Assembly (NCBI GenBank): GCA_027057185.1
Contig: JALUJE010000106.1
Location: 1 to 30,018, forward strand
DNA length: 30,018 nucleotides
Reading direction: 5' to 3'
Origin: Helicobacteraceae bacterium
GTDB taxonomy: Bacteria > Campylobacterota > Campylobacteria > Campylobacterales > Sulfurimonadaceae
Part shown: positions 1 through 30,018 of the stretch, piece by piece
How positions within the stretch are numbered: the stretch's first letter is position 1
Layout of the letters: each line of letters starts with the position of its first letter
Position numbers and translations under genes: made by a program
The notes under the pieces: model-generated
Database searches by the model: none
Told to the model about the DNA's origin: nothing
The model's input: the letters and a program-made list of their open reading frames with translations, nothing else

Positions 1-2
1 AG

Positions 3-395
3 GTTAAAAAAGCGGTTGATGATATTTTGAAACATGGAGACAAGTCGCAGTATGCTGTTATCGATACGCGTGCTATGAGTGAGATCATCGGCGAACGTAA
101 AATGGACAATTGTGCACGAAGCGGGCATATTCCAGGAGCAACGTTTATTGAATGGAATAAAATCTCAGATACACAAAATAAAAAGTCATTTAAGTCAGCA
201 GATGAGATGCAAAAAGTTTTTGATCATTACGGTGTTAGCAAAGATAAAACCATTTATGCTTACTGTATGGTCGGTACCGGGCGAAGTTCAGAAATTGTCA
301 CGGCATTGCGACTGCTTGGCTACAAGGATGTTAAAGTCTTTACCGGTAGCTGGGATGTCTGGGGTAACGACATGAACTTACCATTGAAACGATAA
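3..395 (+). CDS. Rhodanese/sulfurtransferase, C-terminal part (5' truncated by window edge)
   Basis: The frame is open from base 3 (VKKAVDDILKHG...). Motifs are IDTR..E..G, GHIPGA, active-site loop YCMVGTGRSS (Cys at 264-266) and C-terminal FTGSWDVW. It lies 17 bp upstream of the Mo-enzyme gene. Confidence 0.9.
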   Translation, partial: VKKAVDDILKHGDKSQYAVIDTRAMSEIIGERKMDNCARSGHIPGATFIEWNKISDTQNKKSFKSADEMQKVFDHYGVSKDKTIYAYCMVGTGRSSEIVTALRLLGYKDVKVFTGSWDVWGNDMNLPLKR

Positions 396-412
396 GCAAA
401 AGGGTATAAACT

Positions 413-3313
413 ATGACAAAAGTTATGAATAATAAGCGTAGAAATTTTCTGAAGATATCGGGAATGACCGCTGCACTGGTGGCATCACAGGGAAGCCTTT
501 TTGCTAAGACGCAGGTTATGTCAGTTGAAAACGGCAAAGACGATTATCCAAATACCAACTATACGGAAACGATGTATCGTAATGAATTTGCATTTACGTA
601 TGGAAAGAAAGAAGAACACGGATTTGCTTACCACTGCGTAAACTGCCAAGGAAACTGTGCCTGGGAAGTCTGGTCACATAACGGGGTGATTACCCGCGAG
701 AATCAGTCGGCGCGTTATCCGGTTATTAATGCGAAAATTCCCGATTTTAATCCTCGTGGATGTAACAAAGGGGTACAACATTCGCAGGTGATGTATCAAA
801 AAGACCGAATTCTTTATCCGATGGTGCGTGTCGGAGAACGTGGTGAAGGGAAGTGGCGCCGTGCTAGCTGGGACGAGGCTGCCGAGATTGTTTGTCAAAA
901 TATTTTTGATACCTTAAGTGATCCGGAACGAGGCCCTGATAAGCTCATGGTGCATGCCGGAACCGGACTGTTGACAGAAGGTCGTCGTGGTGCGCCATTG
1001 CGATTCTCCACACAGTTGGGAGCAAACCGTATTTATCCTTCTTCATATTTGGGTGATATGTTCTCCGGAGCTGCTATTGCTTATGGTGAAGGAAACCTAG
1101 GATGTACTTGGGACTTCATGTATACGGTCGATACGGCAGTGATGTGGGGCGGCAACCCGTCGGTATCGCGGATTCCTGATGCCCATTTTGTTTGGGAAGG
1201 CAAATATAACGGTGCCAAAATCATTGTGATTACACCGGAGTTTAATGCGACAGCAAAATCAGCAGATCTTTGGATTCCGATTAAAGCGGGTTCTGATAAT
1301 ATTTTAGCCATGAGTGTCATTCAGGTGATTCTTGAGGAGAAGCTTTACAAACCGGAATTTATGAAAGTCTATACGGATCTCTCCTTTTTGGTTGACACCA
1401 AGACGCAAAAAATGATTCGCCGTAATGATATGGAGCATACGGAAAATAAAGAAGATCACCATAAGTGGGATGAACAGTTTTACTGCATGAATGCGATGGA
1501 CAATACCCCATATTTAATGCCTGGAACCGAAGGCCATGACAAACGTACTCTACGACTTCCCGATAATGTCAAACCGGCACTGGAAGGAAGATGGACTATT
1601 ACAGATGTACATGGGCAGAAGCGAGAGGTGACAACGGTATTTGAACTGTTGAAACACTCTGCAACACAATTTTCACCGGAAAAAACAGAAAAAATAACGG
1701 GAGTTCACCCCGATACCGTGCGGCTGCTTGCACGAGACATTGCTATTCCCAAGGTCGTTGAAATCACTACCGGATTCTCTTTGAACAAATATTTTAATGG
1801 TATGATGACTATCTGGAATGTGGCATCTATCTGTGGACTTACCGGCCGGATGGGTCCTTATGGCGGTCTCAATACGGAAAATGAGTTTCAGCTTTCGGGT
1901 CTGGGAGCACTTTCAGGATTTAGCGGTAAGTATGCACCGCGTTTTGGTTCAGGATTTGTCGGCGAGTTTATGAACGGTAACGGCATGAAAACTTTTAAGC
2001 AGTATTTTAACGATGAAGATGTGCGGCGGGCGCAAAACGGCATGAGCAAAGAGGAGTATATTACGGTACTCGAAGAGATGCTTGCTGCAGGGGAGAATGG
2101 CAAAGCCAATATGGAGTCCGAGCATGGTAATGTGGTCAAACCGTGGTGGCTACCGACGACAGCACTTATTGTAGCAGACTCGACATTCCGCCGAAATAAG
2201 GCCAGTGAATATCGGAATGCTTTTTTGAAACGCATGGACTTTTGGGCGTATGTCGATTACCGCATGAGTGAAGCGGCACAATATGCCGATGTCCTGTTAC
2301 CGGCGAAATCGCATTATGAGGTGTATGATTTGCGTACTTCGCCCGGGTATCACCGATTTACAAATCTGGCACAGCCAGTAGCCAATATTAAAAATGTCGG
2401 TGAAGCCAAAGACGAGTGGAGCATGTTTACATTTCTCGCCAAAAAACTTGAAGAGATTGCAAATCGTCCGGAAAATATTGCCAAAGCCAAAATTAAAGAC
2501 GACAAACGGTATGCTCGTCCGGGATACCATGATCTTACGATTTTTCATAAAGAGTATACCAATACCGACGAAGAATCTGAAGGGGAAGGTGAGGTATATC
2601 TTGGTACCGATAAAATGGCGGTACAAGCAGCATTGGAAAAATGTGCACAATATGAGCCGTGGACCATGGAGAAGATGTATAAAGTCGGAGGTTTTTTGCT
2701 TATTAACGATAAAGCGGCACAAACATCACCGCTCTACTCGGACAAACCCTATAACTCTAATGAGTTTCATCTCTATAAATTTGAACCGATGCACACGATT
2801 TCGGGTCGCCAGACATTTTATGTTGATCACGATATGTTTATTCGTATGGGTGCAGCAACCAATACGGGAATGGAGGGAATTCGCCCACAACGCAAAGAGT
2901 ACCCGTATGTCCTGATGACGCCGCATGCAAGATGGTCAATTCACTCGAACTATAAAACATCACGAACCCTGCTTCGCTTGCAGCGAGGTGTACCGGCTGT
3001 GGCACTTAACCGCGTTGTAGCAGAGAAGAAAGGGATTAAAGACGGCGATACCATTCGTGTCTATAACAGTCTTGGAGAGTTCTATGCCATGGCAAAACTC
3101 TCCTCCTCGTCACCGGCGGACGGTCTGGTGATGGAGCATGGGTGGGAACCGTACATGTATAAATTCAACAAAGGGCACAATGAGGTGGTACCTACGTCAT
3201 TGAACCTGTTAGAAATGGCAGATGGATGGGGGCACCTCAAGTTTGGTGGTCTTTGGGACGGTAACCAGTACGCATACGATGGCGCTGTCAATTATGAAAA
3301 AGCAAACGTTTAA
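413..3313 (+). CDS. Mo-bisPGD oxidoreductase catalytic (alpha) subunit, type II DMSO reductase family, SerA/ClrA/DdhA-like; TAT-exported; substrate unknown
   Basis: Twin-arginine signal KRRNFLK. FS0 motif HCVNCQGNC...NPRGCNKG (His at 632). Putative Asp Mo ligand in LGDMFSG (D215). Also RIPDAHF, ADVLLPAKSHYE, TPHARWSIHS and GWGHL motifs. Confidence 0.93.
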   Translation: MTKVMNNKRRNFLKISGMTAALVASQGSLFAKTQVMSVENGKDDYPNTNYTETMYRNEFAFTYGKKEEHGFAYHCVNCQGNCAWEVWSHNGVITRENQSARYPVINAKIPDFNPRGCNKGVQHSQVMYQKDRILYPMVRVGERGEGKWRRASWDEAAEIVCQNIFDTLSDPERGPDKLMVHAGTGLLTEGRRGAPLRFSTQLGANRIYPSSYLGDMFSGAAIAYGEGNLGCTWDFMYTVDTAVMWGGNPSVSRIPDAHFVWEGKYNGAKIIVITPEFNATAKSADLWIPIKAGSDNILAMSVIQVILEEKLYKPEFMKVYTDLSFLVDTKTQKMIRRNDMEHTENKEDHHKWDEQFYCMNAMDNTPYLMPGTEGHDKRTLRLPDNVKPALEGRWTITDVHGQKREVTTVFELLKHSATQFSPEKTEKITGVHPDTVRLLARDIAIPKVVEITTGFSLNKYFNGMMTIWNVASICGLTGRMGPYGGLNTENEFQLSGLGALSGFSGKYAPRFGSGFVGEFMNGNGMKTFKQYFNDEDVRRAQNGMSKEEYITVLEEMLAAGENGKANMESEHGNVVKPWWLPTTALIVADSTFRRNKASEYRNAFLKRMDFWAYVDYRMSEAAQYADVLLPAKSHYEVYDLRTSPGYHRFTNLAQPVANIKNVGEAKDEWSMFTFLAKKLEEIANRPENIAKAKIKDDKRYARPGYHDLTIFHKEYTNTDEESEGEGEVYLGTDKMAVQAALEKCAQYEPWTMEKMYKVGGFLLINDKAAQTSPLYSDKPYNSNEFHLYKFEPMHTISGRQTFYVDHDMFIRMGAATNTGMEGIRPQRKEYPYVLMTPHARWSIHSNYKTSRTLLRLQRGVPAVALNRVVAEKKGIKDGDTIRVYNSLGEFYAMAKLSSSSPADGLVMEHGWEPYMYKFNKGHNEVVPTSLNLLEMADGWGHLKFGGLWDGNQYAYDGAVNYEKANV

Positions 3314-3322
3314 GGAGTTTAG

Positions 3323-4450
3323 ATGTCTAAAAGACAATTAGCAATGGTAATGGACCTGAACAAATGTATCGGGTGTCAGACATGTACCGTAGCATGTAAG
3401 ACTCAGTGGACCAACCGTAACGGCCGTGAGTATATGTATTGGAATAATGTTGAGACTTATCCGGGGACGGGGTATCCCAAAAACTGGATGGATCTAGGAG
3501 GCGGCTTTGATGCCGCGGGCGATCTTCAGCCCGGTGTCATTCCCAATTTAGAAGCCGATTACGGTGTGCCGTGGGATTACAACTATGATGCGCTTGCCGG
3601 AGGTGCCAGTTTCGAGCCAAATGTTGAACCAACGTGGGGACCTAATTGGGATGAAGACGAGGGAGACGGGGTATTTCCACAGGACAATTACTTCTTCTAC
3701 CTGCCACGTATCTGCAACCACTGTACGAATCCGGGATGCCTGAGTGCGTGTCCCCGTGATGCTATCTTTAAACGAGAAGAAGATGGCGTGGTGCTGGTAG
3801 ATCTTGACCGGTGTCAGGGATATCGTTACTGTATTGCAGGGTGCCCATACAAAAAAATCTATTTTAACCCAAAAATTTCCAAGTCAGAAAAATGTATTTT
3901 GTGTTTTCCCCGAGTAGAGCAGGGGCTTCCGCCGGCATGTGCACAGCAGTGTGTCGGACGTATCCGTTTTGTCGGCTTTTTAGATGATGAGGAGTCGCAG
4001 GTATACAAACTGGTACATAAGTATAAAGTGGCACTGGGCTTGCGCAGTGATTATGGTACGCAGCCGAATGTCTATTATGTGCCGCCGACTGAATCGCCGG
4101 TAAAATTTGATGCTGAGGGGAAAATTATTGAAGGCTCAGACCGCATTCCGGTAGAAGAGCTTGAGAAACTATTTGGTCCAGAAGTGCATGATGCCATTAA
4201 AACGCTGAAATCAGAAATGAAAAAGCGTAAAGAGACGGGTGAGAGTGAATTGATGGATCTGTTAATTGCCTATCAGCACGCTGATATGTTCCGTCTGGAC
4301 AATACGTACTATCAGAAAGTTGCCAAAGAGAAGGGTCTCAATCCGTTGGCTCCGGTGGATACTCGCTATATTGCAGGAAAGTACACCAAGACAGGGCACA
4401 GTATCAATTTTACGCACGGTGCTGGATCTACAGCAGGAGGGCATCACTAA
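3323..4450 (+). CDS. Fe-S beta subunit (NarH/SerB/ClrB-like; three 4Fe-4S plus one 3Fe-4S)
   Basis: MVMDLNKCIGCQTCTVACK, CNHCTNPGCLSACP, CQGYRYCIAGCPY, CILCFPR...CAQQCVGRIR. No signal peptide. SD GGAG upstream. Confidence 0.95.
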   Translation: MSKRQLAMVMDLNKCIGCQTCTVACKTQWTNRNGREYMYWNNVETYPGTGYPKNWMDLGGGFDAAGDLQPGVIPNLEADYGVPWDYNYDALAGGASFEPNVEPTWGPNWDEDEGDGVFPQDNYFFYLPRICNHCTNPGCLSACPRDAIFKREEDGVVLVDLDRCQGYRYCIAGCPYKKIYFNPKISKSEKCILCFPRVEQGLPPACAQQCVGRIRFVGFLDDEESQVYKLVHKYKVALGLRSDYGTQPNVYYVPPTESPVKFDAEGKIIEGSDRIPVEELEKLFGPEVHDAIKTLKSEMKKRKETGESELMDLLIAYQHADMFRLDNTYYQKVAKEKGLNPLAPVDTRYIAGKYTKTGHSINFTHGAGSTAGGHH

Positions 4451-5661
4451 TGAAAACCATAGTAACAACACTGTTAGTATCTGCACTGGCGAGCAGCACA
4501 CTTTTTGGTGCAAATGCGACCATCAATGCACTAAAAGTAGCGGATGACTTAAGTACCATTTCTTATGCGTCGGCGCTTTGGAACAAAGCGACCTTTGCTC
4601 CTGTCGTACTGTACCCGCAGACGACTATTCGCATGAACGACAAAACAGCCAACGAACTCAATGCTGACAATCCCGCTAAAAAAGCCATGGTGGCCGCAGT
4701 CTACAACGATCACAGTATTGCTTTTATGATACGATGGCCTGATGCGACTATTAATGTGCAAAAAGGGGAGCGTACTACAAGTTATGCCGATGGATTTGCC
4801 GTACAGTTTGCGAGTCATTTTAGTGATCCAAATGCCTTGCCATACATTGGTATGGGATCAGAAGGACGACCGGTAGTGGTGTATCTGCAAAAAGTGGCAA
4901 AAGATATTTATGAGCCTAACGGTAACGGTGACGTGGCGCTTCAGGTCAATCGTAATCAGACGGATCTTTTTGGAAAGGCACTTCAAGCATTTGATGATGA
5001 AGTTGCATCGTTAGGAAACAGTGACTATGAACGATCGTTCATCAGTGAGGGGTTTCGTTCGATGACAGAGATTAAAGACGGTAGCAACAATTCTAATGCT
5101 CGGATTCGTTATATGAAGCGAAATAAGGGCTGGGAAGGTACCCTGACCCGTGCGCTTAGAGATGAGTATGTTAATCTGGATGCTCCTGTGATTCCTGTTG
5201 CATTTGCTGTTTGGGATGGTGAAAAAATGGGACGAGACGGTTTAAAACATCTCTCAGCCTGGGTCGCGGTAACGCTTCAGGGAAAATCTGGCGGCGAGGC
5301 ACTGATTCATGCTCTTGAGGGTACTTTGGTCGGTGATCCAAAAGCGGGTGAGCGTGCCATTGCTGCAAACGGTTGTGTCGGCTGTCATCAGATAACGTCT
5401 AAGGATGCGCCGAACCTGATGGGACCTTCTTTGGTCAACATTGGCGGATATTCGACGGCAGGATATTTAAAAGAGTCTTTACTCAAGCCATCGGCAGTAA
5501 TTGTTCCGGGATATAATCGTAACGCACATCCTGCGTATCCGTGGTATACTTTAAATAATGGTAAGCGGGTATCGAGTATGACGGATTTTTCATGGCTGGA
5601 TGAGAAAACTCAAAATGATATCGTCGCCTACCTGCAGACGCTTAAAGCGGAGGTGAAATAA
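4450..5661 (+). CDS. Gamma subunit: EbdC/SerC-like heme-b (DOMON-like) domain fused to a C-terminal monoheme cytochrome c
   Basis: Sec signal. DGFAVQF, PYIGMG (Met ligand candidate) and AFAVWDG...RDGLK (Lys ligand candidate), followed by CVGCH at 5374-5388, GPSL, ESLLKP and a distal SM Met. Start overlaps the beta stop (TAATG). Confidence 0.85.
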   Translation: MKTIVTTLLVSALASSTLFGANATINALKVADDLSTISYASALWNKATFAPVVLYPQTTIRMNDKTANELNADNPAKKAMVAAVYNDHSIAFMIRWPDATINVQKGERTTSYADGFAVQFASHFSDPNALPYIGMGSEGRPVVVYLQKVAKDIYEPNGNGDVALQVNRNQTDLFGKALQAFDDEVASLGNSDYERSFISEGFRSMTEIKDGSNNSNARIRYMKRNKGWEGTLTRALRDEYVNLDAPVIPVAFAVWDGEKMGRDGLKHLSAWVAVTLQGKSGGEALIHALEGTLVGDPKAGERAIAANGCVGCHQITSKDAPNLMGPSLVNIGGYSTAGYLKESLLKPSAVIVPGYNRNAHPAYPWYTLNNGKRVSSMTDFSWLDEKTQNDIVAYLQTLKAEVK

Positions 5662-6062
5662 TGAAACGTATCGCAATGACGGTTCTGGCATTGAGTTTAA
5701 GCCTGTTAGCCGATGAGGGTGCTTTTGAAAAAGAGGGCTTTTTAACGACACAGGCCTGTGCGGAGCAGGGTACATTCAAAGATTGCTACATGGAAAATTT
5801 TGTCTGTGGCGGTGATGGATGTTTTCAAACAACTGAGGCAGGAGTCGATAAAAAGACTCCGCTGGTACTCTATTCTCATGATGATGGTATCATTTATAAA
5901 CTCGATACCTCTAACGTACCGCGCGAGGCATTCGATATTGGTATCAGCCGTAACGGCGTGGCGGTTACAGGGGAGTATGACAGTAGTAGTAACACCATTG
6001 TCGTGCACGAATTTAAGGCACCGCCACCACCGAAAAAATCCTTTTTTAAAGGGTGCCTCTAG
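5661..6062 (+). CDS. Small exported Cys-rich protein of unknown function, coupled to the molybdoenzyme operon
   Basis: Sec-type signal, four N-terminal Cys, PPPP linker and C-terminal KGCL-stop. Start overlaps the gamma stop (TAATG). Confidence 0.8.
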   Translation: MKRIAMTVLALSLSLLADEGAFEKEGFLTTQACAEQGTFKDCYMENFVCGGDGCFQTTEAGVDKKTPLVLYSHDDGIIYKLDTSNVPREAFDIGISRNGVAVTGEYDSSSNTIVVHEFKAPPPPKKSFFKGCL

Positions 6063-6063
6063 T

Positions 6064-6083
6064 TTCAAAGCAAGTGCTTTGAA
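6064..6083 (+). other. Intra-operon hairpin (possible mRNA stability or attenuation element)
   Basis: TTCAAAGC-AAGT-GCTTTGAA, an 8-bp perfect stem directly after the stop. There is no U-tract, so it is not a classical terminator. Confidence 0.4.
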
Positions 6084-6171
6084 GCGGTACTGCCATAATT
6101 TACATGTAATTTTGTAGGTGCCTTTAAGTGCCGATATGTTACAAGTCTTCAGAAATAATTTAGGATAGTTG

Positions 6172-6741
6172 ATGAACAAAGAGTACCGACTCTATATCTA
6201 TGCCTTTTTATCACGGGTGATGAGTGATATGCCCGATCGACGGTTTATTGCCGATCTCAAAGTCAATGATGCGCTATTAGATGTTCTGGGAGAATCAAGT
6301 AAAAGATGGCTATTGCAACACGATAACGACACTATTTTTGAAGCATTAAATGCGGACTTTACTTCAATGTTTATTCTCAATACCCAGCCTGTGGAGGCTT
6401 TTGTGCTCGATGCCAAGAACGAGACGCTGGTTGGACTGCAAAATCCGGTGATGGCATTCTATTTTCAACATGGATTTGAATTGAATATGGAGCAGACCGA
6501 ACTGATGGCACCTGATCATCTCTCCATAGAGTTTGGTTTTATGCAATCGCTCATCTACAGGGATGAGCTTCAGTCGCAGTATGATTTTATGAAGATTCAC
6601 TTGATGATGTGGGTTATTCCTTATATGCTAGGAATGCAGCATATGGCTCAAACCCCGTTTTATCGGGATATTTGTGATTTTATTGTGGAGTTTTTAGTGG
6701 CAGACTATGCGTACTTGAATGCGGAATGTAATCATGCGTAA
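6172..6741 (+). CDS. TorD/DmsD-family molybdoenzyme maturation chaperone
   Basis: YRLYIYAFLSR, PVEAFVLD and APDHLSIEFGFM (DHxxxE motif). ATG at 6172 is chosen over TTG 6169 because of the SD AGGA. Confidence 0.9.
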   Translation: MNKEYRLYIYAFLSRVMSDMPDRRFIADLKVNDALLDVLGESSKRWLLQHDNDTIFEALNADFTSMFILNTQPVEAFVLDAKNETLVGLQNPVMAFYFQHGFELNMEQTELMAPDHLSIEFGFMQSLIYRDELQSQYDFMKIHLMMWVIPYMLGMQHMAQTPFYRDICDFIVEFLVADYAYLNAECNHA

Positions 6742-7828
6742 CGGTGATTTTGTACAGAACAAAGCACTGTTTAGTTTTAATGCGGCAGAGTGTTTGCGTA
6801 ATGCTTATTTTCACAATACATGTACGCTTTGTATTGATCTGTGTCCCAAAGATGCTTTGCTTCTGGTGCGTAATAAATTAACCCTGATGGGAACAGAGTG
6901 TATCGAGTGTGCTGCTTGTATTGGAAGTTGCCCTACAGAAGCCCTTGATATAGAGAGTTTTGATCCTAATGCCTTTACGATGACCTTTCAAGAGCAGGAG
7001 AACAAGATATTGTCTTGCCAAAGCAATACGCCGTGTCTTGGGGTGTTTGATACGCCTCACTATATTACTATGGCACTACAAAGTGACGTGGCTCCCCGAT
7101 GTGATCTTTCGCATTGTGAAGGATGTCGTCTTAATGATGGGCGCACCGTCGAGCAGGCCATTCGTCACAAGATCGTGCAGAGTAATGACTTTTTGGAGCA
7201 TGTCGGCATGGAAGCGCGAAGCATTACGATAAAAGAAACATCTGATGATGAAGCCGATAGTGCCCGTAGAGCACTTTTTCGAACGGCATGGAATACTGTG
7301 CATGAAGTTATCCGTGATAATGAAGAACAGGAGCCTGCGATAATGACACGTACTCTTGCAGGTGGCAAGACGGCACTACCACTAAAATATACCCTGCTAA
7401 AAAACTCGATTAAAGAGCATATTGGACAGTTCAGCACTACTCATTTAGAAGGAGTTCATCCACTGTTTTTCAATAAACGTATTGATTTTGAAGCCTGTAC
7501 CAACTGTGGGGACTGTATCCAGTTCTGTCCGACGGAGGCTCTGTTTGCGACGTCGGACAGACAGGGTATCATCTTTAAATCAGGAATGTGCATTGGGTGT
7601 GGTATTTGTGACGATATCTGTAAGAGCAGTGCCATTGGCACGGAAATGGGTTTAGATCTGGTCGCCGTTGCTTTTGATAGAGCGGAAGAGCTGGTACATT
7701 ACGAGATGGTAATGTGTCATGAGTGTCGCTGTCCTTATCCCTATAAAGGAGGCGACCCTCTTTGTGAGCGCTGTAAAACATTTCATGATAATTTTGAAAC
7801 CATGTTTATCTTAGCTAAAGATCAGTAA
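6734..7828 (+). CDS. Polyferredoxin (multiple 4Fe-4S dicluster domains plus extra Cys clusters)
   Basis: CTLCIDLCP, CIECAACIGSCP, CTNCGDCIQFCP, CIGCGICDDIC, plus CDLSHCEGC and CHECRC...CERC. ATG 6734 overlaps the chaperone stop. Confidence 0.85.
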   Translation: MRNGDFVQNKALFSFNAAECLRNAYFHNTCTLCIDLCPKDALLLVRNKLTLMGTECIECAACIGSCPTEALDIESFDPNAFTMTFQEQENKILSCQSNTPCLGVFDTPHYITMALQSDVAPRCDLSHCEGCRLNDGRTVEQAIRHKIVQSNDFLEHVGMEARSITIKETSDDEADSARRALFRTAWNTVHEVIRDNEEQEPAIMTRTLAGGKTALPLKYTLLKNSIKEHIGQFSTTHLEGVHPLFFNKRIDFEACTNCGDCIQFCPTEALFATSDRQGIIFKSGMCIGCGICDDICKSSAIGTEMGLDLVAVAFDRAEELVHYEMVMCHECRCPYPYKGGDPLCERCKTFHDNFETMFILAKDQ

Positions 7829-7831
7829 AAC

Positions 7832-8884
7832 TCACTCTTTATCCATCTTCTCTTTGGCTCCTTTGATGGCACCGTCAATGGCGGACTTGGCAACGCTCCA
7901 TGCATAAATACCCATTCGTTTAGCTTCCTGAGCTGTTTTGGAGTTCATTACCTTACTGCTTTGCTGCAGGGCATCTTCTTTAATATCGCTAAAACGTTCT
8001 TTCATTGTCTCAGCGGTTTCACGAGCTGCTTGAATGAGATGCTCCATATCAAATTTAATATCGCCGGTAATCTCGTCGAGTATCTCTTGAATCATTGGAC
8101 TGTTCTGTGCGGCAACATCATGAATGATACTGTTAAAGAGTGCATCAATATGATGGAGTTCTTGTTGGAGTGAGGCATAATTGTCAATCAGTATCATCTT
8201 GGCTTCATCGGGCATATAAAGTAACTGTTTGTTGAATTTATTGATGGAGCTTGTCAGCCCCTGACGCATTCCGCGCAATGTACCGCGCAGAATCTCCTTG
8301 GCGCTATTGGGGGAGGCTTCGGCAACATAGGTTGCGGTATTTAAAATGGTACTTAAAATACTTTTAACACGCAAGGTATTGGGAGTCTTTTCATTGAGCG
8401 TATGTGTTGTGATCTCTTGAATAGCTCCTTTAATACTCTCTTCAATATTCTCACTTTTCTCCAGAGCGGTGATAATTGCCGATTCACACATCTCTGCAAG
8501 CATATCATACAGATCAATGGATTGTAAGCGAATCTGGTGCAGCATGGTAAGAATTTCTTGAGGACTTTCCTGAAGGGCTTTTTCGATAGCATCGAATGTC
8601 TCTGCTTTTGCCAATTGTAGCGCTTCGCTTTTTTTTTCTAGCTGGCGTTCAATGCGTTCTTTTTGGGCAAGAAGTTCATCGACTTCATCGTGCAGTGATT
8701 TGACTTCAGCGTCCATAATTGCGGATGTGATAATTTTGAGTTCATTTTGTGTCATACCGGAAGTAGAGATATCCCACTCATTATGAATATGTTGCAGCAA
8801 AGCATCAGTACGCTCTTCAATGCTGTGGTGAGTATCAGATCTGTAAGTGCTTTTAATGTCCCGTTCGAGTTGTTTGTAGTCCAT
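7832..8884 (-). CDS. Helical/coiled-coil conserved hypothetical protein (resembles DUF6781 proteins of Campylobacterota)
   Basis: 350-aa ORF rich in E/K/L/I heptads, strong SD AAGGAGG, last gene of the moaC operon. The family name is from recall only. Confidence 0.7.
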   Translation of the reverse strand: MDYKQLERDIKSTYRSDTHHSIEERTDALLQHIHNEWDISTSGMTQNELKIITSAIMDAEVKSLHDEVDELLAQKERIERQLEKKSEALQLAKAETFDAIEKALQESPQEILTMLHQIRLQSIDLYDMLAEMCESAIITALEKSENIEESIKGAIQEITTHTLNEKTPNTLRVKSILSTILNTATYVAEASPNSAKEILRGTLRGMRQGLTSSINKFNKQLLYMPDEAKMILIDNYASLQQELHHIDALFNSIIHDVAAQNSPMIQEILDEITGDIKFDMEHLIQAARETAETMKERFSDIKEDALQQSSKVMNSKTAQEAKRMGIYAWSVAKSAIDGAIKGAKEKMDKE

Positions 8885-8895
8885 AGTGCTCCTCC

Positions 8896-9165
8896 TTACA
8901 GAACCATTTTAACATGTTGATTGGCCTTAAGTGCTTCGTAAATAAAATTACGATCCTCTTCATTGTGCACCAGAAGGTCAAGATTCATGCTCAAGTAGGT
9001 GCCACTACAACTCTGATTTGACTGTTTTAGTGTATGGGCACGTTCACAGATGACATCGTGAACGGCCTGTTCGAGTCGTTCGCGCTCTTTGCCAATAATC
9101 TTATAGGTCCAGTTGCAGGGATACTCCAGTTGGAGTTTTTGCGTACTATCGTTGATAATTTCCAC
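8896..9165 (-). CDS. DUF493 / YbeD / HP0495-family protein
   Basis: [13 protein letters not shown]...[29 protein letters not shown]. Start reassigned to GTG 9165, which has an SD AAGGAGG upstream. Confidence 0.88.
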
Positions 9166-9616
9166 TCTTGCCTCCTTCTTTGGATTCGAGTTGGATCTGA
9201 TGTATGACCATCGCCTTGTCAATGGCTTTGACCATATCATAAACGGTAAGCAGTCCAATGCTTACTCCGGTGAGAGCTTCCATCTCCACTCCGGTTTTCC
9301 CGGTCAATTTTACTTTGAGAAACATCTTAAACCCGGGTAGTTCCGGTAGCTCTTGCATATCACACTCAATACCGCTGAGATTGAGTGGATGACACATGGG
9401 AATCAGTTCGCTGGTTTTTTTTGTACCCATAATTGCGGCAATTACCGCTGTCTGAAGTACCGGTCCTTTTTTGGCTTTTTCATGGATGATAGCATCATAG
9501 GCATCACGACTCATCTCAATAATGCCACTGGCAACCGCGATGCGGGTACTGGACTCTTTCGCCGAGACATCGACCATTTTGGGGCGATCGTGCTCATCTA
9601 AATGGGTTAATTTCAT
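9146..9616 (-). CDS. moaC: Cyclic pyranopterin monophosphate synthase (Moco biosynthesis)
   Basis: LTHLD...[44 protein letters not shown]. Confidence 0.98.
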
Positions 9617-9645
9617 TGTGCTTCCAACAACGTAAGTATGACGTC

Positions 9646-9654
9646 ATTATAGCA
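9646..9654 (-). promoter_or_regulatory. Extended -10 promoter (TGnTATAAT) for the moaC operon
   Basis: The minus strand reads TGCTATAAT about 30 bp upstream of the moaC ATG. Confidence 0.65.
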
Positions 9655-9725
9655 GAGGATTTTCAATAAATTACCATGCATTGCGGTAAACGACTAAGGA
9701 AATGTATGAAAACTAATTCTTTGAG

Positions 9726-9752
9726 TAAAGTTTTTGTTAAAGTGGTCGATAT
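9726..9752 (+). promoter_or_regulatory. Sigma28 (FliA) promoter for the cytochrome-MCP operon
   Basis: TAAAGTTT-N11-GTCGATAT against the consensus TAAAGTTT-N11-GCCGATAA; 37 bp upstream of ATG 9790. Confidence 0.75.
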
Positions 9753-9789
9753 AACTCGAAATAAAACCATCAACCCTAAAGGAGAAGTT

Positions 9790-10296
9790 ATGAAAAATAT
9801 TGCTGTTACAGCCCTCGCAGGTATGTTGTCAGTCAGTTTATTGGCAGGATCTGAAGCGTCATACCCTGCCACATGGAAAGAATTTGTGAGTGTTAAAACG
9901 CCGCTGATGAAAGCCGGAGGTGCTCTTCCTGGGTGTGATGCCGATGTCAGCAGTCTGCCCAAGGTGTATCAGGAAACGGTAGCGACCTATTGTGCCGTGA
10001 AAGAGGGTGGCCCTGGAGTAGTAGAAATTTTGGTAGCACCTGAAGCACTTGAGACCTATAAAGCCAGAAACGGAGCATTTCACGACGGCGATACCCTAAT
10101 TTTGCATCTAAAAGACCTTCAGGTACTTTTTGTTACATCCTATAAAGGAAACAAACCGCTGTATGGCGTGTATGACGAGTCTGGAAAAGACGTTGCGTCT
10201 TCTGAGGGTTCCGGATTGCACCCAAATGACTGTCGAACTTGTCATACGGGCTATGAAGCATTTGGTGTCAATGGTCAGATGGGCTCATTAAAATAG
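9790..10296 (+). CDS. Periplasmic monoheme c-type cytochrome, cytochrome P460 / c'-beta-like
   Basis: Sec signal, N-terminal YPATWKEF, FHDGDTLILH beta-strand and a single C-terminal CRTCH (10231-10245). Start reassigned to ATG 9790 (SD AAGGAG). Confidence 0.72.
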   Translation: MKNIAVTALAGMLSVSLLAGSEASYPATWKEFVSVKTPLMKAGGALPGCDADVSSLPKVYQETVATYCAVKEGGPGVVEILVAPEALETYKARNGAFHDGDTLILHLKDLQVLFVTSYKGNKPLYGVYDESGKDVASSEGSGLHPNDCRTCHTGYEAFGVNGQMGSLK

Positions 10297-10327
10297 TATT
10301 TGATACGTTAATTATAAGGAAATTGTT

Positions 10328-11932
10328 ATGGTATTAGGGAGGTTGTTGTCTATAAAAATCTTGATTCAGCTCATGGTTGCAGTCATCTTGTTAGTTTCGT
10401 TTATGGTAACGGGGTATTTTTTGTATGAGGAGAAAGTGCATGAAAACGAACAGCATCTTGAGGAGATCAGTAAGGTGGCATTGGCTCCTATTGTCACCCT
10501 AGCGAATGCTTCGGTAGCGGGAGGGAATATCATGCGATTGAAAAATCAAGATGCCCAATCGCTTTATCATACCACCAAGGCACTGTTTATATCCATTAAG
10601 GGAATGAGTAATGCCAAAGAGATTTTTGGTAAAAAACAGCCCCCTAAAGAGATTGCATACACCTATCTTGGCAATACGGAAGCACCCGCATCGCTCTCTC
10701 AAAAAGCGGCATGGGAATTGCTCAGAAATACGCCCGAGACCCAGGGAGTCTTTTTTTCACCGGATCGTGCCTATCTGATTATTAAAAAGCGACTCGATGT
10801 CGCTAACGGCGGTGAGGTACAGGCAATTTTTGATTCGAGTCGATTGACATCACTACGAGTGAATACCATTGTGGCACTGCTCAAGATTCTTATTCCGATT
10901 ATGATTATTTTTCAGATATTGGCATTTTTCATCTCCCGTAAAATTTTAGAACCGTTGATCGAGACACAAAAAACTGTAGACGCCATGGCACAAAATCGTG
11001 ACCTTACTACCAGTATTGAGTTGGTGAAGATTGTAGAAATCAATGCGATTAATAGGAGTTTCAATAATCTCGTTGAGAGTATGCGGGGATTGATTCTCGA
11101 TGCCAAAAGTATCTCTGGGTCGACGCAGCAGCAGAGCAATAATTTAGTAGATATATCTGAAAAGACGTTAGCAGAAATACAGACTCAAGATACCCTGATT
11201 GCAACAACCTACAAAGATCTTGTCTCGATAAACGAGACTATTGCAACGTTGTGTGATGATACCAAAGAGGGCATTCGCGCTATTTCCGATACCAAACAGT
11301 CTGTGGATGACTTTAGTTCGCAACTTGAGAGTATGGCGGCACATATTATGCACAATCTGGAAACCGAAACGGAATTGAGTGAGCGAATTCATCAGGTGAG
11401 TGTTGAGACGGCAGAGGTAAAACTGGTGCTGGATGTGATTAAGGATATTGCCGATCAAACCAATTTGTTAGCCCTTAATGCTGCCATTGAGGCGGCACGC
11501 GCCGGTGAGCATGGCAGGGGTTTTGCTGTTGTCGCCGATGAGGTTAGACAGTTGGCCGAAAAGACCCAAAAAAGTCTTAACGATATTGAGAGCACGGTCA
11601 ATGTTATTGTTCAGTCTATCTCCAACGTCAGTGATGATATGAAACAAAACAGTGAGCGTCTTCCCGAATTGGCCAATACGATGGAGACGTCCAAAGAGTC
11701 TATGCAGCATATTAGTGCACTTATGAACAATCTCCGGGATGATGCGCAACAGGTATCGGACATTAATGCCGAGATTAGCCTATCTATCAGCAGGCTTCAG
11801 TCCAATATGGATCAGGTGCATAAAATTTCGCAGGTGAATGAACAGATGACGGCACAAGTGACGCACAGTGCTAAAGATCTCAAAGGTTCAGTAGCCATGC
11901 TCGATAAAAATATTGAAACCTTCAAAATTTAG
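10328..11932 (+). CDS. Methyl-accepting chemotaxis protein (two TMs, periplasmic sensor, HAMP, signalling domain)
   Basis: [41 protein letters not shown]; two hydrophobic segments flank a periplasmic domain of about 150 aa. Confidence 0.97.
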
Positions 11933-11944
11933 GAAGGGTTTGTA

Positions 11945-12679
11945 CTACAACCCCAGAGCAGTAACGGCTTCGGCCGACATACGGTGTTTTTCACCGGTAT
12001 TGCCGTAGGCGTAGGCCTCTTGGAGGGCATCATGATGAAAAACCACCTCATGTGTGCGTTTTCCTTTGGTATTGTAAAAATATGCCGTACCCTCTTTGCG
12101 TTCATGTTGAAACGGAATTTCAGCGGCAAGGCTACCGTCACGACGATAGTGTTTTACTATGCCCTCTATCTTACCATCGCGGTACGGTGTGAGTCGTTTT
12201 AATGCGCCGTCTTCAAAGTACTCGGTACTTTCACCATCGGGCTCGCCATTTTTTACATGTAAACTAACACGAATATTACCGTTACCATAGTAACTTTTAG
12301 AAGGACCGTTGAGGACTCCCTTACGGTATGTTTTTTCAATGGTGACGTTGCCGTGGGCATCAAATTGTCGTTCTATACCGTGTTTTTTACCATGTTTAAT
12401 GGAGACTTCGGCAATTTTTTTACCTGATTGATACTCTTTGACCATGCTCAGCGCTCCATCGTGGTCATACTCCCGAGCCAATCCAGAGGGGCTGCCATGC
12501 TCATAGGTGACCTCAAAATAACGGTTGCCGTTTTTGTAAAACCCTTGGGACAATCCATGGCGTTTTCCGTTATCAAAGGACTCTTTGAGCCGCAGCTCTC
12601 CGCTTTTATAGTAGGATGTGCGCATCTCGGCATGAAGCAGCATGCTAAATACCATAACTATAATGACGTAGAATTTCAT
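11945..12679 (-). CDS. Exported MORN-variant repeat protein (YwqK-antitoxin-like family)
   Basis: Signal peptide followed by repeated units such as YYKSG, FYKNG, YDHDG, FDAHG, YYGNG, YFEDG, YRRDG, YNTKG, with G...G.. turns between them. Confidence 0.88.
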   Translation of the reverse strand: MKFYVIIVMVFSMLLHAEMRTSYYKSGELRLKESFDNGKRHGLSQGFYKNGNRYFEVTYEHGSPSGLAREYDHDGALSMVKEYQSGKKIAEVSIKHGKKHGIERQFDAHGNVTIEKTYRKGVLNGPSKSYYGNGNIRVSLHVKNGEPDGESTEYFEDGALKRLTPYRDGKIEGIVKHYRRDGSLAAEIPFQHERKEGTAYFYNTKGKRTHEVVFHHDALQEAYAYGNTGEKHRMSAEAVTALGL

Positions 12680-12704
12680 GACTTACTCCCATATGATAGT
12701 GCTT

Positions 12705-12713
12705 AGTATAGCA
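12705..12713 (-). promoter_or_regulatory. Extended -10 promoter (TGCTATACT) for the MORN-repeat gene
   Basis: Minus strand TGC-TATACT, 25 bp upstream of ATG 12679; SD GGGAG. Confidence 0.55.
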
Positions 12714-12719
12714 ACTTTT

Positions 12720-12728
12720 TGATACACT
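12720..12728 (+). promoter_or_regulatory. Extended -10 promoter (TGATACACT) for the HAD-gluP-mutarotase operon, probably leaderless
   Basis: TGA-TACACT ends 7 nt before ATG 12736, and no SD is present. Confidence 0.5.
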
Positions 12729-12735
12729 TTCAGTT

Positions 12736-13560
12736 ATGAACACTGTTTTTATTACCGATTTGGATCATACCTTCTTGCGAAGCGACTTGAGTATTAGCCC
12801 CTATAGCGAACGTGTTTGGAATGCCAAAGCTGCACACAACACGCTTACGATTGCAACGGCGCGCAGTTTTAAAAAGAGTGAGCAGTTTGTCAAAAATTTA
12901 CATGTAAATGCTCCAATGATTTTACTTGATGGCTCTTTGATTGTCTCAGAAAGCAGACAGATTATTGAACGCCGATGTATTGACAAAGAGCTGGGTGATG
13001 CCGTGATTGATCTGGGTGCGACACTCAACAGTTTTCCGTTTGTACTGGCCCTTCAGGACACCGACTTGAATGAGGCATTTCTCTACCCCACACAGCGTAA
13101 TGTATATCAACATAGGTTGTTGCAACGCTACCGCGATGATGACAATTTACAAGAAGCGGCACACATCCGGGCGATGAAAGAGAATTTTAAACTGGTTTAT
13201 ATGGGAGAGGAAGCGATGCTGCAAGAACTTTACTTGCGTTTTAGAGAGATGTTCGGTGATGCGTTAAAGTATATTTTGGCACCTGAAGCGTATATGGGGT
13301 GTCATTTTTTAACGCTGTTACACCCGCATGCAGATAAAGCACACGGGTTAGAGTGTGTGAGCGAGTATTTAGGATGCCATCGGAGTGAGATGACCGTATT
13401 TGGCGATAACCTGAATGATTTGGGGATGTTTGAATATGCCGGTACTGCCGTTGCGGTAAAAAATGCGCATGATGTGCTTAAGGCGCGTGCGGACATTGTA
13501 TTGGAATACAGTAATGATGAAGATGGTGTCGCCAGATACCTAGAAGCGCAGAGAGGCTAA
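12736..13560 (+). CDS. Cof-type HAD-IIB sugar-phosphate phosphatase
   Basis: Motif I TDLDHT, motif II ATAR, K in ADKAHG, motif IV FGDNLND. Confidence 0.93.
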   Translation: MNTVFITDLDHTFLRSDLSISPYSERVWNAKAAHNTLTIATARSFKKSEQFVKNLHVNAPMILLDGSLIVSESRQIIERRCIDKELGDAVIDLGATLNSFPFVLALQDTDLNEAFLYPTQRNVYQHRLLQRYRDDDNLQEAAHIRAMKENFKLVYMGEEAMLQELYLRFREMFGDALKYILAPEAYMGCHFLTLLHPHADKAHGLECVSEYLGCHRSEMTVFGDNLNDLGMFEYAGTAVAVKNAHDVLKARADIVLEYSNDEDGVARYLEAQRG

Positions 13561-13561
13561 T

Positions 13562-14833
13562 ATGACAGAACGATCCTCCTTTTTTCCCATGGTCATTATC
13601 GGAATTCTCTTTTTTATTTTTGGCTTTGTCACATGGCTTAACGGCTCGTTGATTCCCTTTTTAAAAATTATCTGCGAGCTCAACGAGTTTGAAGCACTGC
13701 TGGTCACGTTTGCTTTTTATATTGCCTATACTGTGATGGCGCTGCCGATGTCGTACGTACTCAATCGTAGTGGATATAAAAAAGGTATGGCAATTGGTCT
13801 GGGTATTATGGCGATTGGAGCACTGCTTTTTATTCCTGCAGCATATAGCGGTAGTTTCTGGGTATTTCTACTGGCACTCTTTACGCTGGGAACCGGGCTG
13901 ACTATTTTGCAGACCGCCTCCAATCCCTATGTGGTACATATTGGTCCGCAAAAGAGTGCTGCGATGCGTATTAGTATTATGGGCATCATTAACAAAAGTG
14001 CCGGCGTATTGGTACCGCTGTTGTTTACCTCGCTAATTTTGAGCGATATGGGGAGTTTTCAGCAGGAGCATTTGAGCCTGTTGGAACGGGAGGCACTGGC
14101 TTCACGACTCATTGTTCCGTATCTGGTAATGGCGGCAACACTGATTGCGCTAATTGCATTAGTGATGTTCTGCGCACTTCCTGAGCTCGCACTGGAGACT
14201 CAAACAAATTCAGATAAGGAGGCGACTAGTATTTTACACTATCCTCGGGTGGTTCTTGGGGCGATGGCACTCTTTTTTTATGTCGGCATTGAAGTGATTG
14301 CCGGCGATACCATCGGACTTTTTGGTGCGGCGTTGGATGTGGAAAATTTTACAGCACTTACTTCATATACTATGGCTTTTATGGTATTGGGGTATCTTGT
14401 AGGCGTGACCCTTATTCCCAGATACCTTTCACAAGAACGTGCATTGCTGTTTTCGGCACTTTTTGGGCTTCTGTTTGTCGTGGGAGTTCTTCTCTCTTCA
14501 GCTGCGAGCACCGACCTTTCCGAAGCACTTTGGGGATGGAGCGGCATCGCGTTATTGCCTGATCCGGTGACCTTTGTGGCATTACTGGGTTTTGCCAATG
14601 CTCTGGTCTGGCCCACTATCTGGCCGCTGGCACTTGAAGGATTGGGAAAGCATACGGCGCAGGGCAGTGCATTATTGATTATGGGTATTGCCGGCGGTGC
14701 AATATTGCCGCTACTCTTTGGAACAGTGGCGCAACTGAGTACGCTACAGTCTGCATATGTTGTGGGTATTGCCTGCTATGTATTCATACTGTTCTATGCC
14801 GTCAAAGGGCATAAAATCGTGTGCTGGAGCTGA
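13562..14833 (+). CDS. gluP: Glucose/galactose MFS transporter (GluP/FucP family)
   Basis: LFFIFGFVTWLNGSL, LQTASNPYV, FFYVGIEV, GFANALVWPTIWPLAL, MGIAGGAILP; about 12 TMs. Confidence 0.88.
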   Translation: MTERSSFFPMVIIGILFFIFGFVTWLNGSLIPFLKIICELNEFEALLVTFAFYIAYTVMALPMSYVLNRSGYKKGMAIGLGIMAIGALLFIPAAYSGSFWVFLLALFTLGTGLTILQTASNPYVVHIGPQKSAAMRISIMGIINKSAGVLVPLLFTSLILSDMGSFQQEHLSLLEREALASRLIVPYLVMAATLIALIALVMFCALPELALETQTNSDKEATSILHYPRVVLGAMALFFYVGIEVIAGDTIGLFGAALDVENFTALTSYTMAFMVLGYLVGVTLIPRYLSQERALLFSALFGLLFVVGVLLSSAASTDLSEALWGWSGIALLPDPVTFVALLGFANALVWPTIWPLALEGLGKHTAQGSALLIMGIAGGAILPLLFGTVAQLSTLQSAYVVGIACYVFILFYAVKGHKIVCWS

Positions 14834-15687
14834 TGATGATTGTACATCATACAATGGAAAACGGCTTTGAATATCTTGAGATACGTAATGACAGTGCTAC
14901 TGCTAAAATCGCCTTGCAGGGAGCACATCTGTTTTACTATGCACGTCATGGGGATGCTCCGCTGCTGTGGGTGAGTAGAACCTCTGCTTTTGAGGCGGGG
15001 GAGGCAATTCGCGGCGGGGTGCCGTTATGCTGGCCATGGTTTGGCCAGCATCAGTACAACACCGAACTGCCACAGCATGGGTTTGCCCGTACTGCACGCT
15101 TTGAGCAGGTCGGCGCAACCGAAACTGAGGGTGCTACGAGTGTGACGTTTTGCTTGCGTGCTTCCGCAGAGAGTATGTTAGTGTTCCCGTATGCATTTGA
15201 ACTGCAGTATACGGTGAGAGTGGCACAGACGTTGACTCTGGAATTGACGACTTACAATCGTGATAGCCGGGCTTTTTCTCTTACTCAGGCACTGCACAGT
15301 TATTTTGCCGTTTCTAATATTGCCAATATACATGTAACAGGATTGGAAGGTCTGGATTATATTGATTATGTCAACGCGCAACGCCGAGAGCATCAGGACG
15401 GATCAGTAGTGATTGCGCAAGAAGTCGATCGTGTTTATGAGGGGGTGGTGTCACCGGTTGTGTTGGTGGATGCAACGCGTTGTATCGGTATTACTAATAC
15501 CGGCTCACGCTCTGTGGTGGTCTGGAACCCATGGATAGAAAAAGGGACACGTATGCGTGCTATGGAGCCGACGGGCTACCGGAGCATGCTCTGTATTGAG
15601 AGTGCGAACGCCCTTTGTGATGCCCGCACGATTGCACCGGAGCAGCATCACACGCTAACTGCGGTAATCAGTAGTACCATACTCTGA
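14833..15687 (+). CDS. D-hexose-6-phosphate mutarotase (aldose 1-epimerase, YeaD-like)
   Basis: LQGAH, AIRGGVPLCWPWFG, HGFAR, ALHSYF, EVDRVY, VVWNPW, MLCIESAN. Start is ATG 14833 (overlapping the gluP TGA) or 14836. Confidence 0.93.
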   Translation: MMIVHHTMENGFEYLEIRNDSATAKIALQGAHLFYYARHGDAPLLWVSRTSAFEAGEAIRGGVPLCWPWFGQHQYNTELPQHGFARTARFEQVGATETEGATSVTFCLRASAESMLVFPYAFELQYTVRVAQTLTLELTTYNRDSRAFSLTQALHSYFAVSNIANIHVTGLEGLDYIDYVNAQRREHQDGSVVIAQEVDRVYEGVVSPVVLVDATRCIGITNTGSRSVVVWNPWIEKGTRMRAMEPTGYRSMLCIESANALCDARTIAPEQHHTLTAVISSTIL

Positions 15688-16335
15688 TGCCCGAAGCGCC
15701 GTTAAACGTTCTGGAGTACCAATATCATGCCAGATTCCTTGGTATAACACACCACTAACACGTTGGTTAGTTGCCGCATTGCGTAACAGGGGTGCTAGTG
15801 GCTGTGATCCAGGGGAGAGATGCTCAAATAGCTCTGCGCGGTAATAACCGATACCGCTAAATGTGAATCGTGGAGTGCTATTATTGACAATATGCTCATG
15901 TACGAGGGCAAAATCTCCTTCTGGGTTATGGGAGGGGTTGGGTACGACAATGAGATGGGCAAGACAGCGCTTGAGCTGAATGTGAGGCATCACAGGGTAA
16001 TCGCACCAGATATCGCCGTTAATGACGAGAAATTCATTGCCTAAAAAGGGCAGTGCTTTGAGAATACCACCGGCACTCTCCAGAGCGCCGGTTGCTTGTT
16101 CATCAGAGTAGGTAATATGCAGACCCCACTGTGTACCATCTCCCAGAACTTCCGGAATTTTGTAACCCAGATGGGCGATGTTAATGACCACGTCTTTAAA
16201 GCCGTTGCGTGATAACCGTTCAAGGTGATGGACAATGAGCGGTTTGCCATAAACGGTTAGTAAGGGTTTGGGCAGGGTGTCGCTCAGCGGTCGCATGCGT
16301 TCACCGCGACCGGCAGCAAGAATCATTGCCGTCAC
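15655..16335 (-). CDS. murU: N-acetylmuramate alpha-1-phosphate uridylyltransferase
   Basis: AMILAAGRGERMRPLSDTLPKPLL, LESAGGI, NGDIWCD, NPEGDF, TFSGIGYY, WHDIGTPERL; clustered with amgK. Confidence 0.92.
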   Translation of the reverse strand: MTAMILAAGRGERMRPLSDTLPKPLLTVYGKPLIVHHLERLSRNGFKDVVINIAHLGYKIPEVLGDGTQWGLHITYSDEQATGALESAGGILKALPFLGNEFLVINGDIWCDYPVMPHIQLKRCLAHLIVVPNPSHNPEGDFALVHEHIVNNSTPRFTFSGIGYYRAELFEHLSPGSQPLAPLLRNAATNQRVSGVLYQGIWHDIGTPERLTALRASEYGTTDYRS

Positions 16336-16338
16336 AGG

Positions 16339-17229
16339 TTACAAACCGGTATCGCAGGCTTGAAACGAACCGCTTGTGAACCCGCGATTAAACCATGCCA
16401 TCCGTTGGGCAGCACTGCCATGAGTAAAGGTATCGGGTGCGACATATCCCTGTGCCTTTTTTTGCAGGGTGTCATCTCCAATAGCACTGGCGGCAGTGAG
16501 TGCTTCTTCAATATCGCCCGGTTCCAAAATACTACCTTTTGCATTGATGTAGTGTGCCCAGATCCCAGCGTAACAGTCGGCTTGAAGTTCCACTTTGACC
16601 TGTACGGCATTGGCCTGTGAACTGCTACGTGCCATCTGCTTTTCCTGATGGGATTTATTGAGTGTACCGACCAGATTTTGCACATGATGTCCAATCTCAT
16701 GCGCAATGACATAGGCCTGAGCAAAATCGCCCGGAGCACCGTGTCGACGGCTGAGTTCGTCAAAAAATCCTAAATCGAGATAGACTTTTTGGTCAACCGG
16801 ACAGTAAAACGGCCCTACCTGAGCATCGGCATAACCACACGCACACTGGACACTCTGGCGGAACAGTACTAGTTTGGGCTCACGGTAGGTTGTTCCAGCA
16901 GCGGCAAACTGTGTATGCCAGACGTCTTCGGTCTGTGCGAGCACCGCTGAGACAAATGCCGCGCTCTTATTGTCTTTTGCGGTAGTCTCAACAGCGTTAC
17001 TCTGAGGCACTGTAGCGGGAGTATTAAGCAGCGCCAAGGGGTTAAACCCCATAAAATAGGCTACAACACCGACAACAAGTACAATGCGTCCAATTTTAGT
17101 ACCAATGAGCATCTTGGCAAGCGGAAAGAGCAACCGCATCGCACCACGACCGCCTGAAGCACCGCGAACCGGACCGCGTGAGCGCATATCTTCAATATTG
17201 CCGCTTCGTCGTAAATCATCCCACTTCAT
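16339..17229 (-). CDS. ypfJ: Membrane-anchored neutral zinc metallopeptidase (YpfJ family)
   Basis: MKWDDLRRSGNIEDMR, one TM, GPFYCPVD, GDFAQAYVIAHEIGHHVQ, ELQADCYAG, FTHGSAAQR. Confidence 0.92.
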   Translation of the reverse strand: MKWDDLRRSGNIEDMRSRGPVRGASGGRGAMRLLFPLAKMLIGTKIGRIVLVVGVVAYFMGFNPLALLNTPATVPQSNAVETTAKDNKSAAFVSAVLAQTEDVWHTQFAAAGTTYREPKLVLFRQSVQCACGYADAQVGPFYCPVDQKVYLDLGFFDELSRRHGAPGDFAQAYVIAHEIGHHVQNLVGTLNKSHQEKQMARSSSQANAVQVKVELQADCYAGIWAHYINAKGSILEPGDIEEALTAASAIGDDTLQKKAQGYVAPDTFTHGSAAQRMAWFNRGFTSGSFQACDTGL

Positions 17230-18190
17230 GAAACTCCTTTGTGATATTTGGTAGGGTAATTTTTTCTAATAGTGTAGCAAGTTTTTCAGTTTTTTGATAC
17301 TTTTTGGCACTGCGAATCAGATATTTTAGTGTGAGGGACAGATCTTTCAGGTAATCACGTTTACCGTCACGCAGGTAGAGACGGCAAAAGATACCTAGCA
17401 CTTTTATGTGGCGTTGCATGCTTGTAAAGTCACACCAGCGCAAGAACGTGGCATCATCTGCCGAGATTTTTGCCATGTCGCGAAATGTTAGTGCCAGTGT
17501 ATCAATCTCTTGAGGGTTAAACGCAATATAGCAATCTTTTAACAATGAGATGAGGTCGTATGTGAGTGCACCGTTCATAGCATCTTGATAGTCAATGACC
17601 CCGATAGTACCCGAGGGTGGCATCATAATATTTCGGGAGTGAAAATCCCGGTGGACAAACAGACCCTGAGGTTGTGCGAGCACCTCAGTTGCAATGTCGT
17701 GGAGACTTTGTTCGAGCATTGTGCTCTGGAATGTGTTAAGATGCAGATGGAGATAACGGTGCAAGAACCACTCCGGCATGAGCTGCATTTCATGGAGTAA
17801 AAAGGAGCGATCATACAGGGGAAGATCTGTGACATCGACATGCTGCATGGTGACAATCTCCTGCATGGCTCGGGTGTAAAGGGCGTGATAGTTGTCTGCA
17901 TTTAGAATATTGAGATAGTGTGAGGAACCGAAATCTTCAAGAATTAAAAATCCCGCTTCCAGATTAGCATCGAAAATCTTGGGTGCATGAACTCCCGCGT
18001 TCAAGAGACGTGCCGTAATCTCCACAAAAGGTTTTAGTGAGGCTTTTTCCAAAGATGCATCCATAAGAATTACGCTCTGGTTTTGGTGTGTGAGTCGAAA
18101 GTAACGTCGAAAACTGGCATCGGCAGAGGCAACGTCACATTGCCAGGTGCGCCATGGCGTAGTAGCGAGATACGTTTCAATCGTGTGCAT
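17216..18190 (-). CDS. amgK: Anomeric MurNAc/GlcNAc kinase (aminoglycoside phosphotransferase fold)
   Basis: ASADASFRRYFR, LEDFG, HRDFHSRNIM, IDYQDA, YDLISLLKDCY, QRHIKVLGIFCRL..RDGK. Confidence 0.9.
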   Translation of the reverse strand: MHTIETYLATTPWRTWQCDVASADASFRRYFRLTHQNQSVILMDASLEKASLKPFVEITARLLNAGVHAPKIFDANLEAGFLILEDFGSSHYLNILNADNYHALYTRAMQEIVTMQHVDVTDLPLYDRSFLLHEMQLMPEWFLHRYLHLHLNTFQSTMLEQSLHDIATEVLAQPQGLFVHRDFHSRNIMMPPSGTIGVIDYQDAMNGALTYDLISLLKDCYIAFNPQEIDTLALTFRDMAKISADDATFLRWCDFTSMQRHIKVLGIFCRLYLRDGKRDYLKDLSLTLKYLIRSAKKYQKTEKLATLLEKITLPNITKEFHEVG

Positions 18191-19265
18191 ATATTCCTCC
18201 TAAAACGGTATCCCGCGTTGCCCCGGTAACACTGTGCAGAGCAACACTTTCTCGATGATGTCGTTTGTATGCGAGCCATGCAAATGCCATGGCCTCCATA
18301 AAACTGCTATCAATGCCGTAACGATCGGTACGGCAGACGGATATGTCTGCTAACAAGGAGCGAAGCTGTTTCAATAGATAGCTGTTTTTTTCATTGCTGC
18401 CACAGACAAGAAGTTGTGTTACCGGAAATTTTTTCACGTTATCGGCAATACTGAGTGCTGTGAGTTTGAGCAATGTTGCCTGCACATCGGCAGGTGTTAC
18501 ATGTAAATTGGACAATTTCTTGGTAAGCCAAACCTCGTTAAACCGTTCTCTACCAGTACTTTTGGGAGCATCAAGCAGAAAGTAAGGTTCTTGAAGCAGT
18601 CGTTGCAACAGTACCGGATGCACCTTGCCACTTTGTGCCCAGGTGCCTTCGTGATCGTATGCGACTTTCTGGTGGCGCTGAATCCATAGATCAAGCAGTA
18701 CATTGCCCGGTCCGGTATCATATCCCAGCAGTGGTTCGCCTATAATGGTAATATTTGCCATGCCGCCAATATTGACAACAGCATTGACTCCTGGTAATCG
18801 AGCGAAAAGAAACTGGTGAAATGCCGGAGCAAAAGGGGCACCTTGCCCACCAAGAGCAATATCTTTACTGCGAAAGTCGCTGATGACATCAATACCGGTC
18901 AGGACCGCGACGATAGAGGCATCGCCTAGTTGCATGGAAAAAGGATGGTCTGCATTGGGAGCATGCCAGAGGGTTTGTCCATGCAGACCGATGGCGGCGA
19001 TCTTGTCGGGAGTGAGGGAGGTTTGTGCCAGCAACGCGTGAACCGCTTGAGCAAACAGATGTCCTAGACGGTGGTGTAGTGATCCAACCTTTGACAAGGC
19101 AGACGGTTCGGAGACGAGATGTAGTACGATACTTCTGAGTGTTTCAGAGAAAGGGTATTCATGTGCCGCGATGAGTGCGCATTGGTCTTGATCCAGCTCG
19201 CACAGCACGACGTCAACACTATCGAGACTGGTACCGGACATGATACCGATGTAGTACTGACTCAT
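18177..19265 (-). CDS. anmK: Anhydro-N-acetylmuramic acid kinase (two conserved Gly motifs altered)
   Basis: GIMSGTSLD, HGQTLWH, DFRSKDIALGGQGAP, NIGGMANIT, DTGPGN, PKSTGRE, EAMAFAWLA. Confidence 0.93.
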   Translation of the reverse strand: MSQYYIGIMSGTSLDSVDVVLCELDQDQCALIAAHEYPFSETLRSIVLHLVSEPSALSKVGSLHHRLGHLFAQAVHALLAQTSLTPDKIAAIGLHGQTLWHAPNADHPFSMQLGDASIVAVLTGIDVISDFRSKDIALGGQGAPFAPAFHQFLFARLPGVNAVVNIGGMANITIIGEPLLGYDTGPGNVLLDLWIQRHQKVAYDHEGTWAQSGKVHPVLLQRLLQEPYFLLDAPKSTGRERFNEVWLTKKLSNLHVTPADVQATLLKLTALSIADNVKKFPVTQLLVCGSNEKNSYLLKQLRSLLADISVCRTDRYGIDSSFMEAMAFAWLAYKRHHRESVALHSVTGATRDTVLGGIYAHD

Positions 19266-19341
19266 GTCCTGCCCCTTCCTCGAAATTTTATAAGGTCGTG
19301 TACATTTAGAATGGAGATGCTCAAACGCCTCTTTGTCTATG

Positions 19342-19347
19342 ATTATA
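19342..19347 (-). promoter_or_regulatory. Candidate internal -10 for anmK-amgK-ypfJ-murU
   Basis: Perfect TATAAT on the minus strand within the 91-bp gap between the symporter stop and the anmK start. Confidence 0.4.
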
Positions 19348-19356
19348 GCGTAGAAT

Positions 19357-20838
19357 TCATCTCTTTTTCAATTGCATAATCCCAAACGATACGGCGGTAC
19401 CTAGGACAATCTGCCACGCGAAGCCGACATCGGCGCCAAAGAGATAGGGTTGTAGTGCCAGGACGGTGATAAAGCCGCCAATGAGCGCATACAACACACT
19501 GCGTTCATTGCCGCGTTGGGTAAAAATAGCGGCACCGTATACGCCCAGAAGTCCTGAATAGGCAAATGCCATGACCCCAAGTGCAAAACTGAGTAGCGGC
19601 AGCTCACTATCGTGATGCACAAGATAACTGAGGATGGCCATAAGAGAGAGGGCTATAGCAAATCCAAGTACGCCCAGACGCGCGGCAGTGACAAAATGCG
19701 CATCATCGACAGGAGAATGTCGGAGTTTTAGCGGCTTGTAGATATCTTCTATGGCAACGGATGCCATAGCTCCGAGTACCGAGTTGGTACTTGAAAGTGC
19801 TGCCGCAACCGCCCCGACCGTGACGAGACCTTTAAGTCCTTCGGGCATCTCATTCAAAATATAGTACATAAAAATGGTAACCGGTTCTCCTTGGAACTGT
19901 TGTGCAATCTCATGATGTCGGTAGAAGAGGTACAGTAGCAGTCCAATGGCTAAAAAGAGTAGTACGACGGGAATGGTAAAGAGAATGGAGTAGTAGAGTG
20001 AGCGTTGCCCCGAGAGCGTGTCTTTGCAGCTCAGTACCCGCTGTGTCATATCTTGATCCAGCCCATAGGCGGCAATATTGAGCAGTAGCCATCCTGTAAG
20101 TAGTCCAAAAATATTAAATTTTCCTTCCGATGAAAAACTGAGATTCCAGTCAATCAGACGGAGCTTATCATCTGCTTGCAGGGTTGCTATGATTGTGCTC
20201 AGATCACTATCGAGCGTTGTGTAAAGATAGACCAAGACGGCAATACCAGCACCGATATAAGTAATGGCTTGAATGATATCACTAAAAATAACCGACTTCA
20301 CTCCACCAACATAGGTGTAGGATAGTGCGCCAATCATGAGGAGTGCTATTGCATAGCTAACATGTAAAAAGGCAATGTCGTTAAAGAGAATCATGGAGAC
20401 TGCCAGCGCACCAATATAGAGTCGTGCCCCGCTTGCAAAGAGCCTGCCCAGCAAGAACATGATACCTGCATAGCGTTTGGCTCGTTTACCGTAACGACGC
20501 TCCAGCAGTTCATAGACAGTGACGGCATTAATGGCGTAAAAACGGGGAATCAGGATTTTAGCAACCACTAGTATTGCTAAGAGTGCTGAGAGGTAAAACC
20601 CTAAAAACGTAAGGTCGTGGCGGTAGGAGTACTCCGGACCGCCTAAAAACGTTGCTGCAGATTGAGAGGTTGCCAGCACCGAGATTGCAACAGCCAACAT
20701 CGGCATTCGATTGGAACCGACGAAGTAGTCGCGAGAGGTGTGAATTTTAGCTTGTGAGAGCAGTAAAGAGGTTATGGCAAGCATGAGGAAATAGGCACCA
20801 AACACCAGCCAGTCAAGCGTGGCAAATCCGCTCTGCAT
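19357..20838 (-). CDS. Sodium:solute symporter (SSS family), candidate (anhydro)MurNAc/amino-sugar importer
   Basis: SxDYFVG, AISVLATSQSAATFLGGP, YELLERRYG, YTYVGGVKSVIFSDIIQ, DQDMTQRVL, AAALSS; about 13 TMs. ATG overlaps the nagZ stop. Confidence 0.9.
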   Translation of the reverse strand: MQSGFATLDWLVFGAYFLMLAITSLLLSQAKIHTSRDYFVGSNRMPMLAVAISVLATSQSAATFLGGPEYSYRHDLTFLGFYLSALLAILVVAKILIPRFYAINAVTVYELLERRYGKRAKRYAGIMFLLGRLFASGARLYIGALAVSMILFNDIAFLHVSYAIALLMIGALSYTYVGGVKSVIFSDIIQAITYIGAGIAVLVYLYTTLDSDLSTIIATLQADDKLRLIDWNLSFSSEGKFNIFGLLTGWLLLNIAAYGLDQDMTQRVLSCKDTLSGQRSLYYSILFTIPVVLLFLAIGLLLYLFYRHHEIAQQFQGEPVTIFMYYILNEMPEGLKGLVTVGAVAAALSSTNSVLGAMASVAIEDIYKPLKLRHSPVDDAHFVTAARLGVLGFAIALSLMAILSYLVHHDSELPLLSFALGVMAFAYSGLLGVYGAAIFTQRGNERSVLYALIGGFITVLALQPYLFGADVGFAWQIVLGTAVSFGIMQLKKR

Positions 20839-22556
20839 CAATCTGCTTTTTCTGGAGCCGGTTGTAGCCCTAAGTCACGTACCCCGTGGCGTACCTGTGT
20901 CATAAAGGCATTACCGGGGTCAGCTTTGAGAGTACGATAGTTGCTGTCTTGCTCCAGCCAAAGTGGTGAGGACTCCATACTGCGATACTCATGATGACCG
21001 ATGAGGTATGTAATACCGGGATATTTGTTTTTGAGGTAGCGTACCAACACAATGTTCGCACGTACCTGAGCCGGGGTTAAGTCCTCATGGGTATTGTGTT
21101 CACCGCCAACATTTTCAATGCCGATGCTTGAGTAGTTTAAGCCGATGACATGGCGTGCCATCCAAGTTTCGGGCATGAGCCGGTAGATGGTACCGTCACG
21201 ATCTACTATAAAATGTGCCGAAACATTCAGTTGTCCGGCATTGGCAATATCGCTGCGGTCGTGAAAGAGTGTTTCGCCTTCAAGCCGCTTAAAAGCGTCA
21301 TGAAGATTCATGATGGCAGTCCAGTGCAGCACAATGATTTTTGGCGTTATGGTAATATCACTGACATTGAGGTCATAATGCTGTTGAATGTATTGGCGTG
21401 TCATGGCAATACGGTCGATGCCGAACTTTATAGGGCGGTCAATAATTTTAGGTGAAGCCGTCATGCGCCGTCGCAAAGCATTGATGCGTCGGTAGGATTC
21501 TTGAATGCGTGCCATGGGAATGGCTCCGGCATGTACCAGGGCCACCATGGTCTCCACCAGAGTTTCAATACGGTTGTGGGTGAGCTGATTGCCAAAGAGT
21601 AGTATATCGACCCCGGCATTGACGGCGAGGGTAAGTGTCGTATTGAGATCGTACTGTTTTGAGATGGCTTTCATCTGAAGGTCATCACTGATAATGATAC
21701 CCCGGTAGCGCATCTTATGGCGTAGCAGATCGCTGTTGACCCGATAAGAAAGGGTTGCGGGGTAGGTGGCATCGAGGGTGGCATTGTAAACATGAGCGGT
21801 CATAATCATATCGACCTTGTTCTCATGAATGAGTTGGCGGTAGGGCTCAAGTTCTACAGGATCCCAGCTTTGTGTTACATCGACGAAGCCTTCGTGAGAG
21901 TCTCCTAAAGAGGAGCCATGACCGGGAAAATGTTTGAGTACGCTGATAATACCTTCTTGATCTTGTGCTCTAATGAGCAGCTTGGCATAATGAACTACGG
22001 TATCGGAATCTTTGGCATAGGCACGCTCTAGGGCGACAATCACTTTGTTTTTTGGGTTACGTGCCAAATCAACTACAGGGGCAAAATTACAGTTAATGCC
22101 GTTGGCATGTAATTCCTGAGCGAGGGTGGCATACATATTTTTGGCGTTGGTGTCATTAGCTCCGGCAGCAAGAGCCGCTGCACTGGGAATGGCACGAAAG
22201 CCATACGCAGGTTTCATACGGGCAACGTTTCCGCCCTCCTGATCTATGGCGATGAGTAGCGGGTAAGATGATGCAGTTTGCAGCTGTGTGGTGAGCGTTT
22301 GCAACTGTTGGGGCGATCGAATATTTTTCGTACGGTTGCGGTCATGAAAATCTCTATCAAATAAAACCACTCCGCCAAGACGATATTGTGATAGATAACG
22401 ATAAAGTTCGCTGTTTTCATTGAGGTACTCGCCATCAAAGCCTACCACCAGCATGGAAGAAATCATGGTTTTGAGCTCGTCGTCACTCACCGGCTTGCTC
22501 GTTGCATAAAGCGGTAGCAGCAGGACCAGTATGAGTAGGGTTGCCATTTTGAGCAC
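20838..22556 (-). CDS. nagZ: Exported fusion: GH3 beta-N-acetylglucosaminidase (NagZ) plus C-terminal Amidase_2 N-acetylmuramoyl-L-alanine amidase
   Basis: GH3 motifs DQEGG.VAR, NFAPVVDL, KHFPGHG..GDSH and ISDDLQM. Amidase motifs VLHWTA, SAHFIV, GIENVG, GHHE and KADPG. Signal peptide present. Start reassigned to GTG 22556 (SD AAGGAG). Confidence 0.9.
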   Translation of the reverse strand: MLKMATLLILVLLLPLYATSKPVSDDELKTMISSMLVVGFDGEYLNENSELYRYLSQYRLGGVVLFDRDFHDRNRTKNIRSPQQLQTLTTQLQTASSYPLLIAIDQEGGNVARMKPAYGFRAIPSAAALAAGANDTNAKNMYATLAQELHANGINCNFAPVVDLARNPKNKVIVALERAYAKDSDTVVHYAKLLIRAQDQEGIISVLKHFPGHGSSLGDSHEGFVDVTQSWDPVELEPYRQLIHENKVDMIMTAHVYNATLDATYPATLSYRVNSDLLRHKMRYRGIIISDDLQMKAISKQYDLNTTLTLAVNAGVDILLFGNQLTHNRIETLVETMVALVHAGAIPMARIQESYRRINALRRRMTASPKIIDRPIKFGIDRIAMTRQYIQQHYDLNVSDITITPKIIVLHWTAIMNLHDAFKRLEGETLFHDRSDIANAGQLNVSAHFIVDRDGTIYRLMPETWMARHVIGLNYSSIGIENVGGEHNTHEDLTPAQVRANIVLVRYLKNKYPGITYLIGHHEYRSMESSPLWLEQDSNYRTLKADPGNAFMTQVRHGVRDLGLQPAPEKAD

Positions 22557-22585
22557 CGGAAAACTCCTTATGGTGTTGTCGCGCC

Positions 22586-22591
22586 ATTTTA
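22586..22591 (-). promoter_or_regulatory. Candidate -10 (TAAAAT) for the peptidoglycan-recycling operon
   Basis: Minus strand TAAAAT, 16 bp upstream of the SD, in an AT-rich divergent region. Confidence 0.4.
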
Positions 22592-22623
22592 CAATAAATA
22601 ACATAATAGTAACACTGCTTGAA

Positions 22624-22629
22624 TATAAT
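22624..22629 (+). promoter_or_regulatory. Candidate -10 (TATAAT) for the VOC gene
   Basis: Perfect TATAAT shortly upstream of SD GAGGAG. Confidence 0.45.
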
Positions 22630-22652
22630 TTTAGCATAAAGAGGAGATGACT

Positions 22653-23069
22653 ATGCAGCGATTAACCCCCAATATGGCAGTCAAAGATGTTGCCAAAAGC
22701 AGTGCGTTTTATAGAGATGTTTTAGGCTTTGAGCTGCTGATGGCAGTAGCGGAAGAGAAGAGCGGCTTTGATACGGATCTTGATGGAAGCAAACACTATA
22801 TTTGGGCCATGTTGAAACATGGTGGTGTCGAGGTGATGTTACAAGAAGATACCAGTTTAAAAGAGGATGTAGGTGATTTTTTCAGTACTATTGGTGCATC
22901 GATAACGTTGTATATTAACGTTGAAGACGTGGAAGTGTACTACCATGCCCTGCAAGAGAACGTGGCAATTGTTAAACCTCTTGAGACGACATGGTACGGC
23001 ATGCGCGAGTTTTATATGCGAGACTGTAACGGATATATTTTGGCCTTTGCCACACAAGAAGCGGTATGA
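22653..23069 (+). CDS. VOC / glyoxalase / bleomycin-resistance family protein
   Basis: LTPNMAVKDVAKSSAFYRDVLGF ... LYINVEDV ... TTWYGMREFYMRDCNGYILAF. ATG 22653 fits the SD spacing better than 22647. Confidence 0.92.
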   Translation: MQRLTPNMAVKDVAKSSAFYRDVLGFELLMAVAEEKSGFDTDLDGSKHYIWAMLKHGGVEVMLQEDTSLKEDVGDFFSTIGASITLYINVEDVEVYYHALQENVAIVKPLETTWYGMREFYMRDCNGYILAFATQEAV

Positions 23070-23204
23070 TATTTTGAGATCTCGATGCCCGTCTACTCGT
23101 AAAAAAACGGGACAACGTTGTATCAGTAGTATCAAAGCTTACCAAAAAACATAACTTTAAGTGGCAGGGATGGGGTAATGCACAAACCTTACACAAAATA
23201 ACAC

Positions 23205-23237
23205 TATAATGATCCTTTAAAAATTTATTAAAGGATC
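23205..23237 (+). promoter_or_regulatory. -10 box followed by a perfect 10-bp inverted repeat (candidate operator)
   Basis: TATAAT at 23205-23210, then GATCCTTTAA-N7-TTAAAGGATC at 23211-23237, overlapping the SD. Confidence 0.55.
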
Positions 23238-23241
23238 TTCT

Positions 23242-25740
23242 ATGACGTACAACACGGCACGGGTGCTAAGCACGATATTTGCGGCGGGAATTATTTTGAC
23301 AGGATGTGGGGGTAATGATCAAAGCGCTACAACAGCACCGTCTACCCAGGAGCTACGGGGTGCTTTAGTCAAAGGACCTATTTCAGGCGCGACGATTCGA
23401 GTGTACGATGCTGAACATAATGAAATTGCTACAACGACATCATCTGAAGGTACGTTTGTGTTACCGTCCATTGAACTTCAAAGTCGTTATTATATTATTG
23501 TAAGTGACGGGGGAACCTACACAGATGAATCCACACAAAAATTGGTTAGTATTCCTGCGGGAGAAGGGTTGCAAACCTTACTCACATCTGATGAAATTCA
23601 GGAAATGTTGGCACAACAGCAATGGATGGCATTAACTCCGGAGACGACCCTATTTTCAATATTGACTCAAAAAAAATTGTTAGAGTACAATCTCTCTGAG
23701 TCAATGTTTCAGGCTAACCGTGTTATTGATGATACCTTAATTAAAAACTCATCACCGATGCCTAATGTATCAGGTGATGTATTTACGAAACAAGGAGATT
23801 TGACGAAAGCACTTCCTGCAAACACAAATCAGGCTTTTGCAAAAAACAGGATTGTTGCTTATTCGGTCATGATGCGCAATTTGGGCATAGAACCCGTTCG
23901 GGTGTTTGAGATATTGACGAAGCTAACGGACGACCTTAAAGACGGTATGGCCGATGGCATCGATATTGACGGTAAAGAGATTGACATACCGCAGGAATAT
24001 GCTCTTGCTCGAACACAGCTTTTTAATGAAACCACCACTAAGTTGCGTGAAGGAAATTTAAGCAATGCCCAGACAGAGGCTCTGCGCATGATGGGATTTG
24101 ATGTTGACATGCTTCAAGCAGATAAAGACAAAAGCACCGATGCACTGGATGCTAAAGTGGCAACATACCTCAAGTCAACGACCTTACCGATGTTGCATAG
24201 GTTGGAAACCTTGATAGATGAAGATGGCAATCTCGAAGATACTGCGGCAACCTACACGCTAACAGCGCGTCACGATGTTAATGTTACCATAGAGACCCCT
24301 ACAGGATCCTGGATTACTCCTATGTGGCGGTATAACAACCAACCCCTGCCTGTTGTGATTCGAGCCAATCGTGGTACTGACATGACTTTGAATTTTAACA
24401 ATCAGTTGAATGCAGATTCTACGATCCATTGGCATGGCTTTAAAATTCCCGCCATTATGGATGGTGGTCCCGACGTGCCGGTTGCCTCAGGTCAGTCTAA
24501 AGCCTACGCCTTCACCATGCAGCAGCCGGCGGCACCACTCTGGTTCCATCCACATCCCGATATGCAGACCGGAAAGCAGGTCTATATGGGATTGGCCGGT
24601 GTATTTTTGCTTGAAGACACCATTAGTAAAGAACTCGAAGCTGATAATAAGCTTCCCTCAGGAACACGAGATATAGTATTGCTGATTCAAGACCGACGCT
24701 TTGCGGCAGAGTCACAAGGCGTTAGAGCCTTAGAGTATAAGACGATGCCGATGGATAGTGACGGGATGCTTGGTGATACCATTTTAGTAAACGGCTCGGT
24801 TATGCCCAAGTTTGAAGTCGGTACGGTTCAGTATCGATTGAGATTATATAATGTCTCCAATGCCAGAAGTTATGATTTTGCTTTTCATGATCACCGTATA
24901 TTTAAAGTGGTCGCCACAGATGGCGGTCTGTTAAAAGAGCCGGTAACGGTGGATCATATTACTCTAGGAGCTGCAGAGCGTGCAGAAATAGTTGTAGACT
25001 TTTCACAAGACGCCGTTGGTTCAAAGGTGGTGATGGTGAGCCAACCGGGCAAAGGGGATATCATGAACATGATGGGAACGATGGATACGTCCGGGAACAA
25101 TGTCTCGGGTATGAATCGGATGATGGACAATATGGGATCGGGCAATATGAGTACCCCAACGGGCAGTGGTATGTCAGATGCAGCAGAAGGGTTTGTGCTG
25201 ATGCGATTTGATGTGACCCATGAGGTAAAGGATGAGGTGAGACTCTATACGACATTGCCTTCACGTGCAGAAATCACCGGTCGATTGCAAGAGAATGACG
25301 CCGTTAATGCCGGCAATGAACGAGAGTTTGTTATGTCGATGGTTCGAGGAGGAAACAGTGCCATGGCATCTGATGGCATGAACATGCTTTTTACCATTAA
25401 TGGCAAATTGTTTGATATGAATCGGGTAGATGAGTTTATAGATGCCAATACCGTTGAGATTTGGAGTATTAAAAATATGTCACCCATGGCACACCCTTTT
25501 CATGCCCATGCCATTCAGTATCAGATTCTTGATCGAAACGGTGTTGCTGCATCCGGAGTCGATCTTGGATGGAAAGATACCTTTTTAGTGCAGCCTGGAG
25601 AGACTATTAGAATTATTGGTAAATTTGAACCGGTGAATCAGGGGGACTATATGTATCACTGTCATATTTTAGAACATGAAGATGCGGGCATGATGGGATT
25701 TTTTAGAGTGGGTGCTACCGGTAATGTAGGGAGTCGGTAA
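23242..25740 (+). CDS. Lipoprotein multicopper oxidase (CueO/laccase-like, Met-rich loop) with an N-terminal extension of about 300 aa
   Basis: Lipobox ILTGC. Copper motifs HWHG, WFHPH, HPFHAH and HCHILEHEDAGMM. Met-rich insert in the last third. Confidence 0.92.
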   Translation: MTYNTARVLSTIFAAGIILTGCGGNDQSATTAPSTQELRGALVKGPISGATIRVYDAEHNEIATTTSSEGTFVLPSIELQSRYYIIVSDGGTYTDESTQKLVSIPAGEGLQTLLTSDEIQEMLAQQQWMALTPETTLFSILTQKKLLEYNLSESMFQANRVIDDTLIKNSSPMPNVSGDVFTKQGDLTKALPANTNQAFAKNRIVAYSVMMRNLGIEPVRVFEILTKLTDDLKDGMADGIDIDGKEIDIPQEYALARTQLFNETTTKLREGNLSNAQTEALRMMGFDVDMLQADKDKSTDALDAKVATYLKSTTLPMLHRLETLIDEDGNLEDTAATYTLTARHDVNVTIETPTGSWITPMWRYNNQPLPVVIRANRGTDMTLNFNNQLNADSTIHWHGFKIPAIMDGGPDVPVASGQSKAYAFTMQQPAAPLWFHPHPDMQTGKQVYMGLAGVFLLEDTISKELEADNKLPSGTRDIVLLIQDRRFAAESQGVRALEYKTMPMDSDGMLGDTILVNGSVMPKFEVGTVQYRLRLYNVSNARSYDFAFHDHRIFKVVATDGGLLKEPVTVDHITLGAAERAEIVVDFSQDAVGSKVVMVSQPGKGDIMNMMGTMDTSGNNVSGMNRMMDNMGSGNMSTPTGSGMSDAAEGFVLMRFDVTHEVKDEVRLYTTLPSRAEITGRLQENDAVNAGNEREFVMSMVRGGNSAMASDGMNMLFTINGKLFDMNRVDEFIDANTVEIWSIKNMSPMAHPFHAHAIQYQILDRNGVAASGVDLGWKDTFLVQPGETIRIIGKFEPVNQGDYMYHCHILEHEDAGMMGFFRVGATGNVGSR

Positions 25741-26248
25741 ACAAAGAGGGCGCCTCGATGGACAAAAGATATTGTTTGGTTTGAACTCCTCCGGCATATC
25801 CAACGAGTTTACCATCGGTGCCAATAATACGGTGACACGGAATAATAATGGAAATGGCATTGGCTCCGTTGGCGTTGGCTACGGCACGAACGGCTTTGGG
25901 ATTGCCAATGGCAGTCGCAAGTTGCGCATAGGATGCGGTACTGCCAAAAGGAAGTGCCAGTAGTGCCTGCCACACCTGTTTTTGGAAGGGGGTGCCCACC
26001 GTCAACAGGGGGAGTTCAAAGGTTTGGCGCTTTAAATCAAAATATTCTTGAAGCTGTAGGCGTGTCTGTTGCAGTATGGGGGTGTCTTGAAAAACGAATG
26101 TGGCTTGCAGCGCTTGTTGCAACCGCGTGTCAATACATGTGCGCTTTGTTCGATAGCGCCAGTCTGCCAGACAGAGCGTATTGTTAAAAGAGCCTAAGAT
26201 GAGTTCTCCGACGGGACTCTTCCAGTATTGCAGTGCAATTGGCATCAT
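25715..26248 (-). CDS. ogt: Methylated-DNA--protein-cysteine methyltransferase
   Basis: GTPFQKQVW, PFGSTASY, AVRAVANANGAN, IPCHRIIG, LVGYAGG. Confidence 0.96.
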   Translation of the reverse strand: MMPIALQYWKSPVGELILGSFNNTLCLADWRYRTKRTCIDTRLQQALQATFVFQDTPILQQTRLQLQEYFDLKRQTFELPLLTVGTPFQKQVWQALLALPFGSTASYAQLATAIGNPKAVRAVANANGANAISIIIPCHRIIGTDGKLVGYAGGVQTKQYLLSIEAPSLFTDSLHYR

Positions 26249-26378
26249 GGAGCAACCTTTATCATGAGTGGATGTATGGTGATATTGTATCTCAAGATGG
26301 TTGAGATCGTTGTGATGTGCTTCTGTGACACTAGAAAAGTGTATGGTACGAATTCCAAAAGATACAAGGTTAATTGGC

Positions 26379-26384
26379 TATAAT
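26379..26384 (+). promoter_or_regulatory. Candidate -10 (TATAAT) for leuC
   Basis: Perfect TATAAT 32 bp upstream of the ATG; SD AAGGA. Confidence 0.5.
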
Positions 26385-26416
26385 TCGCGTAACTATTTAC
26401 ATGTAAGGAATTTTTA

Positions 26417-27679
26417 ATGGGACAGACCATTACTGAAAAAATCTTTTCTGAACACGTTGGTCGCGTGGTGCATGCGGGGGAGATTATTCGCTCACCCATT
26501 GATATGGTTATTGGTAACGATATTACGACTCCCATCTCTATTAAAGCATTTGAAGACAGCGGGGCGACGGCTCTTGCCAATCCTGATGGGTTTTCTATTG
26601 TGTTGGATCATTTTATTCCCGCTAAAGATATCGCTTCTGCCAATCAGGCACGTATCAGTCGTGATTTTGCCAAAAAACATCGGTTAAAAAACTTCTTTGA
26701 TGAGAAAGATATGGGCATAGAACATGCACTACTTCCGGAAAAAGGGCTGGTAGTTCCAGGTGATGTCATTATTGGTGCGGATTCTCATACCTGTACACAC
26801 GGGGCGTTGGGGGCTTTTTCAACCGGTATGGGGTCGACCGATCTGGCCTTTGCCATGATTACCGGAGGCAACTGGTTTAAGGTACCTGAGTCTATTAAAG
26901 TGGTGCTCTCGGGTAGACCGCAAGCGTTTACAACGGGTAAAGATATTATTTTAGAAATTATTCGCCTTATTGGTGTTGACGGTGCCCTCTATCAGACACT
27001 GGAATTTACCGGAAGCACCATAAAGCATTTGAGCATGGACGATCGTTTTAGTATGTGCAATATGGCAATTGAAGCAGGAGCCAAAAGCGGTATTGTTGCG
27101 TATGATGAGACGACCAAAGCCTTTTTAGCGGACAAACCTTTGGCGCGGGAGCCCAAAATCCATTATTCGGATGCCGATGCATCGTATGTTCGGATTCTTG
27201 AGATTGATGTGGCGGCATTAGAACCGGTGATTGCTTACCCGTTTTTGCCAAGTAACGGACATACATTAACTCAGGCAGTTGCAGATAACATTAAAATTGA
27301 TCAGGCGTTTATTGGGAGTTGTACTAACGGGCGGCTTTCTGATCTTAAAATTGCTGCCGAGATACTCAAAGACAATCGGGTTCATGAGGATGTCCGTTTG
27401 ATTGTTACTCCCGGAACGCAGCAAATTTTACGTGAAGCAAACCGGTTGGGTTATATTGACACCATTGTCGATGCCGGTGGTGTGGTGTCCAACCCAACGT
27501 GCGGTGCCTGTTTGGGTGGTTACATGGGCATTTTGGGTGACAATGAAGTTGCCATCTCCACCACTAACCGTAATTTTGTCGGACGTATGGGCAGTCGTAG
27601 CTCTAAAGTCTATTTGGCAAATGCCGCCGTGGCGGCAGCATCTGCAATTACGGGTAACATTAGCGCCCCAACACGCTAG
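26417..27679 (+). CDS. leuC: 3-isopropylmalate dehydratase large subunit (short, homoaconitase-like type)
   Basis: MGQTITEKI, IEHALLPE, GADSHTCTHGALGAF, GSCTNGR, PTCGACLG, STTNRNFVGRMG. Confidence 0.9.
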   Translation: MGQTITEKIFSEHVGRVVHAGEIIRSPIDMVIGNDITTPISIKAFEDSGATALANPDGFSIVLDHFIPAKDIASANQARISRDFAKKHRLKNFFDEKDMGIEHALLPEKGLVVPGDVIIGADSHTCTHGALGAFSTGMGSTDLAFAMITGGNWFKVPESIKVVLSGRPQAFTTGKDIILEIIRLIGVDGALYQTLEFTGSTIKHLSMDDRFSMCNMAIEAGAKSGIVAYDETTKAFLADKPLAREPKIHYSDADASYVRILEIDVAALEPVIAYPFLPSNGHTLTQAVADNIKIDQAFIGSCTNGRLSDLKIAAEILKDNRVHEDVRLIVTPGTQQILREANRLGYIDTIVDAGGVVSNPTCGACLGGYMGILGDNEVAISTTNRNFVGRMGSRSSKVYLANAAVAAASAITGNISAPTR

Positions 27680-27697
27680 ATGTTGTAGTGCAATCGT

Positions 27698-28807
27698 ATG
27701 AGTATGACCTTTCCTCTGATAGTCACACTCTTTTTTGCATTGGTGCACTATTTGGGCTATACACGGGTAGTGGCGTCTTTAGAAGTCACATTGCGTACGA
27801 AAACCCTGTTGATATACCTGTTGCTACTCAATATGTTGGGAATTGTGGGGTACCTTCTTAGTCGCTATACCTTCGCTCCGCCAAAAGAACTCTATTTTAT
27901 GTTATCGCTGAGTATCGGTGCCGGATTTGTACTGCTGGTGGGTATTATGGTGTATGAGATGCTTCGTCTGTTGCAGCGTCTTACCCCGTTTCGCGAGGAG
28001 AAACGCGCGTTTTTTAAGCGCAGCAGTGATGCAGGATTTTTAGCATTGGGCGGTGCCTATTTCGGTGGGAGTATCTATGAGGGGAGTAAGGCACCGGTAG
28101 TACAGCATGTCGAAATTGATCAGCAGCGTTTTGGAGGCGAGAGCTATACGATTGTACAAATCAGTGATCTGCACATTGGTGGCTTGATTGATCGGGACTT
28201 TGTTGCTCAAAGCGTTGCTGCCATTAATGCTTTGAATCCCGATGTTGTTACCATTACGGGCGATATTAGCGATGCCCCTGTCGAGATTGTTGCTGAGGCA
28301 CTCAATGAATTGCGTGGCATTAAGAGTCGTTTGGGCACGTATTATGTGGTTGGAAATCATGAGTATTTTCACGGTATTGACGAGACCATTGCCTACATCA
28401 AAGGACTGGGGATTCACGTGCTTGAGAACGCTGCATTCAAATGTGAGCAATTTTATATTGTGGGTGTGTATGATGTGTTTGGTTACCGAGTGGCCCATCA
28501 TGAACCTGATATTGTCGCTGCAATGACTGGGGTTCCATTGGATGCCCCCACCCTGTTGTTGGCGCATCAGCCCAAATATCTTGACTATCTTGAGGGGTTT
28601 ACGCCGTCATTAATGCTGAGTGGCCATACCCACGGCGGGCAAATTTGGCCGTTTCACTATGCCGTGCGTCTGGTGCAGCCCTACGTCAAAGGATTGCATG
28701 TTTTGGGGACGCGGCGGCACATTTATGTGAACAGCGGCATTGGATTTTGGGGACCGGCAATGCGTATGGGATCGCAGGCAGAAATTACATGTATTTTATG
28801 GAGTTGA
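27698..28807 (+). CDS. Membrane-anchored metallophosphoesterase (YkuE-like)
   Basis: Three or four N-terminal TMs; SDLH, TGD, GNHE, LAHQP, SGHTHGGQ. Confidence 0.93.
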   Translation: MSMTFPLIVTLFFALVHYLGYTRVVASLEVTLRTKTLLIYLLLLNMLGIVGYLLSRYTFAPPKELYFMLSLSIGAGFVLLVGIMVYEMLRLLQRLTPFREEKRAFFKRSSDAGFLALGGAYFGGSIYEGSKAPVVQHVEIDQQRFGGESYTIVQISDLHIGGLIDRDFVAQSVAAINALNPDVVTITGDISDAPVEIVAEALNELRGIKSRLGTYYVVGNHEYFHGIDETIAYIKGLGIHVLENAAFKCEQFYIVGVYDVFGYRVAHHEPDIVAAMTGVPLDAPTLLLAHQPKYLDYLEGFTPSLMLSGHTHGGQIWPFHYAVRLVQPYVKGLHVLGTRRHIYVNSGIGFWGPAMRMGSQAEITCILWS

Positions 28808-29084
28808 AACAGCGACAGGATTATCAGCAGCAAGGATATATCCCCATCAAATATAGTGCTTAATCCAATACACATAAGGTCTCTCTGTAGAATAGCTGCA
28901 GTGTTTAAAATGAATTTTATCTCTTACAATATCTAACAGTTTTTTTTCACTTGCATTGTACACCTCCACTTAAGCAACATTTTGTGTGTTATTGCCAAAT
29001 TGTCATATTTTTAATAATTAATGCACAAATAATATGTTTGTTAATGTTACGTTTTATAGTTGATTTGTGTAAAATGTGCTTGAA

Positions 29085-29129
29085 TAAAGAGTTGCCTCGG
29101 ACGCTTTGCTTACCGTTAGCTAAAGAGTT
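29085..29129. repeat. 9-bp direct repeat TAAAGAGTT flanking a 27-bp GC-richer insert
   Basis: TAAAGAGTT occurs at 29085-29093 and 29121-29129, around GCCTCGGACGCTTTGCTTACCGTTAGC. Confidence 0.5.
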
Positions 29130-29145
29130 AAAAAAAAGGAATGTA

Positions 29146-30018
29146 ATGCCATTAGATTTATCTGAATCGCTTGTAATAGGAATATCTGCTACTGCTTTAT
29201 TTGATTTATCAGAAGCAGATAAAATATTTAGAGAAAAAAAGGACCAAGACCCGGAAACTGCCATAGAAGAATATAGAAAATATATGCTTGAAAATGAAGA
29301 TAAACCATTAGAAGATGGAGAAAACCCAATTGTTGAAGTAATTGTTATGTCTAGGAATAGTCCAGAAACAGGTTTTAGGGTGCTTAATGAAATCAGAAGA
29401 AGAGAATTAAAAATTTCTAGGTCGGCGTTTACAGCAGGAGAATCTAATGTAGATTATCTTGAAGCGTTTTATGGTGATTTATTTTTAACAACTAGTGAAA
29501 GTGACGCTCAAAAAATTGTTGATAGTAATGTTTGTGCCGCAGCAATTGTTAAAGTAGCACCAAAAACAAGTGAACATTTAGATGAAAATCAAGTTCGTTT
29601 TGCATTTGATGCAGATGCTGTTATTTTTAGTGAAGAAAGTGAACTTATCAATCAAACAGATGGTTTACCAAGTTTTCATAAGAATGAAGATAATAAACAA
29701 GATATTCCTTTACCAATGGGTTCACATGCAAAATTATTAATTAAATTATCAAAAATGCAAGAACGACTGCCTGGTCGCATTGAATTTTCACCAGTTAAAC
29801 TCGCGATAATGACAGCTAGAAATAGTCCAGCAGAAATGAGGGTAATAAAAACACTTAGAGATTGGAATGTATATGTTGATGAAGTTTTTTTTCTTGGCGG
29901 ACTACAAAAAAGCCGTTTTTTAAAAGCTTTTAAGCCACATATATTTTTTGATGACCAAGACTCTCATTTAGACCCAGCTTCAGGAGATATTCCATCTGCC
30001 AAAGTTCTTTATCCTAGT
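29146..30018 (+). CDS. 5'-nucleotidase (PF06189-type, HAD fold); 3' truncated by the window and absent from the ORF track
   Basis: Manual translation gives 291 codons with no stop: MPLDLSESLVIGISATALFDL, VMSRNSPETG, SRSAFTAG, AFDADAVIF, TARNSPA, FLGG, KPHIFFDDQ. SD AAGGA. Confidence 0.9.
   Translation, partial: MPLDLSESLVIGISATALFDLSEADKIFREKKDQDPETAIEEYRKYMLENEDKPLEDGENPIVEVIVMSRNSPETGFRVLNEIRRRELKISRSAFTAGESNVDYLEAFYGDLFLTTSESDAQKIVDSNVCAAAIVKVAPKTSEHLDENQVRFAFDADAVIFSEESELINQTDGLPSFHKNEDNKQDIPLPMGSHAKLLIKLSKMQERLPGRIEFSPVKLAIMTARNSPAEMRVIKTLRDWNVYVDEVFFLGGLQKSRFLKAFKPHIFFDDQDSHLDPASGDIPSAKVLYPS

Follow-up and report, generated by a model that had tools for sequence, protein, structure and literature searches.

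The seven-gene cluster described here is a widely conserved but biochemically uncharacterised system of sulfur-vent bacteria, so far labelled a nitrate reductase, which encodes an exported molybdenum enzyme together with a rhodanese and a small, previously unnamed protein carrying a cysteine close to the end of a flexible tail. Our tentative reading is that the enzyme is a cytochrome-c-linked dehydrogenase oxidising sulfane sulfur, which is loaded by the rhodanese onto the tail of the small protein. The substrate and the direction of the reaction are inferred. The cluster lies at one end of the analysed window, a stretch of 30,018 nucleotides from the start of contig JALUJE010000106.1 (assembly GCA_027057185.1). 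The window begins at the contig end, and the rhodanese gene is therefore truncated. All seven open reading frames are co-oriented and tightly packed. Rhodanese and alpha genes are 17 nt apart, beta/gamma and gamma/carrier share ATGA-type overlaps, and the chaperone and polyferredoxin genes overlap by 23 nt. The individual features are listed in Table 1.

Table 1. Positions of the genes and motifs in the window, with the family assignments obtained from Pfam and NCBIfam profile searches.
Feature	Position (nt)	Strand	Description
Rhodanese	3-395	+	C-terminal catalytic domain (130 aa) of an exported two-domain rhodanese, 5' part lost at the contig end; Pfam Rhodanese, E 8e-13
CMVGTGR	264-284	+	Active-site loop of the rhodanese
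Alpha	413-3313	+	TAT-exported Mo-bisPGD catalytic subunit, 966 aa; Molybdopterin and Molydop_binding domains; best NCBIfam model TIGR03479, 724 bits, aligned full length, below its 985-bit naming cut-off
RRNFLK	437-454	+	TAT motif of alpha, residues 9-14
HCVNCQGNC	632-658	+	FS0 ligands of alpha, residues 74-82
PRGCNKG	752-772	+	FS0 ligands of alpha, continued
Asp215	1055-1057	+	Mo ligand of alpha, in SSYLGD
DEESEGEGE		+	Alpha, residues 719-727
Beta	3323-4450	+	Four-cluster iron-sulfur electron-transfer subunit without signal peptide; TIGR03478, 508 bits, above the 481 cut-off; Fer4_11
Gamma	4450-5661	+	Sec-exported EB_dh haem-b domain (Pfam, E 1e-23) fused to a class I cytochrome c (Cytochrom_C, E 2e-7)
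LPYIGMGS	4837-4860	+	Met ligand position of gamma
RDGLKHLS	5233-5256	+	Lys ligand position of gamma
CVGCH	5374-5388	+	Cytochrome c motif of gamma
Small Cys protein	5661-6062	+	Sec-exported, carrier-like; no Pfam or NCBIfam hit
C-x8-C-x6-C-x4-C	5757-5822	+	Four conserved Cys of the small protein
APPPPKKSFFKGCL	6018-6059	+	End of the Pro-rich arm of the small protein, Cys132 being the last-but-one residue
Chaperone	6169-6741	+	Cytoplasmic TorD/NarJ-type maturation chaperone for alpha; Pfam Nitrate_red_del, E 7e-7; NCBIfam TorD, E 1e-9, and TIGR03482, E 8e-8
Polyferredoxin	6719-7828	+	Cytoplasmic, at least four 4Fe-4S motifs; multiple Fer4 families and a weak NapF/NapH-type match
DUF6781	7832-8884	-	Convergent neighbour
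DUF493/HP0495 family	8896-9258	-	Convergent neighbour

The same seven genes in the same order were found in every one of 80 related genome loci that has enough flank, except that the chaperone is not conserved next to the Thiovulum copies. The beta subunit is 77-97% identical in all these loci, while the polyferredoxin is conserved at 30-69% identity. Beta presumably leaves the cell bound to alpha, and a role of the polyferredoxin as a maturation or Fe-S insertion helper in the manner of NapF is inferred only. The two convergent genes occur downstream on the opposite strand in most Sulfurimonas, Sulfuricurvum and Hydrogenimonas loci. No Rfam family, including no Moco riboswitch, was found in the window or in two relatives with the full upstream region, and a promoter and terminator scan of positions 5900-9400 gave nothing above shuffled sequences worth reporting. 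The stretch occurs in hydrothermal vent DNA runs of four studies, but no RNA run holds it.

Alpha belongs to the type II DMSO reductase family. Its Mo-ligand Asp215 aligns with D170 of PcrA and is invariant in 60 sequences, and the AF2 model has a pLDDT of 88.5. In trees rooted on NarG alpha nests with ClrA and uncharacterised relatives, inside pNarG and NarG, and lies outside the ClrA group with 100% support for the split. Among reviewed proteins the nearest are DdhA, SerA and ClrA, with 35%, 33% and 33% identity, respectively (33.7% to the Ideonella ClrA), while identity to PcrA is 28%. The placement on the Ddh/Ser/Clr branch, as far as DdhA and SerA are concerned, rests on these pairwise figures. 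A relative with the ABDC gene order is sister to, not inside, the rhodanese-linked clade. The Met and Lys columns of gamma are shared with ClrC, the Haloferax pNar gamma and the gamma of L086, another of the compared loci. These results support the preliminary description, which had placed alpha on the SerA/ClrA branch and inferred an uncharacterised clade with sulfur or selenium chemistry fed by the rhodanese. However, the clade is not confined to Campylobacterota, as had been supposed. A sister group with 42-44% identical alpha has the same partners in another gene order. In addition, the small Cys protein is the key extra module, and oxidation of sulfane sulfur is favoured over reduction of an oxyanion by the haem-b/cytochrome-c gamma and by the distribution relative to SoxCD.

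The association of alpha with a rhodanese and a small tail protein maps to one clade with 99% SH-aLRT support, and it holds under the second gene order (carrier-rhodanese-alpha-beta-gamma) in groups whose alpha is only 41-44% identical. The sister loci also carry a YeeE/YedE-type sulfur transporter and an ArsR-rhodanese regulator. We found 241 homologues of the small protein, all unnamed, and 115 of 120 end KSFFKGCL, the tail columns being nearly invariant. In 24 metagenomic loci of a sister group the tail Cys is replaced by a UGA codon followed by Leu and a stop, and a SECIS-like hairpin with a covarying stem follows 12-15 nt downstream, which is the pattern of a catalytic Cys/Sec. The small protein has a beta-barrel core, no sequence relative in the PDB and no Foldseek match at E 0.001 or better. 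Structural alignment with VIA-align gave only generic OB-fold rows at Z 5-6, below the level that means kinship. Full-length rhodaneses of relatives are about 380 aa (e.g., positions 6842-7984 of the related locus L006) and show a Sec signal peptide, an inactive N-domain, a Lys-rich linker and a conserved C-x5-R loop. This loop is one residue longer than in the nearest solved thiosulfate sulfurtransferases. Its length appears to be that of phosphatase and arsenate-reductase relatives, which we cannot explain and which counts against our reading. One derived lineage has lost three things together: the FS0 ligands in alpha, the rhodanese Cys and the carrier tail. Reading through the stop in the tail-less carrier of locus L084 revealed no hidden tail.

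Among 400 good Campylobacterota genomes, 38 hold alpha and only 2 of those have true SoxC, and these two have both systems, while 57 of 76 non-holders in the same families have SoxC. The pattern repeats inside single genera. In the genus of the analysed genome, 4 of 5 other genomes hold alpha and none of the five has SoxC. Related genomes are not independent, and the raw counts therefore overstate the pattern. The bin to which the window belongs also includes a contig with soxCDYZ, but this contig is short (4.5 kb) and lies at the 5th percentile of tetranucleotide fit to the bin. We consider it probably mis-binned, although this is not proven. Published SoxCD-less Sulfuricurvum genomes include a holder (PMC4288042).

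Taken together, the operon encodes a soluble periplasmic alpha-beta-gamma enzyme with two dedicated exported partners. In the path we tentatively propose, the two-domain rhodanese takes a sulfane sulfur atom from thiosulfate, polysulfide or elemental sulfur and passes it to the last-but-one cysteine on the tail of the small protein. The tail would enter the alpha funnel, where the molybdenum centre would oxidise the bound sulfur by oxygen-atom transfer from water. Electrons would run through the iron-sulfur clusters of alpha and beta to haem b and the fused cytochrome c of gamma, and from there to the cytochrome c pool and so to the cbb3 oxidase or the denitrification enzymes. The system would then do what SoxCD does with SoxYZ. 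Complex prediction of alpha with the carrier tail gave a weak pass without contacts, and is used as a minor point only. The ipSAE was 0.48 (runs 0.40-0.60) against a best control of 0.00, the runs agreed in at least 57% of contacts, and the partner pLDDT was at least 74. In calibration the mark was reached by 58 of 80 solved complexes and 2 of 110 mismatched pairs, but at scores of 0.60 or under by only 7 of those 80 and by both mismatches that passed. These counts hold only roughly here, since our own alignments were used. Some observations speak against the proposed path. Cultured holders include Nitrosophilus alvini, which grows only on hydrogen as donor and uses thiosulfate or sulfur as acceptors (PMC7728183), and 22 of 38 holders also lack SoxB, leaving no obvious enzyme to release sulfate from a carrier-bound sulfonate. 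There are no biochemical or genetic data for any member.

Alternative functions were considered. A dehydrogenase for a free small sulfur compound, such as dimethylsulfide, methanethiol, sulfite or thiosulfate, would agree with DdhA being the nearest reviewed protein, with the haem b plus cytochrome c exit route and with the YeeE-type transporter of the sister loci. The rhodanese and the small protein would then only handle the product or a side product, for example by trapping sulfite or sulfane sulfur, or act as an extra subunit, and rhodanese chemistry generally does link thiosulfate, sulfite and persulfide. We regard this as unlikely, since it explains neither the tail with Cys/Sec interchange kept between groups whose alpha is only about 42% identical, nor the joint loss of FS0 ligands, rhodanese Cys and tail, nor the mirror-image distribution with SoxC. 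Still less likely is a periplasmic reductase for selenate or selenite, tetrathionate, thiosulfate or polysulfide, with the rhodanese and the carrier taking up the reduced product. SerA and ClrA are reductases of the same branch, several holders are hydrogen oxidisers that respire sulfur or thiosulfate, the rhodanese matches the ExtH selenite/tellurite-operon model weakly (E 5e-6), and longer rhodanese loops seem to occur in selenium-handling relatives. On the other hand, Met/Lys haem b and class I cytochrome c are, in the known relatives, generally high-potential carriers that cannot drive thiosulfate or polysulfide reduction. Selenate is scarce in these habitats, yet alpha is 67-97% identical across families, and nothing in a reductive function predicts complementarity with SoxC.

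The two remaining possibilities are very improbable. A periplasmic nitrate reductase (pNar) or nitrite oxidoreductase is what automatic annotation suggests, JGI naming some homologues nitrate reductase / nitrite oxidoreductase alpha, and the Thiovulum and aquifer genome papers call the genes narGH. However, alpha is 27% identical to the characterised Haloferax pNarG and 18-19% to NarG, and lies on another branch. The segment before the Mo-ligand Asp reads YPSSYLGD, where NarG-type sequences have FYDWY-x-D, and the genome has a true NapA at 1274 bits. A nitrate enzyme also has no use for a rhodanese or a Cys/Sec-tailed protein. For a chlorate or perchlorate reductase speak PcrA as the best solved structure by sequence (E 1e-107) and the ClrA group as the sister branch of the wider clade. 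Nevertheless, no chlorite dismutase (PF06778) was found in the whole genome, which is 80.6% complete, and no linked cld was seen in relatives. The PcrA aromatic gate positions F164, Y165 and W167 read Y, P and S, the W461 region does not align, and gene order and partners differ from clrABDC with cld in Ideonella.

Sulfur-oxidising Campylobacterota dominate vents, sulfidic caves, aquifers and oxygen-poor waters, and many of them lack SoxCD, in which case they are assumed in publications to stop at elemental sulfur. We found no paper that links this cluster to sulfur oxidation or characterises it, and the rhodaneses mentioned in transcriptome papers on Sulfurovum could not be tied to this locus. 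It is possible, though far from established, that this is the first Mo-bisPGD enzyme whose substrate is a protein-bound sulfur atom, carried on the Cys (or Sec) at the tip of a swinging arm of a dedicated OB-like carrier loaded by its own rhodanese. It would then be a third, independently evolved sulfur-carrier system beside SoxYZ and DsrC/TusA, and the missing sulfane-oxidising step in the many SoxCD-less sulfur-oxidising Campylobacterota such as Sulfuricurvum, Thiovulum and many Sulfurimonas. In that case the present label narGH inflates nitrate-reduction potential in surveys of such communities. Cultured holders exist, namely N. alvini, N. kaiyonis and Sulfurospirillum arcachonense.

The closest known system is the dimethylsulfide dehydrogenase DdhABC of Rhodovulum sulfidophilum (Foldseek E 2e-99, TM 0.86/0.91 for alpha), which also has a periplasmic TAT-exported alpha-beta unit with an EB_dh haem-b gamma, oxygenates a sulfur atom and passes electrons to a c-type cytochrome. 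The gene order in our cluster is A-B-C-carrier-D-polyferredoxin, not ABDC, gamma carries its own cytochrome c, and a rhodanese and a Cys-tailed small protein are obligatory partners. ClrABC of Ideonella dechloratans and SerABC of Thauera selenatis share the x-G-D type segment before the Mo-ligand Asp, the Met/Lys haem-b gamma and a TorD/NarJ chaperone; these enzymes are reductases of free oxyanions, with other partners and gene order. The proposed logic is that of SoxCD with SoxYZ, where a periplasmic molybdoenzyme oxidises sulfur bound to a cysteine on the flexible C-terminal arm of a small carrier and reduces cytochrome c, and the two systems are almost mutually exclusive across genomes. They are not homologous, since SoxC belongs to the sulfite oxidase family and SoxY ends GGCGG on an Ig-like fold, while the small protein described here has no SoxY or SoxZ match and ends KGCL on an OB-like barrel. 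In Wolinella succinogenes the periplasmic rhodanese Sud is thought to hand sulfur to a Mo-bisPGD enzyme, the polysulfide reductase PsrABC, but Sud is a single-domain protein, Psr is a membrane-bound quinol-dependent reductase of another branch of the family, and no carrier protein is involved. In DsrC and TusE a reactive cysteine at the last-but-one position of a flexible C-terminal arm likewise serves as the sulfur-bearing substrate of a redox enzyme, although these proteins are cytoplasmic, have an unrelated fold, and partner with DsrAB rather than a molybdoenzyme.

The sequence analysed is the start of a 30-kb contig of an 80.6%-complete hydrothermal-vent MAG. Seven genes lie there on the + strand, and the positions of these and of other features mentioned below are collected in the table. 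Domain searches identified the products as the C-terminal domain of a rhodanese, cut by the contig end, a 966-aa Mo-bisPGD alpha with Molybdopterin and Molydop_binding domains, a four-cluster beta, a gamma with an EB_dh haem-b domain and a C-terminal cytochrome c, a 133-aa exported protein with no family, a TorD/NarJ-type chaperone and a 369-aa polyferredoxin. The best model for alpha was TIGR03479, aligned over its full length at 724 bits, i.e., below the naming cut-off of 985, while beta matched TIGR03478 at 508 bits, which is above the cut-off. Neighbouring genes overlap or lie 10-17 nt apart, with the exception of a 106-nt gap before the chaperone gene. Alpha carries RRNFLK, the FS0 motif HCVNCQGNC...PRGCNKG and an Asp (215) which aligns with the Mo ligand D170 of PcrA and is invariant in 60 relatives. 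Gamma and the small protein have Sec signals, while beta, the chaperone and the polyferredoxin have none. The preliminary description of these genes as a tightly coupled molybdoenzyme system was thus confirmed in every detail that we could check. In addition, gamma of this clade has an insert of about 45 residues in the EB_dh domain relative to ClrC and the Haloferax gamma, and its cytochrome c domain is nearest to an uncharacterised solved dihaem protein (7zs0, E 5e-6).

Positions of the gene cluster and of associated features in the contig and in related loci
Feature	Sequence	Position	Strand
Seven-gene cluster, rhodanese to polyferredoxin	window	3-7828	+
Gamma (EB_dh haem-b domain and cytochrome c)	window	4450-5661	+
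DUF6781 (350 aa, coiled-coil-like) and DUF493/HP0495-family gene	window	7832-9258	-
LRV-repeat protein, protein of about 123 aa and Mrp/ApbC-type ATPase	related locus L006	4473-6479	-
Rhodanese read as two overlapping frames (3403-3723 and 3603-4532)	97%-identical relative L002	3403-4532	
P0121 locus of the degenerate offshoot	L084	6901-13465	
P0122 locus of the degenerate offshoot	L091	6964-10851	
soxC-soxD-soxY-soxZ contig in the same bin	G000:C61 (L090)	1-4491	

Homologues of alpha at 67-97% identity fill Sulfurimonas, Sulfuricurvum, Sulfurovaceae, Hydrogenimonas, Nitratiruptor/Nitrosophilus, Thiovulum and Sulfurospirillum arcachonense, and none of them carries an informative name. Among 80 genome loci, every locus with enough flank has the order rhodanese-alpha-beta-gamma-small protein, and all but the Thiovulum-type loci also have the chaperone and the polyferredoxin. 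The conserved block is larger than seven genes. In 41 of 48 loci that reach that far, including Hydrogenimonas and Nitratiruptor, a divergent trio sits directly upstream of the rhodanese, consisting of an LRV-repeat protein, a protein of about 123 aa with no family, and a Mrp/ApbC (NUBPL-type) Fe-S carrier ATPase. In the contig analysed here the trio would lie beyond the contig end. A Mrp-like gene also lies beside the operon of the selenocysteine group described below, in locus L118, and these genes may be dedicated Fe-S maturation factors of the enzyme. Downstream, DUF6781 and a DUF493/HP0495 gene are convergent neighbours of the operon in most loci, namely in most of those from Sulfurimonas, Sulfuricurvum and Hydrogenimonas, although we see no functional link. 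In the 97%-identical relative L002 the split reading of the rhodanese is a frameshift or an assembly error. Two contigs filed under a Thermoplasmata archaeon MAG (MUGE01000142.1, MUGE01000223.1) carry alpha and beta 83-93% identical to the Sulfuricurvum type, and are almost certainly bacterial contigs mis-binned into an archaeal MAG.

The best solved relative of alpha by sequence was PcrA (E 1e-107), followed by EbdA and NarG. The nearest reviewed proteins by fold and sequence were DdhA (35%), SerA (33%), ClrA (33%), Haloferax pNarG (27%), PcrA (28%) and NarG (18-19%). An exhaustive search of 1.8 billion cluster representatives collapsed the whole campylobacterial clade into one representative, and then found only uncharacterised sequences at 46%, 41%, 38% and 35% before the 31-34% crowd. 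Two maximum-likelihood trees were built, with Ideonella ClrA and Haloferax pNarG taken from annotated plasmids. In both trees the clade studied here is sister to a group made of the sequence P0124 and the loci with a selenocysteine carrier (99% SH-aLRT). Next out is P0125, which has the classic ABDC order and no rhodanese, and next is the ClrA group, while pNarG and NarG are far outside. Alpha is therefore on the Ser/Clr/Ddh branch, as the preliminary description had proposed, but not inside ClrA; SerA and DdhA were compared by pairwise identity only and are not part of the trees. Active-site comparisons point the same way. The segment before the Asp ligand (YPSSYLGD) is of the x-G-D type, not the NarG type, the PcrA gate residues are not kept, no chlorite dismutase was found in the 80.6%-complete genome, and a true NapA is present.

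The full-length rhodanese in relatives is about 380 aa, with a Sec signal, an inactive N-domain, a Lys-rich helical linker and a catalytic C-domain whose loop reads C-[MQH]-V-G-[AT]-G-R. This loop is one residue longer than in the nearest solved thiosulfate sulfurtransferases. The small protein has four conserved Cys, a predicted beta-barrel core (AF2 pLDDT 76) with only generic OB-fold similarity, and a Pro-rich arm ending KKSFFKGCL. The ending was found in 115 of the 120 listed homologues, and four more keep the final CL. The link between alpha, rhodanese and tail protein goes beyond the phylum. The high-GC locus L085, with alpha at 41%, reads: ArsR-rhodanese regulator, a 122-aa protein ending KSCL, rhodanese, YeeE/YedE-type transporter, alpha, beta. 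A metagenome scan for the tail with TGA in place of the Cys codon returned 29 loci, where one or two were expected by chance, and 24 of these are real homologues ending KK-x-FFKG-U-L-stop, with a GC of 47-63%. Where flank allows, they are followed by rhodanese, alpha (42-44%), beta (60-63%) and a gamma with a cytochrome c end. A conserved GC-rich hairpin with a covarying stem and a GG[CU] loop follows the UGA by 12-15 nt, as a bacterial SECIS would, and the group looks like an undescribed small selenoprotein family. Cys/Sec interchange at one position of a motif kept between such distant groups marks that residue as the reactive centre. A natural control is offered by a derived, degenerate offshoot of the campylobacterial clade, represented by P0121 and P0122. 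In the P0121 locus the FS0 His/Cys ligands of alpha, the catalytic Cys of the rhodanese (now Ser) and the Cys tail of the carrier have all been lost together, while the related P0122 locus has no beta or gamma at all. Both sit in sulfur-related contexts, among DUF302, DsrE-like, thioredoxin-like and metallo-beta-lactamase-fold genes, and may represent a non-redox sulfur-binding or sulfur-processing derivative.

The distribution of alpha was compared with that of Sox genes in 400 near-complete Campylobacterota genomes. Alpha was found in 38 of them, spread over nine families, and in none of 276 genomes of the two largest families. In five otherwise near-complete genomes (G034, G040, G190, G344 and G277) alpha is split or carries an in-frame stop, which suggests recent decay of the system in some lineages, or assembly errors. 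True SoxC, i.e., above cut-off, is in 60 genomes, and only two holders of alpha (G144 and G336) have both. In the families that contain holders, 57 of 76 non-holders have SoxC. The pattern repeats within single families: in the family designated f1 holders had SoxC in 0/6 cases against 25/28 for non-holders (24 above cut-off plus one gene split across two contigs), in f4 0/6 against 11/14, and in f7 0/2 against 18/21. It also repeats within one genus, g2, where none of the three holders has true SoxC, while 17 of 18 non-holders do (16 above cut-off plus that split gene). These counts overstate the statistical weight, since kin are not independent, and the repetition in several families is the stronger point. 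SoxB is in 16 of the 38 holders, and in one family, in which all eight sampled genomes hold alpha, soxB lies only 6-15 kb from alpha on the same contig (G014, G032, G040, G356 and G382). The bin from which the contig derives has itself a short soxCDYZ contig of 4.5 kb. However, the tetranucleotide fit of this contig to the bin is at the 5th percentile, and while four of the five other genomes of the genus hold alpha, SoxC was found in none of the five. We therefore regard it as probably mis-binned (bin contamination is 3.6%). Published genomes agree with the general pattern, as Sulfuricurvum PC08-66, a holder, S. kujiense and RIFRC-1 lack soxCD.

The Met and Lys haem-b ligand positions of the family are kept in gamma, a class I cytochrome c is fused to it, and the genome has a cbb3 oxidase. 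In characterised relatives this haem b is generally high-potential, which suits a dehydrogenase feeding cytochrome c, or a reductase of a very oxidising substrate, but does not suit reduction of thiosulfate or polysulfide. Combined with the rhodanese, the Cys/Sec arm, the nearest characterised chemistry (oxygenation of a sulfur atom by Ddh) and the complementarity with SoxCD, this leads us to a carrier-dependent sulfane dehydrogenase, a model which we hold only tentatively. In this model the rhodanese loads sulfane sulfur on Cys132 of the carrier, the arm enters alpha, Mo oxidises the bound sulfur, and electrons leave through haem b and haem c. The following count against it: no experiment exists, Nitrosophilus alvini, a holder, grows only on hydrogen and uses thiosulfate or sulfur as acceptors, 22 holders have no SoxB to release sulfate, and the C-x5-R loop of the rhodanese is unexplained. 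The complex prediction of alpha with the C-terminal half of the carrier passed only weakly, with an ipSAE of 0.48 (0.40-0.60) against a best control of 0.00, at least 57% shared contacts between runs and a partner pLDDT of at least 74. According to the calibration of the method, passes at 0.60 or under are more often wrong than right unless the pairing was already likely, and the calibration counts hold only roughly here, since our own alignments were used. The broader statement, that the three exported proteins act together on one sulfur (or selenium) species through the tail residue, we consider likely.

We found no paper that characterises the cluster, and where it was noticed it was labelled as a nitrate reductase. 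The Thiovulum stygium paper describes a six-gene operon of rhodaneses, narG, narH, a cytochrome c and an unannotated gene, and an aquifer MAG paper calls it NarGHI (PMC4674564). The system belongs to a known enzyme family, from whose described members it differs by a new, conserved set of partners and, very likely, by a new substrate type.

Follow-up and report, generated by a model that had tools for sequence, protein, structure and literature searches.

In at least five bacterial phyla, the gene for a periplasmic cytochrome of the c'-beta type lies directly beside the gene for a signalling receptor, and because this pair recurs so widely it is probably a two-protein periplasmic sensor in which the cytochrome serves as the input subunit. 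The pair described here, whose receptor is a methyl-accepting chemotaxis protein (MCP), was found in a stretch of 30,018 nucleotides (hereafter, the window) from the assembly of a Helicobacteraceae bacterium, and its features are listed in Table 1. The sensor module is probably undescribed, and its candidate signals are a gas, sulfide or the redox state outside the cell membrane. An earlier note, made from the letters of the window, had proposed a sensor of this kind; that interpretation is supported overall, and within it the binding between the two proteins, the five-coordinate haem, the identity of the signal and the dependence on FliA are the parts that we infer.

Table 1 Features of the cytochrome-MCP pair, with positions counted from the first nucleotide of the window
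Feature	Position	Strand	Basis
Sigma-28 (FliA)-type promoter: TAAAGTTT + 11-nt spacer + GTCGATAT	9726..9752	+	Sequence read
Promoter boxes: TAAAGTTT; GTCGATAT	9726-9733; 9745-9752	+	
RBS AAGGAG of the haem-protein gene	9778..9783	+	6 nt 5' of ATG 9790
Gene for exported monohaem cytochrome c'-beta-like protein, 168 aa (P0001)	9790..10296	+	Translation, homologues, fold match
Signal peptide, residues 1-20	9790..9849	+	Hydrophobic N-terminus ending LLAG; putative cleavage site
Cys49-Cys68 segment, most conserved block of the protein	9934..9993	+	Invariant columns of alignment A1
Leu105 codon, at the haem-lysine cross-link position of true P460s	10102..10104	+	Alignment
Haem c motif CRTCH (C148, C151, H152)	10231..10245	+	Invariant in alignment A1, nearly invariant in A4
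Intergenic spacer, 31 nt, carrying the MCP RBS AAGGAA; no terminator	10297..10327	+	
Gene for methyl-accepting chemotaxis protein, 534 aa (P0002)	10328..11932	+	MCPsignal 127.5 bits, HAMP 26.7 bits
Periplasmic sensor domain, about residues 33-180, PDC/Cache-like	10424..10867	+	Alignment A3, model, fold matches
HAMP domain, residues 201-253	10928..11086	+	Pfam
MCP signalling domain, residues 351-500	11378..11827	+	Pfam

Conservation of the pairing in other taxa, which the earlier note had proposed to check, is borne out. At 38 of the 41 loci that hold the cytochrome, its homologue lies directly beside a homologue of the N-terminal 200 residues of the MCP, and these paired loci span at least five phyla (Campylobacterota, Nitrospinota, Pseudomonadota, Acidobacteriota and Bdellovibrionota), with the gene order reversed at two Nitrospinota loci. 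When the open reading frames of the loci were clustered, only two families were found to recur widely, the cytochrome (40 loci) and its partner (38 loci); no further conserved neighbour was found, whether a nitrogen-cycle gene or another metabolic gene, the next real family being present at five loci at most. Among 201 sampled Campylobacterales genomes, the same 4 hold both genes and the other 197 hold neither, and in six genomes, that of the window among them, the sensor domain is encoded only next to a cytochrome gene. That the two genes stand together by chance adjacency, or by simple synteny without function, is hardly credible, as it is contradicted by the frequency and phyletic breadth of the pairing, the differing flanks, the reversed order, the three types of output described below and the co-occurrence in Campylobacterales. 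The sequence identities of cytochrome and partner are also correlated (r 0.84; 0/2000 in a Mantel test), a correlation that mostly reflects shared descent, since it drops to 0.28 among distant pairs. At two loci (L039 and L044) the cytochrome has no partner nearby, and three distant cytochrome homologues occur in other contexts, one of them beside cytochrome c and NirS-like genes.

Wherever the partner at a paired locus is complete, it is an MCP (29 of 29). Once cytochrome homologues at 32-34% identity are considered, a homologous outer domain is found on varied outputs, namely HAMP-HisKA-HATPase-REC (a hybrid histidine kinase), HAMP-SpoIIE (a PP2C phosphatase) or an MCP; these distant outer domains are matched with an hhalign probability of 96-97% and HMM E-values of 1e-13 to 5e-15. 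Such a variety of outputs behind one outer domain is typical of portable input modules. The histidine kinase variant is a single case and, as a word-index search found only one near-identical relative, a rare one, and the PP2C variant is represented by a single cytochrome homologue. The same type of search with the outer domain of the MCP returned close relatives only. The combination of a c'-beta-like cytochrome and a PDC domain with GGN and NGG motifs may well be a widespread and portable haem sensor that serves chemotaxis, two-component and PP2C outputs, and thus a periplasmic counterpart of H-NOX and NosP.

The gene for the haem protein is taken to start at 9790 and not at 9676, the start of a longer open reading frame, because homologues (n = 242) are mostly 165-169 residues long and because the ribosome-binding site and promoter both lie inside the longer frame. 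As first described, the product is a periplasmic-type monohaem protein with a C-terminal CxxCH; it has a signal peptide, and its single CRTCH occupies residues 148-152 of 168. Conservation was read from two alignments, one of 24 close homologues (A1) and one of 33 wider homologues (A4). In A1, the conserved mature protein begins SE-x-(S/P)-(F/Y)-P. The extra pair of cysteines that had been pointed out, Cys49 and Cys68, is invariant in the close family and lost jointly in a distant clade (A1, A4), a pattern that fits a disulfide. Either cysteine was also considered as a haem ligand, which is less likely than a disulfide since the two are lost together. The block that they enclose appears, from the gap between aligned blocks in the comparison with TtCP-beta (7ead), to consist of some 20 residues that the solved c'-beta proteins lack, inserted where these have the distal capping loop.

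On the evidence of its predicted structure, the haem protein belongs at fold level to the P460/c'-beta superfamily, in line with the earlier assignment. The five-stranded antiparallel beta-sheet fold is reported to be unique to the P460 and c'-beta groups (PMC11928373). In a VIA-align comparison of an AlphaFold2 model of medium confidence (pLDDT 75.6) with the PDB, the top 15 entries were all members of this superfamily (Z 8.5-5.2, 105-112 residues covered), followed by a gap down to unrelated chains at Z 3.6 and below. Foldseek gave the same proteins as its top matches, and in a profile search against the PDB 12 of the top 15 entries belonged to the superfamily (best E 0.002). The gathering cut-off of Pfam family PF16694 (27 bits) was not reached by the haem protein (18.2 bits) or by its relatives (up to 26.9 bits).

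A Pfam match to P460, even a weak one, raises the question of whether this is a true cytochrome P460, that is, a hydroxylamine oxidase with a lysine-cross-linked haem, encoded at a locus serving nitrogen metabolism. Lys108, which is invariant in A1 and lies three residues past the cross-link position, could be read in the same way. In true P460s, a lysine is cross-linked to a haem meso-carbon (Lys70 in NeP460, Lys78 in McP460 and Lys106 in NsP460) and a distal carboxylate acts in proton relay (Glu96 in NeP460 and Asp102 in McP460; PMC11928373, Table 2). Three alignments place Leu105 at the cross-link position, which is L, M, F, V or G in the wider family (A4), and Gly126 at the carboxylate position, in register with Gly82 of McCP-beta. 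Because of these two residues the haem protein is assigned to the c'-beta type and not to the true P460s, an assignment of cross-link status that, like that of haem coordination below, depends on a model of pLDDT 75.6 and on alignments that are weak (E 0.002-0.08). The c'-beta structures also outscore those of P460s (Z 8.5 for TtCP-beta, 8.0 for McCP-beta and 7.9 for NeCP-beta, against 7.3-5.2), and no nitrogen-cycle gene is conserved nearby. A true P460 is accordingly very improbable, and the Lys-haem cross-link with a Soret band near 460 nm that the earlier note had envisaged is not borne out, since with Leu105 at this position by alignment such a band would not be expected. No conserved Met, and no conserved His besides that of CxxCH, was found in the 24 close or 33 wider homologues, so a His/Met six-coordinate haem, which had been named as a result that would speak against the sensor, is unlikely. 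The haem is predicted from these sequences to be five-coordinate, with an open distal site and the His of CxxCH as putative proximal ligand; in cytochromes c'-beta, a five-coordinate haem of this kind is high-spin and binds NO and CO.

The partner scores above the Pfam cut-offs for both PF00015 (127.5 bits) and PF00672 (26.7 bits). That an MCP lies 31 bp downstream and that its periplasmic domain has no haem motif had been read correctly; the whole protein contains one cysteine and no CxxCH. In the model of the outer domain (pLDDT 89), a PAS-like alpha/beta core comes after a long N-terminal helix, and the domain is flanked by two transmembrane helices (helices 9-65 and 172-204 of the model); its alignment (A3) is characterized by the motifs GGN(I/L)MKLK, GMS, QPPK and NGG-x-V-x-A-(I/V)-F. 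Its fold matches include WalK, LuxQ, Tlp3, TlpA, Mlp24 and PctC at Z 7-9.9, middling values that therefore place the domain at fold level only; LuxQ complexed with LuxP is among the best of them (Z 8.4). A search of 32 members with a threshold as lax as E 1 gave no Pfam match to the domain (Cache, CHASE and 4HB included), and no sequence match was found in the PDB. Judged from the model, the domain has a PDC/Cache-like fold, and its sequence family is unnamed and undescribed. Met69 of the MCP was considered as a general inter-protein haem ligand and rejected, as Ala takes its place in the histidine kinase and PP2C variants.

Among the fold matches of the outer domain, WalK modelled with YycH ranks first. 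Together with the strict conservation of the pairing, this match invites the idea that the cytochrome does not sense at all and is instead an accessory factor that, for instance, stabilises the outer domain, aids its assembly or inhibits it constitutively (compare YycH and YycI for WalK). Such a role is improbable, as a covalent haem, an apparently open distal site and a mean identity across phyla of 62% for the cytochrome, against a receptor domain that drifts to 33%, are hard to reconcile with a passive scaffold.

Expression of the two proteins can be considered from the arrangement of their genes. The haem gene ends in TAG, the ATG of the MCP follows 31 nt on at 10328, and no terminator-like site was found on the + strand between them, an arrangement for which a single operon is the best explanation. 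The genes flanking the pair are unrelated to it, a MoaC gene being divergent and a MORN-repeat gene convergent.

The near-perfect FliA promoter with an N11 spacer that had been described upstream also holds up. Scored with an E. coli-type sigma-28 consensus, both cores being required, across the whole 1.72-Mb assembly, this site has 14 of 16 consensus matches and is joint best of 295 two-core sites. It matches the sigma-28 form TAAA-N15-GCCGATAA and is suitably spaced for the haem gene, with 37 nt between the promoter end and the ATG. Promoters of flagellin-family genes in the same genome share its architecture, for example TAAAGCTT-N11-GTCGATAT on contig C25 and TAAATATA-N11-GTCGATAT on contig C155, and the flagellin-family gene on contig C220 has the variant TAAGTTT-N11-TACGATTT. 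A fliA gene is present on contig C176, with a score above the TIGR02479 cut-off. The other genes of the genome with a sigma-28 site include none similar to the MCP. A sigma-28 site stands at an equal distance 5' of orthologues L002-L004 and L007-L011. As a property of the whole module, sigma-28 control was rejected, there being no motif upstream of the Sulfurimonas-clade loci and most others; as far as upstream sequences can tell, the promoter is a trait of the close clade and not of the module generally. The quality of the motif and its conservation in the close clade suggest that the operon depends on FliA. Public sequencing runs that contain the window sequence are hydrothermal-vent DNA metagenomes only.

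In the proposed mechanism, the c'-beta-type cytochrome would be the soluble input subunit, and its open distal haem site would take up a small ligand (NO, CO, O2 and sulfide are candidates) or register a redox change. Through protein-protein contact, the outer domain of the MCP, with its PDC/Cache-like fold, would read this change in the cytochrome; the signal would then pass through HAMP to the CheA/CheW array, by which swimming is steered. Such a scheme would follow the logic of LuxP-LuxQ or MBP-Tar, a haem protein taking the part of the solute-binding protein. In this lineage, an operon under FliA would be made alongside the late flagellar and chemotaxis genes. The PDC-type pocket of the MCP domain could itself take a small molecule directly, an observation that counts against the sensor model.

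The mechanism would require that cytochrome and MCP bind physically. For the mature cytochrome with haem and the outer domain of the MCP, a complex prediction reached 0.18, the mark being 0.32, which lends contact no support and is evidence neither way. A functional link can also be imagined without contact, with the cytochrome acting on a periplasmic compound such as NO, hydroxylamine or sulfide, which it would scavenge or convert, and the MCP sensing that compound or its product in the PDC pocket, the two being co-inherited as parts of one pathway. Cache/PDC-like folds do usually take small ligands directly, and the P460 superfamily includes enzymes (PMC11928373). However, the catalytic sites of P460s are absent here, given the residues at the cross-link (Leu105) and carboxylate (Gly126) positions, and among the neighbouring genes no further metabolic gene is conserved. 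Furthermore, the sensor domain always lies beside a cytochrome gene in the genomes searched, a linkage that would not be expected of a free-standing ligand sensor. A link without contact is therefore unlikely, although not negligible, and a two-protein sensor with the cytochrome as its input remains the preferred reading.

With its strict pairing to a dedicated receptor domain, the cytochrome acquires a concrete candidate role, that of a sensor's input subunit, which can be put to the test. If this is true, the pair would provide sulfur-oxidising and other interface-dwelling bacteria with direct tactic responses to NO, O2, sulfide or the redox potential around them, and a branch of the c'-beta family would gain a physiological role. 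For the chemotaxis field, it would represent a new kind of indirect sensing, in which a haem protein replaces the solute-binding protein, as well as a new and unnamed family of outer sensor domains. In ecological terms, it points to a way in which oxic-anoxic or sulfidic interfaces may be located by Sulfurimonas-like sulfur oxidisers, Nitrospinota and others. An entry point for experiments is offered by Sulfurimonas sp. CS5, whose complete genome (NZ_CP180409.1) holds the pair at locus L020.

Several known systems resemble one part or another of the pair. The haem protein is like the cytochromes c'-beta (McCP-beta, 6hih; TtCP-beta, 7ead; NeCP-beta, 7s5o) and P460 (2je2, 6hiu and 6amg) in its periplasmic type, its size of about 150 residues and its five-stranded beta-sheet fold, as well as in having a (Y/F)P-x-x-W motif near the N-terminus and CxxCH near the C-terminus, and it shares with McCP-beta and TtCP-beta the hydrophobic residue at the cross-link position and the Gly at the carboxylate position. 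It differs in that the solved members are only 12-20% identical to it, in falling below the Pfam cut-off, and in its conserved insertion of about 20 residues at the distal capping loop, which is probably stapled by Cys49 and Cys68. The characterised members are concerned with NH2OH and NO chemistry in nitrifiers and methanotrophs, whereas the haem protein here adjoins a signal transducer. A 2025 review of the P460/c'-beta superfamily makes no mention of a signal-transducer gene context. A literature search for P460 or c'-type cytochromes together with a chemoreceptor, chemotaxis, a histidine kinase or a sensor found nothing relevant, and two recent reviews make no mention of such a system; the statement of the earlier note that no system of this kind is known to have been described agrees with this search, which found no paper describing a cytochrome-MCP sensor.

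In LuxP-LuxQ (Vibrio AI-2), MBP-Tar and TorT-TorS, a soluble periplasmic protein that binds the ligand is likewise encoded beside its receptor, a transmembrane transducer whose outer domain, PDC/PAS-like or helical, relays the signal, but that protein is a solute-binding protein with the periplasmic binding-protein fold, whereas the putative partner here is a c-type haem protein. H-NOX and NosP are stand-alone haem proteins encoded beside signalling proteins with varied outputs, and gas binding to them controls the partner. The pair resembles them in having a separate haem protein gene that adjoins a signalling gene with varied outputs. H-NOX and NosP are cytoplasmic, however, with haem b, unrelated folds and cytoplasmic target domains, whereas the protein described here is periplasmic, carries covalent haem c and would act on an outer domain, if on any. 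A periplasmic c-type haem that feeds an MCP is found in the Geobacter chemoreceptors GSU0582 and GSU0935 (PMC8396549) and in Desulfovibrio DcrA (cited in PMC13401364). In these receptors the CxxCH lies within the receptor's own PAS/Cache-like domain, whereas in the pair described here the haem is carried by a separate protein of another fold.

The pairing of the haem protein with the MCP is conserved well beyond the window, as the earlier note had proposed to establish by searching gene neighbourhoods in other taxa. With one genome scanned per species, cytochrome relatives of 46–82% identity turned up at 41 loci, among them loci from Campylobacterota, Nitrospinota, Pseudomonadota (including Rhodocyclaceae, Sulfuricellaceae, Thiobacillaceae, Sedimenticola and Piscirickettsiaceae), Acidobacteriota and Halobacteriovoraceae. 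In 38 of these, across several phyla, a homologue of the N-terminal 200 residues of the MCP lies directly beside the cytochrome gene, usually 13–100 nt downstream; two loci have the MCP upstream instead. The three remaining loci comprise one sequence that ends 214 nt past the cytochrome gene and two true orphans (L039 and L044). All 29 complete partners are MCPs. When the ORFs of all loci were clustered, only the cytochrome (40 loci) and partner (38 loci) families recurred widely, and the next real family reached at most 5 loci. Among 201 sampled Campylobacterales genomes, the same four carry both genes and 197 carry neither. Searches through six entire genomes located the sensor domain solely beside the cytochrome gene; one of these cases has two MCPs in tandem. 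In the window's own family none of 14 genomes sampled has the pair, compared with 3 of 14 in another family of the order; this patchiness suggests that the two genes were transferred or repeatedly lost as a unit.

Features of the two-gene locus and of homologous loci in other genomes
Feature	Position	Strand	Description
DUF493 ORF and moaC	8896–9616		DUF493 ORF listed from TTG 9258; 113 nt of it overlap moaC, which has the same orientation; its real start is probably further downstream
Sigma-28-type site	9726–9752	+	TAAAGTTT-N11-GTCGATAT; ends 37 nt upstream of the start codon
Haem protein gene	9790–10296	+	168 residues; hydrophobic signal peptide; single haem c motif CRTCH at residues 148–152
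G-V-N-G-Q-M segment	10264–10281		C-terminal part of the haem protein
MCP gene	10328–11932	+	534 residues; begins 31 nt past the haem-gene stop
Reversed pairs	L027:2252–4444, L028:2252–4444		groundwater Nitrospinota MAGs
Tandem partners	L026:4001–8192		Helicobacteraceae MAG; one cytochrome gene, then MCPs of 680 and 525 aa with the same outer domain
Long partners	L040:1511–3697, L042:4569–6755, L043:4586–6775, L045:4575–6761		Piscirickettsiaceae; ~729 aa, with ~240 additional residues between outer and MCP signalling domains; HAMP_2 and PAS matches in the family-wide Pfam scan
Short partner ORFs	L007:4539–5894, L013:4454–4975		452 and 174 aa; MCP similarity goes on in another frame; frameshifts or assembly errors in both MAGs
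Kinase variant	L048:1–3883		adjoins divergent cheA-like (Hpt, HATPase_c) and cheW genes and a multi-PAS protein
P0140 branch	L052:1–3348		no sensor partner; amid class I cytochrome c genes and a gene starting with a cytochrome cd1 (NirS-like) match

Within the window, the sequence bears out a monohaem protein with a C-terminal CxxCH, followed by an MCP that has no haem motif. The latter exceeds Pfam cut-offs for both HAMP and MCPsignal, lacks CxxCH throughout its 534 residues and contains a single cysteine. The two genes are co-oriented, no terminator-like site was found on the + strand in the gap between them, and their flanks are unrelated, with moaC divergent on the upstream side and a MORN-repeat gene convergent on the downstream side. 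The ATG at 9790 is preceded by AAGGAG 6 nt upstream. A longer ORF from 9676 was rejected as the true haem gene, because homologues measure 165–169 aa and the promoter-like site would fall inside that frame.

The near-perfect FliA-type promoter that the earlier note described holds up as a sequence match. In a scan of the 1.72-Mb assembly that required both cores (TAAA and CGAT), the site matched the E. coli-type sigma-28 consensus at 14 of 16 positions and tied for best among 295 two-core sites. The same genome encodes fliA (above the TIGR02479 cut-off), and its flagellin-family genes share the promoter architecture of the haem gene: one on contig C25 has an identical -10 element, GTCGATAT, one on C155 has a similar site, and one on C220 has a TAAGTTT variant. 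Close-clade cytochrome orthologues (73–82% identity) keep the motif 35–39 nt ahead of the start within diverged surrounding sequence, but it was not found upstream of the Sulfurimonas-clade loci or most other loci. Control by FliA is therefore likely here, as a feature of the lineage. In a search of sequencing runs, those matching the locus were all of DNA.

The haem protein belongs to a small and distinct family, since phmmer, run exhaustively against 1.84 billion representatives, gave only 43 clusters. Its Pfam P460 match (18.2 bits) falls under the 27-bit cut-off. A profile of close homologues reached the cytochrome c'-beta McCP-beta at E 0.07, and with a wider profile 12 of the top 15 PDB sequences were P460/c'-beta entries (best E 0.002). 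The AlphaFold2 model (pLDDT 75.6) settles the predicted fold as P460/c'-beta, as first suspected. All of its top 15 PDB entries in VIA-align are cytochromes c'-beta or P460, led by TtCP-beta (Z 8.5), McCP-beta (8.0) and NeCP-beta (7.9), then the cytochromes P460 McP460 (7.3) and NsP460 and NeP460 (5.2–5.5), with unrelated chains beginning at 3.6; Foldseek and AFDB searches concur. Pocket residues were assigned from Table 2 of a 2025 superfamily review (PMC11928373). Judged by the residues at the P460 key positions, with Leu105 at that of the cross-linking lysine and Gly126 at that of the distal carboxylate, the protein is of the c'-beta type, and we predict neither a haem–lysine cross-link nor hydroxylamine oxidase activity. 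Homologue alignments contain no conserved Met and no conserved His besides that of CxxCH, which argues against the His/Met six-coordinate haem that would have spoken against the earlier note.

The extra cysteine pair noticed earlier as a possible disulfide is Cys49 and Cys68, invariant in the close family and jointly lost in a distant clade, a pattern that fits such a bond. A C-terminal pair, C-x-N-G-Q-C, is present in most family members and is a probable second disulfide; in the window's clade both of its cysteines are gone, replaced by Gly159 and Met164. The Cys49–Cys68 segment, the best-conserved part of the protein, is a ~20-residue insertion at the place of the distal capping loop of solved relatives, and we infer that it decides ligand access or partner contact.

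The receptor's outer domain (residues ~33–180) had no Pfam match in 32 members, even at E 1, and none among PDB sequences. Its alignment shows the motifs GGN(I/L)MKLK, GMS, QPPK and NGG-x-V-x-A-(I/V)-F, with N67, G92, S94, P105, L156, N160, G162 and F168 invariant. The confident model (pLDDT 89) runs from a long helix through a PAS-like alpha/beta core to a return helix. By fold it resembles PDC/Cache sensors of the extracytoplasmic kind: WalK (Z 9.9 for an integrative model, 7.6 for a crystal structure), LuxQ with LuxP (8.4), and Tlp3, TlpA, Mlp24 and PctC (~7). As modelled, the domain is PDC/Cache-like and forms an unnamed sequence family.

Among distant cytochrome homologues (29–36% identity), a related outer domain also comes with outputs other than an MCP. 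Downstream of four of them lie an MCP (P0135), a HAMP-SpoIIE phosphatase (P0136), a HAMP-HisKA-HATPase-REC hybrid kinase beside cheA and cheW (P0138), and a gene truncated at the end of its contig, whose HAMP match is weak and below threshold (P0150). Each of the four outer domains is homologous to that of the MCP (HMM E 5e-15 to 2e-5; hhalign probability 96–97% for the two compared in this way). Such a partner is missing for three more distant homologues; for the branch of one of them, P0140, the surroundings suggest a denitrification-linked role. A sensory input module would be expected to behave in this way, with a haem protein that travels together with a dedicated outer domain while outputs vary.

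The two-part sensor reading is thus supported to the limit of comparative and structural prediction, and the gene pair itself is confirmed. It is fairly probable that sensing of a ligand or of redox state falls to the cytochrome, whose condition the PDC-like domain would read through contact. Mean identity is 62% for the cytochrome versus 33% for the partner domain, which fits a constrained cofactor site. The main rival, in which the MCP directly senses a compound that is subject to the cytochrome's chemical action, appears unlikely. Identity matrices of the two proteins correlate (r 0.84, Mantel 0/2000), but r is down to 0.28 for distant pairs, so common ancestry accounts for most of the correlation. 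Most carriers live at redox interfaces as sulfur oxidisers, denitrifiers or nitrite oxidisers, and binding of NO and CO is known for c'-beta proteins (PMC11928373). The candidate signals for the cytochrome as sensing subunit are therefore NO, CO, O2, sulfide and redox potential.

The view that no system of this kind has been described stands within the literature searched, which excluded most subscription journals and yielded no paper connecting the P460/c'-beta superfamily with a chemoreceptor or sensor kinase. The words 'chemotaxis' and 'methyl-accepting' appear nowhere in the 2025 review, and a 2026 aerotaxis-receptor review lists no such system. The likeness proposed to LuxP–LuxQ is that an outer domain reads a separate partner protein; the pair would represent indirect, binding-protein-type sensing in a new form that pairs a c'-beta cytochrome with a PDC-like domain not described before.

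What the first reader, a model, noticed from the sequence alone, without database searches (positions are those of the whole stretch)
15655..22556. AmpG-independent peptidoglycan recycling or scavenging cluster in a probable Campylobacterota genome
Seen: co-oriented, mostly overlapping genes for an exported NagZ-amidase, an SSS symporter, anmK, amgK, ypfJ and murU. Known: in E. coli and Pseudomonas, intact anhydro-muropeptides enter through AmpG and are cut in the cytoplasm by NagZ and AmpD. AmgK-MurU bypasses MurA/MurB and raises fosfomycin tolerance. H. pylori and C. jejuni lack the canonical route. Inference: here muropeptides are cut outside the cytoplasm and the free (anhydro)MurNAc is imported by a Na+ symporter. 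That is a different layout, with an uncharacterised transporter.
Basis: partly seen in the sequence, partly recalled or inferred. Interest (0 to 1): 0.68.

Follow-up and report, generated by a model that had tools for sequence, protein, structure and literature searches.

The report
AmpG-free periplasm-first cell-wall sugar salvage
A sulfur-oxidising Campylobacterota genome has an intact operon that appears to trim cell-wall fragments outside the cytoplasm, import the freed muramic-acid sugar through an uncharacterised sodium symporter and rebuild it into wall precursor, which points to a new transporter family for this sugar.

Summary
On the minus strand, 15655-22556 encodes an exported NagZ-amidase fusion, an SSS symporter, AnmK, an AmgK-like kinase, YpfJ and MurU. 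The genes are tightly packed. A HAD phosphatase, a NagP-like GlcNAc permease and a mutarotase (12736-15687) converge on the operon.

- No AmpG, MurP-type PTS, MurQ, NagA, Mpl or MupP orthologue was found in this MAG (80.6% complete) or in complete relatives.
- Every NagZ or amidase homologue examined has a signal peptide.
- SSS and AnmK occur in exactly the same 65 of 151 family genomes.
- SSS relatives in Gammaproteobacteria sit in MurK-like/AnmK/MurQ/NamZ operons, and one relative is fused to NamZ.
- The SSS keeps the Na+ sites and carboxylate-binding Ser/Thr of the sialic-acid transporter SiaT, but has its own Arg133/Ala136/Arg140 signature.

YpfJ is found only in this genus among the genomes searched and is not a core part. 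The logic resembles Bacillus subtilis and Tannerella, so this is a new variant of a known kind. Transport has not been tested.

This scan noted the same system earlier on other DNA: e1-5260538, e1-5246490, e1-4093008 and e1-5280468.

The parts
20838..22556 (-). Exported bifunctional enzyme of 572 aa. It has an N-terminal Sec signal peptide (MLKMATLLILVLLLPLYA|TS), a GH3 NagZ-type beta-N-acetylglucosaminidase domain and a C-terminal Amidase_2 (AmiD/AmpDh-like) N-acetylmuramoyl-L-alanine amidase domain.
   Evidence: PF00933 at 233 bits and PF01510 at 70.7 bits. The NagZ motif KHFPGHGSSLGDSH is at residue 208 and SDDL at 290. The amidase motifs LHWTA (410), GIENVG (479), GHHEY (520) and ADPG (545) are present. 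The best PDB relatives are GH3 N-acetylglucosaminidases, including the secreted B. subtilis YbbD/NagZ. Signal peptides are conserved in 17 of 17 homologues. The start codon is supported by the RBS and by the 572-aa protein P0275.
19357..20841 (-). Sodium:solute symporter (SSS/SLC5 fold, 493-494 aa). It is the proposed Na+-coupled importer of free anhydro-MurNAc and/or MurNAc.
   Evidence: PF00474 at 97.7 bits. The best solved relative is SiaT 5nv9, E 2.4e-41. The SiaT Na2 and Na3 residues and the carboxylate-binding Ser/Thr are conserved, and R133/A136/R140 is a clade signature. It co-occurs with AnmK in the same 65 of 151 genomes. Context is conserved across phyla.
19266..19356 (-). The only sizeable intergenic gap in the operon (91 nt). 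A sigma-70-like site matching 11 of 12 positions lies at 19371-19342 and may be an internal promoter for anmK-amgK-ypfJ-murU.
   Evidence: The total number of promoter-like sites in the region is no higher than in shuffled sequence, so this is only a lead.
18177..19265 (-). AnmK, anhydro-N-acetylmuramic acid kinase. It converts anhMurNAc plus ATP to MurNAc-6P.
   Evidence: PF03702 at 454 bits; NF007139 at 468 bits against a cut-off of 367.
17216..18190 (-). AmgK-like anomeric MurNAc/GlcNAc kinase with an APH fold.
   Evidence: The best NCBIfam family is AmgK (NF045759, E 4e-70, profile positions 10-321 of 324), but it scores below the cut-off (236 against 550). PF01636 scores 93 bits. The catalytic-loop motifs HRDFHSRN and IDYQD are present. 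It always lies beside MurU in relatives.
16339..17229 (-). YpfJ-family zinc metallopeptidase (HEIGHH). It has an Arg-rich N-terminus and one transmembrane helix, so the catalytic domain is predicted to face the periplasm. Among the genomes searched it is found only in this genus.
   Evidence: NF050010 at 359 bits against a cut-off of 250. Sequence read. It was found only in own-genus genomes (G000, G004; loci L013, L014, L034) and not in three complete genomes of other genera.
15655..16335 (-). MurU, MurNAc-alpha-1-phosphate uridylyltransferase. It produces UDP-MurNAc.
   Evidence: NF045761 at 288 bits against a cut-off of 250.
14821..15687 (+). Aldose 1-epimerase-family mutarotase (288 aa). 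It is translationally coupled to the NagP-like gene, and its 3' end overlaps the 3' end of murU by 33 nt. It may supply the alpha-anomer of GlcNAc to the anomeric kinase.
   Evidence: PF01263 at 138 bits. The HAD-NagP-epimerase triad recurs beside the cluster in many Sulfurimonas loci. The proposed role is inferred.
13562..14833 (+). NagP-like MFS sugar permease. It is the proposed importer of the GlcNAc released by NagZ.
   Evidence: NF046060 NagP at 516 bits, below the cut-off of 625. TIGR01272 gluP subfamily at 238 bits against 202.
12736..13560 (+). Cof-type HAD-IIB sugar phosphatase. It is a candidate non-orthologous replacement for MupP (MurNAc-6P to MurNAc).
   Evidence: TIGR00099 at 127 bits. 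No MupP orthologue is present: the best HAD_2 protein scores 121 bits against a cut-off of 359. The HAD occurs in 64 of 65 SSS-positive genomes but also in 20 of 86 SSS-negative ones. It often lies within a few kb of murU. The proposed role is inferred.

Best explanation
This is a periplasm-first, AmpG-independent, purely anabolic salvage route for peptidoglycan amino sugars.

Proposed steps:
1. Lytic transglycosylases release GlcNAc-anhMurNAc-peptides in the periplasm.
2. The exported NagZ-amidase fusion removes GlcNAc and the stem peptide there, which leaves free anhMurNAc. It would leave MurNAc if the fragments came from other cells.
3. The SSS symporter imports the free acidic sugar with Na+.
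4. AnmK converts anhMurNAc to MurNAc-6P.
5. A phosphatase, probably the linked Cof-type HAD, yields MurNAc.
6. The AmgK-like kinase makes MurNAc-alpha-1-P, and MurU makes UDP-MurNAc. This bypasses MurA/MurB.
7. The released GlcNAc probably enters through the neighbouring NagP-like permease. The epimerase would mutarotate it, AmgK would phosphorylate it at C1, and GlmU would uridylate it.

Shown by sequence: gene identities, intactness, signal peptides, conserved synteny, co-occurrence, and the failure to find alternative routes.

Inferred: the SSS substrate, and the roles of the HAD, the epimerase and NagP. YpfJ may degrade the freed peptides in the periplasm, which is speculative.
For: -
- Export: signal peptides are present in the window protein and in 17 of 17 homologues. 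Stand-alone amidases carry SPI or lipobox signals.
- No alternative importer or cytoplasmic trimming was found.
  - AmpG: 0 of 1, 0 of 151, and 0 of 251 above the cut-off.
  - No PTS EIIC and no AmpD above the cut-off.
  - There is only one NagZ in the genome.
- The route is anabolic only. No MurQ, no NagA and no Mpl were found. MurA is present. SLT lytic transglycosylases are present.
- The SSS is linked to AnmK.
  - Both occur in the same 65 of 151 genomes, with patchy presence inside six genera.
  - They are adjacent or close in most loci.
- The SSS is linked to MurNAc metabolism in other lineages.
  - Gammaproteobacterial orthologues of about 50% identity lie in SSS-BadF kinase-(AnmK)-MurQ-NamZ operons with MurR and NagZ.
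  - A 45% relative lies next to AnmK and a MurQ-like SIS gene. A 41% relative follows a MurQ-like gene. A 51% relative lies next to NamZ.
  - P0210 is an SSS-NamZ fusion.
- Transport chemistry.
  - The closest solved relative is the Na+/sialic-acid symporter SiaT.
  - The SiaT carboxylate ligands S60 and T63 correspond to S61 and T64, which are invariant in 98 of 98 sequences.
  - The Na2 (S350/S351) and Na3 (D188/S354) residues are kept.
  - The clade carries R133 and R140 in place of SiaT R135.
- The SSS tree gives one Campylobacterota clade inside a supported group with the gammaproteobacterial clades. The NanM-fused sialic-acid types form the outgroup.
Against: - No transport, enzyme or localisation assay exists. 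The substrate assignment is by context only.
- The window's genome is a MAG of 80.6% completeness, so absences in it are weak. They rest mainly on complete relatives.
- The AmgK-like, NagZ and NagP-like proteins all score below their NCBIfam equivalog cut-offs (236 against 550, 193 against 207, 516 against 625).
- The MurNAc-6P phosphatase step has no identified orthologue. The HAD candidate also occurs in 20 genomes that lack the pathway.
- In some genera NagZ or the amidase is not adjacent to the SSS. In 21 of 58 named loci AnmK was not within the fetched flank, and some of those flanks are short.
- Signal peptides were judged by eye and by conservation, not with a trained predictor.
Confidence: 0.72

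Rival explanations
1. The machinery is the same, but its main role is scavenging peptidoglycan debris from other bacteria in dense sulfidic mats or vent biofilms, not recycling the cell's own wall. Exported enzymes would trim foreign fragments, and the SSS would import MurNAc or anhMurNAc as a free building block.
For: - Some Sulfurovum-type loci add the exo-muramidase NamZ directly upstream (L035, L052, L069, L091). NamZ releases non-anhydro MurNAc from glycan ends.
- The gammaproteobacterial orthologues sit in catabolic MurQ/NamZ operons.
- AmgK can use imported MurNAc directly without AnmK.
- T. forsythia uses a comparable periplasmic layout for scavenging.
Against: - AnmK, which is specific for the 1,6-anhydro turnover product, co-occurs perfectly with the SSS.
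- No NamZ lies in this window.
- No dedicated outer-membrane uptake gene lies in the cluster.
- MurA is present, so there is no auxotrophy.
- The two roles are not mutually exclusive.
Confidence: 0.2
2. The SSS carries some other solute, such as GlcNAc, another acidic sugar or a monocarboxylate. Free anhMurNAc would then enter by an unidentified route, and the gene order would reflect co-regulation rather than a shared substrate.
For: - The substrate is untested.
- The nearest characterised homologues carry sialic acid, monocarboxylates, vitamins or iodide.
- More distant relatives of 29-31% identity are fused to the sialic-acid mutarotase NanM.
- TIGR00813 scores below its cut-off.
Against: - The SSS and AnmK show identical presence and absence in 151 genomes.
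- Independent association with MurQ, AnmK, NamZ and a MurK-like kinase recurs in other lineages, and one relative is fused to NamZ.
- The SiaT substrate residues R135 and Q82 are replaced throughout the clade.
- A separate NagP-like permease is available for GlcNAc.
- No MurQ is present, so no D-lactate is produced.
Confidence: 0.1
3. The exported NagZ-amidase is mainly an autolysin or cell-separation enzyme, and its place at the head of the operon is incidental. In that case the imported species would not be the product of this enzyme.
For: - Amidase_2 and GH3 enzymes can act in wall remodelling.
- Stand-alone amidase homologues occur in many family genomes that lack the SSS and AnmK. NagZ/amidase is found in 101 of 151 genomes against 65 of 151 for the SSS.
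Against: - A NagZ, an amidase or the fusion lies directly upstream of the SSS in 46 of 58 named loci, often with overlapping stop and start codons.
- NagZ-type GH3 enzymes are exo-acting on soluble muropeptides, not on sacculi (established knowledge of the family).
- Fusing the two trimming activities makes sense if the product needed is a monosaccharide.
Confidence: 0.07

Closest known systems
Pseudomonas anabolic MurNAc recycling shortcut: AmpG, NagZ, AmpD, AnmK, MupP, AmgK, MurU (Gisin 2013; Borisova 2017, PMC5371407)
   Same: The cytoplasmic back half is the same. AnmK makes MurNAc-6P, which is dephosphorylated. AmgK makes MurNAc-alpha-1-P and MurU makes UDP-MurNAc, bypassing MurA/MurB. 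As in Pseudomonas, there is no MurQ.
   Different: The front half differs. No AmpG was found. NagZ and the amidase are fused and exported rather than cytoplasmic. A monosaccharide is imported by an SSS symporter. No MupP orthologue is present, and a linked Cof-type HAD-IIB is the candidate instead. The genes are clustered in one operon.
Bacillus subtilis muropeptide rescue: murQ-murR-murP-amiE-nagZ-namZ (Litzinger 2010; PMC8054146)
   Same: The logic is the same. Secreted NagZ and a secreted MurNAc-L-Ala amidase trim muropeptides outside the cytoplasm, and the free sugar is then imported. The best solved relatives of the NagZ domain include B. subtilis YbbD/NagZ.
   Different: In B. subtilis, import is through the PTS transporter MurP and the fate is catabolic through MurQ. 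No PTS EIIC or MurQ was found here. AmiE, by my recollection and not checked here, belongs to a different family from Amidase_2. This organism is a diderm, so the products are 1,6-anhydro sugars that need AnmK.
Tannerella forsythia MurNAc salvage: periplasmic NamZ1/2, MurT, MurK, MurQ, AmgK/MurU, AmpG
   Same: Periplasmic exo-enzymes free the monosaccharide, a non-PTS secondary transporter imports MurNAc, and AmgK/MurU feed UDP-MurNAc. The gammaproteobacterial SSS-kinase-MurQ-NamZ operons mirror murTKQ.
   Different: TfMurT is reported as distantly related to NagX (PMC9007349). PMC5790795 describes it inconsistently, as both 'sodium symporter superfamily' and 'MFS'. I could not fetch its sequence, so homology to this SSS is untested and seems unlikely. 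T. forsythia is a MurNAc auxotroph and keeps AmpG. This organism has MurA and no AmpG was found in it.
SiaT, Na+/sialic-acid symporter of Proteus mirabilis (PDB 5nv9; PMC5931594)
   Same: Both have the SSS/LeuT fold (E 2.4e-41). The Na2 (Ser342/343) and Na3 (Asp182, Ser346) residues are conserved, as are the carboxylate-binding Ser60 and Thr63. The substrate would also be an N-acetylated acidic sugar.
   Different: SiaT Arg135 is Ala136 here, flanked by the invariant Arg133 and Arg140. Gln82, which binds the glycerol tail, is Phe here and Thr or Ser in the gammaproteobacterial clade. Gln250 is Ala. The gene context is AnmK, MurQ and NamZ rather than nan genes. In the tree the NanM-fused sialic-acid types are the outgroup.
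E. coli AmiD and P. aeruginosa AmpDh2/AmpDh3 (periplasmic Amidase_2 enzymes)
   Same: These are exported Amidase_2 zinc amidases that remove stem peptides from muropeptides, including anhydro forms, in the periplasm. The Sulfurovum stand-alone homologues even carry lipoboxes like AmiD.
   Different: Here the amidase is fused to the C-terminus of a NagZ and heads a salvage operon. Similarity to solved Amidase_2 structures is modest (E about 1e-10). Substrate range is untested.

Membership tests
Anabolic MurNAc recycling pathway (AnmK-MupP-AmgK-MurU) | AnmK, anhydro-MurNAc kinase | tested here: met
   PF03702 at 454 bits; NF007139 at 468 bits against a cut-off of 367.
Anabolic MurNAc recycling pathway (AnmK-MupP-AmgK-MurU) | AmgK, anomeric MurNAc/GlcNAc kinase | tested here: inconclusive
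   The best family is AmgK, with a full-length match at E 4e-70. It scores 236 bits against a cut-off of 550. The APH catalytic motifs are present. It is always adjacent to MurU.
Anabolic MurNAc recycling pathway (AnmK-MupP-AmgK-MurU) | MurU, MurNAc-1-P uridylyltransferase | tested here: met
   NF045761 at 288 bits against a cut-off of 250.
Anabolic MurNAc recycling pathway (AnmK-MupP-AmgK-MurU) | MupP, HAD-IA MurNAc-6P phosphatase | tested here: not met
   HAD_2 proteins of G000 and G001 score at most 121 bits on NF009696, whose cut-off is 359. A linked Cof-type HAD-IIB is proposed as an analogue.
Canonical Gram-negative muropeptide import (AmpG with cytoplasmic NagZ and AmpD) | AmpG permease present | tested here: not met
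   TIGR00901 gave no hit in G000, 0 of 151 family genomes and 0 of 251 phylum genomes above the cut-off.
Canonical Gram-negative muropeptide import (AmpG with cytoplasmic NagZ and AmpD) | NagZ and AmpD lack signal peptides (cytoplasmic) | tested here: not met
   The single NagZ-amidase has an N-terminal Sec-type signal, conserved in 17 of 17 homologues. No AmpD scores above its cut-off.
Sodium:solute symporter family (PF00474 / TC 2.A.21) | Profile match and conserved Na2-site residues | tested here: met
   PF00474 at 97.7 bits against a cut-off of 22.8. TIGR00813 at 161 bits is below its cut-off of 184. The equivalents of SiaT Ser342/343 (S350/S351) and Ala56 (A57) are conserved.
SiaT-type sialic-acid SSS transporters | Arg135 salt bridge and Gln82 contact to Neu5Ac; nan-gene or NanM context | tested here: not met
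   The aligned positions are Ala136 and Phe82. R133 and R140 are invariant instead in 98 of 98 sequences. The context is AnmK, AmgK and MurU.
NagZ-type GH3 beta-N-acetylglucosaminidase | GH3 N-terminal domain with the KH(F/I)PG(H/L)GxxxxD(S/T)H motif | tested here: met
   PF00933 at 233 bits. KHFPGHGSSLGDSH is at residues 208-221 of the 572-aa protein. NF003740 at 193 bits is just under its cut-off of 207.
Amidase_2 N-acetylmuramoyl-L-alanine amidases (AmiD/AmpD/T7 lysozyme fold) | PF01510 domain with a His/His/Asp zinc-ligand pattern | tested here: met
   PF01510 at 70.7 bits. Candidate ligands lie in LHWTA, GHHEY and ADPG. The ligand assignment is by motif position and not by structure.
B. 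subtilis-type extracellular muropeptide rescue | PTS MurP import and MurQ etherase | tested here: not met
   No PTS_EIIC and no MurQ above its cut-off were found in five genomes, three of them complete.

The most novel reading that the evidence does not exclude
The SSS clade marked by the TM3 signature G-R133-x-x-A136-x-G-x-R140 (98 of 98 sequences) is a previously unrecognised family of Na+-coupled permeases for free MurNAc and anhydro-MurNAc. It is spread across Campylobacterota, Gammaproteobacteria and other lineages. In Sulfurimonadaceae and their relatives it, together with exported trimming enzymes, does the job that AmpG does elsewhere. The linked Cof-type HAD-IIB would then be a non-orthologous MupP.
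Probability: 0.55. Interest if true: 0.7.

Novelty: new variant of a known kind. Interest (0 to 1): 0.6.

Why it matters
Peptidoglycan recycling has been worked out mainly in Enterobacteria and Pseudomonas (AmpG) and recently in Alphaproteobacteria (YejBEF-YepA). No route has been described for Campylobacterota in the literature I could search.

If this reading holds, it would do the following:
- Define a third import strategy for diderm bacteria: cut to monosaccharides in the periplasm, then import by Na+ symport.
- Assign a function to a widespread and so far unnamed SSS subfamily, giving (anh)MurNAc a dedicated secondary transporter.
- Predict intrinsic fosfomycin tolerance in these bacteria and low release of NOD-stimulating muropeptides.
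- Provide a compact gene set (transporter, AmgK, MurU) of the kind used for metabolic labelling of cell walls with MurNAc probes.

Cultured carriers exist, so experiments are feasible. They include Sulfurimonas paralvinellae, S. microaerophilica, S. gotlandica GD1 and S. crateris.

Tried and rejected
The 8-sequence alignment A2 worked.
- The context of the deep relative P0133 was uninformative because the contigs are short.
- The promoter and terminator scan found no more sites than in shuffled sequence. Only the 11-of-12 site in the SSS/anmK gap is worth noting.
- I tried to settle whether T. forsythia MurT is an SSS protein.
  - The key paper (PMC5075041) is not held.
  - Other papers disagree: 'sodium symporter superfamily' and 'MFS' in PMC5790795, and 'distantly related to NagX' in PMC9007349.
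  - I could not fetch the sequence, so this remains open.
- Literature searches for an SSS-type MurNAc or anhMurNAc transporter found nothing relevant. A search term containing a colon was rejected.
- My first script to extract stand-alone amidase ORFs picked the wrong frames. It was redone.
- I considered and rejected these ideas:
  - YpfJ as a core pathway member. It is found only in this genus among the genomes searched.
  - MurQ-type catabolism. No MurQ or NagA was found.
  - Mpl-dependent peptide reuse. No Mpl scores above its cut-off.
  - The neighbouring VOC/glyoxalase gene as a FosB-type partner. It scores only 23 bits against a cut-off of 260 and is not conserved next to the operon.
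- I did not fold the SSS, because the tools return no coordinates with which to decide whether R133 or R140 faces the pocket.

Full report
**1. What is in the sequence**

The window is contig C106 of a MAG of 1.72 Mb in 302 contigs, 80.6% complete and 3.6% contaminated. Between 15655 and 22556 the minus strand carries six intact genes:
- a GH3 NagZ domain fused to an Amidase_2 domain (20838-22556)
- a sodium:solute symporter (19357-20838/20841)
- anmK (18177-19265)
- an AmgK-like APH-fold kinase (17216-18190)
- a YpfJ-family zinc peptidase (16339-17229)
- murU (15655-16335)

AnmK, YpfJ and MurU pass their NCBIfam equivalog cut-offs. The kinase has AmgK as its best family (E 4e-70, full length) but scores below the cut-off (236 against 550 bits).

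The long ORF that runs to 22637 is not the real start. The GTG at 22556 follows an AAGGAG site. Homologues align only from about residue 28. A database protein of 572 aa and 99% identity uses this start.

The junctions are tight. The NagZ stop and the SSS start share a base (TGATG). There are 14-nt overlaps at anmK/amgK and amgK/ypfJ, and a 3-nt gap before murU. The only real gap is 91 nt between the SSS and anmK.

**2. Organism and native status**

SSS and NagZ-amidase homologues carry the names Sulfurimonas, Sulfurovum, Sulfuricurvum, Sulfurimonadaceae and Arcobacteraceae. The window also encodes an HP0495-family protein. Same-genus contigs (L013, L014, L034) share the flanking MCP, MORN and leuC genes as well as the operon. 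The region is therefore native and not contamination.

**3. The wider unit**

Three plus-strand genes converge on murU:
- a Cof-type HAD-IIB phosphatase (12736-13560)
- a NagP-like MFS permease (13562-14833)
- an aldose-1-epimerase-family protein (14821-15687), whose 3' end overlaps the murU 3' end by 33 nt

This triad lies next to the operon in several genera (L003, L007, L011, L012, L047, L050, L055, L058, L064). In Sulfurovum and Arcobacteraceae the HAD alone follows murU (L036, L051, L054, L063, L068, L069).

**4. Are the trimming enzymes exported?**

The 572-aa protein begins MLKMATLLILVLLLPLYA|TS. All 17 NagZ or NagZ-amidase homologues taken from relatives start with a basic residue, a hydrophobic run of 12-16 residues and a small-x-small cleavage-type site.

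Where the amidase is a separate gene next to the SSS, as in Sulfurovum, it has either such a signal or a lipobox such as LLTFTAC|G, as E. coli AmiD does.

The genome has only this one NagZ and no AmpD above its cut-off. The NagZ motif KHFPGHGSSLGDSH, the SDDL motif and the amidase motifs are intact. I had no trained signal-peptide predictor, so export is a well-supported prediction and not a measurement.

**5. Is there a canonical route?**

- AmpG (TIGR00901) was not found in the MAG.
- It was not found in any of 151 genomes of the family, 115 of them of high quality.
- It was not found above the cut-off in 251 genomes of the phylum. Seventeen genomes have weak AmpG-like hits, none in this family.

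The remaining families were searched in five genomes: the MAG, a same-genus MAG and three complete genomes. The results were:
- no PTS EIIC, hence no MurP or NagE
- no MurQ
- no NagA
- no Mpl
- no MupP orthologue in the two genomes whose HAD_2 proteins were scanned, G000 and G001
- MurA present
- SLT-type lytic transglycosylases present

The cell can therefore make anhydro-muropeptides and synthesise UDP-MurNAc de novo. The cluster is an anabolic, sugar-only salvage bypass and is neither a catabolic pathway nor an auxotroph's lifeline.

**6. What does the symporter carry?**

Four independent lines point to free MurNAc and/or anhMurNAc.

(a) Phylogenetic profile.
- The SSS and AnmK are present in exactly the same 65 of 151 family genomes and absent from the same 86.
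- The distribution is patchy inside six genera, and one genome has two copies of both.
- Relatives are not independent, so this is not a formal statistic. The match is nevertheless complete.

(b) Synteny in Campylobacterota.
- A NagZ, an amidase or the fusion lies directly upstream of the SSS in 46 of 58 named loci.
- AnmK-AmgK-MurU lies downstream in 37 of 58. Several of the rest are short contigs.

(c) Other lineages.
- A sister set of gammaproteobacterial SSS proteins of about 50% identity comes from Vibrio, Rheinheimera, Pseudoalteromonas, Paraglaciecola, Alishewanella, Neptunicella and Cardiobacteriaceae.
- These lie in operons of the form MurR/NagZ | SSS - BadF-type (MurK-like) kinase - (AnmK) - MurQ - NamZ.
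- A 51% relative is followed by NamZ.
- A 45% relative is divergent from AnmK plus a MurQ-like SIS gene.
- A 41% relative directly follows a MurQ-like gene.
- One 913-aa protein is an SSS-NamZ fusion.

(d) Transport chemistry.
- The best solved relative is the Na+/sialic-acid symporter SiaT (5nv9, E 2.4e-41). Next come the monocarboxylate, multivitamin and iodide SLC5 carriers.
- I mapped the published SiaT residues (PMC5931594) through the alignment onto 98 clade members.
- The carboxylate ligands Ser60 and Thr63 are invariant, as S61 and T64. The Na2 site (S350/S351) and the Na3 site (D188, S354) are kept.
- SiaT Arg135 is Ala136 in every member, while Arg133 and Arg140, one helical turn to either side, are invariant. 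The two NanM-fused sialic-type relatives have Gln/Arg/Val at these three positions.
- The residues that hold the glycerol tail of Neu5Ac are replaced (Gln82 to Phe, Thr or Ser; Gln250 to Ala).

This is what one would expect of a Na+-coupled carrier for a different N-acetylated acidic sugar. It remains an inference.

In a maximum-likelihood tree the Campylobacterota proteins form one clade (SH-aLRT 100) inside a supported group with the gammaproteobacterial clades. The NanM-fused proteins form the outgroup. The tree gives no direction of transfer.

**7. Proposed mechanism**

Shown:
- the identities and intactness of the genes
- the export signals
- the conserved order and the co-occurrence
- the failure to find AmpG, MurP, MurQ, NagA, Mpl or a cytoplasmic NagZ or AmpD

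Inferred:
1. Lytic transglycosylases release GlcNAc-anhMurNAc-peptides.
2. The periplasmic fusion enzyme removes GlcNAc and the peptide.
3. The SSS imports anhMurNAc, and MurNAc if available, with Na+.
4. AnmK opens the anhydro ring with inversion to give MurNAc-6P (PMC10570956).
5. A phosphatase gives MurNAc.
6. AmgK and MurU give UDP-MurNAc (pathway as in PMC5371407).

For the phosphatase step the linked Cof-type HAD is the best candidate. It is present in 64 of 65 SSS-positive genomes and is often within a few kb. It also occurs in 20 of 86 SSS-negative genomes, so I give it about 45%.

For the GlcNAc branch, GH3 enzymes are retaining (established knowledge) and so release beta-GlcNAc. The NagP-like permease and its translationally coupled mutarotase could deliver alpha-GlcNAc to the anomeric kinase. 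With no NagA found, this would be the only productive fate. I give this about 40%.

**8. YpfJ**

YpfJ has an Arg-rich N-terminus, one transmembrane helix and a HEIGHH domain that the positive-inside rule places in the periplasm. It is in the operon only in this genus. It was not found at all in three complete genomes of other genera. It is an insertion in this genus among the genomes searched and not a core part. A role in degrading the freed stem peptides is possible but speculative.

**9. Comparison with what is known**

- The back half is the Pseudomonas AnmK-(MupP)-AmgK-MurU shortcut.
- The front half follows the logic of B. subtilis, which uses secreted NagZ and AmiE and then imports the monosaccharide (PMC8054146). 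It also follows T. forsythia, which uses periplasmic NamZ and then MurT. The transporter and the fate of the sugar differ in both cases.
- According to PMC7670621, E. coli can take up free anhMurNAc through MurP. A free-anhMurNAc importer is therefore not unknown in principle, but no secondary carrier for it has been described in the literature I could search.
- I could not test whether TfMurT is an SSS protein. The published descriptions conflict.

I file this as a new variant of a known kind.

**10. Earlier notes of this scan**

The same system was noted on other genomes. Entries e1-5260538 and e1-5246490 were followed up and reached the same reading. Entries e1-4093008 and e1-5280468 are first-reader notes. 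I reached my reading before seeing them, and I tested its elements independently here.

**11. Limits**

The window's genome is incomplete, so absences rest on relatives. Several proteins score below strict equivalog cut-offs. Signal peptides were judged by inspection. The co-occurrence counts are not phylogenetically corrected.

Noticed in passing
window 22647-26248: A block of a VOC/glyoxalase-family gene, an 832-aa multicopper oxidase and an Ogt methyltransferase lies between the NagZ-amidase gene and leuC. In the same-genus contig L013, also fetched as L034, leuC follows NagZ directly. The block therefore looks like an insertion of about 3.7 kb specific to this genome. The VOC gene has only a faint FosB/bleomycin-type match (23 bits against a cut-off of 260).
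   Followed up: partly
window 19342-19371 (minus strand): A sigma-70-like site matching 11 of 12 positions (TTGAAA, 18 nt, TATAAT) lies at the 3' end of the SSS gene, just before the only intergenic gap of the operon. It may be an internal promoter for anmK-amgK-ypfJ-murU. The overall count of such sites is at chance level.
   Followed up: no
L106 (Flavobacterium sp. W21_SRS_FM6) 10001-11527: The only Bacteroidota-labelled SSS among the best 80 loci is nested inside the Alteromonadaceae clade, next to Paraglaciecola (SH-aLRT 95). This suggests recent horizontal transfer or a mislabelled or contaminated assembly.
   Followed up: no
L104 (Rheinheimera pacifica) 6742-9841: Next to the SSS-kinase-MurQ-NamZ operon lie a 633-aa GH3 NagZ and a NagX-like membrane protein (NF046061, 170 bits, below its cut-off). 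NagX belongs to the family that one paper says is distantly related to T. forsythia MurT. Both candidate MurNAc-carrier types may therefore coexist in one locus.
   Followed up: no
G037 (family genome), contigs C12 and C36: One genome of the family carries two copies each of the SSS and AnmK, on different contigs. Both SSS copies are about 60% identical to the window's protein.
   Followed up: no
window 15655-15687: The 3' ends of murU (minus strand) and the epimerase gene (plus strand) overlap by 33 nt. Convergent transcription here could produce antisense interference between the two units.
   Followed up: no
L035, L052, L069, L091 (Sulfurovum-type loci): Some Campylobacterota loci carry the exo-beta-N-acetylmuramidase NamZ (GH171) just upstream of the amidase-SSS pair. 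The NamZ paper describes this family as mainly in Bacteroidetes, with rarer cases in Firmicutes, Actinobacteria and Gammaproteobacteria.
   Followed up: partly
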